In this document: piece by piece, positions 1 to 64,000 of the stretch
How positions within the stretch are numbered: the stretch's first letter is position 1
Layout of the letters: every line of letters starts with the position of its first letter
Assembly: GCA_041663665.1 (NCBI GenBank)
Contig: JBAYMG010000006.1
Location: 1,918 to 65,917, forward strand
Length of the DNA: 64,000 nt
Origin: Candidatus Omnitrophota bacterium
GTDB lineage: Bacteria; Omnitrophota; Gorgyraeia; Gygaellales; Profunditerraquicolaceae
Reading direction: 5' to 3'
Notes under the pieces: generated by a model
Seen by the model: the letters and a program-made list of their open reading frames with translations, nothing else
What the model was told of the DNA's origin: nothing
Database searches by the model: none
Made by a program: the position numbers and the translations under genes

Positions 1-72
1 AAGCAATAAACCAATAGGCGAAAGCAATATTAAAACACCTAATCCAATCCATAATTTAGTCATTGTTTTCAT
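1..72 (-). CDS. cbiN: Co/Ni ECF-type transporter small membrane component CbiN (5' part only; the gene runs off the window start)
   Basis: Minus-strand ATG at 70-72 overlaps the cbiM stop (ATGA coupling). Translation MKTMTKLWIGLGVLILLSPIGLL is a single hydrophobic helix typical of CbiN. Under 60 aa inside the window, so absent from the ORF track. Confidence 0.5.
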   Translation of the reverse strand, partial: MKTMTKLWIGLGVLILLSPIGLLL

Positions 73-758
73 AATTTCACCTCTGCCTTTATACCTAAAA
101 GCTTAGATTCGTGTTTTTGCAAATACTTAACTACAAGTGCCGTAACAATACCTTCAACCCAGCCAAAAATTAAAAGGTGTTCACCAACCATGGCCGAAAC
201 AGCAACATTTAAACCGTAAGGACAATACAAAGTTTGGCCATTGGCAGTATGGTGCAATAAAGGCTGTAATCCAAATTCAATTCCGGCAAACAAAGCTGCA
301 AGATTTATAGCCAGATATCCGGCAATTCCAGCGGCAATCACTATGCGCTTAGAGCTAACCGCAGAATTATAGCTAATCATTTTATATATGTAGTATCCAG
401 CAAACGGTAAAACAAAAGCCATGTTAAAACAATTTGCGCCAATTGCCGTAATCCCGCCATCGCCGAATAACAACGCCTGAATTACCAAGGCCACAGTTAT
501 AGCAATACAAGCTGCCCAGGGGCCAAGCAATATTGCCACTATTACTCCTCCCACAGCATGCCCGGTGGTACCTCCGGGAATTGGGACATTAAACATCATT
601 ATCACAAAACTAAAAGCTGCGCCAATTGCCAGCATTGGCACTTGTTTTACACTCAGAGCTTTTTGGACAATCTTTGAGGCAATCGTCCAAATTGGCAACA
701 TCACTGCGTAAAAAAAACCACAAGTTAACGGCCCTAAATAACCATCTGGTATATGCAT
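69..758 (-). CDS. cbiM: Co/Ni uptake transporter substrate-capture component CbiM/NikM
   Basis: 229 aa. Starts MHIPDGYL and contains the HAVGG motif; multi-TM. Canonical CbiM N-terminus. Confidence 0.9.
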   Translation of the reverse strand: MHIPDGYLGPLTCGFFYAVMLPIWTIASKIVQKALSVKQVPMLAIGAAFSFVIMMFNVPIPGGTTGHAVGGVIVAILLGPWAACIAITVALVIQALLFGDGGITAIGANCFNMAFVLPFAGYYIYKMISYNSAVSSKRIVIAAGIAGYLAINLAALFAGIEFGLQPLLHHTANGQTLYCPYGLNVAVSAMVGEHLLIFGWVEGIVTALVVKYLQKHESKLLGIKAEVKL

Positions 759-887
759 ATTTCCTCCTTGTTTATCTAATCAGTGCTGACTAAATTTCCC
801 AGCCAGGCAACACTGGCGTACCCACCCTTCCAATCAAGCGGAGCATCTCGCACTAGCTCCGGGTGGCTACTTAGCGTTGGATATTCT
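759..887 (-). promoter_or_regulatory. GC-rich structured intercistronic leader upstream of cbiM (candidate riboswitch or attenuator)
   Basis: 129 nt of far higher GC than surrounding DNA. The minus-strand RNA has nested helices CCACCC/GGGUGG enclosing GGAGC/GCUCC, then GCCAG/CUGGC, with long-range CAGUG/CACUG pairing. It ends in an AAGGAGG SD before the cbiM AUG. Confidence 0.35.
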
Positions 888-1817
888 TTAAAAAGCATAC
901 ACTCCGGTTAGAACTATTGAATCATTGGCATCTGTATTTACCCCGGCTACCACTCTCTGATAAGCCAGCAATAATTGTACTTTATCGCATGACCAGCCTA
1001 TACCGGGAGAAATAGTAAGATAACTTACCGAAGTCGATACAGTTCTTTGCCCAGCTTCCCAGGTATCACCCTGTAAATATCCATTTGCCTCAAGCATTAA
1101 ATTAAAGCCTTTGGGCAAAAAGTACTCTACTCCCAAATCATAATTAGCATAACTGGCATATCTTGTTTTTATCCCATCGACCATAACTTTCTGCGGAAAA
1201 CTAAAAATGGCATCCGCATGAAGCACAAACGGTTTAAGCTTCTTAGTCAAATTGAAGCCAAAACCAGGATCCCAAGAACCGCTGCCCATAGCATCAGTTC
1301 CCAATTTATCTGGACTAAAATGCTGATATTTGCCTGTCGGCATTTTAAGTTGCAGTAATCCGGTTAAATGCGGCAACCAACCCTGATCCTCTAAAGCACA
1401 GTAGCGCAAAAATAAGTAGCTGTCACCAAAACCGTTTTTTTGAGCACTTGCGCCATCCTGCTTAACATAATTTTCCTGATAAACGGCTTGAGCATCAATT
1501 TCAATCCTGTCCGTAATTCCATATTGTATAAATAACTGCTCTTGATATTGAGATTGCCTATCCCCTTTAGCCAAACTGCGATATTTCCCGTCTGAGTCAA
1601 AGGTACCCCTGGTCCGATTATAAAAAATAAATGGCTGGATTACAAACTGCCCCTTGGAACAAACCGGAGCGGTCCAGGTAGTAAGCGTTCCTGCTGAAAC
1701 AGGATTCCATTCTTTTGAAACCTCAGACACTGCAGTCGCCTCTTCTGCCCAAACGCTTAAGGGAACGAGCAAAATGGCGGAACCGATTGAAACAAAAACT
1801 AAAAATTTACGTAACAT
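888..1817 (-). CDS. outer-membrane beta-barrel protein (MetA/phenol-pathway-like OM channel family), signal peptide, C-terminal ...GVYAF
   Basis: 309 aa. N-terminal signal peptide (AILLVPLSVWA) and alternating amphipathic beta strands. Terminal aromatic residue typical of OM barrels. Sits between nikR and cbiM. Confidence 0.6.
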   Translation of the reverse strand: MLRKFLVFVSIGSAILLVPLSVWAEEATAVSEVSKEWNPVSAGTLTTWTAPVCSKGQFVIQPFIFYNRTRGTFDSDGKYRSLAKGDRQSQYQEQLFIQYGITDRIEIDAQAVYQENYVKQDGASAQKNGFGDSYLFLRYCALEDQGWLPHLTGLLQLKMPTGKYQHFSPDKLGTDAMGSGSWDPGFGFNLTKKLKPFVLHADAIFSFPQKVMVDGIKTRYASYANYDLGVEYFLPKGFNLMLEANGYLQGDTWEAGQRTVSTSVSYLTISPGIGWSCDKVQLLLAYQRVVAGVNTDANDSIVLTGVYAF

Positions 1818-1831
1818 TCACTCTCCTTTTT

Positions 1832-1859
1832 TGTGTTACCAATAAATATTTCGTGTTAC
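1832..1859. promoter_or_regulatory. direct repeat TGTGTTAC(N12)TGTGTTAC in the nikR–OMP intergenic promoter region (candidate operator)
   Basis: Two identical octamers with 20-bp centre-to-centre spacing, immediately upstream of the OMP start. Confidence 0.25.
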
Positions 1860-1879
1860 TATAAAATAAAAAAATAAAC

Positions 1880-2290
1880 CTAAATACTTTTACCTACAGT
1901 TGACATGCTTAATATGCCATGTTTTACCCCTTTTATTGCTTTTAAACTATCTGCCAGTTTCTGGACATCCTTAGGGCTGCCCTTTACTGCCACTATCTCC
2001 AGGCAATTATCATGATCCAAATGAATATGCTGCGCGGAAATTATGGCCCCACCAAAATCGTGCTGGATATCCATAAGCTTATTAATTAATTCCTTCTTAT
2101 GATGGTTATAAATTAAGGTAACTGCTCCGGCAACCTCTTCTTTTCCCTGCCACTGCTTCTGAACCAGCTCCTGGCGGATTAAATCACGAAAAGCTTGCGA
2201 ACGATTAGTATATTTTTTATCTCTGATAAAATGATCGAACTTAATCAAAAGATCTTTATCTATCGAAACTCCGAAACGGATTAATGGCAT
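1880..2290 (-). CDS. nikR: nickel-responsive regulator NikR (RHH DNA-binding plus C-terminal metal-binding domain)
   Basis: 136 aa. MPLIRFGVSIDKDLL ribbon-helix-helix N-terminus. The C-terminal region carries His/Cys metal-site residues (HxHxDHxxCLE-type). Confidence 0.85.
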   Translation of the reverse strand: MPLIRFGVSIDKDLLIKFDHFIRDKKYTNRSQAFRDLIRQELVQKQWQGKEEVAGAVTLIYNHHKKELINKLMDIQHDFGGAIISAQHIHLDHDNCLEIVAVKGSPKDVQKLADSLKAIKGVKHGILSMSTVGKSI

Positions 2291-2309
2291 AATTCCCTCT
2301 TAAATAACG

Positions 2310-2334
2310 TGCTACTAATTTTAGAAATGTAGCA
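2310..2334. promoter_or_regulatory. palindrome TGCTAC-N13-GTAGCA upstream of nikR (candidate NikR autoregulatory operator)
   Basis: Perfect 6-bp arms separated by an AT-rich 13-bp spacer, about 20 bp upstream of the nikR start codon. Confidence 0.3.
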
Positions 2335-2336
2335 TA

Positions 2337-3563
2337 TTAAATATTCACTGTCAACACTTCTCTTTTTAAAATAAAGAAAACCGCAATAGCCGCTATTTCA
2401 ACAATAGTACTAAGCACAATAACCGCAAGTATGGAATTCTCATAAAGTAAACCGGTAATCAAGCTGCCAATGAATATTGCCAGCCCATAAGCGGCATTAA
2501 ATATGCCATAGCCGGTACCTCTCTTTTTTAACGAAGTCAGGTCCGCAATTGATGACCTCATCACTGTTTCATGAAAACCCATAACAATTCCCCAGACAAT
2601 TGCCCCGGTTAAAACTAGAGAAAATTTTTCCGAGAAAACCAGCACCGGGATAAATAATGAAAACGCCGGGATAGCAATTAAAGTAATTAACCCTGCTTTT
2701 TCATTTTTATGCTTGGTTTTAAAAATATCATAGGTTCGGCCAATAGCTAAAGCTGCCAGGGCATCGACTCCCATGGCTAAAGCATAAAATAAAGGAATTT
2801 GCGCATCAGTTAAAATATGCTTAGCTTTAAAATGATAACCAATTAAGGCAAAATTAGCAAACCCTAAAGTAGTAATAAAAGTAAAAATTGTATAAATCCA
2901 AAAAATCCTGCTTAATCTATCTGATTCCGGATTTTTAATTACCGAAGCCTCTAAGAGTTCAGGATTGGGAACCCGGCGATAGGCAAAAATAAGGCAGAAT
3001 ATAACCAAAACCAATGGAATCCAAAGTAAAGAATAACCAAGCTGGTAATCAACTAAAGACCTCTCTCCTCTGCCAAGAAACATGAAAAATATTGCAAATA
3101 TCAACGGGCCGCTGATAGCTCCAATTTGATCAAGTACTTCAGCTATAGCAAAACCTAACCCTGTTCCCACCTGCTTAGTGGCTTGCGAAAGAATAGTATC
3201 TCTTGCCGGACTGCGAATAGCTTTCCCAAGCCTTTCCATAATAATAAAAACAACTGCGATTTGCCATATCCCGGTTAATGAAAGTAGTGGAACGCTGACT
3301 AGCATTCCATACCCTAAGAAAGTAAACAGCCAATAGGCCCTGGTTTTATCTGCAAAATACCCGGAAACCAAACGTATCCCATAGCCCAAGAACTCAGCAA
3401 TCCCGGCAACCAAACCAACCATGGCCGCATTAGCCCCGAGAGTCTTTAGATACGGCCCATTAACGCTGCGCGCCCCTTCATAAACTATATCCCCAAAAAG
3501 GCTGACCAGCCCAAAAAGTAAAATAAGTTTAAAGGCAGTTTTTTTATGATTATTCGTAAGCAT
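2337..3563 (-). CDS. MFS transporter
   Basis: 408 aa with 12 predicted TM segments and the MFS-type loop motif GKAIRSPARD. Confidence 0.8.
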   Translation of the reverse strand: MLTNNHKKTAFKLILLFGLVSLFGDIVYEGARSVNGPYLKTLGANAAMVGLVAGIAEFLGYGIRLVSGYFADKTRAYWLFTFLGYGMLVSVPLLSLTGIWQIAVVFIIMERLGKAIRSPARDTILSQATKQVGTGLGFAIAEVLDQIGAISGPLIFAIFFMFLGRGERSLVDYQLGYSLLWIPLVLVIFCLIFAYRRVPNPELLEASVIKNPESDRLSRIFWIYTIFTFITTLGFANFALIGYHFKAKHILTDAQIPLFYALAMGVDALAALAIGRTYDIFKTKHKNEKAGLITLIAIPAFSLFIPVLVFSEKFSLVLTGAIVWGIVMGFHETVMRSSIADLTSLKKRGTGYGIFNAAYGLAIFIGSLITGLLYENSILAVIVLSTIVEIAAIAVFFILKREVLTVNI

Positions 3564-3567
3564 AAAA

Positions 3568-4695
3568 CTAATTCAATCCTTTCCGAAAACGCAAAGAACT
3601 TAAAGTAATAACGACTAACCCAATAAACAAAAGCGGCACCAACTGAGGCCAAAGTACTTCTATACCCACCCCTTTTAAAAAAACACTCCTGATAATTACC
3701 ATAAAATAACGCATAGGATTGAACACTGTAAACAACTGGACAACCTGAGGCATATTGGATATCGGGTAAGCAAAACCGGAAAGTAAAACTGCCGGCAAAT
3801 AAAAAAGAAATACCGACATATTTGCCTCCTGCTGAGTAGAGGATATCGTCGAAATAAACAAACCTATCCCCAGAGTAGTAAATAAATATATGCAGGTAGC
3901 AAATAACAGAAATAAAACATTTCCCCGCAAGGGTATATGAAACCAAAGCACACCCAGTATTGTAACCAGAACAACCTGAATCAACGCAATTATCCCAAAA
4001 GGCAAAAGCTTGCCAACGATTAGCTCAATCGGCCTTAAAGGGCTGACGGTTAATTGCTCCATCGTACCAATCTCTTTCTCTTTGACAATAGCCATAGCCG
4101 TTAACAAAAGAGACATCATAGTTACGATTGTGGCAATTACCCCAGGCAGGTAATAATTCCTGGAAATGAAATTTCCATTAAACCATGCGCGGTCGCGAAG
4201 CTCTACTCTAGGCACACTATTTGAAAATCCGGCTTTATCCGCCCGGTACTTAAGCAAGTTCTCCTGGTAAGTGCCAACCACTGCATTAGCATATCCCATA
4301 ATAATCATCGCGCTGTTTGAATCTGTTCCATCAAAAGCCAATGCAATACTAGCTTCCTTACCGGCATTAATGTTGCGGCCAAATCCACGGTCAATGCGGA
4401 TAACCGTGTTAACCGTACCTTTATCTAAAACATAATCCTGTTCCCGCTCACTAGAAATATATTTTTCCGGAACAAAATATTTAGAATAAGTAAACCTGCG
4501 CAAAAGGTCCCTGCTTTCAGCAGTGTTATCCTGGTCATAGATGGCAGTCGGGACATAAGTTATATCTTTATTGGCCGCATAACCAAATAAAATTATCTGA
4601 AGCAGCGGAGAGATAAAAATTATCACCTTCATCTGCCGATCACGGAAGATTTGCTTAAATTCCTTGATTAAAATTGCCTTTGCCCGTTCAAACAT
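3568..4695 (-). CDS. ABC-2 type exporter permease (YbhS/YbhR/YhhJ family)
   Basis: Family-typical N-terminus MFERAKAILIKEFKQIFRDRQ, a large periplasmic loop and 6 C-terminal TMs. The likely start is ATG at 4695, not the longest ORF. Confidence 0.8.
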   Translation of the reverse strand: MFERAKAILIKEFKQIFRDRQMKVIIFISPLLQIILFGYAANKDITYVPTAIYDQDNTAESRDLLRRFTYSKYFVPEKYISSEREQDYVLDKGTVNTVIRIDRGFGRNINAGKEASIALAFDGTDSNSAMIIMGYANAVVGTYQENLLKYRADKAGFSNSVPRVELRDRAWFNGNFISRNYYLPGVIATIVTMMSLLLTAMAIVKEKEIGTMEQLTVSPLRPIELIVGKLLPFGIIALIQVVLVTILGVLWFHIPLRGNVLFLLFATCIYLFTTLGIGLFISTISSTQQEANMSVFLFYLPAVLLSGFAYPISNMPQVVQLFTVFNPMRYFMVIIRSVFLKGVGIEVLWPQLVPLLFIGLVVITLSSLRFRKGLN

Positions 4696-4697
4696 GA

Positions 4698-4786
4698 GCA
4701 CCTCAAAGATTTTATTTAGCGAAACACTTACGAGCGCAAGCAAGTAAGTATGTGCACCTCAAAGATTTTATTTAGCGAAACACTTA
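4698..4786. repeat. 33-bp direct repeat (two copies 56 bp apart) duplicating the RBS/leader of the downstream ABC-2 permease
   Basis: gcacctcaaagattttatttagcgaaacactta at 4698-4730 and 4754-4786. Copy 1 ends 2 nt before the permease ATG and supplies its GAGGTG Shine-Dalgarno. Confidence 0.8.
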
Positions 4787-4793
4787 TAAATTT

Positions 4794-5936
4794 CTACGCC
4801 ACTTTCTTCTTAAATTTTCTTATAGCTAAAATAAACATCGAAAAAGCAAATATAAACAAGAATAATGCTTCATCCCATAAGGTAGCCATGCCATTACCTT
4901 TTAAGAATATATCCCTTAATACAGTAATATAATAACGTGCCGGGATAAGGTAAGTAAACGCTTGAATAACTTTCGGCATATTAAAGATCGGATAAATAAA
5001 TCCGGACAAAAGCATGGTCGGTATTAAAGTAGTGAGGCTGGCAAGCTGAGAGGCCATTAATTGTGTCTTAGAACTAACTGAGATTAATATTCCTTGCGAG
5101 AGAGCGCCGGTAAGGAACAAAGAACTTAAGATGATAAATAAAAAGAAATTGCCCCGAAAAGGCACGTTGAATAAAAAAACAGCCAAAATAACTCCAACAA
5201 ATAAATCAAAAAACGCAATAGCAAAATAGGGTATAAATTTACCAACAATCAGTTCCGGGCCTTTAATCGGGGTGGAAATTAACTGCTCCATGGTTCCTCT
5301 CTCCCATTCCCGGGCAAGCGTAATTGAAATAAGCAGCGCGGAAATAATCATGATAATCATCGCAATAACTCCGGGAATAATAAACCAAGTACTGACTTGG
5401 CCCATATTAAACCACATTCTCGGATGCGCATTCACCGATTTAACCGGGTTCATTCCGTGTTCTTCAAAAAGATTACTCAAAAGATCAATATTATATTTTG
5501 AAACAACTGAGTTAACGTAACCTAAAGCAATAGTTGCGGTATTAGCATCGCTGCCATCGACAATTAATTGTAACGGCGCAGCTTTGCCCGATCCCAAATA
5601 ATGCGAAAAATCTTTCGGAATGACTAAAGCCATTAACACCTGGCCGGAATCAATTTTATGCGTAATATCTTTATAATTATCTGTATAGCCGGTAATTTCA
5701 AAATATTTAGAATTTTTAAAATTGAGCAGGAAATTACGGGTGGTCTCCGAAGATGCATCCTGATTCCAGACAACGGTACGCACATGATCAATATCCAACG
5801 AAAGGCCATAGCCAAAAATTAAGAGCATAAATATCGGAATCGCCAAAGCCAGCCCCAGGCTACGCGGGTCGCGCTTAATCTGAACAAATTCCTTCCAGGC
5901 AACTGCTTTAATTCTTTTTAGGCTCTGTCCGGTCAT
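4794..5936 (-). CDS. ABC-2 type exporter permease (second paralogue)
   Basis: MTGQSLKRIKAVAWKEFVQIKRDPRS N-terminus, preceded by a GAGGAA SD. Same architecture as the neighbouring permease. Confidence 0.8.
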   Translation of the reverse strand: MTGQSLKRIKAVAWKEFVQIKRDPRSLGLALAIPIFMLLIFGYGLSLDIDHVRTVVWNQDASSETTRNFLLNFKNSKYFEITGYTDNYKDITHKIDSGQVLMALVIPKDFSHYLGSGKAAPLQLIVDGSDANTATIALGYVNSVVSKYNIDLLSNLFEEHGMNPVKSVNAHPRMWFNMGQVSTWFIIPGVIAMIIMIISALLISITLAREWERGTMEQLISTPIKGPELIVGKFIPYFAIAFFDLFVGVILAVFLFNVPFRGNFFLFIILSSLFLTGALSQGILISVSSKTQLMASQLASLTTLIPTMLLSGFIYPIFNMPKVIQAFTYLIPARYYITVLRDIFLKGNGMATLWDEALFLFIFAFSMFILAIRKFKKKVA

Positions 5937-6864
5937 ATTCCTCAATCGAAGAAACAAATACATCTTCTAAGGAAGGAACTATTTTACTCACACTGGATCC
6001 TTCCAAATCTTCATGCTTTAAAAATTCTTTTATTGCCCCCATTGCCTTCACGCTGTCATAAACCAGAGCGTGAATATTTGAACCAAAAAGCGCAGCTTCT
6101 TTAATCTGATCCAGCTTACTTATTTTTTCCAGCCAATTTTGAGAATGCGGCAATATAATTTCAAGCACATCATTTTTCATATAATTAGCCTTCATTTCAT
6201 TGGGGGTACCCATAGCAATGATTGTGCCGTGATAGATTAAAACCATCCGGTTACAATTTTCCGCTTCATCCATATAGTGAGTAGTTACAAATACCGTCAC
6301 CCCTTGAGAAGCTAAACGGTTAATAACCCCCCAAAAGTTAGCGCGGGTTATAGGATCAACCCCGCTAGTCGGTTCATCCAAAAATAGAATCTTAGGCTGA
6401 TGAATTAACGCGCATCCCAGAGCCAAGCGCTGTTTCCAACCGGCAGCTAAAGTAACCGTAAGATTTTTTTCCATGCCTTCTAAGCCCGCCGCACGGATAA
6501 CCGCATCAAAGCGTTCTTTTTTTTCTGCCTTTGGAATTTTATATATACCGCTATAAAAATTGATATTTTCTTCAACTGTCAAATCGTTATAAAGAGAAAA
6601 TTTCTGTGACATATAGCCAATATTCTCTTTGATTTTATTCTGTTCTTTAAAAATATCATATCCTCCGACATTCCCCCGTCCGGCAGTCGGAGCAATAATC
6701 CCACAAAGCATTCTGATGGTTGTCGATTTACCGGCCCCGTTTGGCCCCAAGAAACCGAACACCTCTCCCTGATTTACGGAAAAACTGATTTTATTCACCG
6801 CAGTAAAGCTGCCAAATTTTTTTTCAAGATTTTCTACGCTGACCGCGATATTATTTTGATTCAT
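5908..6864 (-). CDS. ABC transporter ATP-binding protein (second ATPase of a split YbhF-like pair)
   Basis: Walker A GPNGAGKST, ABC signature, Walker B. Confidence 0.85.
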   Translation of the reverse strand: MNQNNIAVSVENLEKKFGSFTAVNKISFSVNQGEVFGFLGPNGAGKSTTIRMLCGIIAPTAGRGNVGGYDIFKEQNKIKENIGYMSQKFSLYNDLTVEENINFYSGIYKIPKAEKKERFDAVIRAAGLEGMEKNLTVTLAAGWKQRLALGCALIHQPKILFLDEPTSGVDPITRANFWGVINRLASQGVTVFVTTHYMDEAENCNRMVLIYHGTIIAMGTPNEMKANYMKNDVLEIILPHSQNWLEKISKLDQIKEAALFGSNIHALVYDSVKAMGAIKEFLKHEDLEGSSVSKIVPSLEDVFVSSIEEYDRTEPKKN

Positions 6865-7582
6865 ATTCTTTGATGATAGTAATAAACGCCTCTTCTAAAG
6901 TTCTAACGTTACATTCCTTCTTAATATTATCCGGAGTATCGCACCTTAAAAGCTTTCCCTTATGCATCAGTCCAACCCGGTGGCAACGTTCCGCTTCGTC
7001 CAAATAAGAAGTAGAGCAAAAAATAGTCACCTTCTCTTTTAAAAGGTCATAAAGGATCTTCCAGAAATCCCGACGGCTGACCGGATCAACCCCATTAGTC
7101 GGCTCATCTAAAAATAAAACTTTGGGCGTGTGAATTAACGCACAGGCTAATCCCAATTTTTGTTTCATCCCTCCTGATAGTTTACCGGCAAACCGTTCTT
7201 TAAAAGGCAACAAGCCGGAAAACCCGAGTAAACGATCAACATCCGCTTGACGCTTATTTTTGGGAACACCATAAACATCGGCGTAGAAATTAATATTTTC
7301 AATCACGGTTAATTCTTCATAAAGCCCGAAACGTTGTGACATATAGGCAATACACTCTTTTAACTTCTCAGCTTCATTTACAGTATGCTGATTATAAACC
7401 CAAGCCTGGCCCTGGCTAGGGTCAAGGATACTGGTCAATAAACGCATAGTCGTAGTTTTACCCGCGCCGTCCGGGCCGACTAAACCAAAAATCTCCCCCT
7501 CTTCTACCTGGAGATTTAAATTATCTACAGCAGTGAGCGTTGCGAATTTTTTAGTTAAACCGACGGTTTTAATCGTAATCAT
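6851..7582 (-). CDS. ABC transporter ATP-binding protein (first ATPase of the split YbhF-like pair)
   Basis: Walker A GPDGAGKTT, LSGGMKQ signature, LFLDEPT Walker B. Confidence 0.85.
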   Translation of the reverse strand: MITIKTVGLTKKFATLTAVDNLNLQVEEGEIFGLVGPDGAGKTTTMRLLTSILDPSQGQAWVYNQHTVNEAEKLKECIAYMSQRFGLYEELTVIENINFYADVYGVPKNKRQADVDRLLGFSGLLPFKERFAGKLSGGMKQKLGLACALIHTPKVLFLDEPTNGVDPVSRRDFWKILYDLLKEKVTIFCSTSYLDEAERCHRVGLMHKGKLLRCDTPDNIKKECNVRTLEEAFITIIKEYESK

Positions 7583-7584
7583 TT

Positions 7585-8415
7585 TTACTCGATAATCAAG
7601 GCATCAGCCGGCATTCCCGGCTTTAATTCAAGGCTGGAATTATCTACCCTGACTTTAATCCGGTAGACTAATTTAACTCTCTCTTCTTGAGTTTGAATCG
7701 ATTTAGGAGTAAACTCTGCCTGACTGGAGATAAAAGAAATTTCACCCTTATATTTTCTATCTACGAAGGTATCAGTAACCACATCAGCCTGCTGGCCAAG
7801 TTTTACCTTGCCTAAATCTTTTTCATTAATATAAGCAGTAACCCAGATATTCTGCAGGTCAACTGCACTAAATACCGGAGCACCGGCTTTAACCACTTCT
7901 CCGCTTAAGCTGGACTTTACCAAAATATAACCATCCAAGGGAGAAGTCAGTTCCGCAAAACCAAGCCGCGTCTGGGATAAATCCAATGAAGCCTTTAACT
8001 GCTCGACTTTAGCTAAACTGGCATCATATTTTGTTTTATCCTGGTCTCTTTTCTGCATCGAGACTGCCCCCTCTTTAAGTAAATTCGCCGAACGCTCGAA
8101 ATCTACTTTTGCCAGTTGATAATCAAATTGCGCAGCCTTTAACGATGCTGCGGCGTTATCCCGCTCTTTAGCCAATTCATCAGTATTTAAACGCGCAACT
8201 AATTCATCTTTCTTAACGACTTTGCCCTCATCAGTAAGCAATTCAACAATCTGTCCGTCAACTCTAAAAGATATACGCACCACGTCCCCCTCAATGTTGC
8301 CAGAGACCTTAATAACCTTATTATATTTTTCTTTTTCTACAAAATACATTGCAGAGACTATTCCGGCAATAAAAACACCGATAATTAAAATTATCAAGTT
8401 AAGCTTTTTTTTCAT
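7585..8415 (-). CDS. HlyD-family membrane fusion protein (YbhG-like)
   Basis: N-terminal TM, coiled-coil and beta-barrel lipoyl-like regions. Overlaps the upstream TolC-like gene. Confidence 0.75.
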   Translation of the reverse strand: MKKKLNLIILIIGVFIAGIVSAMYFVEKEKYNKVIKVSGNIEGDVVRISFRVDGQIVELLTDEGKVVKKDELVARLNTDELAKERDNAAASLKAAQFDYQLAKVDFERSANLLKEGAVSMQKRDQDKTKYDASLAKVEQLKASLDLSQTRLGFAELTSPLDGYILVKSSLSGEVVKAGAPVFSAVDLQNIWVTAYINEKDLGKVKLGQQADVVTDTFVDRKYKGEISFISSQAEFTPKSIQTQEERVKLVYRIKVRVDNSSLELKPGMPADALIIE

Positions 8416-9778
8416 TTTTTTCTCCCTGTATATCAATTGGTCCGTTTACAACACCGGTGGCTAGGTTTAAAATTGACTTGCCGATACTCCGGTCGAGATA
8501 CGCGCGAGCCATTAAATAATCATATATACCTGAAACCAAATTTGTTTGTATTTGCGCCAAAGAAACCTGGCTATCTAAAACATCCAGGTTTATCGCCACT
8601 CCATTTCGGTAACTGACTTCCGCAATTCTTAAGGCTTCTTTTGCCTCTTCAACATTATCCTTTTGAGATTGAATAATTGAAGCGGCCTCTTTCAGATTAA
8701 GACAAGCCTTATGTATCTCAACAGCAATAGTATCAGTTAAATTATCTTTATCGATTTTTGATTTAGCATAAAGTGCGCTGGCTGCCTCCACCTTGGCTTT
8801 AGTCGAAAACCCCTCGAAAATCGGAATATTTATGGATACTCCCGCATTCCAATTTTGCTGTTTTTGATTTAACATATTGCCCAGGCTATTGGAGCGATAG
8901 CTAAGGTTTCCAAATAAATCTATCTTCGGCCGATAGCCGGATTTAGCCATTTGGATACCCCACTTATCAATATCTATCCCTAAGGTTTTTAATTTCATTT
9001 CCGGACGATTAAGATAAGCAGCCTTTAAAAATTCATTTTCCTTAATCCCGATAAAAGAATATTCCAGTCTTTCCTGGGTCTGAATCGGAGTTTCAATCTT
9101 GCGGGCTAACAGTTTATTTAGATCCGCCTTGAGAGAATTGATTTCATTCTTGGCCTTTACCACATTCGGTTCAAGCAAAGAAACCTGCACCCCGGATTGC
9201 AATAAGTCAAACTTCGAAGCTGTTCCATGCTTATACATCTGCTTAACATTTTCATAATGAGCAATCGCCTGATCTAATGCATCGCAAGCGATGCGTTCAG
9301 TCTCATAAGCAAGCAGGAGCCCGTAATAAATTCTTTTAGCCTCAAATTCTAAGTCCATTTTTTTTGTGCGCAGGGTTTCCTGCTGAACTTCCAATGAAAG
9401 TTTAGCCTGTTTTAAATTAGCCATATTTGCCCCGCCGCTATAAATAGATTGGCTAAGAGCAACCTGGGCTAAATTATCATTTCTGTATCCGGAATAGATG
9501 TTTGGCGGGGAAAGCACCTTATCATTACGGGTATAACCTGCCTGCAGATTTAACTGCGGCAAAAAAGAGCTGGTCGCCTCTAAAATATTAGCGCTGGCAA
9601 TAGCAACTTCTTGTTCCTGCATCTGAATATCTTTATTATTTTCAAAGGCAATTAAAACAGTATCGGAAAGAGTAAGATTTATATTAGGAGATGTTGAATC
9701 TTGAGCGAATAAAGCTAAAGGAATAAATAAAAAAAATGAGGCTGCCAAAATAAAAACTAGCTTGTTACTAAATGCCAA
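8399..9778 (-). CDS. TolC-family outer-membrane efflux protein
   Basis: 459 aa with a signal peptide and the two-repeat coiled-coil/beta architecture of outer membrane factors. Confidence 0.8.
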   Translation of the reverse strand: MAFSNKLVFILAASFFLFIPLALFAQDSTSPNINLTLSDTVLIAFENNKDIQMQEQEVAIASANILEATSSFLPQLNLQAGYTRNDKVLSPPNIYSGYRNDNLAQVALSQSIYSGGANMANLKQAKLSLEVQQETLRTKKMDLEFEAKRIYYGLLLAYETERIACDALDQAIAHYENVKQMYKHGTASKFDLLQSGVQVSLLEPNVVKAKNEINSLKADLNKLLARKIETPIQTQERLEYSFIGIKENEFLKAAYLNRPEMKLKTLGIDIDKWGIQMAKSGYRPKIDLFGNLSYRSNSLGNMLNQKQQNWNAGVSINIPIFEGFSTKAKVEAASALYAKSKIDKDNLTDTIAVEIHKACLNLKEAASIIQSQKDNVEEAKEALRIAEVSYRNGVAINLDVLDSQVSLAQIQTNLVSGIYDYLMARAYLDRSIGKSILNLATGVVNGPIDIQGEKNEKKA

Positions 9779-9873
9779 TTCCTGCCCCTTTCATAATTTA
9801 AATTTTCTTAATTTACATTATAAACAAAAAAATTTATTATAGCAAGAATTTAAAAACAAAACCTTTTAAGAAC

Positions 9874-9937
9874 AAATCGGGGACGCTCCTATTTATTTTT
9901 TCTGTTTCATAAGAATAAATAGGAGCGTCCCCGATTT
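9874..9937. repeat. 64-bp perfect palindromic repeat element, copy A
   Basis: aaatcggggacgctcctatttatt-N16-aataaataggagcgtccccgattt. Lies 6 nt after the DEAD-box helicase stop codon. Confidence 0.9.
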
Positions 9938-9943
9938 AATAAC

Positions 9944-11248
9944 TTAGCGGTAAAATTTTGGTTTAGGGTATCTATAGGGCTTTTTTGCTTGAGGCTGAGA
10001 CTGCCTGGACATTTTATTATTAGAATAATGCCCACTTTGACGGCCTCCCTGATGCCCTCCCTGGCGGACAGAATGATGTCCTGACTCACCAAATTTATCC
10101 AGAGTAAGATCTGCATGCTTGGATACAGGCAAAGTAGCTTTAATCAATTTTTCTATGTCCCGGACATCACTACCTTGATCGGGGGTAGCAAAAGAAATAG
10201 CATGCCCCTTATGCCCTGCACGGGCAGTGCGGCCGATACGATGTACGTAATTTTCCGCGTCCTCGGGCAAATCATAATTAAGCACCAGCTCAATGCCGGT
10301 AACATCAATACCGCGGGAAGCAATATCCGTTGCCACCAAAACCCGATATCTCCCGGATTTAAAACCTTCTAACGCATCTCTGCGCTGGGATAGAGAACGA
10401 TTAGAATGTATCTCTGAAGCAGAATAACCCATATCTCTAATTGAATGGACAATTTTTTTAGCATTATGCTTGGTGCGCGAAAACAATAAAACTGTTCCAT
10501 GGTATTGACCAAGAAGTTTCTTTAATAGCTGAGTTTTTGCCTCTTTTTTCACAATAAATAACTCTTGGGTAACAAGTTCGGCAGTAGTGCCCGAAGGAGC
10601 AATCTCAACACTTAAAGGCAATTTCATATATTTGTTAGCTATGCTCATAATTTCTTTTGGCATAGTTGCCGAAAATAGCATAGTTTGCCTTTCGCGGGGA
10701 AGAAAACGCAGTATTTTTTCAATTTGCGGGGCAAAACCCATATCCAACATACGATCTGCCTCATCCAATACCAACATCACTACGCTATCCGGCATAAAAT
10801 TCCACTGTGACATATGATCAATTAATCTGCCTGGGGTAGCAATAACTATATGCGGATCTCTGCGTAAAGCCTGCACCTGGGGAGGCATAGGCGCTCCACC
10901 AATAAGACAAGCGGTTCTCATGTTAAAAGCGCGGGCAATCTCATGAAAAGCTTCATCGATTTGAATTGCTAATTCCCTGGTCGGGGCAAGTACTAACCCA
11001 ATACCCTTTTTTTGAACTAAGCGTTGAACCATCGGAATAGCAAAAGAATGAGTTTTACCGGTTCCGGTTTGAGCAATACCCATAATATCTTTCCCCTCAA
11101 GAGCAAGAGGAATTGCCTTTAACTGGATAGGTGTAGGCACTTTAAACTTCATCCGCTCCAGAATATCTAAAATCTTCGGAGCAATACCTAAACCATAGAA
11201 GTTAGCCTGAACTTCCGGGACACTACTTGTAATCGTTTTATTTGTCAT
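9944..11248 (-). CDS. DEAD-box ATP-dependent RNA helicase with basic Gly/Arg/His-rich C-terminal tail
   Basis: Q-motif region, GTGKT Walker A, DEAD box, SAT and HRIGRTAR motifs. The tail reads GGHQGGRQSGH. Confidence 0.9.
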   Translation of the reverse strand: MTNKTITSSVPEVQANFYGLGIAPKILDILERMKFKVPTPIQLKAIPLALEGKDIMGIAQTGTGKTHSFAIPMVQRLVQKKGIGLVLAPTRELAIQIDEAFHEIARAFNMRTACLIGGAPMPPQVQALRRDPHIVIATPGRLIDHMSQWNFMPDSVVMLVLDEADRMLDMGFAPQIEKILRFLPRERQTMLFSATMPKEIMSIANKYMKLPLSVEIAPSGTTAELVTQELFIVKKEAKTQLLKKLLGQYHGTVLLFSRTKHNAKKIVHSIRDMGYSASEIHSNRSLSQRRDALEGFKSGRYRVLVATDIASRGIDVTGIELVLNYDLPEDAENYVHRIGRTARAGHKGHAISFATPDQGSDVRDIEKLIKATLPVSKHADLTLDKFGESGHHSVRQGGHQGGRQSGHYSNNKMSRQSQPQAKKPYRYPKPKFYR

Positions 11249-11510
11249 GCTACTTTAACCGCCTTAGGCTTATTATCGTATGCCAAAAGTCCAAGATGCA
11301 CGTGACAATAAGATTCATGATTATAAATACTCAAAATATGTTTACAATGCGAATATTTGCATTTTCTTCCTTTAAGTGACATCTTTATTTTTTTAATATT
11401 ACACCCCCTGATAACAAAAAAACCGCAAAGGTTAGTTCCAAGGTCCCTGGCGGCGTTAAATCCCTAATCTTTAGTTTATTATACTCCATTTACCCGGTAT
11501 GTCAATGAAA

Positions 11511-12629
11511 TTAAACCGGAGCAAATATCCGCTTTGAAAAGTCAGTAAGGAACTTAGATTTAAGCAGGCCTTCATCCCATTCTCCACTGGCAGTTGAATC
11601 CCAGACTATCCCGCCACCTATACCCATCTGGCCGCAAGAACCTTCAATTAAAAGCGTACGAATTGGGATATTAAAAAACATATTTTTATCCGGGCTAATA
11701 TAACCAATAGCCCCAGTATAAATTTTACGCTCCTCTTTCTCAAGTTCGCTAATTATCTTCATCGCACGAATCTTTGGCGCACCGGTAACTGAGCCGGAAG
11801 GAAAAATTGAAGAAAAAAGCTGATAAATTGATATATCTCTATCTACTCTTGCGGTAATTGTAGAAGTCATCTGGCAAAGAGTTTTATATCGAGCCACCTC
11901 AAAAAGCGTTGGCGCTTTAATGCTTGAGCCCAGCTTTCCTAAATCATTTCTTAAGAGATCAGCAATCATCACATTTTCTGAGCGATTTTTTAAATCATAT
12001 TTAAGTCGTAACGGCGCAATCAAATCAGCAAACGCACTCTTACCGCGCGGCCAAGTACCTTTCATCGGTTTGGTTACTAAGTGTGTAAGATTTTTCTTAA
12101 TAAATAACTCCGGAGAAAAGGAAAGAATATGAAATTTATCCGTTTGAATATAAGCAGGATACGGTACAGGCTGCTCTTTTAAAAGCTGATTATAAAAGGA
12201 TAGCGGATCGCCCCTGAATTCAAAAAGCAATTTGATACAATAGGTAATTTGATATACATCACCTAGAGCAATATAATTACGAATTGCCCCTATGTTCAAA
12301 GAGTACTGGTTTTTTGTAATATTTAATTTAAGATTTTCCGGATAGTTACAGTTTAACGGCTTGGGAAAATTTATTTTATCTTTTTGCGGTGTTTTGTACG
12401 CACCTAAATAAATCAGCGGGAAACCATACTCTTTATTTTTATACAGCTTCTCTTCAAAACAATACCCGGCTTCATAAGATAAAAAACCTGCCAGATAGTA
12501 TCCCTGCTTAAGCGCTTTTTCAATACTTTCAAAACTTTGCTTAAATAAAGATGGATCACTGCAAGTTATAATAAAATCCGGGTTTTGGAATAAAAGGGGC
12601 TTTCTTTCAAATTGCAGTAATACTTTCAT
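11511..12629 (-). CDS. chorismate-binding enzyme, aminodeoxychorismate/anthranilate synthase component I-like (short form)
   Basis: PSGSVTGAPKIRAMKII, YTGAIGY and GIGGGIVWDS motifs of the PabB/TrpE C-terminal domain. Confidence 0.7.
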   Translation of the reverse strand: MKVLLQFERKPLLFQNPDFIITCSDPSLFKQSFESIEKALKQGYYLAGFLSYEAGYCFEEKLYKNKEYGFPLIYLGAYKTPQKDKINFPKPLNCNYPENLKLNITKNQYSLNIGAIRNYIALGDVYQITYCIKLLFEFRGDPLSFYNQLLKEQPVPYPAYIQTDKFHILSFSPELFIKKNLTHLVTKPMKGTWPRGKSAFADLIAPLRLKYDLKNRSENVMIADLLRNDLGKLGSSIKAPTLFEVARYKTLCQMTSTITARVDRDISIYQLFSSIFPSGSVTGAPKIRAMKIISELEKEERKIYTGAIGYISPDKNMFFNIPIRTLLIEGSCGQMGIGGGIVWDSTASGEWDEGLLKSKFLTDFSKRIFAPV

Positions 12630-12648
12630 AATCTTTATTCATAGCGTT

Positions 12649-12712
12649 AAATCGGGGACGCTCCTATTTATTTTCTTGTTCCATAAGAATAAATAGGAGC
12701 GTCCCCGATTTA
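12649..12712. repeat. 64-bp perfect palindromic repeat element, copy B
   Basis: Same arms as copy A with a near-identical loop. Abuts the macB stop codon (TAA-ATCGGGG...). Fills the 80-bp gap to the next gene start. Confidence 0.9.
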
Positions 12713-14683
12713 TTCGTAACGCAAAGCTTCAATAGGATCCAATGCCGCTGCTTTCTTCGCCGGCCATAACCCAAAAACTACCCCTACGGCTAAAGAAAAG
12801 GAGGTTGAGAGAACTACGGAAAATAAAGAAACTTTTACAGTCCATCCGGCAAAAATAGTAATGAGAACTGCTACAGCCCATCCCAAAAGCACACCAAAAA
12901 TCCCCCCCAGGAAGGACATCAACATTGCTTCAATAAGAAACTGCACCATAATATCTTTGTTAGTTGCCCCGATTGCCTTGCGCAAGCCGATTTCACGCGT
13001 ACGCTCGGTAACTGAAACAAGCATAATATTCATAATACCAATACCGCCAACTAAAAGCGATATGCCGGCAATTACCCCCAGCAACAATGACATAGTACTA
13101 GTCGTAGTTTCCAATGTTTTCTTAATATCCGCCATATTACGAATTTGAAATGAATCCTCGGCATCTTTAGAATCAAGCCTATGTTGCTTAATAATCAGCT
13201 TGGATAAATCTTCCTGTGCCACATCAATGGCATTAGGATTTTTTGCTTCCACATAAATAGTATCTACATATTCCTTCCCAAAAACCCGATACATCGCTGT
13301 AGTAATCGGAATAACCGCCACATCATCCTGATCATGAAAAGTACTTGCTCCTTTGGCCGGCAAAATACCGATTACTTTAAAATTAAGAAGATTTATTTTT
13401 ATTGTCTGGCCAATCGGATTTGCTTCGCCAAACAATTCTTTAACTACGGTTGTGCCTAATAACACAACCTTGTCCCTCATTTTAATTTCACTTTCCGTAA
13501 AAAATCTTCCTAACGCCGGATAAGCTGCGCGGATCGAAGGATAATCAATCCCTACCCCTTCAACTTGAGTATTCCAGTTATTACTACCATAAACCATCTG
13601 GCCTCTTCCGGTTACTGAAGGACTAGCGCTCTTGACCACGTCAGTAAGCTTGGCAATGGCGGTAACATCCCCGAGAGTAAAACGCGTCACCGTACCTGAT
13701 TCCATCGCTACACCGTGCATTTTCGAAGAACCCGGCCGAATAACTAAAAGATTAGATCCTAAGGAAGCTAATTGTTTCTCGATAGAATCTTGAGCACCCT
13801 GCCCCAAAGCTAACATAGCAATGACTGCTGCAACTCCAATTAATATGCCCAGAATAGATAAAATCGAACGCATTTTATGAGCAAACATTGCAAACACTGC
13901 CTGACGCAAATAATCAACAAATTTAGTTTCCCCGGAAACTTTATGCGGTTTGGATAAAATATTATTTACCAAATTATCTTCGAGAACAGTTGCTTCCGAT
14001 GTCTTTGGCTCTGCTTGTTTACGCTGGTCAGAAATAATTACTCCGTCACGCATATGAATAATCCTCCGGCAAAAATCAGCAATCTCCTGCTCATGCGTAA
14101 CGATAATCACAGTCTTACCTTTTTGGTTAAGCTTTTGCAAAATTGTAATTATCTCTGTTTTACTTTTTGAATCTAAATTGCCCGTCGGTTCATCCCCGAA
14201 TATTATAAAAGGCTCATTGACTAAAGAACGGGCAATCGCTACTCTCTGCTGCTGGCCTCCGGACATTTCATTAGGCCGATGGAACATCCTGTCCTTTAAG
14301 CCGACATTCTCAATCTCCTGTTTTGCTTTTTCTTTTAAATGCCTCTTACCGGCATAAATCAAAGGAAGTTCGGCATTTTCCAAAGCAGTCATCCGCGGTA
14401 ATAAATGAAATTGTTGAAAAACAAAACCGATTATTCTATTTCTTAATGTCGCTAATTCTTCATCGGAAAGGTTGGTAATATCCCTTCCACCCAAATAATA
14501 AGAACCTGCATCCGGGCGGTCAAGTAGGCCCAAAATGTGCATCAACGTAGATTTGCCGGAACCGCTGGCGCCCATAATGGCAACAAATTCCCCACTTGAT
14601 ATTTTTAAGGATACATCAGATAGAGCCTTAACCTCGACTTTACCCATCTGGTAGGTTTTAAATATATTTTTTATCTCAATCAT
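12710..14683 (-). CDS. macB: MacB-type ABC transporter (N-terminal ATPase fused to FtsX-like permease)
   Basis: GASGSGKST Walker A, LSGGQQQR, a large periplasmic domain and 4 C-terminal TMs. Confidence 0.9.
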   Translation of the reverse strand: MIEIKNIFKTYQMGKVEVKALSDVSLKISSGEFVAIMGASGSGKSTLMHILGLLDRPDAGSYYLGGRDITNLSDEELATLRNRIIGFVFQQFHLLPRMTALENAELPLIYAGKRHLKEKAKQEIENVGLKDRMFHRPNEMSGGQQQRVAIARSLVNEPFIIFGDEPTGNLDSKSKTEIITILQKLNQKGKTVIIVTHEQEIADFCRRIIHMRDGVIISDQRKQAEPKTSEATVLEDNLVNNILSKPHKVSGETKFVDYLRQAVFAMFAHKMRSILSILGILIGVAAVIAMLALGQGAQDSIEKQLASLGSNLLVIRPGSSKMHGVAMESGTVTRFTLGDVTAIAKLTDVVKSASPSVTGRGQMVYGSNNWNTQVEGVGIDYPSIRAAYPALGRFFTESEIKMRDKVVLLGTTVVKELFGEANPIGQTIKINLLNFKVIGILPAKGASTFHDQDDVAVIPITTAMYRVFGKEYVDTIYVEAKNPNAIDVAQEDLSKLIIKQHRLDSKDAEDSFQIRNMADIKKTLETTTSTMSLLLGVIAGISLLVGGIGIMNIMLVSVTERTREIGLRKAIGATNKDIMVQFLIEAMLMSFLGGIFGVLLGWAVAVLITIFAGWTVKVSLFSVVLSTSFSLAVGVVFGLWPAKKAAALDPIEALRYE

Positions 14684-14694
14684 TTTCTAGATAA

Positions 14695-15666
14695 CTACTT
14701 TTTCGAAGTTGCTTTTTTCTGCTGGCCAAACGGTGTAAACGGACTGCTGCCCACATCACTTTTAGGAAGAACAAATTTCTTATTCTTTAATATTAACGTA
14801 TCTTTTTCGCTGACCCCGGAAAGAACCTCAATATTTTTATCATCGGTAATGCCTAAGGAAACTCTCTGCACAACAGGTTCAGCATCATCTCTTTTAATTA
14901 AAACGTAGCTTTCCTCTTTATCTTTATAAACAACTTCAACCGGTACCAGTAGGATATTCCCCTTACTTTGCTCGATAAAATTAATGGTGGTATTCATTCC
15001 TGAACGGAAAAATTCAGGGATTTTTTCAGGAGTCAAATCAACTTCGTAGATAGTAACATTATTTACAGTTTTTGATTCATAATAAATATGTTCAACAACC
15101 GCCTTTATTGAAACATCAGGGTAAGCATCCAGCAGGATTACCGCCGCTTGTCCTAATTTTACTTTTCCAATATCAGTTTCATCAACCTGCGCACGGGCAA
15201 TAAGCTGGTCTGACAAAACTAACACTGCATCCGCGGTAGTCACAGTTTGCCCAGGTTGAGTTGTAGCGACAATAACCTCGCCATCGATCGGAGCCAATAA
15301 CGCTATGGCCTTATAAGCCTCCTGCCAGTATTTTAATTTTTCTTCACTCTGCCCGCGGGCAGCATCTAAGAGCGCAGCTCTTTCGGTTGAACTCATCCAG
15401 GCGAGTGTCTCTCCAGCTTTAACTTTCTGGCCTTCTTTAACTAAAATGCTTTCTATGCGCCCTCCAACCGGAGGCCTGATCTCCAGGCGATTTTTAGGCA
15501 GGACTGTTCCGGTAGTTGAAATAATCGTTTGGATCGACCCCCGGGTAAGAGTTATTTCTTTAATAATATTATCGGTATCTTTCTTGGGTTTAAGTTTCAT
15601 TACAACAAAACCTATGGCAATTAAAATTACGATAATAATTAAACTCATTTTTAATTTTTTATTCAT
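14695..15666 (-). CDS. MacA-like periplasmic membrane fusion protein
   Basis: N-terminal anchor followed by HlyD/RND-MFP-like coiled-coil and beta-barrel domains. Overlaps the TolC-like gene. Confidence 0.8.
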   Translation of the reverse strand: MNKKLKMSLIIIVILIAIGFVVMKLKPKKDTDNIIKEITLTRGSIQTIISTTGTVLPKNRLEIRPPVGGRIESILVKEGQKVKAGETLAWMSSTERAALLDAARGQSEEKLKYWQEAYKAIALLAPIDGEVIVATTQPGQTVTTADAVLVLSDQLIARAQVDETDIGKVKLGQAAVILLDAYPDVSIKAVVEHIYYESKTVNNVTIYEVDLTPEKIPEFFRSGMNTTINFIEQSKGNILLVPVEVVYKDKEESYVLIKRDDAEPVVQRVSLGITDDKNIEVLSGVSEKDTLILKNKKFVLPKSDVGSSPFTPFGQQKKATSKK

Positions 15667-16942
15667 ACTCAATTGTTTCTCCTTTCGCCTGAATCCATTT
15701 TGCTTCAGCCAACAATGCAGCAGCTTGAGCATTTAAATAACTTCGCTTAGCTTTGACTAAATTATCTTCGATGATCGTCCAGTTATCAAAAGCGATAAAC
15801 CCGATAGAATATTGTGCCTGGGCAATAGTTGAACGCTCTTGAGTAGCAATGATTACTTTCTTCTGTACATTAACATTATCTAATGCATCCTGCAAGGCGG
15901 CCCAAGTCTGCTCTAAAGTTAAAACTGCACTATCCAAAGCACTCCTTTGGTTCTCTTCTAGCTGTTTAACCAAAGCTTGAGCTTGAGCAACCTGAGCAGA
16001 TCTTAATCCGCCCTCGAACAATGGCAGTGATAAACTAAGCCCTAAATCCATCTGGTCTCCCCGCGGAGCCCAATTGGCCCCGGTACGGTTAACTCCGGTA
16101 TTACCTGTAAGTAAAGGCAAAAAATTAGCATAAGTAGATTTCAAACTAAATTCGGCTGAACGTTTCTGATAAATTAACTGTTGCAAAGAAGGATTATTCT
16201 TGGCTAAAGCAGCAAAATCAGGCCTCTCTAGTGCAGCATCCTTAACCTCGAAATCACCTTCCACAAACATTGAAGTTAATTCTTTCCTGCCCATTTCCTT
16301 AACCAGCTCCTCCTGCCCAACTACGAGCCCTCGTCTAGCTTGAGATATACCATAGGTAGCTTCCGCAAGATCCGATTCGGCAGTTAATAATGCGCCCTTA
16401 TTTTCCAAGCCGGAAACATAGCGTAAAGTGATTAGCTCTAAATTTCCTCGGCGAATATTATAAATTTCCTGGGCAATACGCAACATTTCCTGGGCTTGCA
16501 AAAGATCAATAAAAGACGAACGCAGTTTATATCTTACACTAGTTGAAGTAAATCTAAAACCCTGCTTTGCCGCTAAGATATTTTCGGAAGCCGCCCTGAC
16601 ATTATTAATTGTCTTAGCCCCGTCGAATATAAGCTGAGTTGCGCCAACCCCATAACTAAAAGCATTTGCACTAGTCTTGCCTAAATTACCGCCGGTTTTA
16701 GCCGTAGATGCATCAAGGCTGGCGGTCACTTGAGGAAACAAACCACTGGCAGTTTGTTTTTTGATTGCTTCTGACTGCTTGATACTTTCCTGAGCAGCAA
16801 TTAAATCCGGATGATTCTTGGCAGCTTCCTGGATACAATTACCCCAAGTAAGCACCTCTTCAGCCTGCACTCTGCCAAAACAAGCAAAAAAGAATAATAC
16901 TAATAATAAGGATAACTTAAAATATTGACGCAAATTAATCAT
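15659..16942 (-). CDS. TolC-family outer-membrane factor (partner of MacAB)
   Basis: 427 aa with a signal peptide and two OEP repeats. Confidence 0.8.
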   Translation of the reverse strand: MINLRQYFKLSLLLVLFFFACFGRVQAEEVLTWGNCIQEAAKNHPDLIAAQESIKQSEAIKKQTASGLFPQVTASLDASTAKTGGNLGKTSANAFSYGVGATQLIFDGAKTINNVRAASENILAAKQGFRFTSTSVRYKLRSSFIDLLQAQEMLRIAQEIYNIRRGNLELITLRYVSGLENKGALLTAESDLAEATYGISQARRGLVVGQEELVKEMGRKELTSMFVEGDFEVKDAALERPDFAALAKNNPSLQQLIYQKRSAEFSLKSTYANFLPLLTGNTGVNRTGANWAPRGDQMDLGLSLSLPLFEGGLRSAQVAQAQALVKQLEENQRSALDSAVLTLEQTWAALQDALDNVNVQKKVIIATQERSTIAQAQYSIGFIAFDNWTIIEDNLVKAKRSYLNAQAAALLAEAKWIQAKGETIEYE

Positions 16943-16974
16943 TTATTAGAACATCCTGGTTAACACCACAAATA

Positions 16975-19149
16975 TCACTTATTCGAAATTAAAACTTTAT
17001 ACAAATCTTCATTCGAGCGACAAGATAACATCTTTTGCCGATTTTCATCACTCATTAAAAAATTAGCTACTTCAGCCATGTGTTTTAAATATGGATAAGC
17101 AAAAGCTCTAGGAACTAAAGTAATCACAAATATCAAAGATGGTTTTTTGTCCAACGAATTAAAATCAACCCCTGCTTTTTTTATCCCGATTGCAGATACT
17201 AAATGGCTGACTTCATCGGTTTTAACATGCGGAAGCGCAATACCATCCTGCATCCCGGTTGAAATAATCAACTCCCTTTCAAGCAGATCCTTTAAAATTT
17301 TATCCTTGTTTTGATTGACACCCAGCTGGCCTGACCTGGCTAAAACATCAACTAATTCCCGCATAATTTCTTCCTTAGTATTACCTTTAAGATTTATTTC
17401 CACTGCTGCTTTGTTAATAATCTGGGAAAATTTTACGCGCCCATTCTTAACCTTGCCTTTATTTTCAAATATACTCCTGCCGATCTTCTCTTTATCCGGA
17501 AGAACTTCCAGATGTTTAATAATATATTCCAGATCAACTAGAACATCATAAAAAAGGGTCTGAATAAACGAACTATCACCGGCTGAACAGGAAAAGATCA
17601 AAGATTGCGGGGTATATTTCAAAACAATAAATGTTTGATCTTTTCGAATCTGGTAGATCTTCTCCGGGACCTCTGTAAGGTATATATAAAAATTTTCCCG
17701 TTTAAACGCCTCAATTACCCTAATTAAGATTAACTCCGAAGTCTCTAAATTAGGCATAGAATACTGAATTTCAGTTTGTTCAAGTCTAATTTTTAACTTT
17801 TTTCTTAAACCCGTCCCATCTAAGGCGAATAGTTTAGCTAAAAAAGGCGGCGTAACCAGGGTGGTAATTAATGTCATCATTACCGAAATACTAAAAATAT
17901 CACGCGGGATTATATTTGCAGAAAGCCCGATGCCGGCGATAATTAAAGCTACCTCTCCCCTGGGAATCATGCCCACGCCAATTCTTGTTGCGCCGATTAA
18001 GTTAAAATTACAAAATAAAGCCGGAAGCCCGCATCCGAATACTTTTCCCACTATGGCAAAAACCAGATACATTGAACTAAAAAGAAGAACCTTGGAGGAA
18101 AATATCTCTTGTAGATTAACCAACATGCCCATCACGCAAAAGAAAACCGGAATAAAAAATTTCTGCAGCACAGACAAATTTTCCTGAATTATATAAGAAA
18201 GATCAGTTTTGGAAAGAGAAAGCCCCATAACATAGGCACCAATAATCATAGCTAAACCTGATCTTTCAAATATACCTGCCAAAAATAAAGCTAAAGCCAA
18301 ACTAATAATAGAAATCGCGGCTTTATCTTTAAACTTTTTTAACAAACCACTTAACTGGCGGGCAAAAGTTATTCCGACAACTGTAAACCCCAACCAGATA
18401 ATAATCGCCTTTAGAGAAATAAAACAAACTTGTTTCCAGGCAACCTGCCCGCTCTTGCAGATACCAATAATAATCGCCAGGACGATAATCCCAATTACAT
18501 CATCAATAACCGCAGCTGAAATAATCGTAATGCCTTCCGGTGAATCCAGCTTCCGGCTGTCTGACAAAGTCCTGGCAGTAACTCCAACCGAAGTAGCTGT
18601 TGAAATAATTCCCAAAAACAACGGTACAGGATGGCCAAAACCATATTGCAGGCCAAAAACATACTTAGAAAATAAAACCCCGGCTAAATCTCCAAGGACA
18701 AAACTTAAAATTGCCCCAAAAAGAGCAATAAAAGAACCAGCTAAAGAAAACCTGAATAAAGTATCTATATCTGTTTCCAACCCAACAATAAAAAGCAAAA
18801 TAATCGAAGCAATTGTCGAAATACCATAGAGCTCGATCGAAACCGGAAATCCGGCATAAAGGGGAAAAAATCCCTGCGCTAAACCAGGAAGCTTGATCCC
18901 GCCTAGAAAATAAGGGCTGATAATGATCCCGGCAACTATTTCTCCAACAACTGTAGGTAATTTAAGTTTATTAAACAATACCCCGCCGGCTTTGGCAGCA
19001 AATATAATTATGCCCAATTGTAAAACTAAAACCGCCATACTATCAACAATATCTGCATGCGCCGGCACCTCTTGAGCATACAAGCTGGAAAATGACGCAA
19101 AGAAGAAGAATGCAAAAATTGTAAGTATAAAAATATTTTTTATTTTCAT
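16975..19149 (-). CDS. CPA2-family cation/proton antiporter fused to a C-terminal PTS EIIA type-2 (PtsN-like) domain
   Basis: Roughly 400-aa Na/H-exchanger-type membrane domain, then a linker, then the EIIA-2 signature GIALPHVKT with the phosphorylatable His. N-terminal signal-like sequence. Confidence 0.75.
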   Translation of the reverse strand: MKIKNIFILTIFAFFFFASFSSLYAQEVPAHADIVDSMAVLVLQLGIIIFAAKAGGVLFNKLKLPTVVGEIVAGIIISPYFLGGIKLPGLAQGFFPLYAGFPVSIELYGISTIASIILLFIVGLETDIDTLFRFSLAGSFIALFGAILSFVLGDLAGVLFSKYVFGLQYGFGHPVPLFLGIISTATSVGVTARTLSDSRKLDSPEGITIISAAVIDDVIGIIVLAIIIGICKSGQVAWKQVCFISLKAIIIWLGFTVVGITFARQLSGLLKKFKDKAAISIISLALALFLAGIFERSGLAMIIGAYVMGLSLSKTDLSYIIQENLSVLQKFFIPVFFCVMGMLVNLQEIFSSKVLLFSSMYLVFAIVGKVFGCGLPALFCNFNLIGATRIGVGMIPRGEVALIIAGIGLSANIIPRDIFSISVMMTLITTLVTPPFLAKLFALDGTGLRKKLKIRLEQTEIQYSMPNLETSELILIRVIEAFKRENFYIYLTEVPEKIYQIRKDQTFIVLKYTPQSLIFSCSAGDSSFIQTLFYDVLVDLEYIIKHLEVLPDKEKIGRSIFENKGKVKNGRVKFSQIINKAAVEINLKGNTKEEIMRELVDVLARSGQLGVNQNKDKILKDLLERELIISTGMQDGIALPHVKTDEVSHLVSAIGIKKAGVDFNSLDKKPSLIFVITLVPRAFAYPYLKHMAEVANFLMSDENRQKMLSCRSNEDLYKVLISNK

Positions 19150-19183
19150 AATTTAATAACTAATCATTGGCCTACTTTAAAAT

Positions 19184-21739
19184 TTACTCGGAAACAAATT
19201 TCTTATTTAATGCTTTAAAACCTTCAAACCAAACTAAACTTATTATACCACTGACAAACGCAATAAGTAAATCCCCTACTGATAAAACTGAAAAATGGAA
19301 AAGATTGCGTAACGCCGGAACATAGATAACCAACATAAGTGCAGCTAAAGCCCCACACATAACCGCTAATAATGCTTTATTTTTTGACCTTAGAATTCCC
19401 ACTAGATTCTTAGACCAGGAAAGATTAGTAATGATTAGCATGACATTAGCAAAAACCAATGTTGCAAAAGCCAGAGTGCGCGCTTCAAGTTCACCTTTCT
19501 TTAAAAATAGCGCGAACATAAACACGGCAAATACAACTGCCAGCACACTAAGCCCCTGTAATAAACTAAAAATAAACGACTTTTTATTAAATAGTGACTC
19601 CCGTAAATTACGCGGAGGCCTTTTCATAATATTATTTTCTTCCACAGAAGCCTCAAATACTGTTGAGCAGGCCGGATCAATGATCAATTCCAGAAAAGCT
19701 ATATGCGCCGGTAAAAGCGCTATCGGTAAATTAAATAAAACCGGCAAGAATGACATCCCGGCAATCGGTACATGTATCGAAAAAATATACGCAATTGCTT
19801 TCTTTAAATTATCAAAGATTCTCCTGCCTAAACGCACCGCATGTACAATTGAAGAAAAATCATCATTAAGCAACACCAGAGCAGAGGCCTCGCGCGCCAC
19901 GTCAGTACCCCTCTCACCCATCGCAATGCCGATATGCGCCGACTTTAAAGCCGGAGCATCGTTAACTCCGTCTCCGGTCATTGCCACAACCTCTCCGTTA
20001 GCTTTTAAAGCATTGACGATCGCCAATTTTTGCTCCGGGACAACTCGCGCAAACACGTTAACTGTTTTTATTCTTTCTCTAAGCTGCAAATGATTCATTG
20101 TTTCAAGTTCAGGCCCGGTTATACACTGTCCAGGATTCTTAAGTCCAATTTGTTTTGCAATATAAATGGCTGTACCCGAATAATCTCCAGTTATCATAAT
20201 CACCCGCATACCCGCATCGTGGGCCTCCTTTATCGCCGCCGGAACAGTTGAGCGTATCGGATCAATAAACCCAAGTAAACCGATAAATTCAAAAATAAAA
20301 TCATGCTGGATATCCGGTAGATCAGCCTTCTTAAAAGAAGCTCTGGCAACACCTAAAATACGCAGGCCTCGATTAGCCATCTCTTCTATGTTTTTAGCAA
20401 GCTCCCTGTGTTGAGCTTGACTAAAATGGCAAAGTTCTCCTATGGCCTCAGGAGAACCTTTAGTAGCAATTATAAAATGCTGCTTATCAGGAGACTCCCA
20501 AACATGCGATAAAGCGAGCAGTTGTTTTGAAAGCGGATATTCTTTAATCAGCTTCCAGTTTTTGTGGATATGCTCGGAACCGGATAAATAAAATTCCCCA
20601 ATACGTTTTAATTCTTTCTCAATCGGATCAAAAGGGTCTTTCTGACTAGCCAAGATACCATACTCCATAAGATCATGCACTGTTTCAGGTAAAGATTTTA
20701 ACTCTTTTGTATCAACATCATAATAAGTTCCCTTAACGCATAAGGTAGTCAGATGCATCGCATTTAAAGTAAGTGTCCCGGTCTTATCTGTACATAAGAC
20801 TGTCGCAGCACCCAAGGTTTCAATAGCGGCAGAACGCCTGGTTAAAACCTGGCTCTTAGAAATTCGCCAAGCACCTAAAGTAAGAAAAATAATTAAAACT
20901 ACCGGAAACTCTTCCGGCAGCATTGCCATGCTTAAGGTTAATCCGGAAAGTATACCGTTTAGCCAATTCCCGCGTGTTGCCCCATAAATGACGATAACCA
21001 ACACGCAGAGAATTATTCCGGCGATGGAAAAATTACGTACAATCTTGCCTGTTTCTTTTTGCAGCAGAGTATCTTCTTCACGGATATTTTGCAAAGCCCG
21101 GCCGATTTTTCCCATTTCGGTATGCACACCGATAAAGGTTACCCGGGCAACACCCCGGCCCCCGACTACCAATGTACCGGAATAAACAAAGGGAAGGTCA
21201 TCTCCCCCCGGATGCCGATTAAACTCTTCCTTATCCCATTCTGATTTACGCACTGGCACAGATTCGCCAGTTAGCAAGGATTCATCTACAGACAAATTTG
21301 AACAAGACAAAATCACCGCATCTGCCGGAACCCGGTCGCCTTCTTTTAAAATAATTAGATCTTCAACAACGACCTCTCTACCGGCAATCCTCTTCTGTTG
21401 GGCTTGGCGGATAACCAGCGCCCTGGGGCTTGAAAGATCGCGTAATGCCTCTAAAGTTCTTTCTGTTTTTCGCTCCTGGTAAAAGGTAATTCCGACTACC
21501 ACAAATACAAAGGTAAGTAACATCAATGCATCCCTGGGCTCACCTAAAATCAAATAAATGGAACCGGTAAATATTAATAAAAGCAGCATCGGCTCTTTTA
21601 TAACATTAAAAAATATTATAAAAACATTACGCTTTTTTTGAGAAGGGATTTCATTATAGCCATACTGCTTAAGTTTCTCGACAACCTCTTTTTCTGATAA
21701 TCCTTCCAGCTCTTCAATTTCCCGTTCACAAAACCCCAT
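19184..21739 (-). CDS. P-type cation-transporting ATPase (P2-type, Ca/Mg-ATPase-like)
   Basis: CTDKTGTLT phosphorylation motif, TGDGVNDAPALK hinge, PEEFP in TM4, 10 predicted TMs. Start chosen at MGFCEREIEEL. Confidence 0.85.
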   Translation of the reverse strand: MGFCEREIEELEGLSEKEVVEKLKQYGYNEIPSQKKRNVFIIFFNVIKEPMLLLLIFTGSIYLILGEPRDALMLLTFVFVVVGITFYQERKTERTLEALRDLSSPRALVIRQAQQKRIAGREVVVEDLIILKEGDRVPADAVILSCSNLSVDESLLTGESVPVRKSEWDKEEFNRHPGGDDLPFVYSGTLVVGGRGVARVTFIGVHTEMGKIGRALQNIREEDTLLQKETGKIVRNFSIAGIILCVLVIVIYGATRGNWLNGILSGLTLSMAMLPEEFPVVLIIFLTLGAWRISKSQVLTRRSAAIETLGAATVLCTDKTGTLTLNAMHLTTLCVKGTYYDVDTKELKSLPETVHDLMEYGILASQKDPFDPIEKELKRIGEFYLSGSEHIHKNWKLIKEYPLSKQLLALSHVWESPDKQHFIIATKGSPEAIGELCHFSQAQHRELAKNIEEMANRGLRILGVARASFKKADLPDIQHDFIFEFIGLLGFIDPIRSTVPAAIKEAHDAGMRVIMITGDYSGTAIYIAKQIGLKNPGQCITGPELETMNHLQLRERIKTVNVFARVVPEQKLAIVNALKANGEVVAMTGDGVNDAPALKSAHIGIAMGERGTDVAREASALVLLNDDFSSIVHAVRLGRRIFDNLKKAIAYIFSIHVPIAGMSFLPVLFNLPIALLPAHIAFLELIIDPACSTVFEASVEENNIMKRPPRNLRESLFNKKSFIFSLLQGLSVLAVVFAVFMFALFLKKGELEARTLAFATLVFANVMLIITNLSWSKNLVGILRSKNKALLAVMCGALAALMLVIYVPALRNLFHFSVLSVGDLLIAFVSGIISLVWFEGFKALNKKFVSE

Positions 21740-21919
21740 GCACTCCCCCGATATCCTTAATAAAAAAAGCAAGCTCTCATTTCTGGACCAAGTATTCCGA
21801 AACTTTCGGAAACCCAATAGCAAAAACTATTGCCATACTTTCACCCGGCATGAGAACCTGCTCTTCATTAATAATAATTATTTCAAAACAAACAATCTCT
21901 TTATCAATTAGATTCTAAT

Positions 21920-22438
21920 TTAAGAACGCTCTTTGCGTCTCGGAGAAAATGAACCTCTTCTTTTAGCAAACCCTGAGCCCCTTGACGGTGCGCGATTATC
22001 AAAACTGCGGTGGCGGGAAAAACCTCCGGTTCTTGGCCGATCACCGAATCCCCCTTTGGATGGAGCAGAATCCTTGCGTGCCGAAAAACAATCTCGGCAA
22101 TACACCGGACGATCACCGGTTGGCTTAAAAGGAATCTCGCATTCTTTACCGCATTCCGAACAAACTGCTTGAGTAAAATTAGTTTCTCTCGGCCGCTCAT
22201 CATACCTGGAACCCCCAGAACGACCGGCAGGTCTAAAACGCCCAGGCCTCTCAAACCTATCGCCCCCGGCAGCTGCAGCACGGTCTGGAGCGCGATTAAT
22301 TAAAGTATCCAGTTTTTTCTCCAGGGAAACTAATTGATCACACATTTTATTAACTAAACCGGTTAGATCATTCTGCGCTTCAGGCATAACCAGATCTGCC
22401 GGCTCAGCAACATTTTTGCGCTTGATTATTTTCTTCAT
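21920..22438 (-). CDS. RGG/Arg-Gly-rich protein with a zf-trcl-like double-CxxC zinc ribbon
   Basis: Core CSECGKECEIPFKPTGDRPVYCRDCF. Flanking sequence is Arg/Gly/Ser/Pro-rich low complexity. The gene is locally GC-rich, which generates spurious overlapping ORFs. Confidence 0.6.
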   Translation of the reverse strand: MKKIIKRKNVAEPADLVMPEAQNDLTGLVNKMCDQLVSLEKKLDTLINRAPDRAAAAGGDRFERPGRFRPAGRSGGSRYDERPRETNFTQAVCSECGKECEIPFKPTGDRPVYCRDCFSARKDSAPSKGGFGDRPRTGGFSRHRSFDNRAPSRGSGFAKRRGSFSPRRKERS

Positions 22439-22722
22439 TTTACTCCTTTTTTTGTAACGCTTTGGTTAAAAAAATTAACAATTAATCTCAATTTTTCTTT
22501 TCTAGTGAAACTTTTAATCTGGGCTTCGCGTTTTAACGCCCCGGAACGATTAGCAGCCAATTCGCTATAGGCCAGCTCTACCGGGATTCTATATCTTGTA
22601 AAACGACAGCCATTACCGCTATTATGTTCTTTAATCCGACGATTAAGGTCGCTGGTAATACCAGTGTAAAACAGGCCGTCCTTGCATTTAATTATATAAA
22701 CCTGCCAACTGGCAATAAGCAT
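22435..22722 (-). CDS. GIY-YIG nuclease-superfamily small protein (UPF0213/YhbQ-like)
   Basis: YIIKCKDGLFYTGITSDLNRRIKEHN GIY-YIG core. 4-bp overlap with the downstream zinc-ribbon gene. Confidence 0.8.
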   Translation of the reverse strand: MLIASWQVYIIKCKDGLFYTGITSDLNRRIKEHNSGNGCRFTRYRIPVELAYSELAANRSGALKREAQIKSFTRKEKLRLIVNFFNQSVTKKGVK

Positions 22723-22744
22723 CTTAAATATTTAAAAAAATAAT

Positions 22745-23290
22745 TTACCTTTTATCCTTACCATACCGTAAGGATCCAAAAGCCGGCAGCAAAATAGATA
22801 CAAATATTATACTAAATATGACTAGCGAAAAATTTTCTTTAACCCAAGGTAAGTTACCGAAAAAGAAACCGCCCACAACAAACACAACAATCCAGAGAAA
22901 CGCGCCGATGACATTATAAGAGAAGAAATAACCGTAACTCATTTTCCCGGCTCCGGCGACAAACGGGGCAAATGTCCTGACAATCGGAACAAATCTTGCT
23001 AAAACAATAGTTTTACCGCCGTATTTTTCGTAAAACGCATGGGTCTTAACTAAGTATTCTTTTTTAAAAAAACGGGAATTTTCTTTAAAAACTTTTTCAC
23101 CAATTTTTTTGCCAAAAGCATAATTCAAGGCATCACCGGCAACCGCAGCCAGAAATAAAATTAGAATAACCCCGATTAGATTAAAAGAACCCAAAGCCGA
23201 ATAAGTACCAACGACAAAAAGCAACGAATCACCGGGCAGAAAAGGCATAACCACCAAACCCGTTTCAGCAAAAATTATTAAAAAAAGCAA
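22745..23290 (-). CDS. DedA-family (SNARE-associated/TVP38) membrane protein
   Basis: GDALNYAFGKKIG and RFVPIVRTFAPFVAG motifs. Confidence 0.8.
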   Translation of the reverse strand: MLFLIIFAETGLVVMPFLPGDSLLFVVGTYSALGSFNLIGVILILFLAAVAGDALNYAFGKKIGEKVFKENSRFFKKEYLVKTHAFYEKYGGKTIVLARFVPIVRTFAPFVAGAGKMSYGYFFSYNVIGAFLWIVVFVVGGFFFGNLPWVKENFSLVIFSIIFVSILLPAFGSLRYGKDKR

Positions 23291-23423
23291 AGCATAAGAC
23301 CAGATGCCGCAGATCTGTATGGCCAGATTTAAATACTCATCCAGATGGAAAAATAAATCAATAATATTTATTTTTACTCCTAATTTAACTAAGTTTTAAT
23401 TATATCTGCAATACTTTGATAAA

Positions 23424-24083
23424 TCAAGAATACTTTATTTTTTTGCCATAAATGTACACAAAGAAATCCCGATGCAATAAGTAACGGAAATAAGAACGCT
23501 GGGTACGTGACAAAACGACAAACCCCTGTTTATTAAAAAATTGCGCAGCCTTATCCGACATAGTAGCAAAATGCACAGCCGTAACCCCTTCATCTTTAAG
23601 GTAGGCAAGGTAACGGGCAATCAGTTGTGAACCAATACCCAGGTTACGAAAATCAGGATGCATATTAATGTGCAGCGTAGCCGGATATTCATGCGCAACT
23701 AGCGGCTGACGAAACTCCCCTTTAAGCATGCTGCCAAAGCAGCTTCCGATAAAAACAATATTTTTAAACTTAAAGAGCACTCCTGAAGAAAACGCTTTGA
23801 CCAGCAATTTTAGCATAATCTTTTTTGCGAAAATCTTCTCCATCTGCCTTACGTCTTTTGCGCCAATTAAATACCCGACAACTTCCCCGTTTTTTTCAGC
23901 AACAAAACAAGATTGACTCTCATAATCAGTAAAATATCCAGTCAAGGCATCGGCAAAAATATCATCACCATCAAAAAAATTAGAACAAGGCTGGCCGAAA
24001 AAAGCTGTATTAAAACAAATCTGCCTCACCCTTTGCCGATCAGAAGAACAATACTTTCTTATCACCGCCTTAGTATCATTCAT
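23424..24083 (-). CDS. GNAT-family N-acetyltransferase
   Basis: Acetyl-CoA-binding-type RNLGIGSQLI motif. Confidence 0.7.
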   Translation of the reverse strand: MNDTKAVIRKYCSSDRQRVRQICFNTAFFGQPCSNFFDGDDIFADALTGYFTDYESQSCFVAEKNGEVVGYLIGAKDVRQMEKIFAKKIMLKLLVKAFSSGVLFKFKNIVFIGSCFGSMLKGEFRQPLVAHEYPATLHINMHPDFRNLGIGSQLIARYLAYLKDEGVTAVHFATMSDKAAQFFNKQGFVVLSRTQRSYFRYLLHRDFFVYIYGKKIKYS

Positions 24084-24550
24084 TACGCCCTCTTCTGCTT
24101 AATCAGGTAAACAATACAAAATACAACAATATAAAAAAATATTCCACAGACAATACCCAGGACCAAGCTCCCGGTAAATAACGGCAGATAAAGATTCTTA
24201 ATTACCTGAAGTATTCCCCATATTGATAAGTGACTAAGGCTGGTAAAATATGCTCCGCTAAAAACAGGATAATTACCGCGTAAGATAGACCTGCCGATTT
24301 CATACCCGCCCCAGGTAATAAACGGTAATGTCACCGGCAAAGAAACGTTAGTACCTAAGAGAATTGCCAATTTATTCGCCTGCGGAATCAAACAGGCGGC
24401 AACAACTGCCAGTAATGTATGAAATCCGTAAACAGGCATAATTGCAATAAATGCCCCCAGCGAAACACCTAAAGCAATTCCATGCGGCGTATTATTAAGT
24501 TTAAGCAAACTAATAAAAGTAGTTTTAATTTTTTCAAACTTACCAGCCAT
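24083..24550 (-). CDS. DUF2062-family membrane protein
   Basis: TPHGIALGVSLGAFIAIMPVYGFHT... family pattern with 4 TMs. Start overlaps the upstream stop. Confidence 0.6.
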   Translation of the reverse strand: MAGKFEKIKTTFISLLKLNNTPHGIALGVSLGAFIAIMPVYGFHTLLAVVAACLIPQANKLAILLGTNVSLPVTLPFITWGGYEIGRSILRGNYPVFSGAYFTSLSHLSIWGILQVIKNLYLPLFTGSLVLGIVCGIFFYIVVFCIVYLIKQKRA

Positions 24551-24570
24551 ATTCTTTTCTACGCTTAGAG

Positions 24571-25638
24571 CTAATTCTTCTTCACCTCTTCAACCAACTC
24601 AGCAATTAGTTCTGGAACCGAAACTATTTTATTAATCCGATAAGCACTGCTGCCGCACATCGCAAACCCTTTATCTAAATGACCCCGGGAAGCGTTAAGC
24701 AAAGCCTTGGCTATGCAATAATTGACATTTTTAGGGTTACAAGTAATCAAACAGTTATAATCACAGCTAAAATCTATTTTTTCACCTGAAGTTATTCTTT
24801 TAACAAACTCGCTATTCAGCACTCTCCCCGGCAAACCTACCGGGCTCTGGATAATCACAATATCCTCTTTTTTAGCATTGACATACATCTCTTTATATTT
24901 TATGGAAACATCACACTCATGTGTACAAACAAACCTGGTCGCCATCTGTACACCGCTAGCCCCCAGCCTCATTACCCGGGCAATATCCTGTCCATCAAAA
25001 ATACCTCCGGCAGCAATTACCGGAATTCTATGTTTATCGGTTTCGAAATTCTTTACAACTTTAAGCACATCAACTAAAATTTTGTCCAGATAAAAATGCT
25101 CCGGATCATTTAATTCCGCCAAACTATAACCCAAATGCCCTCCGGCCAGCGGCCCTTCCACAATGATTGCGTCAGGTAAACGGTTAGATTTTCTCTTCCA
25201 GCTGGTACAAATAATCTGCGCTGCACGACCAGAAGAAACAATAGGAAACAATTTAGTCCGGGGATCCTTAACCAATAATGGCAGTTTCATCGGTAACCCT
25301 GCGCCTGAAATAATAACCTCTACTCTTTCTTCCTCAGCTACAGCCACCAATTGATCATAATTAGATAAAGCGCACATAATATTTACACCAAAAGGCTTAT
25401 CCGTGCGTTTTCTGGTTTCCCTGATACTTGCCCGCAAAGCTGCATCTGATCTTTTCTTATAATCGCTGAGCGGATCATTAACTGTTTCGCCAAGACCAAC
25501 TGCGGCAATTACCCCCAAGGCACCGGTTTTGGATACTGCCGAGACTAATGAATAATTAGACACGCCTACGCCCATACCACCTTGAATTATTGGTATTTCA
25601 ATCCTTAGATCCCCTATCTGCAAAGCCTTAAAATCCAA
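24571..25638 (-). CDS. nitronate monooxygenase / FabK-like enoyl-ACP reductase family (NMO, FMN TIM barrel)
   Basis: IIQGGMGVGVS N-terminal glycine-rich FMN motif; AAGGIFDGQDIARVM. Confidence 0.85.
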   Translation of the reverse strand: MDFKALQIGDLRIEIPIIQGGMGVGVSNYSLVSAVSKTGALGVIAAVGLGETVNDPLSDYKKRSDAALRASIRETRKRTDKPFGVNIMCALSNYDQLVAVAEEERVEVIISGAGLPMKLPLLVKDPRTKLFPIVSSGRAAQIICTSWKRKSNRLPDAIIVEGPLAGGHLGYSLAELNDPEHFYLDKILVDVLKVVKNFETDKHRIPVIAAGGIFDGQDIARVMRLGASGVQMATRFVCTHECDVSIKYKEMYVNAKKEDIVIIQSPVGLPGRVLNSEFVKRITSGEKIDFSCDYNCLITCNPKNVNYCIAKALLNASRGHLDKGFAMCGSSAYRINKIVSVPELIAELVEEVKKN

Positions 25639-25671
25639 TTTATCTCCTTATGGTAATATATCTTTTAGGCA

Positions 25672-26946
25672 TCAAATATTTTTACTTGTCGAAGCAGCCT
25701 TATATTTTCGAGCGACAAAAGCAATATCCTGCGTAGTCATCCAATCAGTATCAAAATCAGCTCCGGCGGAAAAATAAAGTGGACGGCGTTTTTTAAACAA
25801 ATTGATTCCATATTTCTCCGGATTATCCAAAACATCCGTACCAAAAAAAAGAATTAGCTGCTGTCCGGCGGAATTACCATTGACCTTAACACCTAAACCT
25901 TGCAAAAAACTTAGAGTCTTAAGTGCTGACTGCCGCGTCTGGTGCGGCAGGCCATACAAAGTAAAAACCTCAGGGTCAATGCCTGCCGCTTGAGTCAACT
26001 TAATAGTCTCTTTGAACTTACGCAAATCAATGCGTTTATTAATCGCTCTATTGACTACCGGATCAACTGATTCTAGGCCATAAGCAAGATATTTTACCCC
26101 GGCGCAAGCCATAAGATTAAGCAGCTGCGCATCCACTAATTCTGCGCGCGTCTCACACCAAATTTCAATTTTCCAACGCTTCTTTATAATTCCCTGCATG
26201 ATCGTTTGAACCCTTTTCTTATCAAAAGTAAAAGAAGGATCAGCAAAGAAAAATCTTTTGATTCTATTTTTAACACAGATGCTCATATCAGCAAGCACCC
26301 GATTAGTCGAATGCGATCGAATACTCCGCTTAAAAGCTCTAGGGGTATAACAAAAATTACAGTTATATGTGCAACCCCGGGAGGTAAGCATAGCAGCTCC
26401 GGTATGATCGCTCCAGCGAAATACCCCTGTCTGATAAGGAGAAGGAAATGTGTCTAAATTACGAACGTGCATCTGCGGAGCTGTTTCGCAAATCCTATCT
26501 GCTAGCCGAAAAGCTATACCTTTAACTTTTGCAATATCCCTTTGGTTCTTTAAACAATTAACCAGAGCAGGAAGCACTACCTCACCTTCTCCCCGAATAA
26601 TTAAATCAATATCGGGCATTTGCATTAACGCCGCCCCTGGCATAAAAGTTGCCTGTGGTCCGCCTAAAACGACTACAATAGACGAATCACACATCTTAAT
26701 CAATTTCGCCAATTGCATCGCCAAGCTGACATTCACCTGGTATACTGCTAACCCCACTACCGCAGGTTTAAATTTAAGGACAAAATTACTAATTGACTTA
26801 TCCGTCAAAACAGTAAGTGAATCTATCTCAGCGATAACTGAATCTATATTATGGTTGGCTAAGCTTGCGGCAATATAACCCAATGATATAGGGAAAAGAT
26901 CACCTCCTAAAGGAGGTAAATTAAAAAGTAAAACTCTTGTCTTCAT
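25672..26946 (-). CDS. B12-binding-domain radical SAM protein
   Basis: N-terminal Rossmann-like B12-binding region, then CTYNCNFC (CxxxCxxC). Confidence 0.8.
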   Translation of the reverse strand: MKTRVLLFNLPPLGGDLFPISLGYIAASLANHNIDSVIAEIDSLTVLTDKSISNFVLKFKPAVVGLAVYQVNVSLAMQLAKLIKMCDSSIVVVLGGPQATFMPGAALMQMPDIDLIIRGEGEVVLPALVNCLKNQRDIAKVKGIAFRLADRICETAPQMHVRNLDTFPSPYQTGVFRWSDHTGAAMLTSRGCTYNCNFCYTPRAFKRSIRSHSTNRVLADMSICVKNRIKRFFFADPSFTFDKKRVQTIMQGIIKKRWKIEIWCETRAELVDAQLLNLMACAGVKYLAYGLESVDPVVNRAINKRIDLRKFKETIKLTQAAGIDPEVFTLYGLPHQTRQSALKTLSFLQGLGVKVNGNSAGQQLILFFGTDVLDNPEKYGINLFKKRRPLYFSAGADFDTDWMTTQDIAFVARKYKAASTSKNI

Positions 26947-26968
26947 AATGAGAGTGATGCTTCTGATT

Positions 26969-27025
26969 AAATCGGGGACGTTTCTATTTATTTAGACATA
27001 TTAGATAATAAATAGAAGCGCCCCC
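26969..27025. repeat. palindromic repeat element, degenerate copy C
   Basis: aaatcggggacgtttctatttattt ... aataaatagaagcgccccc. The arm mismatches break the perfect palindrome. Confidence 0.7.
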
Positions 27026-27045
27026 ATGGGAAAACATCCTCTTTA

Positions 27046-27213
27046 TTAACTACGGCCCTCGTTCTTACGCTTTGAATAACAATCCCTGCAATATATCGGA
27101 CGATCTTCTCTGGGCTTAAAGGGGACTTCACATTCTTTTTTGCATTCTGAACATGTAGCTTTGTGCATCTCTTTTGGCCCTGAACCAAATCCACCACCTG
27201 ATTGATACCCCAT
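27046..27213 (-). CDS. small (55 aa) zf-trcl-like zinc-ribbon protein, paralogue of the 21920..22438 core
   Basis: Hand translation gives MGYQSGGGFGSGPKEMHKATCSECKKECEVPFKPREDRPIYCRDCYSKRKNEGRS. Below the 60-aa ORF-track cutoff. Confidence 0.55.
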   Translation of the reverse strand: MGYQSGGGFGSGPKEMHKATCSECKKECEVPFKPREDRPIYCRDCYSKRKNEGRS

Positions 27214-27609
27214 GCTCTCTCCTTTTTAGATTATACTTTTTTAATCTTTACTAAACGGCTGCGCCCCCACTACCTGCAGTTTGCTCTGGATTATCTTTGT
27301 TTTTCTTAGCTAACTTAATCAGCCTTCTTTCCTCTTTCTTCTTTTTATTCGCCAATTCTTTTTGTTGTTTTATATACGAATAATTTTCTCTTGCCAAAAT
27401 AACCTCCTTTTAAATTAACGCTTAATTTATAAACCTAATAGCACGAGTAGATTAATCTGGAATTTAACCTGCCGAATAATTTGAGTAGGAACTCTCTTAA
27501 AGTTTACTTGGCTGGCCACCATATTTAACAAACAAAACCTGATTATATTATATTCTGCCTTTCGATGTTCTACAAGCACTTTCGTAACAATTAATTTTCT
27601 AAAATATTT

Positions 27610-29502
27610 TTAGAGGGCTAGCTCTTCTAGATAATCCCACCGCTGATAAGCTTGCTTAAGTTCTTCCGAGATATCCTCAGACCTTGCCTTGGCGAGATTA
27701 ATCTCAACCGGTGTTTTCTGATAAAATGCGTAATCTGCAAACTGACCGTAAAGAGACCGCTGTTCTTCTTCCAGTTTTTCAATTTTTAATGGCAGGCTAT
27801 CCAATTCCCGCTGCTCTTTATAGTCTAATTTGCGCGGAACAATAGGTTTTTCCTTTTTTCCCGGATCTTTTTTTATTTTATCTTTTACTAGCTCATTTGG
27901 CTTCACCATCTTGCTTTGGCTCAACCAATCGTCATACCCTCCGGGATATTCGTTAATTACCCCATTCCCCTCTAAAGCAAAAGTTGAAGTAACCACATTA
28001 TTTAAAAATTGACGATCGTGGCTAACCAATAATAATGTACCCGGATATTCAAGCAGCAATTCCTCTAAAAGCTCCAGGGTCTCAATATCCAAATCATTAG
28101 TCGGTTCATCCATGACTAACACATTTGAAGGCTTAGAAAATAATCGCGCCAGGAACAAACGATTACGCTCTCCTCCGGAAAGAACTTTGACTTTTGTCCG
28201 GCTGCGGTCAGGAGCAAAAAGGAAATCCTGCAAATACCCAAGAATATGTTTAGGCCTACCGTTAATCATAATAGTTTCACTGACACCATTAATGTTTTCG
28301 GCCACAGTCTTTTCTTCATCAAGCTGCTCGCGCAGTTGATCATAATAAGCGATCTCTAAATTAGTCCCCAGGACTACTTTCCCTTTTTCCGGAGCAAGGA
28401 CCCCTAATAGAATACGTAAAAGGGTAGTTTTGCCGCTGCCATTTGGCCCAATCAGGCCGATTTTATCCTGACGCATAATCTGAGTGGAAAAATCACGAAT
28501 CAAACATTTGTCCCCGTAACTAAAACCAAGATTAACGGCCTTAATCACTCTGTGCCCGGAGATAATGGATTTTTGCGCAACCATGCGCACAGCGCCCTCC
28601 TGTTTACGCTGAGTTTTCTTTTCCTCCCTCAAGCGTTCCAGGGCTTTTACCCGCCCTTCATTACGGCACCTTCTAGCCTTGACCCCTTTGCGAATCCATA
28701 TTTCTTCCTCGGCTAACTTTTTATCAAAATGATTCCACTCAACTTCCTCGATATCTAAGGCTGCTTGTTTACGTTGTAAAAATGTACTGTAATCACACGC
28801 CCAGCTATAGATTTTACCCCGGTCAAGCTCAACAATTCTAGTTGCCAGATGAGTCATAAACATCCTGTCATGGGTCACAAAAAAAACTGTACCCGGGTAA
28901 CTACGCAGGAATTCTTCCAGCCAATTAATCGAATCAATATCCAAATGATTGGTCGGTTCATCAAGCAGCAAAACATCCGGCTTAATCACCAACGCCCGGG
29001 CTAAAAGTACCCGCCGTTTCTGCCCGCCGGATAAAGATTGAAAATCACACCCGGCATCAAGCTTCATCTGGACTATAACATTTTCAACTTGAGCATTAAG
29101 ATCCCAGCTACCAGTATGATCTATCTCAGCCTGCAAAGTATCCAACTGGCTAAGTAATACAGCTGAATGTTCAGTTTGAAGGCGTTGAGCAAGATGATGA
29201 TAGCGGCTTAAAAGATCAGCGCGCTCTCCTAAACCAGAAAGAACAATATCAAAAACATCGCCCTTCATATCCATGGGGATCTCTTGAGGCAAATGGGTAA
29301 CCTGAATCCCCTTCTGAAAAATCACTGTACCGGTATCAACCTCAAGCTGGCCGGATAATACCTTAATTAAGGTAGTTTTCCCTGAGCCATTACGGCCCAA
29401 AAGAGCAATTTTTTCCCCCGACTCCAGCTGCAAGTTTAAACGGTCAAAGATCAACGGGCCGCTAAACCTCAAATTAACTTCCTGCAAACTAATTAAAGCC
29501 AT
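27610..29502 (-). CDS. ABC-F family ATPase (tandem ABC domains, Uup/YheS-like, C-terminal coiled coil)
   Basis: Two Walker A (GRNGSGKTT, GPNGSGKTT), two signature and two Walker B motifs. No TM region. Confidence 0.9.
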   Translation of the reverse strand: MALISLQEVNLRFSGPLIFDRLNLQLESGEKIALLGRNGSGKTTLIKVLSGQLEVDTGTVIFQKGIQVTHLPQEIPMDMKGDVFDIVLSGLGERADLLSRYHHLAQRLQTEHSAVLLSQLDTLQAEIDHTGSWDLNAQVENVIVQMKLDAGCDFQSLSGGQKRRVLLARALVIKPDVLLLDEPTNHLDIDSINWLEEFLRSYPGTVFFVTHDRMFMTHLATRIVELDRGKIYSWACDYSTFLQRKQAALDIEEVEWNHFDKKLAEEEIWIRKGVKARRCRNEGRVKALERLREEKKTQRKQEGAVRMVAQKSIISGHRVIKAVNLGFSYGDKCLIRDFSTQIMRQDKIGLIGPNGSGKTTLLRILLGVLAPEKGKVVLGTNLEIAYYDQLREQLDEEKTVAENINGVSETIMINGRPKHILGYLQDFLFAPDRSRTKVKVLSGGERNRLFLARLFSKPSNVLVMDEPTNDLDIETLELLEELLLEYPGTLLLVSHDRQFLNNVVTSTFALEGNGVINEYPGGYDDWLSQSKMVKPNELVKDKIKKDPGKKEKPIVPRKLDYKEQRELDSLPLKIEKLEEEQRSLYGQFADYAFYQKTPVEINLAKARSEDISEELKQAYQRWDYLEELAL

Positions 29503-29527
29503 TATTTCTCCAATTCATTTCAAAATT

Positions 29528-29590
29528 AGGGGACGTTTCTATTTATTTTATCGTTTTATACATCTAAATAAATAGGAGCGTCCCCGATTT
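29528..29590. repeat. palindromic repeat element, copy D (left arm variant gtttc)
   Basis: aggggacgtttctatttatttt-N15-aaataaataggagcgtccccgattt. Ends 6 nt before the stop of the 83-aa gene. Confidence 0.8.
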
Positions 29591-29596
29591 AATTGA

Positions 29597-29848
29597 TTAT
29601 TGATAATTAAAAAGATCTTTAAGTAAATAACTTTTACCCGCAGCTTTATTCAAAGCATTCAGGATTTTAATTTGCACATGCGCAGTCAGCCTTTTGCCTT
29701 TTACGGCACGAGCAACCATTTTGTGCGTAATTTGTTCGGCTGAATTTCTTACCAGATCATTTGGTTTCAACTCATGTTCAGCAATAATTTTTGCAATCGG
29801 CTGTTGCCCGAAATTTCTTTCAAGTTTTTGAAATTTATTTTCTATCAT
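29597..29848 (-). CDS. hypothetical small protein (83 aa)
   Basis: ORF with start codon. Basic/helical, no recognised domain. Confidence 0.4.
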   Translation of the reverse strand: MIENKFQKLERNFGQQPIAKIIAEHELKPNDLVRNSAEQITHKMVARAVKGKRLTAHVQIKILNALNKAAGKSYLLKDLFNYQ

Positions 29849-30199
29849 TTAAATTAAATAACCCAACCGTCGCAATTCGAGTTCTGCTTTTTCAACCTGC
29901 TGGCCCTGCAATTGGATCGTATAATCCTTTACCGCTCCGCCTGTGCCGAAAGTACTTTTTAATTTCGCAGCCAAATCCTCAAGCTGTTCTTGGCTTAAAG
30001 GTAAACCATAAATTATCGTTACACCTTTATTTTTTCTACCCGCTGTTTCATGCCGAACCCTAACCTTACCGCTAGTCTCAGGTAAAACACTCCTTTTTAT
30101 TTGTTGACAAATACACTCCTTAACCGGTTTAGAGCAACCCGGGCAAATTGCGCCATGGAGAGTGGAATAAACAAAATTAGATTCGGTATTATTTTCCAT
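29849..30199 (-). CDS. yciH: SUI1/eIF1-family translation factor YciH
   Basis: KVRVRHETAGRKNKGVTIIYGL and GTGGAVKDYTIQLQG are SUI1-domain signatures. Confidence 0.85.
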   Translation of the reverse strand: MENNTESNFVYSTLHGAICPGCSKPVKECICQQIKRSVLPETSGKVRVRHETAGRKNKGVTIIYGLPLSQEQLEDLAAKLKSTFGTGGAVKDYTIQLQGQQVEKAELELRRLGYLI

Positions 30200-30225
30200 A
30201 TTTTAATATTACATCTCTCAAATTA

Positions 30226-30555
30226 TTACGCCTTGGCTAATAGCCCGCGAAACATGAAAAAGGCTGCAGCCAAAATACATAGTGCTGCCCAGAGATAATC
30301 TTTCTTTAAACCCTCTTTCATATAAAATACGCAAAACGGCACGAACACTGATAAAGTTATTAGCTCTTGCAGAATCTTAAGCTGCCCAAGATTCATTACC
30401 TGATGGCCAATTCGATTTGCCGGAACTTGCAGAAGATATTCAAATAAAGCTACTCCCCAGCTGATTATAGCCGCGAAAATCCAGGGTTTTTGGCTATAAT
30501 TTTTTAAGTGGCCATACCAAGCAAAAGTCATAAACACATTACTGCATATCAACAT
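30226..30555 (-). CDS. DUF486/DMT-superfamily small membrane protein
   Basis: SNVFMTFAWYGHLK N-terminal family signature; 4 TMs. Confidence 0.7.
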   Translation of the reverse strand: MLICSNVFMTFAWYGHLKNYSQKPWIFAAIISWGVALFEYLLQVPANRIGHQVMNLGQLKILQELITLSVFVPFCVFYMKEGLKKDYLWAALCILAAAFFMFRGLLAKA

Positions 30556-30805
30556 TAAAACCGTAATAGGATACTTATTAATTTTTAACCTCTTTTCTAA
30601 AAAATCCTCCGGTTCTTTACCGTTAACCTTTTAAAACTTAATAATTAAGTACCCTTTTAGCTTAAGGAAACTAAACCTCTTACTAATTTATGCCCCCGGG
30701 CCTTTCTATTTATTAAGGTGTATTATACGGCTCAAAACAACTGTTATCAAGACAATTCGAGTTTGCACCGGATGTTTGATATTGCTGAGGGGTAATTATG
30801 TTTAT

Positions 30806-31222
30806 CTATTTACGCAGCTCAATTTCACTACGCAGTTGTTTACAGATAATTCTTTCAATTTCTGCTTTTGTATCAGCCAAAGCAATAAGCTCTTCTTGTA
30901 GTTTTATGCGTTCAGCAGTTTCCTTCTTTAACTCCAACCACCTGCGCCAAGAAAAAACAGCAAAAACAATACTTAAAGTCAGGAACCCGACAATGACTTC
31001 ATCAACATAAACTATTTTATGCGGATGTTTCTCAAGGTAGCGGACAATAAAAATAAATACATCAAAAAAATATGAAAGAATCGATACAATAATTAAAACA
31101 ATACTCCCGGCGAACAAATCTTTAAGTGAATTTGAAAATTGAATTTTGTTATTTTTCTTTTTAATTTTTTGCATATTAACCCTTATTTTACTTTTTAAGC
31201 CCGACACTTTTACTATACTCAA
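30806..31222 (-). CDS. hypothetical membrane protein with C-terminal coiled coil
   Basis: ATGA overlap with the response-regulator stop; 2 TMs then a charged coiled-coil region. Confidence 0.4.
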   Translation of the reverse strand: MSIVKVSGLKSKIRVNMQKIKKKNNKIQFSNSLKDLFAGSIVLIIVSILSYFFDVFIFIVRYLEKHPHKIVYVDEVIVGFLTLSIVFAVFSWRRWLELKKETAERIKLQEELIALADTKAEIERIICKQLRSEIELRK

Positions 31223-31587
31223 CTTCCCCCGGTAAATTCTTTAATCTTAAATAACAAATCTGCCGGCTCAAAAGGTTTTAATATATAAGCATCCGCACCC
31301 ATCTCTATTATTTTTTCAGGAATACGGATAATGCTGGCGGTAAATATGATTATGGGAATTTGCTTGAATTCCGGATCAGCTTTGAGCTGTTTACAAAGAG
31401 TGCCTCCCTGCATATCCGGCAACAACAGATCCAGTAATATTAAATCCGGCTTGTTCTTTTTTAACACTTCCAATGCCTCTTCACTGCTGGCTGCCTGCAA
31501 AACTTCATATCCTGAGGTCTCAAGCCTAGCCACGGTAACAGCAAGTAAGTCTGGCTCATCGTCTACAATCAGAATTTTTTTAAGCAT
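31219..31587 (-). CDS. single-domain response regulator (CheY-like receiver)
   Basis: ILIVDDEP, phospho-acceptor Asp in LILLDLLLPD, conserved T/K positions. Confidence 0.85.
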   Translation of the reverse strand: MLKKILIVDDEPDLLAVTVARLETSGYEVLQAASSEEALEVLKKNKPDLILLDLLLPDMQGGTLCKQLKADPEFKQIPIIIFTASIIRIPEKIIEMGADAYILKPFEPADLLFKIKEFTGGS

Positions 31588-31729
31588 TTGATCTCCTCCG
31601 TTCTACTATCTACGGTCGGCAGCCGCTGTCCCCTGATAAAACAACACTACGAATTTATGCTAAAGCTATTCCTTTCTTGTTTATACATCTAATTTTTAAT
31701 ATCGGCTCACATTTATTTACTTTTAAAGC

Positions 31730-32080
31730 TTATTTACCGGCCTTAACCGTGATTTCTTTTAATAATTTCCCGCTGATACTGCAATAACCTTCGACAGATA
31801 GTATGTCGCCGTCTTTCACATCCGGAATCAGATAACTAACGGTTTGATTTTCAAAATTATCTTCCCTGGAAATAACCTGCTCAATAATCTCTTTACCATT
31901 TAAGCCTACATCAACCTTTTTAATATAATGAGTTAGCGGATTATTTGTATTGTGCATAATTATAGCTTTAAGTATTTTGGTATTTGGATCAAAATCAATC
32001 TTGATATCAGATGGCGGATGCGCATAAGCAGCTGAAACAACTGACATAAAAATAACCAAAAACATTACAATTTTTTTCAT
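31730..32080 (-). CDS. secreted hypothetical protein (116 aa, signal peptide)
   Basis: Signal peptide MKKIVMFLVIFMSVVSAAYA. Overlaps the upstream gene stop. Confidence 0.5.
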   Translation of the reverse strand: MKKIVMFLVIFMSVVSAAYAHPPSDIKIDFDPNTKILKAIIMHNTNNPLTHYIKKVDVGLNGKEIIEQVISREDNFENQTVSYLIPDVKDGDILSVEGYCSISGKLLKEITVKAGK

Positions 32081-32832
32081 ACCCGGCCTCCTTTGGTTAA
32101 TGATAATTTATTTAATAACGGAACAACGGCATTCATAGCCAACAAACTGAAAAGCTCAACATCAAACCTCGCTCCAAATTCAGTTAAAACAAAAATAAGC
32201 CCGGCAAGGCCTGCGCCGAAAAGATATTTTCCGATTGGTTTTACAGGTGAAGTCATTGGCTCAATGATCATAACAAATATATAAAAGTAACTTAATAAAC
32301 CAAAAATATTCCCCAAAGGAACCTTTTGATAAAATGCCTGAGTGCCGAATAATAATAAAGAAACAACAGCATAGCCGATAATTACTTCCGTTTTTCTAAT
32401 CCTCCGGGCAAAATAAAATCCAAAAGGTAAAAGCATGTACCAAAGATAGGTTCCTTTCCACTGAGTAGAAGCGCCAAAAACAATAAGCGTCAAAAATATA
32501 CCACAAGAGGCTGGGTTAAATATATGCTTCTTCCGGAAACGAATTACATGCTTAGAGAGAATGGCTAAAAATGAAGCTGCTATAAATCTCCACCACGCTT
32601 GGTCACTGGCAAGCACATAACCGATAATTAATCCCGTGATAATTGAGCTTTCGGTTACCTGAAAAACTTTTGTCCGAAGATACAGGATAACTGACTCTAC
32701 TGTCAAGCTTGAAACAACAGCAATAAATACTCCCGACAGAAATACAGGATCTTTATCTTTAAGCGACAGAAAAAAGGCAAAACCAATTAAATAGAGAATT
32801 AACTGGGTTTTAATAGATTCAAGTTTTAGCAT
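32077..32832 (-). CDS. polytopic membrane protein, possibly NqrB/RnfD-like (short)
   Basis: About 8 TMs. The HIFNPASCGIFL motif resembles the FNPAL motif of NqrB/RnfD-family subunits. Assignment is tentative. Confidence 0.35.
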   Translation of the reverse strand: MLKLESIKTQLILYLIGFAFFLSLKDKDPVFLSGVFIAVVSSLTVESVILYLRTKVFQVTESSIITGLIIGYVLASDQAWWRFIAASFLAILSKHVIRFRKKHIFNPASCGIFLTLIVFGASTQWKGTYLWYMLLPFGFYFARRIRKTEVIIGYAVVSLLLFGTQAFYQKVPLGNIFGLLSYFYIFVMIIEPMTSPVKPIGKYLFGAGLAGLIFVLTEFGARFDVELFSLLAMNAVVPLLNKLSLTKGGRV

Positions 32833-32894
32833 GCGGGCTTTTAGCTGTTCCTTTTTTAAGAAATCAAAAACAAATATTATTCTTGCTAGAAATT

Positions 32895-33848
32895 CTATTT
32901 AAGCTGCTCTTTTAACCGGTACATAACACCCGAAGCTATCTCAGGCTTAGGAAGGCCGAATTCACGCGCTGAGATAGTGACTTGAGTTGAGCCTTCCGAA
33001 AGTTTTTTTAGTTTTAAAATTACTTTTGCTCCGTCAACCTCAGCACTAATTAAACCATCGGCTTTATTTTCCTGCTGAACCTTTCCGGCAATTTTAATAG
33101 CTTTAAACCCGGCATCATAAGCTTGCTCTATCGTTAGGTTAAAAATCCCCTGAGCATAGTCCTTGCCTGTTAAGGTAAACACTACTCCAACCGGCAGAAA
33201 CGCCACACCGGCAAACATAGCAGCTCCGTACATTTTAAGTCCTTGGATACCAGCTACTTTTAATGGTTCCGATATAATTAAAACGATAAGCTGCTGAACA
33301 CTAGTAATATTTTTGTAAGTCTTTTTCAAATTAATATCATATACCTTAACTACCGATGAATTTCCCCCTGCACTATAATCCCTGCTTACCACTCTGCCCA
33401 TATCTAAACTTACAATGTCAATTTGGACAACCGGTTGTTTACCAGGTTTTTTTTCTTTTTTACCGGATTTTTCCGCAACTATTTTTAAAGAATCAACATT
33501 AAGTTTACCATCCTTATTCTTAACCATGCCTATTTCTTTAATTTCCAGCTCTAAATGCTTAAGATGAATCCTGCCGGTAACAAGAGCTTTCAAATTGCAG
33601 GCAACACCTATCTTAGGAATATCTACCAGAATATCCTTAGAAAACCCCTTAGGATTATACATCCTAAAATTAGATATTCTTACCGACTGCTTTATTATAC
33701 TTAGCGAAAGCCCGCCTATATGAGTAGGAGCGCCGGTAATGCTGCTTGTCACGGTGCCGATTAGCGACTTAATACAAAAATCCCTAATCCAGCAGAATAC
33801 AAAGAGCAAAACGACTACCAGGATTACTACCCTGATTTTTTTCTGCAT
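32895..33848 (-). CDS. membrane-anchored hypothetical protein, AsmA-like repeat pattern
   Basis: N-terminal TM then a beta-rich domain with AsmA-like NPKGF and DIPKIGV motifs. Confidence 0.35.
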   Translation of the reverse strand: MQKKIRVVILVVVLLFVFCWIRDFCIKSLIGTVTSSITGAPTHIGGLSLSIIKQSVRISNFRMYNPKGFSKDILVDIPKIGVACNLKALVTGRIHLKHLELEIKEIGMVKNKDGKLNVDSLKIVAEKSGKKEKKPGKQPVVQIDIVSLDMGRVVSRDYSAGGNSSVVKVYDINLKKTYKNITSVQQLIVLIISEPLKVAGIQGLKMYGAAMFAGVAFLPVGVVFTLTGKDYAQGIFNLTIEQAYDAGFKAIKIAGKVQQENKADGLISAEVDGAKVILKLKKLSEGSTQVTISAREFGLPKPEIASGVMYRLKEQLK

Positions 33849-34053
33849 TTAATAACTCCCTTCTTAACGCCCCTTATCAACAAAAAAGCAACCCCCAATT
33901 TTAGAGATTGCCACTTCAATTAAACTTTAATCTGCTCTCATTTTCACCTCTTCATATTAAAATTATTCTATACCTTACTCCTTTGCTGTCAACCTTTTTA
34001 TGTAATACACAAAAGCTTTTAATATATTATATAAAAAAAACGAGCAGGCTAGA

Positions 34054-34728
34054 TTAGCTTTTTATCTTGCCTAATAATCTTAATAACCCATCGAGAATAG
34101 TTAAGGGATGCGGCGGGCATCCGGGAATAAAAAGATCTACTGGAATAATCGTCTCCAGGCCTCCAGACACTTCCGGACTGCCAAGAAAAATCCCCCCGGA
34201 GATCGCACAGCTTCCCACCGCAATAACAATCTTCGGGCCTGGCATTGCCTCATAAGTTTTTAAAAGAGCTTCTCTCATATTACGGGAAATAGGACCGGTA
34301 ACTACAATACCATCAGCATGCCGCGGAGAAGCCACAAATTGAATGCCAAAACGGCCTAGCGCAAAAACCGGGGTATTTAAAACATTCAAATCCAGCTCAC
34401 AGGAATTGCAGCCTCCGGCTGAAACTTGGCGCAATTTAAGTGAGCGGCCAAAAATCCTCAACATTTCCCGATTAAGTGCCGCAGCCAAGACCTTTTCATT
34501 TTTCGTAATAATCAAATGTTCCCGTTTCGCTGCAGCCATTCGATAATCATTCGAATATCTCACATCGCTATCCGGAATAAAAGTTATCTTTCCTATGTCC
34601 AAACTTTCCGGATCCCGGGCAATGATCGGACAACCTCGATAACGCGCAGGAAAACTTGGGGCGTTACCTTTGGGGAAAGGCAATGTCCGGCACCCTTGTT
34701 GAAATAATGTTTTAATAATCTTTAGCAT
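34054..34728 (-). CDS. NuoB / group-4 hydrogenase small-subunit-like protein (4Fe-4S), Ehr-type S subunit
   Basis: GGCNSCELDL, GSCAISGG and IPGCPPHP cysteines match the HycG/EchC type (CxxC rather than the NuoB CC). Extra N-terminal extension of about 80 aa. Confidence 0.85.
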   Translation of the reverse strand: MLKIIKTLFQQGCRTLPFPKGNAPSFPARYRGCPIIARDPESLDIGKITFIPDSDVRYSNDYRMAAAKREHLIITKNEKVLAAALNREMLRIFGRSLKLRQVSAGGCNSCELDLNVLNTPVFALGRFGIQFVASPRHADGIVVTGPISRNMREALLKTYEAMPGPKIVIAVGSCAISGGIFLGSPEVSGGLETIIPVDLFIPGCPPHPLTILDGLLRLLGKIKS

Positions 34729-34740
34729 TAATGTTTTATA

Positions 34741-36261
34741 CTATAAGTCGTGCCCGCAATAAGATAAATTAAAGCTCTTATTGCATAATGGAAAATCAGA
34801 AATTTCCTGGTTGCGCATTGCCAAACTTAAAGCCGGCCAATTATGAAACGATGGATCTTTAATCTTGTACCTGGACAAGTTCCCCTGGGCATCTGTAATA
34901 CCAACATGTGCAATTTCGCCTCTCCACCCTTCAACCAGAGATATTGCAAGTGTATCTTTTGCCATTGAAGTTACCGGTGTAAAAATTTCCCCGCTGGGCA
35001 AAGACGGTAAAATCTTCAACAAAAATTCCAAAGACCGCAGCACTTCCTGACGCTTTACCAGCGCCCGGGAATACACATCTCCTGTTACACCCAAAGAAAT
35101 AGGAACATGATGAAACTGCCACATCCCTGAGGAATAATTAATCCGCACATCAGTCTCTAGCTGACTGGCTCTGCCCGCAGGACCAACCAGGCCAAGCATT
35201 TTTGCATCTTTCATCGAGATCGAGCCGATATCTTCAAAACGAGCCAAAACTGAAGACTGGCTAAATAAAAGATCACTAACAGAATCAAACTCTTTCTTAT
35301 ACTCTTTAAGTTTACGGCAAAATTCATTGGACATAGCAGCATCAATATCAAACAAAACACCTCCTGGACGGCATAACCCTTTACCGAACCTGTTCCCGAC
35401 CAAAGAAAGTAATAAATTCAGGTAGTCGCCCCGCATGCGCCCAAAATATGAACTTGTTGGCAAAAAACCTGCATCCATTCCCATGGCTCCCAAATCGCCC
35501 ACATGATTGGCCAGCCTCTCAAGCTCTAAACCAACCGCGCGGACCGCCTGCGCCCGGGAAGGAATCAAGCATCCGGAAAGAGATTCAATAACTTCGCAAA
35601 AAGCTATAGAGTGACCAAGGGATGTATCTCCGGCAATAGACTCGCTCAAAAGAACACTGCGCTTCAAATCTTTTCCACACATTAAAGGCTCGATCCCGCG
35701 ATGTTGGTACCCAAGCTGAATCTCCAAATGCAAGATTTCTTCACCATGGCATTGAAACCGAAAATGTCCAGGCTCAATAATACCAGCATGCACCGGTCCA
35801 ACACCCACTTCATGAACTTCCTCGCCACCCACAAAATAAAAAGGATAAGAACCAGGAATAGTCCGCTGTTTAATATCCGGCCAAAGATCAGGCACACCGC
35901 GGTAATTGGCATGATAACGCAAAGGCTTAAGCCACGGATGGCCAACAGGCATAATTGCCCACTGCTCAGCAATCTCCCGTTCAAACAAATTAGCCTGAAG
36001 CAAATCCTTAGTTAGAGATTCATAGCTCGGATATTCAGACAGAATTTTAGTTGATAATATCTGCAGTCCTCCCCCCTCATCTTCCCCCAGAATCGCAAAC
36101 AAACGCACATCCTGCCTGTCTTCCGGGCTGCCGAAAAAATTAATTAACCGGGCATCTAAACGGCAACGACGGATCACCTCAGCACGGAATTCTTGCGCCG
36201 TAAGCAAAGGAACATCCGTCAATGCAATATTACCGCCATTAAATAATTCCATAGATTTCAC
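34741..36261 (-). CDS. NuoC-NuoD / HycE-like large subunit lacking the canonical [NiFe]-binding cysteines (Ehr-type L subunit)
   Basis: GPVHAGIIEPGHFRF and HRGIEPL signatures of group-4 large subunits. The position of the RxCGxCxxxH motif reads SIAGDTSLGH. The C-terminus is DFPLCNKSFNLSYCGHDL rather than DPCxxCxxH/R. Confidence 0.85.
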   Translation of the reverse strand: MKSMELFNGGNIALTDVPLLTAQEFRAEVIRRCRLDARLINFFGSPEDRQDVRLFAILGEDEGGGLQILSTKILSEYPSYESLTKDLLQANLFEREIAEQWAIMPVGHPWLKPLRYHANYRGVPDLWPDIKQRTIPGSYPFYFVGGEEVHEVGVGPVHAGIIEPGHFRFQCHGEEILHLEIQLGYQHRGIEPLMCGKDLKRSVLLSESIAGDTSLGHSIAFCEVIESLSGCLIPSRAQAVRAVGLELERLANHVGDLGAMGMDAGFLPTSSYFGRMRGDYLNLLLSLVGNRFGKGLCRPGGVLFDIDAAMSNEFCRKLKEYKKEFDSVSDLLFSQSSVLARFEDIGSISMKDAKMLGLVGPAGRASQLETDVRINYSSGMWQFHHVPISLGVTGDVYSRALVKRQEVLRSLEFLLKILPSLPSGEIFTPVTSMAKDTLAISLVEGWRGEIAHVGITDAQGNLSRYKIKDPSFHNWPALSLAMRNQEISDFPLCNKSFNLSYCGHDL

Positions 36262-36266
36262 CTTTT

Positions 36267-37676
36267 TTACGCACCCACTAAAACAGTCGCCGCACGCAGT
36301 ACATTAACCAACGGTGTCGGCATCCATATGCCAATACCCACTAAAGCTGCAATCGAAACGATAATAGCCGCATTCATAAAAAAATTCTCCTTATTGGCTA
36401 AAACCGGTTTTGTCGATGAGCCATAAACAATCTCCAAAACAATCCGGGCAATCCCAATAAAAATAAAAGCCAGGCAGATGATAAAAAGAGCAGCCAAAAT
36501 ATAATGTTGACCAATAATTACGGCATTCAGAATCATCAGTTCACTGTGAAACGTCGCAAAAGGGAACATTCCTGTTCCGGCCAAAAGCGAAACGATCAAA
36601 AACGCTCCCGTCAGCGGATAAACATGAATAACACCCTTTATTTTATCAACCGATGATGAGCCGTATTTCTGAGCAACCGATCCGGCAGTTAAAAACATAA
36701 TTGCCTTAGCTATTGCGTTGTTAATCATATGAAACAATGCGCCAAATACACCAACTCCTCCTAAAGCCAAACCCAAAACAAGAATACCCATATGTTCAAC
36801 CGAAGAATACCCAAACGCCCTTTTAATATTTTTTTCACCTAAAATAAAAATAGCCGGCACCAAAAATGATAACAAAGCCATCATAATCAGCATTGAAGAA
36901 TAAAACTGGCTCAATCCAGTCTTATTACATATCTGCGCGACTCTAATCAATGCCAAAAAAGCACATTGCGTTAATACTCCGGACATTAAAACCGCCACCA
37001 TTCCGGTGGCCTGCCCGTAAACCTCCGGTTTCCAACTATGCATTGGAGCTAGCCCCATCTTGCAGCCATAACCAACCAATAAAAAAATAACACTCAGCTT
37101 TAACCAATTCACTGTCAAAGATGCTGCGCCGTTTAAAAGCGCAGGTAAAAGAAGAGAATGTAAATCATGCGCGGCAATCGCTAAGAAAAATGTGCCCATC
37201 AATGCCAAGGCAATACCCACAGAACAAACCAATAAATACTTCCAGGTTACATCCAGAGTTTGCTGGTTACGATGAAAACTAATCAAAGGAGCACTGAGGA
37301 GTGTAGTTGTTTCAACCGCTATCCACAAAAGGCCCATATGGTAGCTAAGCGAAACAACAGTCATGGTTGATAACAAAATAAAAAGACAGGCAGTAAAAGT
37401 CCGGTTACTGCGTTGCTCATGCTTAAAATAACCAACCATAAAAACAGATACAATAAGAAAAAGGAAGCTCACAACTGATAACAGAATCAACCCTAAAGAA
37501 TCAAGCACTAAATAGCCGTTAAATTCTGAAACTGGAAGCTTAAGCCAAAACGAAGAAACAATAATGGAATGAATAAAGGACACCGCGCACAAAAGCCCTC
37601 CGCGGAAGATACGCCTCACCGGAAGAAAAACAGCAAACGCACAAAAAAGCGGCAGAAAAAGCAAGATTAACAGCAT
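36267..37676 (-). CDS. antiporter-like membrane subunit (NuoN/HyfF/MrpD-like)
   Basis: 469 aa, about 14 TMs, with a conserved charged pattern in TM7/TM12-like helices. Confidence 0.75.
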   Translation of the reverse strand: MLLILLFLPLFCAFAVFLPVRRIFRGGLLCAVSFIHSIIVSSFWLKLPVSEFNGYLVLDSLGLILLSVVSFLFLIVSVFMVGYFKHEQRSNRTFTACLFILLSTMTVVSLSYHMGLLWIAVETTTLLSAPLISFHRNQQTLDVTWKYLLVCSVGIALALMGTFFLAIAAHDLHSLLLPALLNGAASLTVNWLKLSVIFLLVGYGCKMGLAPMHSWKPEVYGQATGMVAVLMSGVLTQCAFLALIRVAQICNKTGLSQFYSSMLIMMALLSFLVPAIFILGEKNIKRAFGYSSVEHMGILVLGLALGGVGVFGALFHMINNAIAKAIMFLTAGSVAQKYGSSSVDKIKGVIHVYPLTGAFLIVSLLAGTGMFPFATFHSELMILNAVIIGQHYILAALFIICLAFIFIGIARIVLEIVYGSSTKPVLANKENFFMNAAIIVSIAALVGIGIWMPTPLVNVLRAATVLVGA

Positions 37677-38329
37677 CAGAAACTTTCCCCTGTCTCAGAG
37701 CGGCTCTCAGCAACCGGTGCACGCTCAAACTCCTCATTAATATGATTAATGATAATTGCCATAATAAAAACAGCGACAAAAATATCCAGCAGAATACCCA
37801 TTTCAATAAGAGTCGGCATGCCGTCAAATAATAATAGGGCAAATAGAAAAATCCCATTCTCCATAATCATATAGCCCAACACCTGGGTCACCGCCCGGGT
37901 ACGCGTAACCATAATCATAAAACCTAAAAGAACTGTTGAAAGCGAACATGGAAGAACTAAGTTAGAAACCGCTTTTCCCGGTAACTGCAATGATAAAGAA
38001 ACCCAAAATGCCCCTGCAATCAAAAGCGATCCAAGGATAATCGATAAACCAAACCCGATAAAAGGTTTAACTTCCGAACGTATCGAAACATGGCGGATAG
38101 CCCAAAGTAAAATATAAGGCACTAATATCCCCTTAAAAACTATCGTAACAATCGCAATGGCAATAACCCGGGCGGAAAGGGCTTCTGCATGCAGAAAAAA
38201 TGGCACGCAGCCTAAAACAAAAGACTGCAGTGCGAAAATATGGATCATACCGACAATACGGTACGTCGCAAGAATAGCCAGCGCAAAAAACACAATGAAA
38301 ATACAGCCGGCATCAATCCAAGCTGTCAT
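37676..38329 (-). CDS. small membrane subunit, HyfE-like
   Basis: 217 aa, 6-7 TMs. Size and position match HyfE/EhrC-like subunits. Confidence 0.55.
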   Translation of the reverse strand: MTAWIDAGCIFIVFFALAILATYRIVGMIHIFALQSFVLGCVPFFLHAEALSARVIAIAIVTIVFKGILVPYILLWAIRHVSIRSEVKPFIGFGLSIILGSLLIAGAFWVSLSLQLPGKAVSNLVLPCSLSTVLLGFMIMVTRTRAVTQVLGYMIMENGIFLFALLLFDGMPTLIEMGILLDIFVAVFIMAIIINHINEEFERAPVAESRSETGESF

Positions 38330-38332
38330 ACT

Positions 38333-39259
38333 TTACCCCCTCCAGATTGTAATGACAAAACCAAAAAATGCTAAAGCAAAAGCAATTAACAACAAATTCC
38401 TTACACGGTTAAGCCTCAAACGCGCCATCGACGACTCAATGACTCCGACCAAAACGGCTAATCCCAGCATGCCGGTTAAAAATATCAGCATATCTTTAAC
38501 CGGATTACCAGTCTGAAATGGAATAATCAATATCATAACCAAGATCCCAGAGAACAGAAAAAGTTTCACTGCCGAGGCATAATGCATATACGCCAAATCC
38601 ACCCCGCTGTGATCCAGGATCATAACTTCATGAATCATGGTTAATTCCAAATGAGTATCCGGATCATCAACAGGAATCCGGCAATTTTCCGCAAGAAGCA
38701 CGATAAAGAAACTGGCGACAACTAAAAGCAAAACGGGATCCAAATTCCAAGGTATCAAAATATTAACCCCGATCATTTCGGATAAAGAAATACTCTGGGT
38801 CAGGCAAGCAAGCGTAATAAAATTCATAAAAAGCGCTAATTCCGATAAACATGAAAAAAAAGCTTCACGGCTGGCACCAGCGCCTTCCAGGCTTAGCCCG
38901 GTATCCAGGGCCGAAGCAATCATAAAGAATCTGGACAAAGCAAGCAAATAAGCCAATAAAAGGATATCTCCTGAAAACTGTAGAGGCGCCTTAAGTATAC
39001 CTAACGGTATTTCGAGAGAAACAACAAATACCGAAGCTAAAGCAACAACCGGTGCAGCTCGAAAAACCCAGGATGTAGTTTGGCTATAAATACACTGCTT
39101 CCGAGAAAGTTTAACCAGATCAAAATACGGCTGAAAAACCGAAGGCCCCTTCTTCCCGGCAAAGAATGCTTTAACCTTAACAACCAGGCCGACAAACAAC
39201 GGCGCAAGCAAAAATACGAATAACCAATGAATCAGAATTAAAAAAATACCAATCAACAT
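38333..39259 (-). CDS. NuoH/HycD-like membrane subunit
   Basis: FFAGKKGPSVFQPYFDLVKL matches the NuoH/HycD N-terminal signature; 8 TMs. Confidence 0.85.
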   Translation of the reverse strand: MLIGIFLILIHWLFVFLLAPLFVGLVVKVKAFFAGKKGPSVFQPYFDLVKLSRKQCIYSQTTSWVFRAAPVVALASVFVVSLEIPLGILKAPLQFSGDILLLAYLLALSRFFMIASALDTGLSLEGAGASREAFFSCLSELALFMNFITLACLTQSISLSEMIGVNILIPWNLDPVLLLVVASFFIVLLAENCRIPVDDPDTHLELTMIHEVMILDHSGVDLAYMHYASAVKLFLFSGILVMILIIPFQTGNPVKDMLIFLTGMLGLAVLVGVIESSMARLRLNRVRNLLLIAFALAFFGFVITIWRG

Positions 39260-39263
39260 AGAT

Positions 39264-41093
39264 TTATCTCATTTTCCAAACTAACAAAAATATTAAAAAC
39301 AAAAAGATGTACATTAAATAAATCTGGGTATATCGAATACGGCCATCATCAATCTTTTTAGAAAGAATGGCCAACCTGGAAAACAATGGACGAAATACAA
39401 AATCTTCAGCAGCATCACGCACCAAAGAATGCATCTGTGTCGGCAAAGGAAAATCCCCCTTCACTCGGCCACCATGGCGGCGTAAGAATAAAATATTTTT
39501 CACAAAATCCAAAATAGAATGCGCAAAGGAAGAAGACGTATACTGAAATCTAGAAGTCACTTGCGAAAAACCGCAGCTCCAAGTTTCCAAACGTGAAATT
39601 ACTAAAACCGGAGTTTTCTTTAATAAGTGCCGGCGTAAAAATATTAAAAACAAAACCAGCACAAGAAAGATAAAAAAACCGTTATTAACCATCGAAAGCG
39701 AAACTAAAATTCCTGAAAAATTAATACTCGAAGCTGCCACATGCGACAAGTATTCCCCAGCTAAAATAACTAAATTTACCGCGTATTTCGGGACAAAACC
39801 AATCCAGATGCAAAGCCCAGCCAAAACCAACATCGGGGCAATCATCAAAGGGGATGCCTCCCTCCTTATCGACAACACCAATTCTTTGCGTAATTTGCCT
39901 AAAAAAACAGTGCCATAAACCTTGGTGAAACATGCTAAGGCCAACGCCCCCATCAAAGCTAGAAATAAAATACCCAAAACACAAGCCACCATTCCAGCTA
40001 AAGGCAAAGTCAATAACCCCTGGAACAATCCGAAAAAAATAATAAATTCACTGATAAACCCATTAAACAATGGCAGCCCGCAAATAGCCAAAGCACCGAC
40101 AAGAAATAATGCACTGGTAATCGGCATAGACTTGGCTAATCCGCCTAATTGATCCAGCTGTCCGGTATGAGTTTTTTGAATAACAGAACCTGCGCCCAAA
40201 AACAAAAGCCCCTTAAAAATAGAATGATTTAAAACATGGAGCAACCCCCCCGCAAAACCAATAGTCGCAAGCAAAGGCAAAGCGTAACTCCGCCCCAATA
40301 AACCAACACCGAGTCCCAAAGCAATAATCCCGATGTTTTCAATACTGTGATAGGCTAAAAGTTGCTTAAGCTCATGCTGCCCTAAAGCATACAAAACACC
40401 CATAATCCCAGACACAACACCTGTCATGAGAAGCATATACCCGCACCAATCAGGAAATACGCCAACCATCCATAAAACACGGCAGATCCCATATATACCG
40501 ATCTTAATCGCCACCCCTGATAAAAGCGCAGAAACATGAGCTGGAGCTGCGGGATGAGCATGCGGCAGCCAAATATGTACCGGCAAGAAACCAGCCTTAA
40601 CACCAAAACCAAACAAAGCTAAAATAAAAACTGTACCGGCTAAAACCGGAGATAAATTCACCCGCGAGATCAAATCAAAGTTCATTGAGCCTGCTGCATG
40701 CGAAAGTAAAAAAAACATAATAAAAAGGAGAAATGTCCCGCAATGAGCCATGGCCAAATATAGAAAACCCGCTCTACGCACAGAGGCCTGCTCATCATCA
40801 AAGATAATCAGGAAGTATACCGCAATCGACATTGTTTCCCAGGCGCCTAAAAAAAGAATTACATTGTTAGCTGTAACAATAACAACCAACGCCAGTACAA
40901 GCAGGCAATAAAAAAAGATGTGTGCCCCAAGAGGCTTCTTCCCTTTATATGGCTGCAAATAACCTGCGGCATAAATCCCGGAACAGGCAACTAGAATGAA
41001 AATGCAAATTAAAAATAATAAGCTAAGCGGATCAACCTTAAACGAGATTTCTCCAAACGGAACCTGCCAGGGCAATTGAAAAATATTTTTCAT
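39264..41093 (-). CDS. NuoL/HyfB/HycC-like antiporter-like large membrane subunit
   Basis: 609 aa, about 16 TMs, Mrp/NuoL-type core. Confidence 0.85.
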   Translation of the reverse strand: MKNIFQLPWQVPFGEISFKVDPLSLLFLICIFILVACSGIYAAGYLQPYKGKKPLGAHIFFYCLLVLALVVIVTANNVILFLGAWETMSIAVYFLIIFDDEQASVRRAGFLYLAMAHCGTFLLFIMFFLLSHAAGSMNFDLISRVNLSPVLAGTVFILALFGFGVKAGFLPVHIWLPHAHPAAPAHVSALLSGVAIKIGIYGICRVLWMVGVFPDWCGYMLLMTGVVSGIMGVLYALGQHELKQLLAYHSIENIGIIALGLGVGLLGRSYALPLLATIGFAGGLLHVLNHSIFKGLLFLGAGSVIQKTHTGQLDQLGGLAKSMPITSALFLVGALAICGLPLFNGFISEFIIFFGLFQGLLTLPLAGMVACVLGILFLALMGALALACFTKVYGTVFLGKLRKELVLSIRREASPLMIAPMLVLAGLCIWIGFVPKYAVNLVILAGEYLSHVAASSINFSGILVSLSMVNNGFFIFLVLVLFLIFLRRHLLKKTPVLVISRLETWSCGFSQVTSRFQYTSSSFAHSILDFVKNILFLRRHGGRVKGDFPLPTQMHSLVRDAAEDFVFRPLFSRLAILSKKIDDGRIRYTQIYLMYIFLFLIFLLVWKMR

Positions 41094-41776
41094 TAAACTT
41101 TCCTTACTGACTTTGATTCTGCAACATGAAACGCGACAAGGATCTCTTCTCTGCTTACCTTGCGGCTTAATGCTGACTTAACACCTTCATCCTGCAGACA
41201 AAAAACCAGGCGCGATAATAATGATAAATGCTCTTTAAAAGAAGAAGACAAGATTACGAATAACGTATGCACGAACTCTCCATCTAAAGCAGAAAAATCA
41301 ACCGGCTTCTCCAAAAAAAATAGCCCAATCACCGGATCCATACCCGCAAAAACAACCGGATGCTTAACATGTGGAATAGCAATCCCATTGCCGATACCGG
41401 TAGTCCCGGCCTGCTGGCGGGATAAAAGCATTTCCTTTAATGGATTTTTTTGAACTTGCTCAGGCAAGGGCAAAAAATCCAGGACTTTATCCAAAATATC
41501 TCCACTGCTAGAACCTTTTAACCCGGAATAAACTCCCCCTCGCATAATAGCCGAAGAAACAGGATCCTGTCCGTGCCGGCTATTCTCACATAACTTCAGC
41601 ACTCCGGAAGTTAAAAGAATCCGCTTCTTTAAAGCCCACTCTAAAACTTCCACGGAATTAAAATAATACTGATCATTCGCCCTTAAGGCCGGCATTCCCT
41701 GGTTATTCAACCACTGGTAAAGAATCCTCTCTTCGATCTCAAACGCTTTTTCTATATCATGGAAAGTCAGTTGCAT
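41093..41776 (-). CDS. HTH (excisionase/MerR-like) domain fused to PTS EIIA type-2 (EIIA-Ntr/PtsN-like) domain
   Basis: N-terminal MQLTFHDIEKAFEIEERILYQWL helix-turn-helix. C-terminal GNGIAIPHVKH with the phosphorylatable His. Stop overlaps the first gene of the Ehr-like module. Confidence 0.7.
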   Translation of the reverse strand: MQLTFHDIEKAFEIEERILYQWLNNQGMPALRANDQYYFNSVEVLEWALKKRILLTSGVLKLCENSRHGQDPVSSAIMRGGVYSGLKGSSSGDILDKVLDFLPLPEQVQKNPLKEMLLSRQQAGTTGIGNGIAIPHVKHPVVFAGMDPVIGLFFLEKPVDFSALDGEFVHTLFVILSSSFKEHLSLLSRLVFCLQDEGVKSALSRKVSREEILVAFHVAESKSVRKV

Positions 41777-41781
41777 AAATT

Positions 41782-42120
41782 TTACCCCTCTCGGACAAGC
41801 CTTTCCAAAAGTTTTCCACTTCGCTTAAATTTCTTTCTCAACAACTCAGCAATGGGGCGCAGTATCTTAAAAACATCGCGATCGAGTAGCCGGTAATACA
41901 CGCTTTGTTTCTCCTGTCTGGCCGAAAGAATCCCCAAATCACGTAAAATTGCCAAATGACGCGATAAGCTCGACTGTTCGACTCCTAACTCTAGCACAAG
42001 CTTACCAACAGCAGCCTCTCCAGCCCTAAGGTATTCAATAACCTGAAGCCGGACAGGATGCGACAAACCCCTTAAGAAGTCAGCCTTAATTTTAAAAACC
42101 ATGTCATCGCCGTTTTTCAT
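41782..42120 (-). CDS. ArsR/SmtB-family transcriptional regulator (no metal-binding Cys motif)
   Basis: HPVRLQVIEYL...SSLSRHLAILRDLGIL winged HTH. Confidence 0.85.
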   Translation of the reverse strand: MKNGDDMVFKIKADFLRGLSHPVRLQVIEYLRAGEAAVGKLVLELGVEQSSLSRHLAILRDLGILSARQEKQSVYYRLLDRDVFKILRPIAELLRKKFKRSGKLLERLVREG

Positions 42121-42291
42121 TAATCCCTCCCTTAAGCCTTCTCTCCTTTTAAAAATACCTTAGGCTTTTGCCCAACCTGGCGATTAATTTTATCGAATAA
42201 ACCAGCCGCAGCAAAAAAACAACGGCCATTAAATTAACGCCTATTATATGTCAATTTTGTAATATGTAAATGTATATTATTTATAACAATT

Positions 42292-42735
42292 TCACTTATC
42301 CTGCCTGGCAGATTGTTGTAAAATCTGATTTGCAGCACAGGCGTCATCATCCTGATCATCGCCGCTTCCGGCATTAAGATTAGCCGGATTACTCTCCAGC
42401 TTGATTATGTCATTATCCGAATACATTGCAACTTTATCTTGATATTTGTTTTGATAAATCTTGCCTTCAAAAACATTTCCCCAGACATGAATATCTTTCA
42501 ATTGTTTCGGATCAACTGCCAAAGGATCCTGTTGAAGAACAGTAAAATCGGCAAGCTTGCCCACAGCAATGCTGCCAATCTCTTTTTCCTTTCGCAAGAC
42601 AAAGGCAGCGTTAATGGTAATGGTTTTAAGCGCATCTTTAACGCTTATTTTTTCTTCGGTCCCGGCAACTTTGCCGGACATAGTCAAGCGATTTACCGCG
42701 CACCAGACAAGCGTAAGCGGACTAGCTGGCGCCAT
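42292..42735 (-). pseudogene. C-terminal remnant of an amidohydrolase-family gene with a low-complexity acidic tail
   Basis: The protein ends with the GKLADFTVLQQDPLAVDPKQLKDIHVWGNVFEGKIY motif typical of metal-dependent amidohydrolase C-termini. It lacks the roughly 300-aa catalytic barrel. A stop lies 4 codons upstream of the ATG. Confidence 0.45.
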
Positions 42736-42908
42736 TGGTGTGATTATACCACTTCCATTCCAAAATAAAAAGGCTATTGACCGTTATCAATCAATAGCCT
42801 GAATATATTCTAAATTTAAAAACGCAAATTCTTACAAACTACCAACAATATAAGAATAGGTCGATTCTCTCTTGCTAATGAAAAAGCCAATCTCCTTCTA
42901 AAAACTCT

Positions 42909-44435
42909 TTAGTGCTCCGACTTTATAAGCTTAGAACCCAGCAATGAAAGAACATTATCTTCAAAAGAATCCCGGCTAACTGGCCCGCGTTCATTCGAAT
43001 CCTCCTTAGCACCTCCGCCCAGTACCGCATAAATCCTAACTTCGTTTATAAGCTTAGTCAGTTGCATAGTAATAAGCCCTTGTTCTGCGCCATAAAGCGA
43101 ACGCTGTGCATCAAGGACACTTAAATAGTTATCAATCCCATTTGTATAGCGTTTATTTGAAAGCAGATAAACTTTCTCTGCAGAATCAACCATCGACTGT
43201 TGCGAAGCTATTTGTTGATCCACCGTACCTTTTACGGCAAGGACATCAGCTACTTCCTTAAAAGCCGTCTGAATAACTTTCTCATATTGGGTCAATGCGA
43301 TTTTTCTATCCGCCTGGCTAACCCGATATGCCGCCCATGTGCGGGCATCAAAAATCGGCATCACCACCTGCGGTGCGTAAGTCCACGTACCCTTGCCGGC
43401 TTTAAACAAACCTGAAAACTCATTGCTTGCCGAACCCAGGGTAGTTGTTAACGAAATACTCGGGAAGAAAGCAGCTCGAGCTGCCCCAATATTAGCATAA
43501 GCGCCTTTTAACTGATGCTCCACAGCCATAATATCCGGACGCCTAAAAAGCACCTCGGAAGATAAACCGGGATAAATATCCATAAGCGGACTAACACCTG
43601 TCAAATCAGAAGGTAAAAGATCTTCCGGCACCAAAGAACCAGCCAAAAGGTCTAACGCATTTTGATCCTGTGCTTCCTGCTGTATATAACTCATAACATT
43701 AACCATCGCTGTATCCACCTGAGTTTGCGCCCGGCGTAAATCTATTTCTTGCGCAATCTTAACTTTATATCTGCGCAATACTAAATTATAAGCACTTCTC
43801 TGCGCCTCAAGGGTAGACCGAGCCAGATTAAGATTTGCCCGATCCGCAGCAATGGTTAGATAAACCCTGGCAACTTCAGACACCAGCGTAATCTGGGCAC
43901 TACGCCGGGCCTCTTGCGTACCCAGATAATCTTGCAATGCCTGTTCTTTCAGGCTGCGGATACGGCCGAAAAAATCAATCTCCCAGGCAGTAATACCTAA
44001 ATCAACACTGTACTGGTTAATTGTCCTGGAAGCTCCAGGACTAACAAAATCGGAAGAATAACGTTGTTTAGCTTGTCCTCCCTCCAGATTAACAACTGGA
44101 AGCAGCTTGGCCCGTTGAACCCCATACAAAGCACGCGCCTTTTCCACATTTAAAACCGCAAGCCGCAAATCCCGGTTGTTATCAAGAGCCATCTTGATAA
44201 TTCTTTGCAGTTTTGAATCAGTGAAAAATTCCTGCCACCTCATTTGCGTAACATCTGAAACTTTAACCTTCGGCTGTGCCTTTAAATAAGCAGCACCGCT
44301 TGGCCATTGGTCAGCAACCGGAGCTTTCGGCTGGCTATATTTAGGAATCATAGTACAGCCGCTTAAACAAATAACCATGCCTAAAATTAAAACAAGTACT
44401 CGCCTCATATTATTGTTTTTTACCCGGCCCAACAT
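42909..44435 (-). CDS. RND-efflux outer-membrane factor lipoprotein (NodT/OprM family)
   Basis: Lipobox LSGC with two OEP repeats. The start is probably MRRVL at 44408. Confidence 0.85.
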   Translation of the reverse strand: MLGRVKNNNMRRVLVLILGMVICLSGCTMIPKYSQPKAPVADQWPSGAAYLKAQPKVKVSDVTQMRWQEFFTDSKLQRIIKMALDNNRDLRLAVLNVEKARALYGVQRAKLLPVVNLEGGQAKQRYSSDFVSPGASRTINQYSVDLGITAWEIDFFGRIRSLKEQALQDYLGTQEARRSAQITLVSEVARVYLTIAADRANLNLARSTLEAQRSAYNLVLRRYKVKIAQEIDLRRAQTQVDTAMVNVMSYIQQEAQDQNALDLLAGSLVPEDLLPSDLTGVSPLMDIYPGLSSEVLFRRPDIMAVEHQLKGAYANIGAARAAFFPSISLTTTLGSASNEFSGLFKAGKGTWTYAPQVVMPIFDARTWAAYRVSQADRKIALTQYEKVIQTAFKEVADVLAVKGTVDQQIASQQSMVDSAEKVYLLSNKRYTNGIDNYLSVLDAQRSLYGAEQGLITMQLTKLINEVRIYAVLGGGAKEDSNERGPVSRDSFEDNVLSLLGSKLIKSEH

Positions 44436-47400
44436 TCAAATCTCCGATAGTAACAGGTTGCTGCTGTTTGTTCTTAAGGCTAGATATAATAATAAAGAAT
44501 AGCGGAATAAAAATAAGGTCGATAAATGTAGCTGAAATCATACCCCCGGTAACTGCCGTACCAATAGCATTCATGGCTCCGGCGCCTGCGCCAGTGGCAG
44601 TAGCCAAAGGCAGAGTTCCAAAGAAAAACGCCAGCGATGTCATGATAACCGGACGAAATCGGATTCTTACTGCCGCAAGAGTTGCTTCTACAAGCCCTAG
44701 CCTCTGATGCTGCATCTGTTCTTTTATAAACTGAATAATTAAAATTGCGTTCTTGGTTGAAAGCCCCATCGTCGTCAAAAATCCAATCTGGAAATAAACA
44801 TCATTAGGCAGACCGCGTAGGAAAGTTGCCATCAACGCACCAAACACGCCTAAAGGCAACATCAATAAATTGACAAAAGGAATGCTCCAGCTTTCATACA
44901 ACGCCGCCACACAAAGAAAAATTACTAGAATCGAAAACAAATAAAGTATTGGCCCCTGAGAAGTTGCCATTCGTTCCTGGTAAGAAAGCCCCGCCCAATC
45001 ATAACCAATACCTTTCGGCAATTTCGAAGAGATATCCTCCATAGCCTGCATAGCCTCACCGGAACTCCGATGCAAAGCAGGTTCACCCCAGATATTCAAA
45101 GAAGAGAATCCGTTAAAACGTTCCAACTGAGGAGAACCATACGTCCATCGCGTCGATGCAAACGATGTAAATGGAACCATTTTACCTGTGGTATTACGGA
45201 CATATAGTTTCTCTAAATCTTTAGGAAGCATACGATAAGGAGCATCAGCTTGAACATACACTCGCTTGACCCGTCCAGACTGAATAAAATCATTGGCATA
45301 CGCGCCGCCAAAAGCTGCCGAGATAGTGTTATGAATAGAATTAATAGGAAGACCTAAAACACCCGCCTTTTCCCAATCCACATCTACCCGAAACTGAGGC
45401 ACGTCTTCCATACCATTAGCCCTAACACTAGCTAACCGCGTATCCTTAGCCGACAGGTCAAGCAGCTGATTACGAGCATCCATCAAAGCCTCGTGGCCGA
45501 GTCCACCTCTGTCCACCAATTGAAAATCCACCCCTTGAGCATTACCTAACTCAATAACCGCAGGTGGAGAGAAAACAAAAACCGTGGCCTTACGGATATT
45601 GGGCGAAAAATTCTTCATGGCTCTTGCCGCTATAGCCTTAGCTTTCAAATCTTTCCGGGAACGCAGTTTCCAATCTTTTAATTTGACAAACACCATGCCA
45701 TTATTTTGTGCTCTTCCGGAGAATCCTGCGCCGGCAATCGTCATACAGGATTCAACTGCCTCCTTTTCATTATCTTGAAAATAACGCTGAACATCATCGG
45801 CAACAATCCGAGTCTGCTCAAGAGTAACTCCTGTTGGCATAAGAATCTGCGCCAATAGCATGCCCTGATCTTCATCCGGTATATATCCCGTAGGTAACCG
45901 AAAAAATAGAAAGCAAATCGTTCCCAAAATCACAACATAAACAAACAGATAACGCAATTTCTTAGTTAAAGAATGCCTTACAATCCAGACATAACCATCC
46001 CTAATCTTGAAAAAGACGCGATCGAACCAAAGAAAAAACGGGCGCAGGAACCAAATAGCATTTTCCGCTGACTCATGGCCTCTAGGAACAGGCTTAAGCA
46101 ATGAGGCACAAAGTACCGGAGTCAAAATCAAAGCAACAATCACAGATAAAATCATGGAAGCAATAATGGTAACAGAAAACTGGCGATAAATAACACCCGT
46201 AGATCCGGCAAAAAATGCCATAGGGCCAAAAACCGCCGCCAGCACCAAACCAATACCAATCAGGGCACTAGTGATCTGCCCCATAGACTTAGCAGTAGCA
46301 TCCCGAGGAGAAAGCCCCTCCTCGCTCATAATTCTTTCTACATTTTCCACTACAACAATAGCATCATCCACCAATAAACCGATAGCCAACACCATCGCAA
46401 ACATGGTTAACATATTGATTGAGAAACCGAACAAACCTAACACTGCGAAGGTACCCAAAAGAACCACTGGTACTGCAATAGTCGGAATCAGCGTAGCCCG
46501 CAAGTTCCCCATAAACAAAAACATAACTAGAAAAACTAACAAAATTGCCTCAAGAAGAGTCTTAATTACTTCATCGATAGCTACCTTCACAAAAGGCGTA
46601 GTATCGTAAGGATACACTACCTTCATGCCTTGAGGGAAATACTGGCTCATCTCTTTCATTTTCGCCTTAATCGCATCTGCCGTATCCAACGCATTAGCTC
46701 CCGGAGCCTGACGAATAGCCATAGCAGCAGAAGGCTTACCATTATAAGAGCCTTCAACATCATAAGACTCAGTGCCCAATTCTGTCCTGCCAACATCTTT
46801 GATCCGTATAATGGAACCATCGGGATTAGTCCGAAGCGGAATATTGGCAAATTCATCCGGAGTCTGGAGTAAATTCTGAATAATAATCGAAGCGTTTAAG
46901 CGCTGGCCGGATACTGCCGGAAGGCCACCAAACTGACCAGAGGAAACCTCGACGTTATAAACCCGCACCGAGCCAATAATATCTTCCATAGTCAGTTTAT
47001 AATCATTCAGCTTATCAGGATTCAACCAAACACGCATTGAATATTGCGAACCAAAATTCTCAACTTCACCGACTCCGGGCACACGCGCTAACACCTTTTC
47101 CAGGTTAGACTGAGCATAATCCCGCAGATCATTACCATCCATGCTGCCGTCCTCCGAAATCAGGCCGACGATAATCAGATAATTACGCGTAGATTTGCTA
47201 ACCTTAACGCCTGAACGCTGGACCGCTTCCGGGAGACTAGCCATAGCAAGCTGGAGTTTATTTTGCACCTTGGACCAAGCAAGATCCGGATCAGCCCCGG
47301 CCCTAAAGGTTAATTCAATACGGGAAGAACCAGCCGAATCACTTTTTGCAGACATATAAAGTAAATCTTCAAATCCGGTCATCTTTTGCTCGATAATCTG

Positions 47401-47589
47401 AGTCACGGTATTTTCTACCGTTTCAGCTGAGGCCCCCGGATAAACAGAACTAATGGCAATAGAAGGCGGCGCAATAGGAGGATACTGCGATATGGGCAAT
47501 TGAGAGATAGACAATAAACCCAGTACCATCAAAATAATGGCAATAACCCAGGCAAAAACCGGACGATCAAGAAAAAATCTGGATATCAT
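44410..47589 (-). CDS. RND multidrug efflux permease (AcrB/MexB family)
   Basis: 1059 aa, 12 TMs and two large periplasmic loops with family-wide conservation. Confidence 0.95.
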   Translation of the reverse strand: MISRFFLDRPVFAWVIAIILMVLGLLSISQLPISQYPPIAPPSIAISSVYPGASAETVENTVTQIIEQKMTGFEDLLYMSAKSDSAGSSRIELTFRAGADPDLAWSKVQNKLQLAMASLPEAVQRSGVKVSKSTRNYLIIVGLISEDGSMDGNDLRDYAQSNLEKVLARVPGVGEVENFGSQYSMRVWLNPDKLNDYKLTMEDIIGSVRVYNVEVSSGQFGGLPAVSGQRLNASIIIQNLLQTPDEFANIPLRTNPDGSIIRIKDVGRTELGTESYDVEGSYNGKPSAAMAIRQAPGANALDTADAIKAKMKEMSQYFPQGMKVVYPYDTTPFVKVAIDEVIKTLLEAILLVFLVMFLFMGNLRATLIPTIAVPVVLLGTFAVLGLFGFSINMLTMFAMVLAIGLLVDDAIVVVENVERIMSEEGLSPRDATAKSMGQITSALIGIGLVLAAVFGPMAFFAGSTGVIYRQFSVTIIASMILSVIVALILTPVLCASLLKPVPRGHESAENAIWFLRPFFLWFDRVFFKIRDGYVWIVRHSLTKKLRYLFVYVVILGTICFLFFRLPTGYIPDEDQGMLLAQILMPTGVTLEQTRIVADDVQRYFQDNEKEAVESCMTIAGAGFSGRAQNNGMVFVKLKDWKLRSRKDLKAKAIAARAMKNFSPNIRKATVFVFSPPAVIELGNAQGVDFQLVDRGGLGHEALMDARNQLLDLSAKDTRLASVRANGMEDVPQFRVDVDWEKAGVLGLPINSIHNTISAAFGGAYANDFIQSGRVKRVYVQADAPYRMLPKDLEKLYVRNTTGKMVPFTSFASTRWTYGSPQLERFNGFSSLNIWGEPALHRSSGEAMQAMEDISSKLPKGIGYDWAGLSYQERMATSQGPILYLFSILVIFLCVAALYESWSIPFVNLLMLPLGVFGALMATFLRGLPNDVYFQIGFLTTMGLSTKNAILIIQFIKEQMQHQRLGLVEATLAAVRIRFRPVIMTSLAFFFGTLPLATATGAGAGAMNAIGTAVTGGMISATFIDLIFIPLFFIIISSLKNKQQQPVTIGDLNVGPGKKQ

Positions 47590-47655
47590 AGTTTTCTCCG
47601 TTTAATGCATATTCGAAATTATCCAAGCCACTCTCTTTAAACAACTAAAACTATC

Positions 47656-48759
47656 TTAGCCACCGGAGTCAAGCGGAACAATCTTTACTGAAATGCCAGG
47701 CTTTACTTTTTGAAGTCCCTCAACAATTATCCGGTCACCAGAATTAATCCCTGAAGAAACAAGCCATTTATCACCAATAGCCCGATCAAGCGTAAGCATC
47801 CGCTGCTGAACTTTACTTTCAGCATCTACAATTAGCGTAATAGGTTCGCCTTTCGGATTACGAGAAACTCCTTGCTGAGGAATAAGAATAGCCTGCTCAT
47901 TGACACCTTCTGTAATAATTGCCCGGACAAACATACCCGGTAAAAGAATATTTTTCGGATTTGGGAAAATCACCCGCAGAATAACTGAACCAGTAGTTGA
48001 ATCCACTGTAATATCCTGGAACTGAAAAGTCCCATCCAAAGGATACGGTGTACCGTCTCCTAGAATAAGCTTTACCTTATTCTGATTAGCTACATCATGC
48101 TTAAGGCGCCCATCCTCTAAACTACGCTCCAGGCGTAGTAACTCCGTAGTAGACTGTGGGATATCTACATAAATAGGATCTAACTGCTGAATAGTCGCTA
48201 AAGCTGTAGGTTGATATGCTGTCACAATATCGCCATCTGTTACAGTAGAAGCTCCAATACGGCCGGAGATTGGTGAAACAATTGTAGTATAATTAAGATT
48301 GATCTTGGCTGTTTGAAGCTCTGCTTCTGCTTGTTTTAAAGCGGCATCCGCATCATCAAATTCCTGCTGACTGACCGCTTTATCAATTAATGCTTCCTTA
48401 TAACGATCAGCTCTCAACTTAAGGGCAGGGAGATTAGCTTTGGCTTTATCAAATACTGCCTGAAATGGAGCCGGATCAATCTGATAAAGTACCTGGCCAG
48501 CCTTTATTTCAGAGCCTTCGATAAATAACCGTTTTTGAATAAGGCCATTGATCTGAGGACGAATTTCATCAACAAGAAAAGCAGCTGTGCGCCCAGACAA
48601 TTCAGTAGTCATAACTAACCGCTCAGGACGCATATAAACTACAGAGACCTTAGGGTCCTGAGGCAAAGATACATCCTTCTTTGTACAACCAGTTATCGTC
48701 GTCAAGGTCAAGAATAAAATACCCAGAAATAAAACAACGGGATTTAATTTACTTTGCAT
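47656..48759 (-). CDS. RND-efflux membrane fusion lipoprotein (AcrA/MexA family)
   Basis: Lipobox ITGC; MFP lipoyl, beta-barrel and MP domains. Confidence 0.85.
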   Translation of the reverse strand: MQSKLNPVVLFLGILFLTLTTITGCTKKDVSLPQDPKVSVVYMRPERLVMTTELSGRTAAFLVDEIRPQINGLIQKRLFIEGSEIKAGQVLYQIDPAPFQAVFDKAKANLPALKLRADRYKEALIDKAVSQQEFDDADAALKQAEAELQTAKINLNYTTIVSPISGRIGASTVTDGDIVTAYQPTALATIQQLDPIYVDIPQSTTELLRLERSLEDGRLKHDVANQNKVKLILGDGTPYPLDGTFQFQDITVDSTTGSVILRVIFPNPKNILLPGMFVRAIITEGVNEQAILIPQQGVSRNPKGEPITLIVDAESKVQQRMLTLDRAIGDKWLVSSGINSGDRIIVEGLQKVKPGISVKIVPLDSGG

Positions 48760-48784
48760 TTTTTCTCCAAGTAACATTGTATTG

Positions 48785-49027
48785 CTATTTATTGTTAGAA
48801 ACTGCTTCTTTTAAATTAGCGACATGTTCCTCAAAAAACTTCAAAAATTTATTAAACTCATTTTCGGGAACAAGGCTGATTAATTTATCATGATGAGGCG
48901 GACCAGAAATAACAATAACATTATCCCCCGGCTTAATACCCATTGCCTTCCTCGCTTCTGCCGGAATAACAATCTGCCCTTTAGTCCCCACAGGTACCTT
49001 ACCGTAAAACTTTTTCGGATTACTCAT
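48785..49027 (-). CDS. AbrB/SpoVT-family looped-hinge-helix DNA-binding protein
   Basis: KGQIVIPAEARKAMGIKPGDNV swapped-hairpin motif. Sits directly upstream of the RND operon. Confidence 0.75.
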   Translation of the reverse strand: MSNPKKFYGKVPVGTKGQIVIPAEARKAMGIKPGDNVIVISGPPHHDKLISLVPENEFNKFLKFFEEHVANLKEAVSNNK

Positions 49028-49163
49028 CTATTAACCTCCCCTTAATTTTTCCCAAGAACTTAGTATTACTAGTATGAAATGTATTACTTTCTATACAAAA
49101 TTTACCATAAACCACAATTATTGTCAATATTATTTTCTAAGAAAAGATATTTCTCAATATCAA

Positions 49164-50387
49164 TCAATAATCTGAAGCAACGCAGCGAATTCCCTTTCCT
49201 TGCAATAAGTCCAAGGCTTGTCTAATCCTTGTCAGAATCATCTCCCCTGGAATTTTATTACTCATCCCGGAAGAAAAAGAATCATGCCCCTCATAATATG
49301 CGAAAAAAAGAGCAGCATCGAAATCTATCGTTTCTACAGCATCCAGAGTTTCCTGAAAATCTTTTTCGGTTTCTGAGGGAAAACCAACTATGAGTTGTGT
49401 ATCAAGCCGTAATTTTGGTTGTAATTTTTTAAATTTTATTAATATTTCTGTTATCTCTTCAATTTTATAATGCCTATTCATCAGCTCTAATATTCTGTTA
49501 CTGCCTGATTGTATAGGACAAATTATATATGCTATCTTCCCCTTAACAATATATTCTGACAAAAAATCGTTATATTTAATAGCCCATTTTGGATCTAATC
49601 CATAGAGAGCCCAACTCACCGATAACCCCTTATCAACTTCTGATAAACTCTTAAGTAATTCCGGAAAAGTACTGCCAAAATCTAATCCATAAGCACCTAA
49701 GTTATCAGCGTTCAACTCAAAATTACGATACCCTTGCTTCAATAATAAGCTGTACTCGCGCACACATTCATTAATTTTTTTACTTTTTAATCTTCCAACA
49801 GCCCGGAATATAGTACAATAAGCACAACACTCTAGGCATCCGGAACTTATCCGCAACACAACTTTCTTAGTTTTTAATTTTATATATTGGGTTATAAATC
49901 TCAGGCTTAAAACTCTCCTTAACATAGCCCCGTGCCTTAAACACTTCTCAAGGATCCCTTTAATAAATACAAATTTTGAAACGAAACGCTGCAGCAACGG
50001 AATAGGCACCTGATATAGAAAGTGAGCATCCGGGACACTGTTAAATTTTACTTTAAAATCATTAAATAGGGCATCTATCTGATCCAGGTTTCTTGTTTCG
50101 ATAATTCTACCCTTAAATACTTCCTTGAGGCGATTCGGAGATATGTCTGGCAGGCAACCAATAATTATTAACTCACCCTTACATTTTAAAAACTTGTTTA
50201 TTTCTCTCAAACATTCTTCTTCTTTTGTTTTCTTAAAACAACAGGTAACAAAAATAATATAATCTGCGGTTTTTTCGGTTTTTACAATAACACAATTGTT
50301 TAATTTAAAAAAATTATCTAATCTAGTAGAATCTAGCGATCTTCTATCGCACCCATTTGTAATAATAAATACTCTCTTTTTATTCAT
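49164..50387 (-). CDS. radical SAM protein with MiaB/RimO-like methylthiotransferase N-terminal domain
   Basis: VFIITNGCDRR MTTase-N-like motif; CLECCAYC (CxxxCxxC). AT-rich gene. Confidence 0.6.
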   Translation of the reverse strand: MNKKRVFIITNGCDRRSLDSTRLDNFFKLNNCVIVKTEKTADYIIFVTCCFKKTKEEECLREINKFLKCKGELIIIGCLPDISPNRLKEVFKGRIIETRNLDQIDALFNDFKVKFNSVPDAHFLYQVPIPLLQRFVSKFVFIKGILEKCLRHGAMLRRVLSLRFITQYIKLKTKKVVLRISSGCLECCAYCTIFRAVGRLKSKKINECVREYSLLLKQGYRNFELNADNLGAYGLDFGSTFPELLKSLSEVDKGLSVSWALYGLDPKWAIKYNDFLSEYIVKGKIAYIICPIQSGSNRILELMNRHYKIEEITEILIKFKKLQPKLRLDTQLIVGFPSETEKDFQETLDAVETIDFDAALFFAYYEGHDSFSSGMSNKIPGEMILTRIRQALDLLQGKGIRCVASDY

Positions 50388-50701
50388 TGGGAATACCTCT
50401 TAAGAACCAAACACAGGCATTTCCGCGTCCAACCCTAAAACCCCGATGTCGCACTTCCGAACATTACCGCCCGTATCTTTTAACGAAAATAATAAAGAAC
50501 TTCTATTTCAACTTCTTACCGCAAAAGCTTTTACACCTGCATAACATTCGATTGCAGCAGGATACTCACAATAATTTATTATAGCACTACCAAATAATAA
50601 TACAATTTTACGTTTAGATTAAAAATTAAGAATGTAATTCGATAATATCCATAAATCTTTCATTGGGGAATCAACTAGTCTTTCTAAACTTCAAAAGCTG
50701 A

Positions 50702-52369
50702 TTATTTAGGCAGGATTTCAATCTTTAAAATATATTCATTCCCGATAACCTTTAACACTGTATATTTAAATTCCCCGGGAGAAAACCGCTCAATATCTTT
50801 TACAGAATTCTTTTTTAAAATACAATAAGTAACTTTTTGTTTACGCAGGAAATCAAGTAACTTATCTCTAGTATTCAAGAAAAGTATAGGATGCGGACTA
50901 AAAAAAGGCGTACCCGGCATATCAATCACCGCCACCTCTTTGTCTGTATAATATTTTACTCCACGCACGAAAAACTTCGAGCTTAAAATAGCATTATCAA
51001 TCTTATAATTCTTAAGCAGATATTCGCTGGATTCTTTAGGAGAAAGATAAGGTTCAATACTATTACGAACAAGCGGGATAGAATATATCATTAGTGGAAC
51101 AAACAAAGCAAGACAGTAAATACTTTTTATTAATTTCCTCCTAAGCATCAAGAGAAGAATAACCAACCCAAAAACTAGGAATATATATATAAATAAATTA
51201 GTAACCAATTTCCCTGGAATATACGGGTTTAAATAATATTCAAACCAGACAGAAGCAATAATTAAGGCTGCCGGTACTAAAAAAATAACAAGTAAACTAA
51301 AGGATAGGGCCCAATAAACCTGAGGATTCTTCTCTTTCTGTTCAATTGCATCAATAATAAATCCTCCACAAAGAAGGCCAAGTGCCGGAAAAAGCGGGAA
51401 TATATAGCTCACCAGCTTAGAATGCGCGCTCTGAAAAACCATAAATACAACAGTAATCAGGCAAATCAGAAACAAATAGAATGAATTATCTTTAAGTTTT
51501 AAATAATTCGGAAGAGAAAATAACGAAATAATCAAAAATACGCTCCAAGGGAAAATACAGCTAACCATAGACAAAGGATAAAAATACCAAGTATCATTAC
51601 TACAGTGCTCCGCCTCAATAAGCCTCCTAAAGTGATCGTTATAAAAAAACTCACGAATAAAAGTATTCCCGTATAACTTAAACATCAGGCTATACCAGGG
51701 AAAGGAGACTAAAGAAAAAAGCACTAGCCCCCAAATAAAATACTGATTAAACAAAAATTTTATATCTTTTTTTATTAATAAAAATGTTACTATAGTTAAC
51801 AATGGAATGGCTAGCCCTAGTGGGCCTTTGCTTAAAACCGCTAAAGCCGAAAAAACAAAAAATAGTAATGTTCCTAGGCTTTTCCTGTTCCTAAAAGAAT
51901 AGCCCCAATAAAAAGATAGTAGGGATAAAAGAATAAAAACAGAAAAAATCAAATCCGTAAATACTGTCCGCGCCAAACCTATATAGAGACCGCTAGTCAT
52001 TAAAATAACTGCTGAAATGAATGCCTTCTTCTTATTCTTAAAACCACATACCCCTAGAAGATAAGTTGCCACTACCCCAACCATCCCTAATAATGCAGGA
52101 AAAAATCTGGCAGCAAAACTTGTCAAACCAAAGATCATGAAAGCGATCCTTAAAAACCAATAAAGAAGAATAGGCTTTTCAAACTGTGGCTGGCCAAATA
52201 AATACGGGGTCATCCAACTGTGAAGCTGAACCATCTCTTTGGCAGTTTGGGTATAAAAAACCTCATCCGGTATAGTCAAGCTAAGCAAGCCGTTACCAAA
52301 CATAAAACAAAAATACGATAATATGATTAACAGGATAACCTGCTTTATTGTCTTTTTATTGCTTTCCAT
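50702..52369 (-). CDS. glycosyltransferase family 39 (ArnT/PMT-like, undecaprenyl-phosphate-sugar-dependent), polytopic
   Basis: N-terminal DE-containing loop (IPDEVFYTQTAKEM), about 13 TMs and a C-terminal periplasmic domain. Confidence 0.75.
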   Translation of the reverse strand: MESNKKTIKQVILLIILSYFCFMFGNGLLSLTIPDEVFYTQTAKEMVQLHSWMTPYLFGQPQFEKPILLYWFLRIAFMIFGLTSFAARFFPALLGMVGVVATYLLGVCGFKNKKKAFISAVILMTSGLYIGLARTVFTDLIFSVFILLSLLSFYWGYSFRNRKSLGTLLFFVFSALAVLSKGPLGLAIPLLTIVTFLLIKKDIKFLFNQYFIWGLVLFSLVSFPWYSLMFKLYGNTFIREFFYNDHFRRLIEAEHCSNDTWYFYPLSMVSCIFPWSVFLIISLFSLPNYLKLKDNSFYLFLICLITVVFMVFQSAHSKLVSYIFPLFPALGLLCGGFIIDAIEQKEKNPQVYWALSFSLLVIFLVPAALIIASVWFEYYLNPYIPGKLVTNLFIYIFLVFGLVILLLMLRRKLIKSIYCLALFVPLMIYSIPLVRNSIEPYLSPKESSEYLLKNYKIDNAILSSKFFVRGVKYYTDKEVAVIDMPGTPFFSPHPILFLNTRDKLLDFLRKQKVTYCILKKNSVKDIERFSPGEFKYTVLKVIGNEYILKIEILPK

Positions 52370-53111
52370 TTATTTTATGTAATTCTAAAAGCTCACTAAT
52401 AGTTACAAACCTATAGCCCTTATCTTTTAATTTCTCAATTAGCCTGGGTATAGTTTTTACCGTCTCTTCCCTATTACCATTGTCTGGATGGAAAACACCG
52501 CCGCTATCATGAAAAAGCAAAATATCCCCCGGCCTTACATAATGTAATATATACTTTATAATATAACGATCATCAAAATTAACCCAATCTTTAGAATTTA
52601 ATGACCAAAGAACTGTCTCATACCCTATTCTCTTAATTTCTTTCTTTTCTCTGGCGGTAAGCCAAGCTTTAGGCGGCCGAAAATATTTTGTGGTTATCCC
52701 GACTGCTTTATATATTTCTTCCTGGGTATCTCTTATCTCTTTATCCAACTCCTCTGTTTTATAATAAAAAATACCGTGGTGGTCATAAGTATGATTACCT
52801 ATCTCATGGCCTTCATCCGCTACGCGCTTAGCCAAATCCGGATACAATTTTACATGCTCGCCGATCATAAAAAATGTAGCTTTAACTTGCGCGGCTTTAA
52901 GCGCATCTAAAATTTCCGGGGTCCATTTAGGAGATGGCCCATCATCAAAAGTAATAGCCACCACCCTTTCTGAAACAGGAACGTGGTAAATCGTATTTTT
53001 TCTTACAATTACTGACTGGTCAAAAAATACAGTAAGTAAGCCTGCTGTTAAAACAATAAAAAAAGCGGCTAAAATTAAAATAAATATAATCCTTTTCATA
53101 AGTTTAAGCAT
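52356..53111 (-). CDS. polysaccharide deacetylase (NodB homology domain) with N-terminal TM anchor
   Basis: AITFDDGP catalytic motif, HTYDH metal-binding His. Confidence 0.85.
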   Translation of the reverse strand: MLKLMKRIIFILILAAFFIVLTAGLLTVFFDQSVIVRKNTIYHVPVSERVVAITFDDGPSPKWTPEILDALKAAQVKATFFMIGEHVKLYPDLAKRVADEGHEIGNHTYDHHGIFYYKTEELDKEIRDTQEEIYKAVGITTKYFRPPKAWLTAREKKEIKRIGYETVLWSLNSKDWVNFDDRYIIKYILHYVRPGDILLFHDSGGVFHPDNGNREETVKTIPRLIEKLKDKGYRFVTISELLELHKINGKQ

Positions 53112-53228
53112 AACCGGTTCCCTCTGTTAAGATTAAATCATTTAAATTTAAAATAGAAAGAGATTGCTTAAAAAAACTGCAGTTATTTCTGACCGAATAA
53201 CTCATCTTCTCATTCTTATTTATCAACT

Positions 53229-53558
53229 TTATTTTTTACCAGATTCTTTGGTTGTCTTAATAATTTTTCTTACACTTTCAGCGACATTACTTCCCACTTT
53301 AAGCGCAACCTCCAACTCATCATTAACCTCCAAAGACGAAATTGCCTTCAGGGTAACCACTATAGTCTTTTCTGTCCCCGTTTTATTTTCTTTTACCAAT
53401 ATCTCATTCTTTACGGCATTAATAGAGATAATTTTACCTCTAACAATCTCAGTTCTGACTTCGTTTTTTTTCAAGCTGGTTGCCGTTTGAGCAGAACTCA
53501 ACGTAACCATTCCGCATATTAAAAATAATACAGCTAAAATAACAGTTTTATTTTTCAT
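53229..53558 (-). CDS. small secreted Lys-rich hypothetical protein
   Basis: Signal peptide ending SSAQTA. Confidence 0.4.
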   Translation of the reverse strand: MKNKTVILAVLFLICGMVTLSSAQTATSLKKNEVRTEIVRGKIISINAVKNEILVKENKTGTEKTIVVTLKAISSLEVNDELEVALKVGSNVAESVRKIIKTTKESGKK

Positions 53559-53623
53559 ATTTAATATCCTTTTTAAATATAATGATTCCGATTAATATTG
53601 AATCTTCAATTAGATCTTAGCTT

Positions 53624-53914
53624 TTAGGAAAAAATTATCGGGTTAAAGGGCGGGGATTTTTCATGTCTTTCCAGATACGCCATAAATGATTTAGGCGGAA
53701 TCGCGGTACTATGCTCATACAAAACTCCTGATTGAAACAAAATTCCAGCAAAAAGTTCATCATACCTGAAAAAACCATCTATATCGCAGAATATATCCAA
53801 TGCCGAATCTTCATCATCACAAGCCGCCGTAAAGAAAGCTATAAGAAAAACTGATAATACAAAAACTAAAATTAATTTTAAAAAGCCAAATTTTTCCATT
53901 TTTGAAAATGACAC
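53624..53914 (-). CDS. hypothetical small membrane protein
   Basis: ORF with one TM. Weak support. Confidence 0.3.
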   Translation of the reverse strand: MSFSKMEKFGFLKLILVFVLSVFLIAFFTAACDDEDSALDIFCDIDGFFRYDELFAGILFQSGVLYEHSTAIPPKSFMAYLERHEKSPPFNPIIFS

Positions 53915-53957
53915 CCATCGTATAATCCTGAAGGAAGATTCTTTTAATCTATAGAGT

Positions 53958-54080
53958 CAATTATAAACTCAATGCCTTACTATATCAAGAGCATTCTAGA
54001 CTTAAGAGAGACAAATTATTGTGGCCTCCCGTAGTATTTTACAAAACTAATCATATCTGATTATAAAGCTTATTTTACCA
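53958..54080. repeat. mosaic intergenic repeat (family also at 54840-54895 and 62110-62190)
   Basis: The blocks ccttaNtatatcaagagNattctNgaNttaa and ttatYgtggcctcYcgtaK...acaaaRNtaat...attataRRgcttaat are shared between the three sites in permuted order. Confidence 0.6.
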
Positions 54081-54183
54081 TTAGGAATCGTATCTTATTA
54101 AGAGAATTTTAGATTAATCCCTGCGAGCAATTCTTAAGCCTAAAGCAACCATGTTCAGAATAAAAATTCACCTAAAAAATAAT

Positions 54184-54610
54184 TACTTTAATCATCGGAT
54201 TCAGTGACGGCCGTAATTTCCTACTATCAATGGCAGCTTTATTTTTTAGCGGAGTTTTCGACGGAGTCAGTATGGTCATCCGGCGTTCCATGGTAAGGCT
54301 ACTTTCTCCGGATGAATTACGCGGGCGGGTTGCTTCGGCTAACTGGATTTTTGTCTGCGCTTCTAACGAATTAGGGCTTTCGAAAGCGGGATATTGGCTG
54401 CCTGGTGGCACAATTCCCTGCGTAGCCGTAGGAGGCGTTATTACTCTTGAGATAGTAGCTTTAACCGCGGGTATCGCCAAACAATTGCGTAATTTACATT
54501 TCGATATCTATACGCTCGAACAAAAAAAATACCCCAGCGCCGCCTTTCCCGTATTAGATCAGAAAAACACTGACATTTTACAGAATAACCGTCTATTAAA
54601 AAAGTATTAG
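54184..54610 (+). pseudogene. C-terminal fragment of an MFS_3 (EntS-like) transporter, GC-rich foreign remnant
   Basis: Translation FSGVFDGVSMVIRRSMVRLLSPDELRGRV matches the last TMs of enterobactin-exporter-type MFS. The frame opens at a stop with no N-terminal 300 aa. GC is about 50% versus a much lower surrounding value. The only plus-strand coding sequence in the window. Confidence 0.5.
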
Positions 54611-54768
54611 CAAGCTTACTAAAAAAATAGCGCTGCTTGATTATCAAAGCAACGCTATTCAGAAAGACTTTCTAGATTTATTAAATACGAAGACTTAAAA
54701 CTTGTGCAAAACCTACTAGATTGCCTATAAATAATCCAGAGAGGCCAGCTTTAAAAATGGAGGGACAT

Positions 54769-54805
54769 AAAAATAGCGTTGATCTTATTTAAGAATCAAC
54801 GCTAT
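54769..54805 (-). terminator. intrinsic terminator downstream of glnK
   Basis: Minus-strand RNA AUAGCGUUGAU-loop-AUCAACGCUAU (11-bp perfect stem) followed by UUUUU. It is preceded by a second hairpin, CCUCUU-AAUGG-AAGAGG. Confidence 0.55.
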
Positions 54806-54895
54806 AAAACTACAAGCCTCTTCCATTAAGAGGTAGTTTATCGTGGCCTCTCTCGTATCGCACAAAGTTAATTATAGGCTTAATACCTTACCCTA

Positions 54896-55234
54896 TTACA
54901 CCGCCACCTCGCCTTTTTCTCCAGTACGAATCCTAACAATATTCTCAATCGGATAAATAAATATCTTACCGTCACCTATTTCTCCAGTTTTAACGGTACT
55001 CATAATCAATTGTATAATTTTATCTGTATCAACATCCTTAACTACGATTTCTATTTTTATCTTGGGAATAAAGTTTACTTTAAATTCCCTGCCCCGGAAC
55101 TGCTCAGTTATGCCTTTCTGTCTACCATGCCCTTCAATATGGGTAACCATCATCCCGGGACATCCGAATTTCTCAAGCGCGTCAGTAACTTCTTCTAACT
55201 TCTCTACACGTATTACAGCCTCTATTTTCCTCAT
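54896..55234 (-). CDS. glnK: nitrogen regulatory protein PII (GlnK-type, T-loop Tyr51 replaced by Phe)
   Basis: 112 aa with a canonical PII fold. The T-loop reads GHGRQKGITEQFRGREF. Immediately downstream of amt. Confidence 0.9.
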   Translation of the reverse strand: MRKIEAVIRVEKLEEVTDALEKFGCPGMMVTHIEGHGRQKGITEQFRGREFKVNFIPKIKIEIVVKDVDTDKIIQLIMSTVKTGEIGDGKIFIYPIENIVRIRTGEKGEVAV

Positions 55235-55298
55235 TTTATCAGCTCCTTTTCAACTCTCTGCCTGCGCATACCGCAGACAGAGAGCATAATTAAGTAAA

Positions 55299-56699
55299 CT
55301 AGTTATTAAAAGTATAGAAATTGGGATAAGCAGGCGTACCATGTTCACCGATATCCAACCCCTTTATCTCTTCATGGGGTAAAACCCTGACTCCAAAACA
55401 CTTATCCATAACCTTGAATATTATCAGGCCTAAACCAAATGCCCAGGCCACGCAAACAACCGCTCCAATAGCTTGAGCGATCAACTGCCCTAAGCCTCCT
55501 CCATAAAATAACCCCTTTACTAAAGGACCTTCTGTAGTACCCAAACCATAAGTGCCATCTGCGAAAAGCCCAACACTAATCAGCCCCCAGAATCCGTTTA
55601 CCGCATGGACACTTACTGCACCAACCGGATCATCTACCCCTATATTCTCCCAAAAATAAACACTCAATACAACTAATAGTCCGGCTATTGAACCAATGAC
55701 CACTGCTGCCCAAGCCTCAATCCAAGCACAAGGAGCGGTAACCGCAACTAATCCTGCCAAACAACCATTAAGCATCATGCCAACATCCCATTTCTTAGTT
55801 TTGAGAAAAACAAGCAGAATAGCCACGGCTGCGCCAGCTGCCGCTGCTAGATTTGTATTTACCGCAATAACTGCAATCCTAAGTTGATGCGCCGAGAAAG
55901 TTGACCCTGGGTTAAAACCAAACCAACCAAACCAGAGAATGAACGTACCTAAAGCAGCTAAAACAATACTGTGTCCAGGTATAGCCCTTGGCTTACCATC
56001 TTTTCCGAATTTCCCGAACCGCGGACCAAGAACAATAGCTCCAGCTAATCCTACAAACCCACCGATAGTGTGCACAACTCCGGAACCGGCAAAATCAACA
56101 TGGCCTACTCCAAAAGGAAGTTTAGATAGCCATCCACCACCCCAAACCCAATGCCCATATATAGGATATACTATTGCTGTAACTGCCAGACTATACAAAA
56201 AATAAGCCTTGAATTTTAGCCTTTCTGCAACCGCCCCCGAAACAATAGTCGCTGCAGTGCCAGCGAAAACTAGCTGCCAAAAAAACATTAAATATTTCCC
56301 CACATCATAATTGGCTCCGTGTAAAAACCAGCCTGAAGTACCAATCAAGCCCTTATAGTCATTCCCCATCATAAGAGCAAAACCAAAAGCCATAAAAACT
56401 AAAGAAGCAACTACGAAATCAATAGTATTCTTAGCCATCAGGTTAGTCGCATTTTTTGCGCGGCAAAACCCAGCTTCTACCATTGCAAAACCTGCCTGCA
56501 TAAAGAATACAAGAAACCCGCAAACCAACACCCATACATAATCAACCGGCGACTGTGGATTATGCGCAAGAGTCTCTGCCCCCGAAGGATCAGCGGCAAA
56601 GGCAGAAAAAGGAACCGCCAGATAAACAAGCAACCCTATTATAACGGCCAACATTGCCGTTTTCATGCTGATAAACCACTTACCCAATCTTTTCCCCAT
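55299..56699 (-). CDS. amtB: ammonium transporter Amt
   Basis: Signal peptide and 11 TMs, with the family Phe gate and twin-His region. Confidence 0.9.
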   Translation of the reverse strand: MGKRLGKWFISMKTAMLAVIIGLLVYLAVPFSAFAADPSGAETLAHNPQSPVDYVWVLVCGFLVFFMQAGFAMVEAGFCRAKNATNLMAKNTIDFVVASLVFMAFGFALMMGNDYKGLIGTSGWFLHGANYDVGKYLMFFWQLVFAGTAATIVSGAVAERLKFKAYFLYSLAVTAIVYPIYGHWVWGGGWLSKLPFGVGHVDFAGSGVVHTIGGFVGLAGAIVLGPRFGKFGKDGKPRAIPGHSIVLAALGTFILWFGWFGFNPGSTFSAHQLRIAVIAVNTNLAAAAGAAVAILLVFLKTKKWDVGMMLNGCLAGLVAVTAPCAWIEAWAAVVIGSIAGLLVVLSVYFWENIGVDDPVGAVSVHAVNGFWGLISVGLFADGTYGLGTTEGPLVKGLFYGGGLGQLIAQAIGAVVCVAWAFGLGLIIFKVMDKCFGVRVLPHEEIKGLDIGEHGTPAYPNFYTFNN

Positions 56700-56713
56700 C
56701 TCTTACTCCTTTC

Positions 56714-58018
56714 TTAAAATACATAAATTGCTTCTAAACCGATAGTACCCTGATGATCTATTGCCTTTGAACCAACAGTGTATACATCAGAAGTTGAGTG
56801 ATCATAGCGATATTCCAGGCGCGTGATAAGGTCTTTAAGCGGCCTGTATTCCAGCGTCGAAGTATTCTCCCAGTAATCTGCAGGACTTCCACTAACAACT
56901 CTGACTCCATTAGGATCACTGAAATATTCCATGCGGTTTGAAAAACTCCATTTATCGTTAACATCATAGCGCGCGTATCCAGCTATTCCCGACCAAGTCG
57001 CAGCCTTTCCAGAAGCAACAAGATTTTGCTCTTGAGCATAATCGGCATTAATCTTAAGTGTCAACTTTTCAAAAGGCTTATAGGTCGCAATGAAATCAAC
57101 TAAACCCCGATTTGAATGATTATCCCCTGATTCTTCGGGCCCGTAATAACTTGCTAAGTTAAACGAAAGCCGGTCGCTAGGACTCCATGCTAACGCTGAC
57201 TCTATAGTCTTGCCTTTGTTATTATCTTTTATGTCATCCCAACCGTTATTCACTCCCAAATATGCGGTCAAAGTATCAAAAACCGGATAACTGGCACGCA
57301 CACCTGTATGCGTAAAAGGTATGGCGTAACCAAAAAGCAACGAACGTGAAAAATTCCAATTATCTTTTGACTCGATTACTTCAGCTCCGGCCAAAGTTAC
57401 AAATTTACCAGCCTTCACATCCAATCCTTTGCCAACCGGTATCAACACATCCAAATATGCCTGCTCTAAATTAATATCATCTGTATTCCACCCATAAGGC
57501 TTGATGACTTTTGCGTCATCCCCAATCAGAAGATCGGCCCTAAAACCCACTCCGCCTGTTTTAGCCGGCAATTTTTCAAGAGCTATCTTTGCAGCCTGCA
57601 AATTAAAACTGTTTGCCTCGGTATCAAATACCCGGCCGGTAGTCTTGCCGGAATCAGGATGATTAAAACTGTATGTATACGAAGTATCCACAAAACCGCT
57701 CAAAGTAATATCTTTTAATGCTTCAGGGAGTTGAAAGCCTCCCCCTTGTTTTGCCTGCGCTACTTTTTCATCAACTATTGCCTCAACATCTCCTTTGGTT
57801 ACAACAGGAGAAACTTCTTTCTGCGGCTGCTTACCCTCTAAAGATTGAAGCCTCTTCTCTAATTCTGCTATTTTCCGAAGCAACTTATCTTCAGCCACAT
57901 CATCCGCCAGGACGTAAGGAATACGAAAACATAAACCCAAAACTATAGCTACCGCACTAACAACGATGACGCCCTTAGAACTTCTATAAAACTTAACCAT
58001 GTGACTTACTCCTTTCAT
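56714..58018 (-). CDS. outer-membrane beta-barrel porin with N-terminal coiled-coil segment
   Basis: Signal peptide, then a coiled coil, then alternating beta strands. Ends EAIYVF. Sits between the PII-like gene and amt. Confidence 0.6.
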   Translation of the reverse strand: MKGVSHMVKFYRSSKGVIVVSAVAIVLGLCFRIPYVLADDVAEDKLLRKIAELEKRLQSLEGKQPQKEVSPVVTKGDVEAIVDEKVAQAKQGGGFQLPEALKDITLSGFVDTSYTYSFNHPDSGKTTGRVFDTEANSFNLQAAKIALEKLPAKTGGVGFRADLLIGDDAKVIKPYGWNTDDINLEQAYLDVLIPVGKGLDVKAGKFVTLAGAEVIESKDNWNFSRSLLFGYAIPFTHTGVRASYPVFDTLTAYLGVNNGWDDIKDNNKGKTIESALAWSPSDRLSFNLASYYGPEESGDNHSNRGLVDFIATYKPFEKLTLKINADYAQEQNLVASGKAATWSGIAGYARYDVNDKWSFSNRMEYFSDPNGVRVVSGSPADYWENTSTLEYRPLKDLITRLEYRYDHSTSDVYTVGSKAIDHQGTIGLEAIYVF

Positions 58019-58338
58019 TAAATAATTGCCTTATCCATTTTATCTTTTGTGCGTATCCGAATACAGTTATCCATTGGCATTACGACGATTTTCCCATCTC
58101 CGGCCCTGCCGGAAAAACATTCTTTCATAATCACACCAAGAATTTCATTTGCCTGTGAATCCAAAGCATAGATTTCTAATTTAGTCTTGTGCACGAAAAG
58201 AAAAGTTTCCGGCCTCATCCTTTGGATACCGAAGCCGCGCACTTCACTTACGGTCATCCCTCCTATCCCAACATTAAGAAGTGCATCGGTTACATCTTTT
58301 AGTTTTTCCGAACGAATAATACATTCGATTTTCTTCAT
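58018..58338 (-). CDS. divergent PII-like protein (GlnB superfamily) with a shortened, atypical T-loop
   Basis: MKKIECIIRSEKLKDVTDAL...GMTVSEVRGFGIQRMRPETFLF. Retains the PII core but lacks Tyr51 and the RQKG motif. Start overlaps the porin stop. Confidence 0.75.
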   Translation of the reverse strand: MKKIECIIRSEKLKDVTDALLNVGIGGMTVSEVRGFGIQRMRPETFLFVHKTKLEIYALDSQANEILGVIMKECFSGRAGDGKIVVMPMDNCIRIRTKDKMDKAII

Positions 58339-58398
58339 TATTTTATCCAGTTTAAGTGCTCCACCATGTAATTAGTTACACACTTGTACAGTAAAAAT

Positions 58399-58510
58399 AA
58401 AAAGCGCCCCTTAATCCATCCTTGGAATTAAAAGACGCTATCGTCTTAAATAACTGCTTAAAAATAAAATGGCGTTCCTTATCTTGGAACGCCGATGTCT
58501 TTTACGCTTC
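58399..58510. repeat. about 110-bp duplicated double-hairpin module, copy 1 (3' of the HTH gene)
   Basis: X hairpin GCGCCCCTTAATCCATCCTTGGAATTAAAAGACGC, a spacer, then Y hairpin GGCGTTCC-TTATCTT-GGAACGCC flanked by an A-run and a T-run. Confidence 0.8.
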
Positions 58511-58570
58511 ACTGCGTGTTTTATGCTTCTCACTCATACAAGTTAAAAAAACCCAAGCCTGGTAACCTTA

Positions 58571-58981
58571 TTAAACAAAATTCCTAAATTCCCGACACTT
58601 ATTTTTAATTCTACTTCTTAACTTAATTACCATTACATGAGAAATACCCAATATCCTGCCGATTTCTCTTGTAGTCAGATCTTTCGAACAAAGAAGCAAA
58701 ACTTCTTTTTCCCTTTTGCTTAAACCATTATTCAGAATCTTTTTGACTAAAGTCTGCCTATCCTGATCATCAAAATACAACCTGGCATCTTTTGAATAAT
58801 AAATTGTTTCTAATTCTGAATCATCTTTAACGCTATCAAAAGTATCCATACTGATTAACTGAGCTTTATCTTTAAATTTACGGATATAATTTCTGAGATA
58901 AAAATAACATCCCTGTAATATATAGCTATCCGTCTTATCGCACAACTTACCCCTTTTATAGTCATCCCAGAGATGTATCAT
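58571..58981 (-). CDS. small HTH protein with sigma-70 region-4 / LuxR-type C-terminal helix-turn-helix
   Basis: LSKREKEVLLLCSKDLTTREIGRILGISHVMVIKLRSRIKNK. AT-rich. Confidence 0.5.
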   Translation of the reverse strand: MIHLWDDYKRGKLCDKTDSYILQGCYFYLRNYIRKFKDKAQLISMDTFDSVKDDSELETIYYSKDARLYFDDQDRQTLVKKILNNGLSKREKEVLLLCSKDLTTREIGRILGISHVMVIKLRSRIKNKCREFRNFV

Positions 58982-59143
58982 CGCCTCCTGGTAAAGATCT
59001 TCTTCATTAAAAGCCCCGGCGCATCAATTAAGTTTACGAGTTATTCCTTTTAATTTAGACGATAACCTGCCTGAAAGTTCTTCAAAACTCATTTTAACCT
59101 CTCGTATTCACCAGTAATAACCACACCAAGTTATTCCACAAGC

Positions 59144-59250
59144 AAAAAAGGTGCCGCATATCCATCTCTTGGATAAAGGACACCTTTGTCTTAACAACTA
59201 TTTAAAAATAAAGGCGTTCCTTATCTTGGAACGCCGATGTCTTTTTGCGC
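59144..59250. repeat. duplicated double-hairpin module, copy 2 (3' of nadE)
   Basis: aaggtgccgcatatccatctcttggataaaggacacctttgtctt ... aaaaataaaggcgttccttatcttggaacgccgatgtcttttt. The Y hairpin is identical to copy 1. Confidence 0.8.
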
Positions 59251-59294
59251 TTCTGTGCGCGGATGAACCTTGCAATATATAGCTATCTATCTTA

Positions 59295-60989
59295 TTATTT
59301 AAATTTACTGTACTTATTAGTAACTGGCATTCTCCTGTCTTTACCAAAAGCCTTGGATGTAATCTTGATTCCCGGCGGAGCCTGCCGGCGCTTATATTCA
59401 CTTCTATCAACAAGGCTGACTACCTGCCTTACCACATCCTGATCAAAACCGCTTTCAATAATCTCTTGAGCGCTTTTATCTTCCTCGATATATGCCTTAA
59501 GTATGGGATCCAGTAAATCATATGGGGGAAGAAAATCTGAGTCTTTTTGATCCGACCTTAACTCTGCTGTCGGTTCTTTAGTCAATACCCGCGCAGGGAT
59601 AACTCTTTTTAAGCTATTACGATAACTTGCTAAATCATAGACCACGGTTTTAAATACATCTTTTATCACCGCAAAACCACCGGCCATATCACCGTAAAGC
59701 GTGGCGTAACCAGTACTCATCTCAGATTTATTGCCCGTTGTCAAAACAAGCCACCCGAATTTATTTGAAAAGGCCATTAAAACATTACCTCTGATCCTGG
59801 CTTGGATATTCTCTTCGGTGATGTCGCGGCTTAAACCCGCGAAGTGCGATTCAAAAAACAAAAGATACATTTTATAGATATGCTCTATGGAAACACTTTT
59901 AAACTCAATTCCTAAGTTTTTAGCCAATAATTGCGCGTCTACTTCGGATTCTTGCGAAGAATAACGCGATGGCATAAATATGCCGATGACATTATCCTTT
60001 CCGAAAGCATCCACTGCTATTGCCGCAACCAGCGAAGAATCAATGCCACCGCTTAAACCTATAACTACTTTCTTAAAGCCGTTCTTGATTACATAATCCT
60101 TTAACCCCAGGACAAGTGCTTTATAAATCTCTTCAGCGGCCTTAAGCGGCTCGCATTCTACTCCCGCAAGAATCGACTTCTCTTCGCTAAAAAATGAAGC
60201 AGTAATTTGCACAATGTCCTTCTGTATCTTATCTTCATGTAAAGGAATCTGAACGTCAGCAAACACAAGTTCCTCTTCGAATGCTGCGCCGCGTTTGATT
60301 ATCCCCCCCTGCTCATCTGCAATCATACTTTGTCCGTCGAAAACTAACTCATCCTGGCCTCCGATCAGATTTGCATAGGAAATCACGATGCCATTTGTTT
60401 TTGCCTGATTAAGTATAACTTTCTCGCGTTTAGCAATTTTTCCCGCATAATACGGAGAGGCACTAATGTTTAAAATAAGCTTTGCCCCAGAGGCAACCTG
60501 CTGTGCCAATGGCCCTTGCTCATACCAGATATCTTCGCAGATATTAACGGCAAAAATAATGCCATTAATATTGAAAACGCCTGGATTATCCCCTTGAGAA
60601 AAATATCTCTTTTCGTCAAAAACACCGTAATTAGGTAATAACTCTTTATGGTAAATCCCTTTTATGCCGCCCTGATAAATAATCGCGGCTGCGTTATAAA
60701 GTTTTGCATCCTTACTATCCACAAATCCAACGATTGCTACAATGTCTTTTACGCAGGCTGCGATTTCCTTAATTTTCTCCAGATTATCTTGGATGAATTT
60801 AGGCTGAAGTAACAAATCCTCCGGAGGATAACCGGTAACTGATAATTCCGGAAAGGAGACAATATCCGCCTGGCGATCTGTAGCCTCCTGGATAAATCTG
60901 ATAATTTTATCCCGGTTTCCTTCCAAATCGCCAACGGTAGGATTTATTTGTGCTATTGCTATACGCAATTTTTGCCTTCCCATAATCAC
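59295..60989 (-). CDS. nadE: glutamine-dependent NAD+ synthetase (N-terminal nitrilase/CN-hydrolase domain plus NAD synthetase domain)
   Basis: 564 aa. The catalytic triad region FPEL...; SGGIDSS PP-loop. Confidence 0.9.
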   Translation of the reverse strand: MIMGRQKLRIAIAQINPTVGDLEGNRDKIIRFIQEATDRQADIVSFPELSVTGYPPEDLLLQPKFIQDNLEKIKEIAACVKDIVAIVGFVDSKDAKLYNAAAIIYQGGIKGIYHKELLPNYGVFDEKRYFSQGDNPGVFNINGIIFAVNICEDIWYEQGPLAQQVASGAKLILNISASPYYAGKIAKREKVILNQAKTNGIVISYANLIGGQDELVFDGQSMIADEQGGIIKRGAAFEEELVFADVQIPLHEDKIQKDIVQITASFFSEEKSILAGVECEPLKAAEEIYKALVLGLKDYVIKNGFKKVVIGLSGGIDSSLVAAIAVDAFGKDNVIGIFMPSRYSSQESEVDAQLLAKNLGIEFKSVSIEHIYKMYLLFFESHFAGLSRDITEENIQARIRGNVLMAFSNKFGWLVLTTGNKSEMSTGYATLYGDMAGGFAVIKDVFKTVVYDLASYRNSLKRVIPARVLTKEPTAELRSDQKDSDFLPPYDLLDPILKAYIEEDKSAQEIIESGFDQDVVRQVVSLVDRSEYKRRQAPPGIKITSKAFGKDRRMPVTNKYSKFK

Positions 60990-61002
60990 CCAAAATAAAT
61001 AA

Positions 61003-61108
61003 AAAAGCGCCTTTCATCCACTTCTGGATTTAAGACGCCTATGTCTTTCTTAAAAAATTAAACCCTTTTTAAAGCATTCTTTGCTTCAAAAAGGGCACCT
61101 TTGTCCTT
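61003..61108. repeat. X-type hairpin copy 3 plus partial copy 4
   Basis: aagcgcctttcatccacttctggatttaagacgcc and aaagggcacctttgtcctt. Confidence 0.6.
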
Positions 61109-61114
61109 ATAAAT

Positions 61115-61146
61115 GAAAAAACCCCAAAACAACTTGGGGCTTCTTT
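61115..61146 (-). terminator. intrinsic terminator downstream of the 61270..61986 gene
   Basis: The minus-strand RNA forms a GCCCCAAGUUGUUUUGGGGU hairpin followed by UUUUUU. Confidence 0.6.
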
Positions 61147-61269
61147 GCCTATCAGCATTTCTTTACTGATAAAATAAGTTTAACACGTTTATCCTATTTG
61201 TCAAGTTTTTCCATTGCTTCTCCTTCCAGGAAGAAATGAATATTCTAACTCTGATTGTTAAATATACGG

Positions 61270-61986
61270 CTATTTAACAACTGCGGGGCTATATTCTTTT
61301 AAATTAAATGTGTATTTAAAATCTCCTTTGCCCTTAATCTTAAGCGGGATATGCGGCTGATTACTATCTACCCAAAATTCAAATTTATCCGGCTGGCTAT
61401 TAAAATGGTAGGCAGTATAGATTTTATCTCGAATTTTTATTTTATCAATCGAAGTTAACGTAACCTCAAATTTATTAGGCACAAAGAATACTCTGCTCCA
61501 CCCCAACTTAAGCCCGGAAACTTGAGCAGCGCGAAACATTAGGAATACAGCATTATAAATCGGCTCTTTAGCACGAAATACCAACTGACTGACTTTATGA
61601 CTTCTTTTATATTTAGTTATGGTAACTGAAAAATTAACCTGATCGTATTCTTCAATAATATATTCTCCCCCGATCAATTTCTTTATGTCTCTCTCCACGC
61701 GCAGAGGTAATGAATTTTGTTGCAGGCTGTAAATGGTTTCAGTGTCATCAAACCCTAAGACACGAGTATGAAATGTTGACTTATTTACCTCTTTACCCTC
61801 AAGATTAACTAAACCGTAATCAGTATACTCCGCTCTGCCGCCTAAGGGCTTGATTGTGTAAACTATCCGCTCCGGCTTAACGGCATTTGCTTCAGCACAA
61901 ACTATACCTAAAACATTACAGGACAAAATACAAAATAAAATAAACCCACAAGAACCAGAAAAATATTTTGAGATTTTATTATTCAT
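61270..61986 (-). CDS. secreted hypothetical protein (possibly DUF3108-like)
   Basis: Signal peptide after MNNKISKYF. About 240 aa and beta-rich. Confidence 0.4.
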   Translation of the reverse strand: MNNKISKYFSGSCGFILFCILSCNVLGIVCAEANAVKPERIVYTIKPLGGRAEYTDYGLVNLEGKEVNKSTFHTRVLGFDDTETIYSLQQNSLPLRVERDIKKLIGGEYIIEEYDQVNFSVTITKYKRSHKVSQLVFRAKEPIYNAVFLMFRAAQVSGLKLGWSRVFFVPNKFEVTLTSIDKIKIRDKIYTAYHFNSQPDKFEFWVDSNQPHIPLKIKGKGDFKYTFNLKEYSPAVVK

Positions 61987-62109
61987 ATTATAAAATTTCG
62001 AATAAAAATTATAGAAACCCACTTTCAGAAATGACTATTTTCTTAAAACTATTACCTTAAATAATTTAGCCTCTCTTGTATGAACCGAAGAAAAAACTCT
62101 CTGAATTTA

Positions 62110-62190
62110 AGAAAACGATTATAGGTCTAATACCTTAATATATCAAGAGTATTCTGGATTTAAAGTGATAGTTCGTAGCTCAATTTGTTT
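62110..62190. repeat. copy of the mosaic intergenic repeat (same family as 53958-54080)
   Basis: attataggtctaataccttaatatatcaagagtattctggatttaaagtgatag. Confidence 0.6.
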
Positions 62191-62390
62191 GAAATTTCCG
62201 GCATGATGATGACAAGCTAAGCTAGATCCTGTCCTACTTATTCGGTCATTTTTAGCTGAGAATCGCACAATTTAAAACAAAAAAGTCAAAATTTGTCCAG
62301 TTCAAAGTATCGGACAATAGCCCCAATTAAATATATTAGTTATTCGGTATAAGGCCGCCTGACCGTTATTCTTTGTTACTCGCCTACCTG

Positions 62391-63605
62391 TTAAAAAACG
62401 ATCAACAAACGGGTTCCAATGACAACATCGCAAGAAGAACTTTTATCGCCATCAGGATGAGTTACGATCTGAAGATTAGGTATAATTTTTACAAAAGGGT
62501 GCGCGCTAAAATTGTAGTAAACCTCATACATCGTTTCGGCGGATGCTTTGGCGTTAGCCTGCCGGTAATCTTCTCCTAAAATAGATTGCGCCATTCCAAC
62601 TCCGAGAAGATCATTCTTGCGCCCAGATATCGGCTCACTGAGCTGCCCGCCGCAGGACCAAAAGTATTGAATATTACGGACCTCTTTATCGGCAAATCCG
62701 TAACGGCAAAAAAGCGTTATATGCTTGGATATCTGCTGGTCAAAACTTAAAGCATAAGCATAATCTCCATTCTTCTGGCCCGATCCGTCTATACATTCCA
62801 GCTTTTCGCGGTCCGAGTTAACAATAAACCTGTAATTTCCCTGAAAGCCTCTGATTTGAGGGGAAATCCCGAATTCACTGATAAGAAAAGTTCCCTGAAA
62901 TGAATTGTTAAGGCCTACTTTTGTGGAAACTGATTTAGCATCCGAGGCGCCGGCCTGAAAATAAAACCAATCCACAGGTTTAAATTTAGCCATCGCGCCC
63001 AGGCCCTTCTGTGGAAAAGGAATGATCAAATTATTAACTAATGAGTCCGAAAGAAACTGTTTATCGCTGCTGCCGGCCGCCTTATTTACATCAAACCAAT
63101 CGGATAAATCCAGCCTTCCTGCAGCCAAAAATAACTTTTTCTCAAAAGTTTCCTGTTTTAAATAAAACTTAGTAATATAAGCATAACAGGGTTGGCCGGC
63201 ATTACTGTTAAACCCTGAAAAAGTAGGCAGAAGTTTATCTATGCCTTTATTATGCCCGCCTTTAAATTCAAAATCAACAGATGCACCGCTCCAAAGTTTT
63301 TGATCCAACGCTACATTATAATACCAGCTCGGGCGGCTTCTTCCTTCATTTGTTTTAGCGTGGAGTGCCGACTGGATCTGTACATTGGTCAGGAAGGAAA
63401 TGGTTGTGCCGTATTTATCTTTTAAGTCCTTTTTTGCCTTCAGAATTTTTTCAACCAGGCTTTTTGGCTTGGCCTCGGCCTCGGCGGCCTTATCTACTTC
63501 TTCGGATAACTCCAGGGATGGCTCATTTGCCAATGCCGTAGAAAATACAACCGTAGCATTAATAAATATTAAAAGAATAATTACACTAATCTTAATTTTC
63601 AGCAT
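62391..63605 (-). CDS. outer-membrane porin, carbohydrate-selective OprB-like
   Basis: Signal peptide after MLKIKISVIILL, beta-barrel pattern, terminal RLLIVF. Confidence 0.5.
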   Translation of the reverse strand: MLKIKISVIILLIFINATVVFSTALANEPSLELSEEVDKAAEAEAKPKSLVEKILKAKKDLKDKYGTTISFLTNVQIQSALHAKTNEGRSRPSWYYNVALDQKLWSGASVDFEFKGGHNKGIDKLLPTFSGFNSNAGQPCYAYITKFYLKQETFEKKLFLAAGRLDLSDWFDVNKAAGSSDKQFLSDSLVNNLIIPFPQKGLGAMAKFKPVDWFYFQAGASDAKSVSTKVGLNNSFQGTFLISEFGISPQIRGFQGNYRFIVNSDREKLECIDGSGQKNGDYAYALSFDQQISKHITLFCRYGFADKEVRNIQYFWSCGGQLSEPISGRKNDLLGVGMAQSILGEDYRQANAKASAETMYEVYYNFSAHPFVKIIPNLQIVTHPDGDKSSSCDVVIGTRLLIVF

Positions 63606-63621
63606 ATTCTCCTTATTCTCC

Positions 63622-64000
63622 TTATTTTTTTGTCTCTGCGTACACAGCCTGAGCAAAACGGATACCCATCGACCTGATAGCGTCCTTACCACGCACAGTA
63701 AGATCAGTTATAAACAGAAATTGCTGCCGGCTCTCTTTTACATACGCCTTAAGCCTATAGTGTGTCCCCCATGGCTTCTCAAATACAATTACAGTAACGG
63801 ATGTTCCCGGCTTAAGATAGGAACTCGTTTCAGCAACCTCTGCTAAACGTTTACGCACTGAAGAAGCGTCGTGTTCCGGATGCAGATAGAAATCAGCAAC
63901 ACATAATAAACTGCGATTGCCGCTTGTGGCGTTAAAGATACTGGTTGACCATAGGCGCGAATGCGGAATAATAACTTCAGTATCATCCGGCGTTACTATA
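63622..64000 (-). CDS. hypothetical protein, 3' portion (reading frame stays open to the window end)
   Basis: The frame upstream of the listed 78-aa ORF remains open to 64000 (...IVTPDDTEVIIPHSRLWSTSIFNATSGNRSLLCVADFYLHPEHDASS...). No recognised domain. Confidence 0.35.
   Translation of the reverse strand, partial: IVTPDDTEVIIPHSRLWSTSIFNATSGNRSLLCVADFYLHPEHDASSVRKRLAEVAETSSYLKPGTSVTVIVFEKPWGTHYRLKAYVKESRQQFLFITDLTVRGKDAIRSMGIRFAQAVYAETKK

Follow-up and report, generated by a model that had tools for sequence, protein, structure and literature searches.

Stop-codon-associated hairpins in an Omnitrophota genome are probably terminal-repeat dimers of a REP-associated tyrosine transposase

The hairpins that lie dispersed behind stop codons in the stretch of DNA analysed here (64,000 nt of an Omnitrophota genome, hereafter the window) are very probably non-autonomous mobile elements, in each of which the terminal inverted repeat (TIR) of a RAYT-type Y1/HUH transposase gene is present twice, in opposite orientations; as such they would be TIR dimers equivalent to REPINs. 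The kind of element (REP/RAYT-like) is already known. What is new is the host phyla and the copy density, for a transposase subclass reported to be repeat-poor, together with a 19-nt TIR core shared across phyla, a tight coupling to stop codons, and sites at which copies seem to decay into plain terminators.

Results

Four hairpins behind stop codons in the window

The window holds four copies, A to D, and one doubtful remnant:

Copy A, 9874..9937, unstranded: complete hairpin with an 18-nt loop between arms that pair perfectly over 24 nt (27 nt at 96%); 6 nt past the stop of a DEAD-helicase ORF (9944..11248, minus strand) and 95 nt ahead of the start of an OEP gene (9778)
Copy B, 12649..12712, unstranded: complete hairpin whose arms are perfect over 25 nt; it ends with the 3-nt TAA stop of a MacB-like ORF (12710..14683) and lies 19 nt ahead of the start of a chorismate-binding gene (12629)
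Copy C, 26969..27030, unstranded: degenerate hairpin with left arm AAATCGGGGACGTTTCTATTTATT and right arm, as reverse complement, CCCATGGGGGCGCTTCTATTTATT (matrix scores 35.7 + 25.9 bits); 15-20 nt past the stop of a 55-aa zf_Tbcl_2 ORF (27046..27213) and 22 nt ahead of the start of a radical-SAM gene (26946)
Copy D, 29524..29590, unstranded: hairpin with a degenerate left-arm variant, AATTAGGGGACGTTTCTATTTATT, and a perfect right arm; 6 nt past the stop of an 83-aa ORF (29597..29848) and 21 nt ahead of the start of an ABC-F gene (29502)
Possible decayed single arm, 30693..30716, plus strand: cccccgggccTTTCTATTTATT, matching in the inner 12 nt alone and without a partner arm

A preliminary description of this DNA had proposed a repeat family of at least four hairpins, and the family is real: the 19-nt arm core has 8 matches in the window at up to 3 mismatches, against 0.06 expected, and the inner palindrome CTATTTATT-N6-36-AATAAATAG has 4, against 0.01. 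In A and B, AAATCGGGGACGCTCCTATTTATT faces its reverse complement, and the arms are perfect over 24-25 nt. The description had ascribed 24-bp arms to every copy, which holds for A and B but not for C, with two core changes in its left arm and a right arm that is more degenerate still, or for the left arm of D; its coordinates for A and B stand, and those of C and D are refined to the ones listed above. The loop that it took to be conserved is common to A and B only. The loop of C resembles that of the copy next to the transposase gene described below, and the loop of D is different again.

All four copies are intergenic according to the ORF calls. Each lies 0-20 nt past a minus-strand stop codon, as had been described, and the next start codon follows 19-95 nt further on; copy B does fill most of its gap, occupying 61 of the 80 nt between the MacB-like ORF and the start at 12629. 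For A, B, C and D the predicted RNA folds reach -43.3, -45.5, -28.1 and -23.8 kcal/mol, at z-scores between -9.8 and -4.3 (-9.6 for copy A), and no shuffled sequence was equally stable. Outside the main stem, copy B has an additional helix, GCGTTA/TAACGC, and copy A one of 5 bp, TTAAG/CTTAG. The 3´ tails of the window copies are weak, consisting of CCCCGAUUU (GAUUU in the RNA) and then mixed bases, and a terminator scanner called none of the four. A GTAG tag is absent from both ends of A-D; CGTC occurs (GAGCGTCCCC) but is base-paired within the stem.

Very stable hairpins at a fixed position relative to stop codons could also be structured regulatory RNAs or protein-binding sites that serve their neighbours, such as 3´ UTR sRNAs, attC-like sites or operators. 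We find this scarcely credible, given that the genes beside the copies are functionally unrelated (helicase/OEP, MacB/chorismate-binding, zinc finger/radical SAM, and 83-aa ORF/ABC-F), that a reading of the boundaries revealed no integron-type core sites, and that Rfam returned no match at the gathering threshold; its E-value mode gave sub-threshold look-alikes of miRNA precursors, which are generic long hairpins. Two specific candidates were also rejected: CRISPR arrays by the irregular spacing of the copies, and integron attC sites by the lack of GTTRRRY-type boundaries in the sequence and by neighbours that are housekeeping genes.

The segment 30690-30716, formerly taken for a half copy, did not hold up. 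It does not fold (z +1.8) and scores below 2 bits on the family matrix, which rules it out as a confident family member; at most it is a remnant, possible by virtue of the exact 12-mer TTTCTATTTATT within it, which occurs 3 times against 0.09 expected.

Several other features of the window were noted in passing. Uniformly negative GC skew from position 1 to 64000 (-0.12 to -0.25) and minus-strand coding of nearly every gene place the whole window on one replichore. A search for tRNA and tmRNA genes in the window found none. The flanks of copy B (12630-12648 and 12700-12725) contain a 10/12 direct similarity, GTTACGAATAAA / GCTATGAATAAA, that resembles a target-site duplication but may be a local coincidence, as the test over 86 copies described below gave no such signal. 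A 42-nt direct repeat, 93% identical, is present at 58462-58503 and 59204-59245, 742 nt apart, and holds another hairpin, GGCGTTCC-TTATCTT-GGAACGCC, followed by a T-rich tail; this is a second, unrelated family of terminator-like hairpins. At the junction of the two ABC-2 permease genes, a 37-nt sequence occurs twice (4694-4730 and 4750-4786, 97% identical, 56 nt apart) and may be a duplicated gene start.

A transposase gene with identical arms on the same contig

The preliminary description had placed the hairpins in a REP-like or MITE-like class and proposed looking for a cognate REP-associated tyrosine transposase (RAYT). The class is supported, and the gene was found on the window's own contig, bracketed by identical arms. 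We scanned metagenomes with the window-specific arm and obtained a contig (L122) with exact window-type arms around a RAYT; a protein search from L122 led to the 100% identical protein P0121, whose gene a look-up placed on the contig of the window. P0121, a 223-aa Y1/HUH transposase, is encoded at 18862-19533 of the 97,207-bp record ena:ERZ27247350:k141_1550317. Window position 1 corresponds to record position 30368, and the P0121 unit extends from about -11505 to -10834 in window coordinates, separated from the left edge of the window by 10.8 kb, with the gene on the strand opposite to that of its neighbours. A tblastn search found no RAYT within the window itself; the gene lies outside it, to the left.

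The unit begins with a single arm, AAATCGGGGACGCTCCTATTTATT, followed after 51 nt by the ATG, and the TAA stop overlaps a full hairpin made of the same arms. In the part of the contig inspected as L124 these arms are:

9927-9950, plus strand: exact 24-nt arm ahead of the gene
10671-10694, plus strand: exact 24-nt arm, first half of the hairpin 10671-10732 that overlaps the stop
10709-10732, minus strand: exact 24-nt arm, second half of that hairpin

The arms of A and B are 24/24 identical to these repeats, so A and B look recent; C and D, judged by their divergence, look older. Over the roughly 85 kb of the contig that was inspected (L124, L111 and the window) there are five complete hairpins, a lone arm and a 24-mer that resembles an arm. 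The last of these, AATTTCGGGACGTTTCTATTTATT (24.6 bits), lies about 9.6 kb left of the window in the final codons of cbiQ (...FGTFLFIAK*; L124 11898-11921, also L111 20339-20362), and the cbiQ C-terminus may derive from the arm of an old element.

The transposase belongs to Pfam Y1_Tnp (72 bits), with no other Pfam domain, and scores 78.5 bits with the NCBIfam model REP_Tyr_transpos (REP-associated tyrosine transposase), just below its 80-bit cut-off. A PDB search with a single RAYT sequence gave no match; a 13-member family profile alone reached 4ER8, E. coli TnpAREP, as its best match (E 1.6e-4), ahead of ISDra2 TnpA. In the family alignment N59, H60, H62, W99, Q100, Y120, E122, N124 and P125 are invariant. 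The proteins are 221-225 aa long and carry the motifs NHTH, NHVH or NHIH, then WQ (WQGRFKS) and YIELNP, and they share a conserved C-terminal tail of about 90 aa that ends in KRGRPxK and in which Pfam detects no HTH/DnaA-like domain. By its motifs (NHxH, WQGRFKS, YIELNP) the enzyme is assigned to TnpAREP subclass 2.1, which is RAYT group 1 or "TIRYT".

Arm layout around transposase genes in other genomes

A single arm at each end of a Y1/HUH gene of about 221 aa recurs at several other loci from independent genomes, the left arm preceding the ATG by about 54-111 nt and the right arm either containing the stop codon or following it closely:

Both arms present: L008, L009, L014, L024, L068, L076, L097, L126 (two genes), L127 (both ends)
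Right arm alone visible: L081, L100, L117
Stop codon inside the right arm: L008, L009, L014, L024, L068, L076, L117, L126 (two genes), L127

Among the loci with the left arm about 54 nt ahead of the ATG, most have a TTGACA-N17-GATAAT-like promoter directly after that arm. The junction of the stop codon with the right arm reads ...AAT AAA TAG|AAGCGTCCCC, and the AT-rich distal stem (AATAAATAG) supplies the final codons and the stop of the transposase gene; part of the arm conservation thus follows from the coding of the transposase C-terminus and stop by the distal stem. At every locus inspected at which the arms are widely spaced, the Y1/HUH transposase is the only gene between them.

Further loci follow this layout with arm variants of their own, and two further arrangements were seen. 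In L126 (10001-12373) two RAYT paralogues lie 1 kb apart, with TIR variants GGGGACGGTTC and GGGGTCAGAA and each with its stop inside its own right TIR; the pair brackets an RHH/Fic gene pair. In two unrelated genomes the left arm is present in three tandem copies upstream of the RAYT gene (L014 3507-3570 and L127 9840-9960).

The hairpin family across genomes

A scan of 596 Gb, one genome per species, with the query GGGGRCGYTYCTATTTATT returned at least 109 loci. By our own estimate about 35 singletons are expected by chance in 596 Gb, and isolated single matches (in Bacillus, Akkermansia, Oscillibacter and others), being about as many as that, were not counted as family members. Many MAGs of Omnitrophota and Aminicenantes contain related copies with the core GGGGACGYTTCTATTTATT, often several palindromic ones in one MAG; among the matches listed, dozens are from Ca. 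Omnitrophota PPR_0461 and several are on megabase Aminicenantes contigs. Assignment to these two groups rests on many copies or long contigs, while further copies come from MAGs labelled Planctomycetales, Auribacterota and Thermodesulfobacteriota, where errors in MAG labels or small contigs are possible. The 19-nt core recurs across phyla together with RAYT genes. In many PPR_0461 loops (L044, L060, L069, L078, L086, L089, L105) there is a second, nested palindrome, CAACCTACGCGGTTGCCA...TGGCAACCGCGTAGGTTG, which appears to be one repeat family inserted inside another.

We compiled 86 full hairpins from the fetched loci and the window. Their outer 8 nt differ between genomes yet are complementary within a copy (at least 6 of 8 positions in 53/86), and at least five of the 9 nt after CCCC are T in 66/86, with matching A-rich leaders. 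The weak U-tract noted in the preliminary description is seen in the window copies; most of the wider family has terminator-like tails. Gene context could be classified for 59 copies: the neighbouring genes are co-directional in 35, convergent in 18, where the copy occupies the whole gap, and divergent in only 6, at least one of these last being an artefact of the 90-aa ORF cut-off. The family is thus not confined to the window, and its copies are placed non-randomly at gene 3´ ends. The distance from the stop codon to the GGGG core is typically 1-13 nt, with clusters at 1, 5 and 6 nt, so that the stop falls inside the A-rich outer arm, which is conserved as (T)AAAATAAA or TAAATC. This link to stop codons may arise by insertion targeted to a TAA-like sequence, or by insertion near gene ends followed by use of the element's own TAA/TAG.

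A test over all 86 hairpins gave no signal of a target-site duplication (3.07 observed, 3.16 under the null), which fits an HUH enzyme and argues against MITEs of the classical type, that is, internally deleted insertion sequences of a DDE transposase that are mobilised through their terminal inverted repeats. Inverted 24-nt arms around a short non-coding core, in several dispersed copies, do look like such elements. We nevertheless regard them as very improbable, since no DDE transposase stands beside any arm at the loci inspected and the sole gene found between distant arms encodes a Y1/HUH transposase.

Sites A and B in relatives

Orthologues of the MacB-like protein with 84-87% identity, taken with their flanks, provided four relatives (L113, L114, L115 and L116) in which gene order near the element sites is largely conserved. 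Site B is empty in L114 and L115, where the junction reads CGAATAA-TAAAAT(T)-ATGAA and the gap is 6-7 nt, compared with 80 nt in the window; these empty sites show that copy B was inserted into a junction of the operon type. At the same site L113 has 73 nt with a different variant hairpin (GGGGACGGTTCTCTTTTTT), and in L116 (11975-12101) the gap measures 127 nt and contains a palindrome, about 100 nt long, that is unrelated (GTGTCATTGCGAG...CTCGCAATGACAC). The MacB junction thus seems to be a hotspot, a repeated landing place for different hairpin elements.

Site A has a different history. L115 carries GGGGACGTTTC-ATGCTAAA-GAAACGTCCCC and then a T run, L114 a short hairpin much like it, in which the core has diverged slightly (GGGGGCATTTC/GAATGTCCCC), both with the look of a plain terminator; L113 has a degraded copy of the full arm, and L116 has no hairpin. 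With a hairpin in three of the four relatives, the occupancy of site A would be old, and the series of forms points to decay toward a minimal terminator-like stem. With such long vertical persistence, selection for termination, rather than mobility, may maintain many copies.

The terminator-like remains at site A, the T-rich tails with their A-rich leaders, and the copies that span whole convergent-gene gaps all favour the reading that the hairpins are ordinary Rho-independent bidirectional terminators, whose shared sequence reflects selection for a good stem and whose association with a transposase is incidental. We think this unlikely. The 24/24 identity runs through the AT-rich 8-bp distal stem and the outer flank, which is more than termination needs; the RAYT gene has this 24-mer on either side; where copy B sits, two relatives have an operon junction of a few nucleotides; the tails in the window are weak; and the 19-nt core accompanies RAYT genes in different phyla. 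Termination would account for a secondary role of the elements better than for their origin. The same family-wide tails and terminator-like relatives at site A, along with a loop that only A and B share, weaken the opposite view, put forward in the preliminary description, that the hairpins act in mRNA stability or insulation rather than in termination.

Discussion

The reading that we prefer, that the hairpins are mobile TIR dimers, can be framed as follows. The P0121 unit, with its single arm, its gene and its stop-overlapping hairpin, would be the master unit of the window copies. The transposase would act on single-stranded DNA, probably at replication forks, by recognising the arm or hairpin, and its HUH motif and catalytic tyrosine would cut and rejoin the strand, so that short hairpins could spread in trans without target duplication; mobilisation of the TIR dimers in trans through single-stranded DNA is proposed by analogy with IS200/IS605 and TnpAREP (PMC3479197, PMC8266576, PMC3116915). 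Copies would persist where they are harmless or useful, in the short 3´ spacers right after stop codons, and the TAA carried by the A-rich outer arm would end a reading frame that enters a copy at or beside that copy. Once transcribed, the 24-bp stem would probably form a 3´-end hairpin that causes partial or bidirectional termination or protects against exonucleases. Such terminator or mRNA-stabilising activity is plausible and would be secondary to mobility; the weak tails in the window and the terminator-like tails in the wider family suggest that the host-level role may differ by lineage. REPs within about 15 nt of a stop can reportedly lower translation of the upstream gene (Liang, Rudd & Deutscher 2015). 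Several points speak against the TIR-dimer reading: the single arm, unlike classical REPs, is not self-complementary, the unpaired GTAG tag is absent, hairpins have long persisted at site A in relatives, and no REPs were reported near subclass 2.1 genes (PMC6006769). We know of no member of subclass 2.1 with demonstrated transposition, cleavage or binding.

A more far-reaching possibility, which we hold to be rather unlikely though worth stating, is that the RAYT-TIR unit is an old, largely vertical system that seeds bidirectional terminators, each with its own stop, at gene ends in at least two phyla, many seemingly ordinary GGGGACG-stem terminators of these genomes being decayed copies. If this were true, a group 1/subclass 2.1 RAYT, held to be repeat-poor, would be a domesticated distributor of terminators whose insertion is targeted to TAA-containing sites.

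These observations provide a clean pairing, at the sequence level, of dispersed hairpins with a transposase in Omnitrophota, a phylum without cultured models, and they concern RAYT subclass 2.1/group 1, in which dispersed repeats had been reported absent or scarce. The cross-phylum core, the abutment to stop codons and the decayed copies make this a natural system in which to ask whether such elements are selfish, domesticated or both. There is also a practical side to annotation, as the hairpins mark gene 3´ ends and can mislead assemblers and gene callers; the risk stems from arm-derived codons at the 3´ ends of CbiQ and RAYT.

Among known systems, bidirectional terminators and the REPs that stabilise mRNA in E. 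coli resemble the hairpins in having a stable G+C-based stem with A-rich and T-rich tracts right after stop codons. The conservation seen here goes far beyond the needs of termination, and the U-tracts of the window copies are weak. IS200/IS605 elements (ISHp608, ISDra2) share the Y1_Tnp fold family, the lack of target duplication and a presumed dependence on single-stranded DNA hairpins. Their ends, in contrast, are subterminal hairpins in direct orientation, where ours are terminal inverted repeats, and their Y motif is Y...Q where ours is YIELNP; no tnpB is present here.

Another comparison is with the REP/REPIN-RAYT systems of Pseudomonas and E. coli (Nunvar 2010; Bertels & Rainey 2011, PMC3116915; TnpAREP structure 4ER8, PMC3479197). 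As in those systems, short extragenic palindromes follow genes at their 3´ ends, two inverted repeats together form the hairpin that replicates as a unit, the repeats flank a cognate HUH/Y1 transposase, and the copies of the repeat far outnumber the transposase. The family described here differs in having no unpaired GTAG tag, a single arm that is not palindromic, a spacer of 10-20 nt (in the window), and a transposase of subclass 2.1 rather than 2.2 or 2.5.

The closest likeness is to RAYT-like genes with long TIRs in place of GTAG REPs, named "TIRtrons" and encoding "TIRYTs" (Di Nocera, De Gregorio & Rocco 2013, PMC3733652). Their TIRs share the motif GGGGWSAS, some overlap the gene 3´ end, and moderately abundant TIR families are often dimers. 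Most TIRYTs fall in TnpAREP subclass 2.1, which is Bertels' group 1, with the signature NHVH or NH[YF]H, W[EQ], and YIELNP or Y[IV]HLNP, and a length of about 238 aa (Table 1 in Quentin et al. 2018, PMC6006769). The genes described here are likewise RAYT-like Y1 genes with long, non-self-complementary TIRs, the 3´ TIR overlapping the gene end, and with dispersed TIR dimers; they encode NH[TVI]H, WQ and YIELNP in proteins of about 220-240 aa. To the motif GGGG[AT][CG]A[CG] the window arms (GGGGACGC) match at 7/8 positions, with G instead of A at position 7, and exact matches occur in the L126 paralogue GGGGTCAG and the L116 hairpin GGGGACAG. Differences are the hosts, Omnitrophota and also Aminicenantes, which are absent from those surveys, and a C-terminal region in which Pfam finds no HTH/DnaA-like domain. 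For subclass 2.1, moreover, no REPs were reported near the genes (PMC6006769), and counts of flanking 16-mers were low for group 1 (Bertels et al. 2017, PMC5581495), whereas hairpins are common here, at about 1 per 17 kb, and show a strong link to stop codons. On these sequence comparisons we file the family as a putative TIRYT/TIR-dimer system that works like REPIN-RAYT, and not as a GTAG REP.

Follow-up and report, generated by a model that had tools for sequence, protein, structure and literature searches.

Six co-directional genes lie on the minus strand of the window (i.e., the whole 64-kb stretch of DNA analysed), between positions 34054 and 41093. They encode, in this order, HyfB-, NuoH/HycD-, HyfE-, HyfF-, NuoCD/HycE- and NuoB/HycG-like proteins; the module and the gene order described in an earlier note on this DNA agree with the ORFs and with their Pfam and NCBIfam matches. 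The genes overlap or are 3-12 nt apart, i.e., the operon is tightly packed. The subunits are named after EhrA, B, C, D, L and S of Geobacter sulfurreducens (GSU0739-45). EhrA (39264-41093, 609 aa, PF00361) is a HyfB/NuoL-like antiporter-type subunit, the best NCBIfam match of which is HyfB (546 bits, under the HyfB cutoff). EhrB (38333-39259, 308 aa, PF00146) is NuoH/HycD/HyfC-like. EhrC (37676-38329, 217 aa) is a HyfE-like, NuoK-related membrane subunit (NCBIfam "hydrogenase 4 membrane subunit", 95.8 bits). EhrD (36267-37676, 469 aa, PF00361, NCBIfam HyfF 286 bits) is a HyfF/NuoN-like antiporter-type subunit. EhrL (34741-36261, PF00346 and a weak PF00329) is a NuoC-NuoD/HycE-like large subunit without a [NiFe] site; it starts either at GTG 36261 (506 aa) or three codons downstream at ATG 36252 (503 aa, as in the public annotation). 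EhrS (34054-34728, PF01058) is a NuoB/HycG-like small subunit. Among the large ORFs of the window, scanned with Pfam and NCBIfam, there are no hyp, fdh or nuo genes, as had been stated for hyp maturation and formate dehydrogenase genes. NuoA, NuoJ and NuoEFG genes are absent from both the cluster and the window.

EhrL was aligned to solved HycE, MbhL and Nqo4, and also to E. coli HycE and HyfG. The stretch ESIAGDTSLGH (35611-35643) is found opposite DRVCGICGFAHS and replaces the N-terminal RxCGxCxxxH [NiFe] motif, while SFNLSYCGHDL-stop (34744-34776) is found opposite SLDPCYSCTDR and replaces the C-terminal DPCxxCxx[HR]. The four Ni/Fe cysteines are thus replaced by A210, T213, S500 and G503. 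The earlier note had described both replacements correctly, including the trailing His of the first motif (...GH), which is kept. It had opposed to its Ehr reading the case of CxxC pairs that are present but shifted; the alignments place no Cys at the ligand positions, and about half of 120 homologues have Ala or Ser instead of C502, the Cys inside the C-terminal motif, which is thus not a shifted Ni/Fe ligand, so that the Ehr reading stands. The ESIAGDTSLGH-type motif is kept in 115/120 homologues and in all 80 genome loci. None of the 80 loci has a Cys at the four ligand positions, nor have the 115 homologues (upon 120) with a readable N-terminal motif. E207, D212, T213 and H217 are conserved, polar or acidic, and line the former [NiFe] pocket; H504 is variable among loci (F/Y/N). 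The closest solved relative of EhrL is HycE (7z0s_E, E = 1.7e-41). EhrL ends where mature HycE ends, and it has no C-terminal extension for a maturation protease. The Tyr of the NuoD quinone site is missing as well: the equivalents of Nqo4 Tyr87 and His38 are Gly211 and Ile162, respectively.

Ehr small subunits are NuoI–NuoB fusions. In EhrS, the NuoB/HycG-like domain (34054-34428, PF01058, best solved relatives MbhJ and HycG) has all four ligands of the proximal (N2-type) [4Fe-4S] cluster, i.e., C107, C110, C174 and C204, as noticed earlier; these ligands are kept in 117/120 homologues. It had also been claimed that there is no NuoI/HycF subunit. This is right for the Fe-S motifs, since no translated ORF contained a ferredoxin-type 4-Cys motif when the entire 64-kb window was scanned in six frames, but a remnant of the domain itself persists in fusion with NuoB, as the first ~100 residues of EhrS (34429-34728); both CxxCxxCxxxCP motifs are deleted from it. 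In the MAFFT alignment with HycF/HyfH and 8-Cys Ehr orthologues, a deletion of about 30 residues takes the ferredoxin core and the flanking segments are retained. The hhalign match (probability 96.6%, E = 5.6e-10) has its gaps exactly at the two motifs; the hhalign controls (n = 8) gave P of at least 0.055. The AF2 model of the remnant is of low confidence.

The remnant contains 0–3 Cys in 119 Omnitrophota homologues, and the relay is lost in every one of the Omnitrophota homologues. Roughly three quarters of the lineages sampled, separated by very large evolutionary distances, keep all eight NuoI-type Cys. In Gemmatimonadota EhrS, only the ligand set assigned as distal cluster is kept; in Geobacter, Geopsychrobacteraceae and Desulfobulbus, only that assigned as proximal cluster remains. 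This tentative assignment (distal vs. N2-proximal ferredoxin-type cluster) follows the ligation of T. thermophilus Nqo9. Relay loss is independent and differently patterned in these other lineages, and the large-subunit motifs are identical throughout.

The membrane arm has retained its functional residues. The channel residues of EhrA are all present (TM5 Glu, TM7 Lys, TM8 His/His/Lys, TM12 Glu), and so are those of EhrD (TM5 Glu, TM7 Lys, TM8 His/Lys, TM12 Glu). The family-invariant charged residues of EhrB, including the acidic TM5-6 loop, are common to HycD/HyfC, and E157, E176 and D182 of EhrC are conserved with HyfE. No subunit of the system is as conserved as EhrL: large and small subunits reach 74% and 73%, respectively, within Omnitrophota and 50% each between phyla, by comparison with 38-43% for EhrA, EhrC and EhrD and 49% for EhrB. 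The peripheral arm thus stays the most conserved part even after relay loss.

The complex is almost certainly Ehr (energy-converting-hydrogenase-related), orthologous to Geobacter EhrA/B/C/D/L/S and provided with a dedicated HTH–EIIA(Ntr)-type regulator. EhrL is 46% identical to the large subunit of Geobacter argillaceus, with which it has in common the motifs E[ST]xAGDTxxGH and SFNLSY[CAS]G[HF]DL-stop; the gene order also matches. The published subunit set, i.e., HyfB, HyfF, NuoH, HyfE, a NuoC-D fusion and a NuoI-B fusion (PMC6349859 Suppl. Note 4; PMC7894505), is the one found here, which bears out the view that the module is of Ehr type and not a hydrogenase. Ehr complexes are also described in Margulisbacteria, Saganbacteria, Nitrospira, CPR and ammonia-oxidising archaea, and at least 596 species-level genomes, spread over more than a dozen phyla, carry the system. 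The literature still gives no function for Ehr, and no electron donor or acceptor is established, as the earlier note had said. The Omnitrophota operon resembles the Geobacter one and other Ehr by its six subunit types and their order, by an EhrL with the same replacement motifs instead of both CxxC pairs, and by the NuoC-NuoD and NuoI-NuoB fusions with the proximal-cluster Cys kept. It differs from them by the NuoI-type half of EhrS, from which about 30 residues and every one of the eight cluster ligands have gone. Moreover, it has one EhrA instead of the two of Geobacter, and ehrL and ehrS are not separated by an IclR-like gene; the EIIA gene of Geobacter, for its part, is in divergent orientation and pairs with the second ehrA.

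The gene that precedes ehrA in the same orientation (41093-41776) encodes an HTH_17–EIIA(Ntr)-type protein of 227 aa (PF00359, 67 bits), the stop codon of which overlaps the ehrA start (TAATG). With 17 bits, the HTH_17 match of this protein is weak, but orthologues match strongly, with 66 and 32 bits. The PtsN equivalog score is 62 vs. a cutoff of 138.7 bits, hence under the cutoff. The phospho-acceptor His136 (codon 41369-41371) is invariant in 37 ehr-linked proteins. The gene is linked to ehr in 46/53 ehr loci and, reciprocally, ehrA follows in 56 of the 64 HTH–EIIA loci; the pairing is seen in most other phyla sampled. This gene belongs to the ehr system, as a conserved seventh component, and it is the sole conserved ehr partner among the 80-odd loci compared. 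In these 80-odd loci, ehr has no recurrent electron-donor module (FDH, NuoEF, HyfA, hyp) in its neighbourhood. Genes for the phosphodonors (NPr/HPr, EI-Ntr) are not in the window.

The earlier note regarded the unusual context as possibly informative. This is valid for the HTH–EIIA gene; on the contrary, the RnfD-like and AsmA-like neighbours recur in 0/85 related loci, and the ArsR neighbour is confined to two close Omnitrophota loci (L003 and L008). The ArsR/SmtB-family gene (41782-42120, minus strand, PF01022, NCBIfam HTH_metalloreg) ends 5 nt ahead of the EIIA gene; the transcription unit probably begins with it, in this lineage only. A sigma-70-like promoter candidate (42243-42270, minus strand, 11/12 consensus matches) sits in the 171-nt gap before arsR; it is no more than a consensus match, such sites being in total not more numerous than in the shuffles. 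Other neighbours are also observed: SulP-STAS anion (bicarbonate/sulfate-type) transporter genes are directly upstream, in the same orientation and with 3-26 nt gaps, in the Omnitrophota loci L003, L004, L008 and L009, and pyruvate:ferredoxin oxidoreductase genes flank ehr in L003. Elsewhere in the window, a CPA2 antiporter is fused to an EIIA(Ntr) domain (16975-19149), and the chorismate-binding enzyme is PabB-like, not MenF.

The closest characterised relatives of every subunit are those of E. coli Hyf (HyfABCDEFGHI) and Hyc (7Z0S), i.e., HyfB, HyfC/HycD, HyfE, HyfF, HyfG/HycE and HyfH+HyfI. Channel and coupling residues are the same, but Ehr here lacks the [NiFe] site, the HyfA/HycB electron-input subunit and HyfD; its HyfH equivalent is fused to the HyfI equivalent and devoid of clusters, and the window contains no hyp/hycI maturation or formate dehydrogenase genes. 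With respiratory complex I (NuoB/CD/H/I/K/L/N core) and the 11-subunit complex-I-like enzymes, Ehr shares homologous modules, N2-type ligands and the Glu/Lys/His/Lys-Glu antiporter-like pattern. It differs from them by the missing quinone-site Tyr/His and the absence of NuoA/NuoJ/NuoEFG and of the N6a/N6b ligands; all NCBIfam equivalog scores are under their cutoffs. As in Mrp, two MrpA/MrpD-type antiporter-like subunits have intact channels; what Mrp lacks is the NuoH-like subunit of Ehr and its complete peripheral head, made up of the large and small subunits. No counterparts of the small Mrp subunits (B, E, F, G) were identified. The Ehr-linked EIIA resembles E. coli PtsN (PtsN-YcgO) by the EIIA_2 fold family, the GxGxAxPH phospho-His motif and the tie to a putative H+/cation-translocating membrane system; it differs by its N-terminal HTH_17 DNA-binding domain and by being encoded in the operon of its presumed target.

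The reading tentatively preferred here, from sequence comparison, is that Ehr may be a regulated ion translocator not dependent on the canonical electron wire. It would work neither as a hydrogenase nor as a NuoD-type quinone reductase. The Hyf-type membrane arm would still move H+ and/or Na+/K+ across the membrane, because two complete antiporter-like channels are present together with NuoH- and HyfE-like coupling subunits. Since the NuoI-type two-cluster relay is deleted in this lineage, the lone N2-type [4Fe-4S] cluster could not be fed via the canonical wire, which suggests that the conserved core function would be independent of electron delivery through it. Ehr would then act as a cation/proton translocator, Mrp-like in principle and needing no redox input. 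The highly conserved large/small-subunit head may be a gating or sensing module, i.e., a small-residue cavity beside the cluster, lined by E207, D212, T213 and H217. Phosphorylation of His136 by a PTS(Ntr)-type phosphorelay would set ehr expression, and possibly activity, in parallel with the PtsN control of K+/H+ antiporters.

The points counted for this reading are: (i) the loss of the Ni/Fe Cys, of the Nqo4 Tyr87/His38 equivalents and of the relay, the last also with independent losses in other lineages, with channel and coupling residues intact; (ii) the peripheral arm, most conserved after relay loss; (iii) the HTH–EIIA as only conserved partner, reciprocally linked and with an invariant phospho-His, and the lack of any recurrent electron-donor module beside ehr. 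The precedents are PtsN, which binds and inhibits the K+/H+ antiporter YcgO (PMC11808508), and the CPA2–EIIA fusion of the window. Against it, the N2-type ligands are invariant across the family, as expected of a redox enzyme, the window carries no phosphodonor genes, and a purely regulatory head is not obviously expected as the most conserved part. The eight NuoI-type Cys kept in most lineages argue for a functional role of these clusters in the majority of organisms. Moreover, Geobacter Ehr proteins rise on formate, which was taken as a redox link (PMC7894505).

The main rival, possible although doubtful, is a redox-driven ion pump with a shortened input. A soluble low-potential carrier (ferredoxin) would dock at the former NuoI core and reduce the N2-type cluster directly, and the electrons would reduce a substrate in the former [NiFe] cavity, driving H+/Na+ pumping as in Ech, Mbh and Mbs. 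The invariant N2 ligands, the large and small subunits as the most conserved ones and the intact coupling loops and channels are consistent with such a pump. As most family members keep the full three-cluster chain, the ancestral function was probably redox. The deletion spares the flanking segments and could leave a docking groove, and L003 has pyruvate:ferredoxin oxidoreductase genes beside ehr. However, there is no recognisable acceptor site (neither Ni/Fe ligands nor quinone Tyr/His), no ferredoxin or donor gene is conserved near ehr, and the Gemmatimonadota forms, which appear to keep the distal cluster only, would be unable to relay to N2. The docking is pure conjecture, given the low confidence of the AF2 model of the remnant.

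It is unlikely that membrane-potential-coupled non-redox chemistry, e.g., vectorial CO2 hydration or anion handling, would take place at the former [NiFe] pocket by analogy with DAB and NDH-1MS/CupA, where proton channels of the complex I type are in use. The conserved E207, D212, T213 and H217 and the SulP-STAS genes of four Omnitrophota loci point to it. But the SulP linkage is absent from the window, and outside Omnitrophota only weak or opposite-strand SulP-like matches are found (6 loci in all in the clustering). Moreover, the pocket has no recognisable carbonic-anhydrase-like metal site and H504 is variable.

Very improbable is a complex-I-like ferredoxin:quinone oxidoreductase, as implied by the use of PF00346 as a marker of respiratory complex I in Omnitrophota genomes (PMC10066038). 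EhrL does match PF00346, with NuoD as top NCBIfam family, and a NuoH-like subunit is present. Nevertheless, every NuoD/NuoB equivalog score is under its cutoff, the Tyr87/His38 equivalents are Gly/Ile, NuoA, NuoJ and NuoEFG are lacking in the cluster and the window, the closest solved relative is HycE rather than NuoD, and the window has a PabB-like enzyme, not MenF.

An ordinary group-4 [NiFe] hydrogenase with shifted ligands, or a decaying relic as stated for Geobacter (PMC13194489), is hardly tenable: homology and gene order match Hyf/Hyc and C502 lies inside the C-terminal motif, but the ligand positions carry no Cys (80 loci, 115/120 homologues), C502 is not retained in about half of the homologues, the window has no hyp genes, the protease extension is missing, and decay is excluded because at least 596 species-level genomes have conserved the operon intact, with invariant motifs specific to the family.

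Beyond the first reading, the analysis thus adds the NuoI remnant of EhrS and the HTH–EIIA as a part of the system, and sets aside the ArsR, RnfD-like and AsmA-like neighbours as not conserved. The relay loss and the dedicated phosphorylation-type regulator are testable clues to the job of the widespread Ehr machine.

Six genes on the minus strand (34054-41093) form the ehr cluster, i.e., that of the energy-converting-hydrogenase-related (Ehr) complex: HyfB/NuoL-like EhrA (39264–41093, 609 aa), NuoH/HycD-like EhrB (38333–39259, 308 aa), HyfE-like EhrC (37676–38329, 217 aa), HyfF/NuoN-like EhrD (36267–37676, 469 aa), the NuoC-NuoD/HycE-like large subunit EhrL (34741–36261, 506 aa) and the NuoB/HycG-like small subunit EhrS (34054–34728, 224 aa). 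The ORFs and their Pfam and NCBIfam assignments bear out the six-gene module related to complex I and group 4 hydrogenases described in the earlier note. All the genes in 34054–42120, including an HTH–EIIA gene (41093..41776) and arsR (41782..42120), are on the minus strand, with overlaps or spacings of 3–12 nt; the EIIA gene and the first gene of the complex overlap in TAATG.

A sigma-70-like candidate site (33965-33992, minus strand, 11/12 consensus) is localized in the 205-nt gap between ehrS and an AsmA/DUF748-like gene. It suggests that the downstream genes may form a separate transcription unit. No Rfam match was obtained across the window at gathering thresholds, nor in 41000-43000 at E ≤ 1, and 12 related loci gave tRNAs only; a riboswitch or another RNA leader was rejected on these scans. 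A sigma-54 promoter was also rejected: the −24/−12 element is no commoner 5' of the EIIA gene (49 loci) than in random windows.

The closest solved relative of the large subunit is E. coli HycE (E = 1.7e-41). In the alignments to solved relatives, as in that made by MAFFT with HycE and HyfG of E. coli, ESIAGDTSLGH faces DRVCGICGFAHS and SFNLSYCGHDL-stop faces SLDPCYSCTDR. The positions of the Ni/Fe-binding Cys are occupied by A210 and T213 in the N-terminal motif (comparison with HycE, MbhL and HyfG) and by S500 and G503 at the C-terminus (NLSYCGHDL in the window), as had been claimed for both motifs. C502 falls within the C-terminal motif but does not represent a shifted ligand, as roughly half of 120 homologues have Ala or Ser there; the alignment check for shifted CxxC pairs thus leaves the ligand positions without Cys. 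RxCGxCxxxH is replaced likewise in 80 of 80 genome loci. The C-terminus of EhrL coincides exactly with the end of mature HycE, without the 32-residue extension of the latter. In the alignment with Nqo4 of T. thermophilus, Tyr87 and His38 of the quinone site correspond to Gly211 and Ile162, and the NuoD model gives 170 bits on EhrL for a cutoff of 360. The AlphaFold2 model of EhrL has a pTM of 0.51, with low confidence over residues 131-186, 335-395 and 470-506.

EhrL differs therefore from group 4 [NiFe] hydrogenases, whose RxCGxCxxxH and DPCxxCxx[HR] motifs are both missing, and from respiratory complex I by the absence of the quinone Tyr and His; moreover, neither NuoA, NuoJ and NuoK nor a NuoEFG-type module is found in the ehr cluster or in the window. 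Domain scans of the other large ORFs of the 64-kb window revealed no hyp, fdh or nuo genes, and the earlier statement that hyp and formate dehydrogenase genes are lacking holds within the window.

The name Ehr is some twenty years old; the complexes stand at the evolutionary junction of membrane hydrogenases and respiratory complex I. They are defined by a group-4-type large subunit without Ni/Fe-binding Cys (PMC6349859, PMC10284858) and are described as devoid of CxxC motifs and of unknown function (PMC6349859, PMC10284858, PMC10432482). The published subunit set comprises HyfB, HyfF, NuoH, HyfE, a NuoC-NuoD fusion and a NuoI-NuoB fusion (PMC6349859, Supplementary Note 4). The cluster of the window fits this set, its NuoI part being a cluster-less remnant.

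The window belongs to a Candidatus Omnitrophota genome, and a database protein of 100% identity bears this name. One genome per GTDB species was scanned with a family-only alignment of the large subunit, and at least 596 relatives were confirmed. The matches listed include Omnitrophota, Planctomycetota, Verrucomicrobiota, Kiritimatiellae, Lentisphaerae, Myxococcota, Desulfobacterota, Gemmatimonadota, Acidobacteriota, Spirochaetota, Fibrobacter, Riflebacteria and Hydrogenedentota. The 80 loci kept all share the Cys-less motifs E[ST]xAGDTxxGH and SFNLSY[CAS]G[HF]DL-stop, and their gene order is identical. The large and small subunits of the window are 46% and 49% identical, respectively, to those of Geobacter argillaceus (locus L084), and neither the motifs nor the gene order differ. 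In a neighbour-joining tree (without hydrogenase outgroups) all the sequences belong to one family. The cluster of the window is an Ehr complex: the Cys-less motifs, the gene order and the published subunit set agree with the earlier view that it is of Ehr type and not a hydrogenase.

Some loci have additional genes. In L084, the EIIA gene and a second ehrA (1479-4153, minus strand) are divergent from ehrA-B-C-D-L, and an IclR-like regulator gene (11501-12380, plus strand) lies between ehrL and ehrS. Two tandem EhrA-type genes follow the EIIA gene in six loci (L028, L030, L043, L047, L050 and L052); such operons belong to Myxococcota, Planctomycetota and Gemmatimonadota. The number of antiporter-like subunits is thus variable within the Ehr family.

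Ehr is present in hundreds of species-level genomes of many phyla, including the model Geobacter, and the literature searched assigns no function to it. The Geobacter subunits EhrA/B/C/D/L/S (GSU0739–45) have been detected as proteins, with the comment that «the physiological role … has never been investigated» (PMC7894505); the Geobacter complex was labelled nonfunctional in 2026 (PMC13194489). The absence of Ni/Fe ligands and the NuoI–NuoB fusion are already published features of Ehr. With reference to the literature searched, two findings appear new: (i) the total, lineage-wide loss of the NuoI-type clusters in Omnitrophota, together with patterned partial losses elsewhere; (ii) the reciprocal, cross-phylum linkage of ehr and HTH–EIIA(Ntr).

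The first finding concerns the small subunit, whose closest solved relatives are MbhJ and HycG. The four cluster Cys announced for EhrS are indeed retained (C107, C110, C174 and C204). EhrS passes the NuoB subfamily model NF005012 (123 for a cutoff of 116), all equivalogs being under their cutoff. The earlier note had also claimed that no NuoI/HycF-type subunit is present. This is right for the Fe-S motifs: the six-frame scan of the 64-kb window gave no translated ORF with a ferredoxin-type 4-Cys motif, a loose 4-Cys match at 36303 being untranslated, 5' of the ehrL start codon. It is wrong for the domain, since segments homologous to those flanking the two cluster motifs of NuoI/HycF/HyfH survive in EhrS.

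The N-terminal ~100 residues of EhrS (the extension) are strongly conserved, despite the absence of any PDB or Pfam match in single-sequence searches with the first 102 residues; the NuoI/HycF remnant is seen only by profile methods and intermediate sequences. In a MAFFT alignment the extension pairs with HycF and HyfH of E. coli at both their ends, and the gaps fall exactly at the two CxxCxxCxxxCP motifs. The orthologues of other phyla mostly have an extension of ~135 residues with all eight Cys, and the intermediates are continuous. The Omnitrophota-only profile of the extension matches the HyfH/HycF/NuoI alignment with a probability of 96.6% (hhalign, E = 5.6e-10); for eight controls, among them HycB and HyfA, which are ferredoxin-like, P is ≥ 0.055. 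Deletion has removed both CxxCxxCxxxCP motifs from the protein of the window and from all 119 full-length homologues of Omnitrophota, whose extensions contain 0–3 Cys. The Cys pattern of the N2-type cluster (i.e., the proximal [4Fe-4S] cluster of the NuoB-like domain) is kept in 117 of 120 Omnitrophota homologues. These alignments indicate that the NuoI subunit of the window is a cluster-less remnant fused to the NuoB-like part. The AlphaFold2 model of EhrS has a pLDDT < 50 over residues 14-79.

The eight ligand positions of the relay (i.e., the two NuoI/HycF-type [4Fe-4S] clusters) were mapped onto the large-subunit tree (neighbour-joining, without hydrogenase outgroups). All eight Cys are found in ~47 of roughly 65 classifiable loci, or ~49 when L024 and L072 are included; the unfused small subunits of these two loci are only apparent and due to frameshifts in 8-Cys fusion genes. 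The Omnitrophota clade keeps none of the eight positions. Gemmatimonadota (n=4) retain only C1–3 of motif 1 and C4 of motif 2; Geobacter, Geopsychrobacteraceae and Desulfobulbus retain only C1–3 of motif 2 and C4 of motif 1. Ligation is of the cross-over type in 2×[4Fe-4S] ferredoxins. By this rule and by the ligation in Nqo9 of T. thermophilus, the Gemmatimonadota set would be the distal (N6a-like) cluster and the Geobacter-type set the proximal (N6b-like) one. According to these Cys patterns, the relay has been lost several times and in different ways, the rest of the complex being unchanged. The missing NuoI-type ligands are thus a variant within Ehr, and membership of the family stands. 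Such patterned losses amid strong constraint narrow the possible core reactions.

The second finding concerns the HTH–EIIA gene. It is directly 5' of ehrA in Omnitrophota loci with a large-subunit identity to the window of 77%, 74% and 59%. Among the 53 genome loci with enough upstream DNA, 44 have it upstream on the same strand; in two Geobacter loci it is divergent and directly 5' of the second ehrA. The reciprocal test was a metagenome scan seeded by a distant HTH–EIIA subgroup (>550 relatives). An EhrA-type gene starts within 600 nt downstream, on the same strand, in 56 of the 64 HTH–EIIA loci with at least 400 nt of downstream DNA, and the ehr set is present in 16 of the 19 with at least 5.5 kb.

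The HTH–EIIA family is discrete: 795 representative clusters were obtained at E ≤ 1e-10, nearly all of ~230 residues and with full-length matches. The His of the GxGxAxPH motif (GNGIAIPH136) is invariant in 37 ehr-linked members. The protein of the window matches PF00359 at 67 bits; HTH_17 is evident in orthologues, at 66 and 32 bits, whereas the window copy matches it weakly (17 bits). It shares with PtsN the EIIA_2 domain and the motif His, and differs from it by its score for the PtsN equivalog TIGR01419 (62.3 bits for a cutoff of 138.7); it belongs therefore to a distinct HTH-fused family and is not a PtsN orthologue. No HPr/NPr signature was found in the 64-kb window, and no paper linking EIIA/PtsN to Ehr or to HyfB-type subunits in the literature searched. 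From gene linkage and motif conservation, the HTH–EIIA(Ntr) protein is predicted to be a dedicated regulator and a seventh, previously unremarked, component of Ehr. Such a component, with its invariant phospho-histidine, gives genetics and phosphotransfer assays a defined starting signal.

Clustering of the flanking ORFs showed that only the seven genes recur near ehr; mid-sized clusters proved to be antisense ORF artefacts of high-GC genomes. Formate dehydrogenase, NuoEF, HyfA and hyp genes are not conserved near ehr in the loci compared. ArsR is next to ehr in close relatives only, and the RnfD-like and AsmA-like genes in none of the other loci. The suggestion that the unusual context may be informative is thus retained for HTH–EIIA and abandoned for these three genes. 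The RnfD/NqrB-family membrane protein (32077-32832, minus strand) is short (251 aa) and far under the RnfD cutoffs. Its gene has a 4-nt overlap with that of a 116-aa protein (31730-32080, minus strand), which matches no family and whose N-terminus resembles a signal peptide; this second gene, too, is next to ehr in no other locus.

In four Omnitrophota loci (arsR-)EIIA-ehr directly follows a co-oriented gene for a SulP–STAS anion transporter (L003 2473-4125, L004 2631-4316, L008 ~2280, L009 ~2723), the gaps being of 3-26 nt only; a CitMHS-type transporter gene comes before it in L004. The window has no such linkage, and loci from outside Omnitrophota have only weak or opposite-strand SulP-like matches.

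Almost all the sizeable ORFs of the window (1-64000) belong to the minus strand, and each of the thirty-two 2-kb windows has a negative GC skew, which fits one replichore stretch with strong gene co-orientation. Three separate tripartite efflux systems, all on the minus strand, are contained in these 64 kb: ABC-2 + HlyD + OEP (3568-9778), MacB-type ABC + HlyD + OEP (12710-16942) and RND (AcrB-like) + MFP + OEP (42909-48777). Between the last one and arsR, a 147-aa ORF (42292-42735, minus strand) has a match restricted to the final ~90 positions of the Amidohydro_3 profile (379-470 of 472) and looks like a truncated gene remnant. A chorismate-binding enzyme, considered as a menaquinone clue, was ruled out as PabB-like.

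With regard to function, EhrA and EhrD retain TM5 Glu, TM7 Lys, TM8 His/Lys and TM12 Glu, i.e., the pattern of proton-translocating antiporter-like subunits. In EhrB the charged residues known from HycD/HyfC are preserved, those of the acidic TM5–6 loop among them; EhrC retains the glutamates of HyfE. Ehr has thus, like Mrp antiporters, MrpA/D-type subunits with intact charged-residue channels; among the small subunits MrpB/C/E/F/G, a counterpart is recognised only in HyfE (NuoK/MrpC-related). Between phyla, identity is ~50% for the large and small subunits versus 38–43% for EhrA, EhrC and EhrD (49% for EhrB); within Omnitrophota it is 73–74% for the large and small subunits. Since the head is the most conserved part, neither is it vestigial nor is the cluster a relic in decay, which contradicts the «nonfunctional» label (PMC13194489).

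The core function is probably independent of electrons arriving through the canonical wire, because: (i) the relay was lost in either pattern or fully, and constraint elsewhere was not relaxed; (ii) no donor module is conserved; (iii) there is neither a Ni/Fe nor a quinone site. The best reading, which we hold tentatively and at somewhat less than an even chance, is that Ehr would be a regulated cation/proton translocator, that its large/small-subunit head would act as a gate or sensor, and that His136 of the HTH–EIIA protein would control it. Control by EIIA is supported by a precedent, E. coli PtsN, which binds and inhibits the K+/H+ antiporter YcgO (PMC11808508), and by a fusion encoded in the window (16975-19149, minus strand), i.e., a 724-aa CPA2-type Na+/H+ exchanger with a C-terminal PtsN-like EIIA domain and its GxGxAxPH motif. 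EIIA(Ntr) modules are thus attached directly to cation/proton transporters in this organism. The fusion gene adjoins that of a P-type (type II/III-like) cation ATPase (19184-21823, minus strand). It is rather unlikely, though conceivable, that Ehr gave up electron transfer as its drive altogether and became a translocator controlled by a phospho-histidine of PTS-Ntr type, the hydrogenase head serving as a gate with, at most, a sensory Fe-S cluster.

The main competing explanation, possible and likewise doubtful, is that Ehr would still be redox-driven, through a soluble ferredoxin that docks where the core was deleted. The eight Cys kept in most lineages and the invariant N2 ligands are in its favour, whereas the Cys pattern of Gemmatimonadota and the lack of a recognisable acceptor site argue against it. 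Non-redox chemistry at the Ehr pocket is a minor alternative, to which the SulP linkage in Omnitrophota is the one pointer. A quinone reductase (Tyr87 and His38 replaced), a true hydrogenase (all Ni/Fe-binding Cys replaced) and a dead relic (head conserved) are also minor.

A survey published in 2023 took PF00346 as the sign of «respiratory complex I» in Omnitrophota (PMC10066038). As the Ehr large subunit of the window (34741-36261, minus strand) matches PF00346, complex I may have been credited to some Omnitrophota that possess Ehr in its place, and metabolic reconstructions of this phylum may overstate classical respiration. If Ehr did give up electron transfer as its drive, the complexes of Omnitrophota and Gemmatimonadota would be natural «wire-cut» experiments. 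The relay losses and the HTH–EIIA linkage both make the old question of Ehr experimentally approachable.

Follow-up and report, generated by a model that had tools for sequence, protein, structure and literature searches.

An Ehr-type large subunit with none of the four Ni-Fe ligand cysteines, encoded in a six-gene operon of Candidatus Omnitrophota

We analyzed an open reading frame in a 64-kb stretch of Candidatus Omnitrophota DNA (64,000 nucleotides, here called the window) and identify it, with near certainty, as ehrL, the gene for the large subunit of an Ehr complex encoded by the six-gene operon ehrA-B-C-D-L-S. The complex is most likely a redox-coupled or redox-gated ion-translocating module and neither a hydrogenase nor a quinone-reducing complex I. 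Taken as a whole, identity and mechanism together, we give this explanation a probability of about 0.6. Ehr is already a described family, to which the EhrL of the window adds one member; less ordinary here are the loss of a NuoI-like domain from the small subunit, EhrS, and the coupling of an HTH-EIIA gene to ehrA.

Ehr complexes were reportedly defined by Marreiros et al. in 2013 (BBA). Published accounts describe energy-converting-hydrogenase-related complexes without NiFe-binding CxxC motifs (PMC3569383, PMC6349859, PMC10284858) that are placed next to group 4f (PMC10284858). PMC7894505 names the subunits ehrA (NuoL-like), ehrB (NuoH-like), ehrC (HyfE-like), ehrD (NuoM/N-like), ehrL, and ehrS and notes that the abundance of Geobacter Ehr subunits varies with the electron donor. 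Our literature search returned no donor, acceptor, or activity for any Ehr complex and no functional or structural Ehr study. An apparent match to a paper on Cupriavidus was irrelevant to Ehr.

Results

The ehrL gene encodes a NuoC-NuoD-type fusion protein

34741..36252, minus strand: ehrL, large subunit, 503 aa plus stop, NuoC-NuoD/HycE-type fusion
35878..36252, minus strand: NuoC-like N-terminal domain of EhrL, about residues 1-125 of the 503-aa protein

The minus-strand open reading frame at 34741-36261 is intact and spans 506 aa when read from a GTG at 36261. The real start is the ATG at 36252, which yields the 503 aa seen in database entries and is preceded by the Shine-Dalgarno sequence AAGGTGA; the GTG falls within this sequence. 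Residue numbers (A210, T213, S500, G503, and so on) follow the 506-aa frame.

Pfam, HMMER, and Foldseek all showed EhrL to be a homologue of NuoD and of the large subunits of group-4 [NiFe] hydrogenases, with a PF00346 match of 5.7e-32 in Pfam. The best solved match both by sequence (1.7e-41) and by fold (whole chain, TM 0.82 over 508 columns) was HycE of E. coli formate hydrogenlyase/HyfG of hydrogenase-4 (group 4a, PDB 7z0s), followed in the HMMER search by MbhL (1e-37) and Nqo4 (1e-31); the fold match to E. coli NuoCD gave a TM of 0.79. Both fold matches cover the N-terminal domain, including the NuoC-like fusion, so that the HycE-style architecture suggested by an earlier, sequence-only reading of this DNA held up. 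The AlphaFold monomer model (pTM 0.85) has pLDDT values of 87-97 at residues 1-110 and 76-77 at residues 111-130, with low confidence in the pocket loops (residues 132-181 and 483-503). Residues 69-124 partially match PF00329 (E=2.6e-4, 22.0 bits against the Pfam cutoff of 22.5), and a precomputed PF00329 match is present on many EhrL orthologues. No dedicated Ehr model matched in Pfam or NCBIfam; names in the homologue list were generic, and the name EhrL surfaced only through a cluster look-up.

All four Ni-Fe ligand positions carry small residues

35755..35799, minus strand: GPVHAGIIEPGHFRF, hydrogenase-type beta1-beta2 loop, including the invariant Glu163
35611..35643, minus strand: ESIAGDTSLGH, former N-terminal RxCGxCxxxH ligand motif, Cys to Ala210 and Cys to Thr213, with the Ehr-specific invariant Asp212
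34741..34782, minus strand: NKSFNLSYCGHDL plus stop, former C-terminal DPCxxCxxR ligand motif, Cys to Ser500 and Cys to Gly503

In HycE, the motifs RVCGICGFAH and DPCYSCTDR bind Ni-Fe, whereas EhrL has Ala, Thr, Ser, and Gly at the ligand positions. HMMER set E. coli HycE 'rvCgiCgfaH' opposite EhrL 'esiAgdTslgH', and the nearest cysteine-bearing relatives have ERICGVCxxSH opposite ESIAGDTSLGH, in agreement with the sequence-only reading that Ala and Thr replace the N-terminal ligands. That reading had passed over the loss of the C-terminal pair, where hydrogenase NKSFELCYSCxDR corresponds to NKSFNLSYCGHDL, and the family hallmark of Ehr. Its statement that the region after HRGIE aligns without gaps is correct for Thermus Nqo4 (NuoD); the region also aligns to MbhL without gaps and to HycE with a one-residue indel. 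EhrL carries no cysteine at any of the four ligand positions (A210, T213, S500, G503), which speaks against the metal site that had been raised as one possible fate of the pocket. The protein lacks the four-cysteine ligand set of group 4 [NiFe] hydrogenases and shows the absence of NiFe-binding CxxC motifs that marks Ehr. With the ligand cysteines gone, we rejected a true hydrogenase.

The replacement residues are themselves conserved. Among 81 orthologues, G211, D212, S500, and G503 are present in 81/81, A210 and T213 in 76/81 each, and the residues of the GPVHAGIIEPGHFRF loop, which is common to the nearest true hydrogenases, in 71-81. Ehr and these hydrogenases have 66 invariant positions in common, E163, H217, R447, and D505 among them. 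The nearest cysteine-bearing relatives (P0224, P0230, P0248, P0255, P0269) have GPxHAGIIEPGHFR and NKSFxLxYxxxD in common with EhrL; they are 34-36% identical and differ from Ehr by 20 systematic substitutions, including the four cysteines and R506 to L, and D212 also sets Ehr apart from them. Pocket residues were placed by alignment only, and on this placement the invariant Asp212 would sit in the former metal pocket.

EhrL is widespread and under strong purifying selection

More than 100 Omnitrophota EhrL orthologues (498-512 aa) show 56-81% identity, and proteins of 45-54% identity occur in the same operon in at least 10 phyla. The motifs ESIAGDT..GH and NKSFNLSYCGxDL are kept in these >100 orthologues and in 80 loci from at least 10 phyla. 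A very widespread relative of complex I, Ehr is present in at least 594 species-level genomes; 848 clusters at 50% identity score below 1e-30, and of the 150 that were inspected, almost all are without the ligand cysteines.

The two closest DNA orthologues of ehrL (L001 and L002) have 78% and 71% residue identity with zero indels and Nei-Gojobori dN values of 0.155 and 0.239. Because synonymous sites are saturated, dS was not computable, and divergence at four-fold degenerate sites, 71-80% of which differ, was used instead. ehrL is under strong purifying selection, and the earlier description of a genuine, constrained gene is borne out by the orthologues, their near-invariant motifs, and the saturated four-fold sites. 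The signature of decay that it had specified, close relatives with CxxC and frameshifts in this copy, was not seen: every close relative carries AGDT, and the nearest cysteine-bearing proteins are ~35% identical.

EhrL of the Geobacter Ehr complex (G. metallireducens Q39SF8; complex genes GSU0739-0745 in G. sulfurreducens) is 47% identical over its full length to the EhrL of the window, and the two share AGDT..GH, NKSFNLSYCG.DL, and the NuoC-like N-terminal domain. Geobacter loci and the window also share the A-B-C-D-L-S order and an HTH-EIIA gene adjoining ehrA. On the basis of identity and shared synteny, the protein is assigned as an orthologue of this prototype. Unlike the window, Geobacter-type loci (L054, L059) carry two ehrA paralogues.

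The operon encodes two antiporter-like subunits and is coupled to an HTH-EIIA gene

34054..34728, minus strand: ehrS, small subunit, 224 aa, NuoB/HycG/MbhJ-type domain
36267..37676, minus strand: ehrD, antiporter-like, NuoM/N or HyfF type, 469 aa, E122, K206, and E379 conserved
37676..38329, minus strand: ehrC, HyfE-like membrane subunit with NuoK-like C-terminal half, 217 aa, E157 and E176 conserved
38333..39259, minus strand: ehrB, NuoH/HycD-like, 308 aa, acidic loop PVDDPDTHLELTMIHEV conserved
39264..41093, minus strand: ehrA, antiporter-like, NuoL/HyfB type, 609 aa, E86, K166, K197, and E349 invariant in 53/53
41093..41776, minus strand: HTH + PTS_EIIA_2 (PtsN-like) protein, phospho-acceptor motif GIAIPH present
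41782..42120, minus strand: ArsR/SmtB-family regulator at the head of the gene row, also upstream in the closest locus, L001

The six genes between 34054 and 41093 stand in the order ehrA-B-C-D-L-S of an Ehr gene cluster, and this order is identical in 80/80 loci from at least 10 phyla as far as the contigs reach. The membrane subunits resemble HyfB, HyfC, HyfE, and HyfF and score best against the HyfB, HyfE, and HyfF models; EhrA, EhrB, EhrC, and EhrD keep the buried Glu/Lys residues with which complex I, Mrp, and Mbh translocate ions. The stop codon of the HTH-EIIA gene overlaps the start codon of ehrA, indicating translational coupling, and about 34 loci from many phyla have the gene upstream of ehrA (31 strong matches). 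It is the only neighbor that recurs: in 80 loci, no conserved redox-partner gene (formate dehydrogenase, NuoEF, or ferredoxin) was found beside the operon, nor was one found within the 64-kb window. Formate hydrogenlyase has separate ferredoxin subunits and FdhF, none of which is linked to the ehr operon. No hyp maturation genes were found among the open reading frames scanned within the window.

A scan for promoters and terminators gave 22 versus 17.5±4.3 and 16 versus 12.5±3.2 in shuffles; these counts are not above the shuffles and were therefore not used to define the operon. The scan includes a promoter-like site at 42243-42270 with 11/12 matches. Elsewhere, the window holds many genes for ion and efflux transporters, encodes an Na+/H+ exchanger with a fused EIIA domain of the same kind, and carries a CbiM-type Co/Ni uptake component at 69-758, 34 kb away from ehrL.

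EhrS keeps the proximal cluster and has lost the NuoI-like clusters

34459..34728, minus strand: N-terminal ~90 aa of EhrS, remnant of a NuoI/HycF/MbhN-like 2x[4Fe-4S] domain, with ~25-aa and 7-aa deletions

EhrS corresponds to a fusion of HyfH/HycF with HyfI/HycG. Its C107, C110, C174, and C204 align with the ligands of the proximal, N2-type [4Fe-4S] cluster in MbhJ and HycG; these cysteines are present in 72-74 of the 74 sequences from the loci, and their columns are ≥95% conserved across 121 Omnitrophota EhrS proteins. The EhrS of most phyla includes a fused NuoI/HycF-like domain that holds two [4Fe-4S] clusters, giving 8-10 cysteines at full length; such a domain from locus L006 matches MbhN (1.3e-14) and HycF (9.7e-13). 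In the window, in L001-L004, and in the 121 Omnitrophota proteins, this two-cluster domain is deleted. The remnant in the window keeps 0/8 of the cluster cysteines, neither of the two CxxCxxCxxxCP motifs being present, and is about 30 aa shorter than its Geobacter-type counterpart, which has 8-9 cysteines (5 in G. argillaceus). The eight-cysteine wire kept in most lineages argues that the ancestral function was electron transfer to the L/S interface, while its loss in the Omnitrophota clade weakens the case for through-electron transfer there.

Discussion

A proposed redox-coupled pump or a possible redox-gated antiporter

We tentatively propose that Ehr is a redox-coupled ion pump, a mechanism that we rate at somewhat under even odds. 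EhrL would not be a metal catalyst but would supply a substrate and coupling pocket beside the proximal cluster. The EhrS cluster may be reduced by a soluble, low-potential donor, for example ferredoxin, and would then pass an electron to a putative small acceptor in the emptied NiFe pocket (D212, T213, S500, E163, R447). A relay through EhrB and EhrC could carry the ensuing change in charge or conformation to the antiporter-like EhrA and EhrD. In most phyla, the proximal cluster would be reached through the NuoI-like two-cluster domain fused to EhrS; with that domain deleted, as in the Omnitrophota clade, docking of the donor would need to take place almost at the proximal cluster itself. The EIIA-type protein, judging by gene linkage alone, probably sets expression or activity according to the PTS(Ntr) phosphorylation state.

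The same deletion invites a different account, which we consider rather unlikely: the Omnitrophota Ehr may be an Mrp-like cation/proton antiporter that is redox independent or merely redox gated, with EhrL and EhrS as a structural or regulatory cap, the [4Fe-4S] cluster as a sensor and not a conduit, and the EIIA-type protein as a switch. The missing NuoI-like clusters, the absence of Ni-Fe and quinone ligands from EhrL, and the full conservation of the antiporter residues would all fit, as would the translational coupling of the EIIA gene to ehrA in many phyla, the exchanger in the window that is fused to the same kind of domain, and the abundance of ion and efflux transporters around it. A passive cap is nonetheless unlikely, because the proximal-cluster cysteines and the pocket-flanking residues E163, R447, and D505 are held so tightly, being essentially invariant even in the reduced clade. 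The full three-cluster wire kept in most other Ehr lineages likewise argues against this account.

A further proposal for this clade we hold as speculative and doubtful. The Omnitrophota-type Ehr could be a distinct minimal variant of the complex I/hydrogenase superfamily with six subunits, two of them antiporter-like, and one [4Fe-4S] cluster, without Ni-Fe, a quinone site, or a ferredoxin-type wire. Translocation would be gated by the redox state of the cluster or fed by direct donor docking, under the control of the PTS(Ntr) EIIA-type protein.

Relation to complex I and to hydrogenases

NuoD/NuoCD (Nqo4, the 49-kDa subunit) has the same fold as EhrL and likewise has no Ni-Fe cysteines, and in both complexes the NuoD-like subunit rests on a partner of the NuoB type, which holds one proximal [4Fe-4S] cluster, with a NuoH-type subunit below. 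These likenesses, PF00346 with NuoD/NuoB/NuoH/NuoL/M/N-type homology in every subunit, and the NCBI name 'NADH-quinone oxidoreductase subunit C' given to some orthologues could suggest a genuine, if reduced, quinone-reducing complex I or NDH-1-like enzyme with EhrL as its NuoD (NuoCD) subunit. We find this very unlikely. In a gap-free HMMER alignment, the Nqo4 quinone ligands His38 and Tyr87 fall opposite Ile162 and Gly211 of EhrL, which counts against the NuoD-type quinone cavity that the sequence-only reading had entertained, and the beta1-beta2 loop is of the hydrogenase type. All NuoD equivalog models score far below their cutoffs (NF004739, 170 bits versus 360; TIGR01962, 141 versus 459), and the NuoB matches also fall short of theirs, except that to a generic NuoB subfamily model. 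NuoA, NuoJ, NuoE, NuoF, and NuoG genes are absent from the operon, and the best scores of the membrane subunits are against Hyf models. On the quinone ligands, the operon genes, and the NuoD scores, a bona fide complex I was rejected.

We consider it extremely unlikely that EhrL is a hydrogenase or other metalloenzyme holding a different metal on Asp212, Thr213, Ser500, His217, and Glu163. Hard ligands, among them the invariant Ehr-specific Asp212, do line the former site, and the window encodes the CbiM-type component, though 34 kb away. However, hyp genes were not found within the 64-kb window, and EhrL ends at NKSFNLSYCGHDL and the stop codon, with no C-terminal extension for maturation cleavage. 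A [NiFe] site is not known to assemble without thiolate ligands, nor is there a known precedent for such an enzyme. The view that ehrL is a group-4 [NiFe] hydrogenase gene decaying into a pseudogene has as its sole support that the metal ligands and ferredoxin-type clusters have been lost; it is refuted by the present data, namely, an intact frame with a good Shine-Dalgarno sequence, identical motifs in hundreds of full-length orthologues, saturated four-fold sites at 71-78% amino acid identity with zero indels, and conservation of the whole operon.

Pyrococcus MBS/MBX offers a precedent, as a descendant of group-4 hydrogenases that keeps the pump and has changed or lost its H2 chemistry; MBS has a separate two-cluster NuoI-like subunit and a 13-subunit Mrp-type arm. 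Its large subunit (MbsL, PDB 6u8y) is much less similar to EhrL than the relatives above (1.1e-13 for 6u8y_L).

Implications

Public pipelines label EhrL and orthologous proteins "hydrogenase," "Ni,Fe-hydrogenase III large subunit," or "NADH-quinone oxidoreductase subunit C." EhrL also matches PF00346, the model by which a survey of Omnitrophota scored "respiratory complex I" (PMC10066038). Labeling these proteins as Ehr avoids inferences of H2 metabolism or NADH:quinone respiration that the sequences do not support. The Omnitrophota EhrS without NuoI-like clusters and the conserved EIIA partner offer two concrete experimental handles on how an L/S/H module is coupled to antiporter-like subunits. 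If the proposal of a minimal Omnitrophota Ehr is true, the complex would amount to a dissection, made by nature, of the complex I coupling module and could represent an intermediate between Mrp-type antiporters and redox pumps.

EhrL and its operon

The ORF at 34741-36261 is ehrL, which encodes the large subunit of an energy-converting-hydrogenase-related (Ehr) complex. The six ehr genes and two regulator-type genes upstream form a tightly packed row on the minus strand, annotated with Pfam and NCBIfam models:

41782-42120, minus: ArsR/SmtB regulator
41093-41776, minus: HTH plus PTS_EIIA_2 (PtsN-like) protein, stop codon overlapping the ehrA start
39264-41093, minus: ehrA, NuoL/HyfB-like, 609 aa
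38333-39259, minus: ehrB, NuoH-like, 308 aa
37676-38329, minus: ehrC, HyfE-like, 217 aa
36267-37676, minus: ehrD, NuoM/N/HyfF-like, 469 aa
34741-36261, minus: ehrL, true start ATG 36252
34054-34728, minus: ehrS, NuoB-like, 224 aa

Translation of ehrL starts at ATG 36252 (503 aa), matching the 503-aa length of database orthologues; GTG 36261 falls within the Shine-Dalgarno sequence AAGGTGA. Residues are numbered here on the 506-aa ORF, three higher than in the 503-aa protein. A deposited protein, "MAG: hydrogenase [Candidatus Omnitrophota bacterium]", is identical in sequence. A scan limited to a single genome for each species gave at least 594 relatives, and 80 loci were kept, from Omnitrophota, Verrucomicrobiota, Planctomycetota, Lentisphaerota, Kiritimatiellota, Gemmatimonadota, Acidobacteriota, Desulfobacterota (including Geobacter and Geomonas), Hydrogenedentota, and Fibrobacter. 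Gene order A-B-C-D-L-S was constant in every locus of sufficient length.

Loss of metal ligands from a constrained subunit

The sequence-only reading placed Ala and Thr at the N-terminal Ni-ligand cysteines, and HMMER indeed paired HycE rvCgiCgfaH with EhrL esiAgdTslgH (Ala210 and Thr213; ESIAGDTSLGH is encoded at 35611-35643 and GPVHAGIIEPGHFRF at 35755-35799, both minus strand). The C-terminal pair is also gone: hydrogenases carry NKSFELCYSCxDR, whereas EhrL has NKSFNLSYCGHDL, where the protein ends. As cysteines are lost from both motifs, the four ligand positions are A210, T213, S500, and G503. The stretch past HRGIE, described earlier as colinear with NuoD/EchE, aligned without gaps to Nqo4 (NuoD) and MbhL. 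A structure model predicts with confidence an alpha/beta domain over the N-terminal ~125 residues. As a whole, the model can be superposed on HycE (E=8.5e-27, TM 0.82, 508 columns) and E. coli NuoCD (TM 0.79), which confirms the proposed HycE-style NuoC fusion.

In Omnitrophota, EhrL has more than 100 orthologues at 56-81% identity, with lengths of about 503-512 aa throughout. G211, D212, T213, and nearly all of the C-terminal ISDFPLCNKSFNLSY.GHDL were invariant in a 22-sequence alignment. Across 81 proteins (the 80 loci plus the window), A210 and T213 were each present in 76, and D212, S500, G503, E163, and R447 in all 81. Relative to its two closest DNA orthologues, ehrL differs at 71-80% of four-fold sites, while the proteins are 78% and 71% identical, with no indels over 503 codons. 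By these measures ehrL is under strong purifying selection, which upholds the earlier view of a genuine, constrained gene; the conserved motifs, the four-fold divergence at 71-78% identity, and the absence of indels exclude a decaying pseudogene.

Assignment to the Ehr family

A search of 1.84 billion representative proteins returned 848 matches below 1e-30. Among the top 150, nearly all full-length sequences carried xGD[TS]..H and NKSFNLSY.G.DL, and five were true hydrogenases (34-36% identity) with ERICGVCxxSH and NKSFELCYSCxDR. Only 20 positions, the four cysteines included, separate the Ehr-type proteins from these five hydrogenases, and 66 are invariant in both. Window EhrL is 47% identical end to end (E=3e-167) to Geobacter EhrL (Q39SF8). 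Passages on Ehr complexes in the literature describe their first discovery in Geobacter, their kinship with complex I and Ech, the lack of NiFe cysteines, and a position close to group 4f, with function not known (PMC3569383, PMC6349859, PMC10284858, PMC7894505, PMC10432482). Every membership feature that we tested was found in the window complex, which on this sequence evidence is an Ehr complex. The Cys-less motif is thus a signature already known for EhrL, and the observation and main inference of the sequence-only reading are correct.

Two other assignments were rejected. A NuoD identity is contradicted by Ile162 and Gly211 at the His38 and Tyr87 positions and by NuoD model scores far below cutoffs; a [NiFe] hydrogenase would require the defining cysteine ligands, which are absent.

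EhrL also matches PF00346 (E=5.7e-32). Since a survey of Omnitrophota metabolism includes a passage in which 'respiratory complex I' is scored via PF00346 (PMC10066038), Ehr operons could be scored as complex I in such a survey.

Loss of the ferredoxin-type domain from EhrS

The EhrS proximal-cluster cysteines C107, C110, C174, and C204 are all present and align with those of MbhJ and HycG; their conservation extends to 72-74 of 74 loci sequences and to 121 Omnitrophota EhrS proteins. In most phyla, the EhrS N terminus is a NuoI/HycF/MbhN-like 2x[4Fe-4S] domain with eight cysteines, fused to the NuoB domain (for locus L006, matches of 1.3e-14 to MbhN and 9.7e-13 to HycF), and this fusion accounts for the lack of a free-standing ferredoxin-type subunit in the operon. 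The window retains a remnant, to be compared with loci L005, L006, L031, L045, and L054:

34459-34728, minus: EhrS N terminus, ferredoxin-type domain remnant

In the window, loci L001-L004, and all of the 120 closest Omnitrophota EhrS proteins, this domain lacks every one of its cluster cysteines and shows deletions of ~25 and 7 aa, and the flanks remain conserved. The Omnitrophota-clade Ehr is therefore predicted to be a one-cluster complex. Five cysteines remain in G. argillaceus, Desulfobulbus, and Pseudodesulfovibrio (partial loss), and a single one in two Gemmatimonadota loci, L024 and L034 (near-complete loss).

Membrane subunits and EIIA partner

EhrA E86, K166, K197, and E349 were present in 53 of 53 sequences, and charges are likewise conserved in EhrD (E122, K206, E379), EhrC (E157, E176), and the acidic loop of EhrB. 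We take these residues to be the TM5, TM7, TM8, and TM12 sites, from motif recognition and knowledge of NuoL/NuoM/NuoN. EhrA-EhrD keep the buried charges of complex I-type ion translocation.

The HTH-EIIA gene was the only conserved ehr neighbor: about 34 of 80 loci, spanning Omnitrophota, Verrucomicrobiota, Planctomycetota, Gemmatimonadota, Acidobacteriota, and Geobacter, have it immediately upstream of ehrA. In most cases it overlaps the ehrA start, and the IPH phospho-acceptor motif is retained; the gene product appears to be a seventh conserved component of Ehr or a regulator of it. Around the operon in the 80 loci, no gene for formate dehydrogenase, NuoEF, or ferredoxin was conserved.

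A second EIIA domain is encoded elsewhere in the window:

16975-19149, minus: Na+/H+ exchanger (PF00999) with C-terminal PTS_EIIA_2 fusion
19184-21823, minus: adjoining P-type cation ATPase

The two EIIA domains share 28% identity and the motif GIA(I/L)PHVK. This arrangement points to ion transporters of this genome being under EIIA(Ntr)-type control.

Surrounding genes

Transport or envelope proteins account for most of the scanned ORFs beyond the operon, and none of the scanned ORFs there is a hyp, hydrogenase, or ferredoxin gene. Export and transport dominate the content: three OEP/HlyD-type efflux systems (7585-9778, 12710-16942, and 42909-48777), ABC-2 permeases, an ammonium transporter, porins, and CbiM, the sole metal-uptake gene possibly related to Ni. 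With 34 kb between them, CbiM and the ehr operon are not taken to be linked. GC skew stays below zero across the whole window (-0.10 to -0.26), and the minus strand carries 44 of the 46 ORFs of ≥150 aa.

69-758, minus: CbiM-type Co/Ni ECF-transporter substrate component
31730-32080, minus: 116-aa protein with apparent signal peptide and no Pfam match, overlapping, then following the PF03116 gene
32077-32832, minus: orphan RnfD/NqrB-family membrane protein (PF03116), 251 aa, not accompanied by other rnf or nqr genes
32895-33848: AsmA/DUF748-like gene

Elsewhere, loci L061 (6505-10949, minus) and L063 (13251-20569, plus), from Eisenbacteria and Geobacteraceae, have, adjoining the Ehr operon, a further gene set that is group-4-like or Ehr-like and more divergent; these are paralogous complexes with lower scores.

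Proposed function

At the level of its residues, the Ehr complex is shown to be neither a NiFe enzyme nor a NuoD-type quinone site, with the predicted proximal cluster and pump residues kept. Most Ehr complexes retain a three-cluster wire terminating next to EhrL, and residues surrounding the former metal site are invariant in every lineage (hydrogenase-type E163, R447, and D505; Ehr-specific D212). For these reasons the ancestral function is best read as electron delivery: electrons would reach a small acceptor within the emptied NiFe pocket, with EhrB and EhrC coupling this step to EhrA and EhrD, a tentative reading to which we give a probability of about 0.4 to 0.45. In the Omnitrophota clade, where the NuoI-like wire is absent, a donor might dock straight onto the proximal cluster. 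Alternatively, the complex may have become a redox-gated or EIIA-regulated antiporter, which we consider rather unlikely. What deserves pursuit at this locus is the EhrS variant with its single cluster, together with the conserved EIIA partner.
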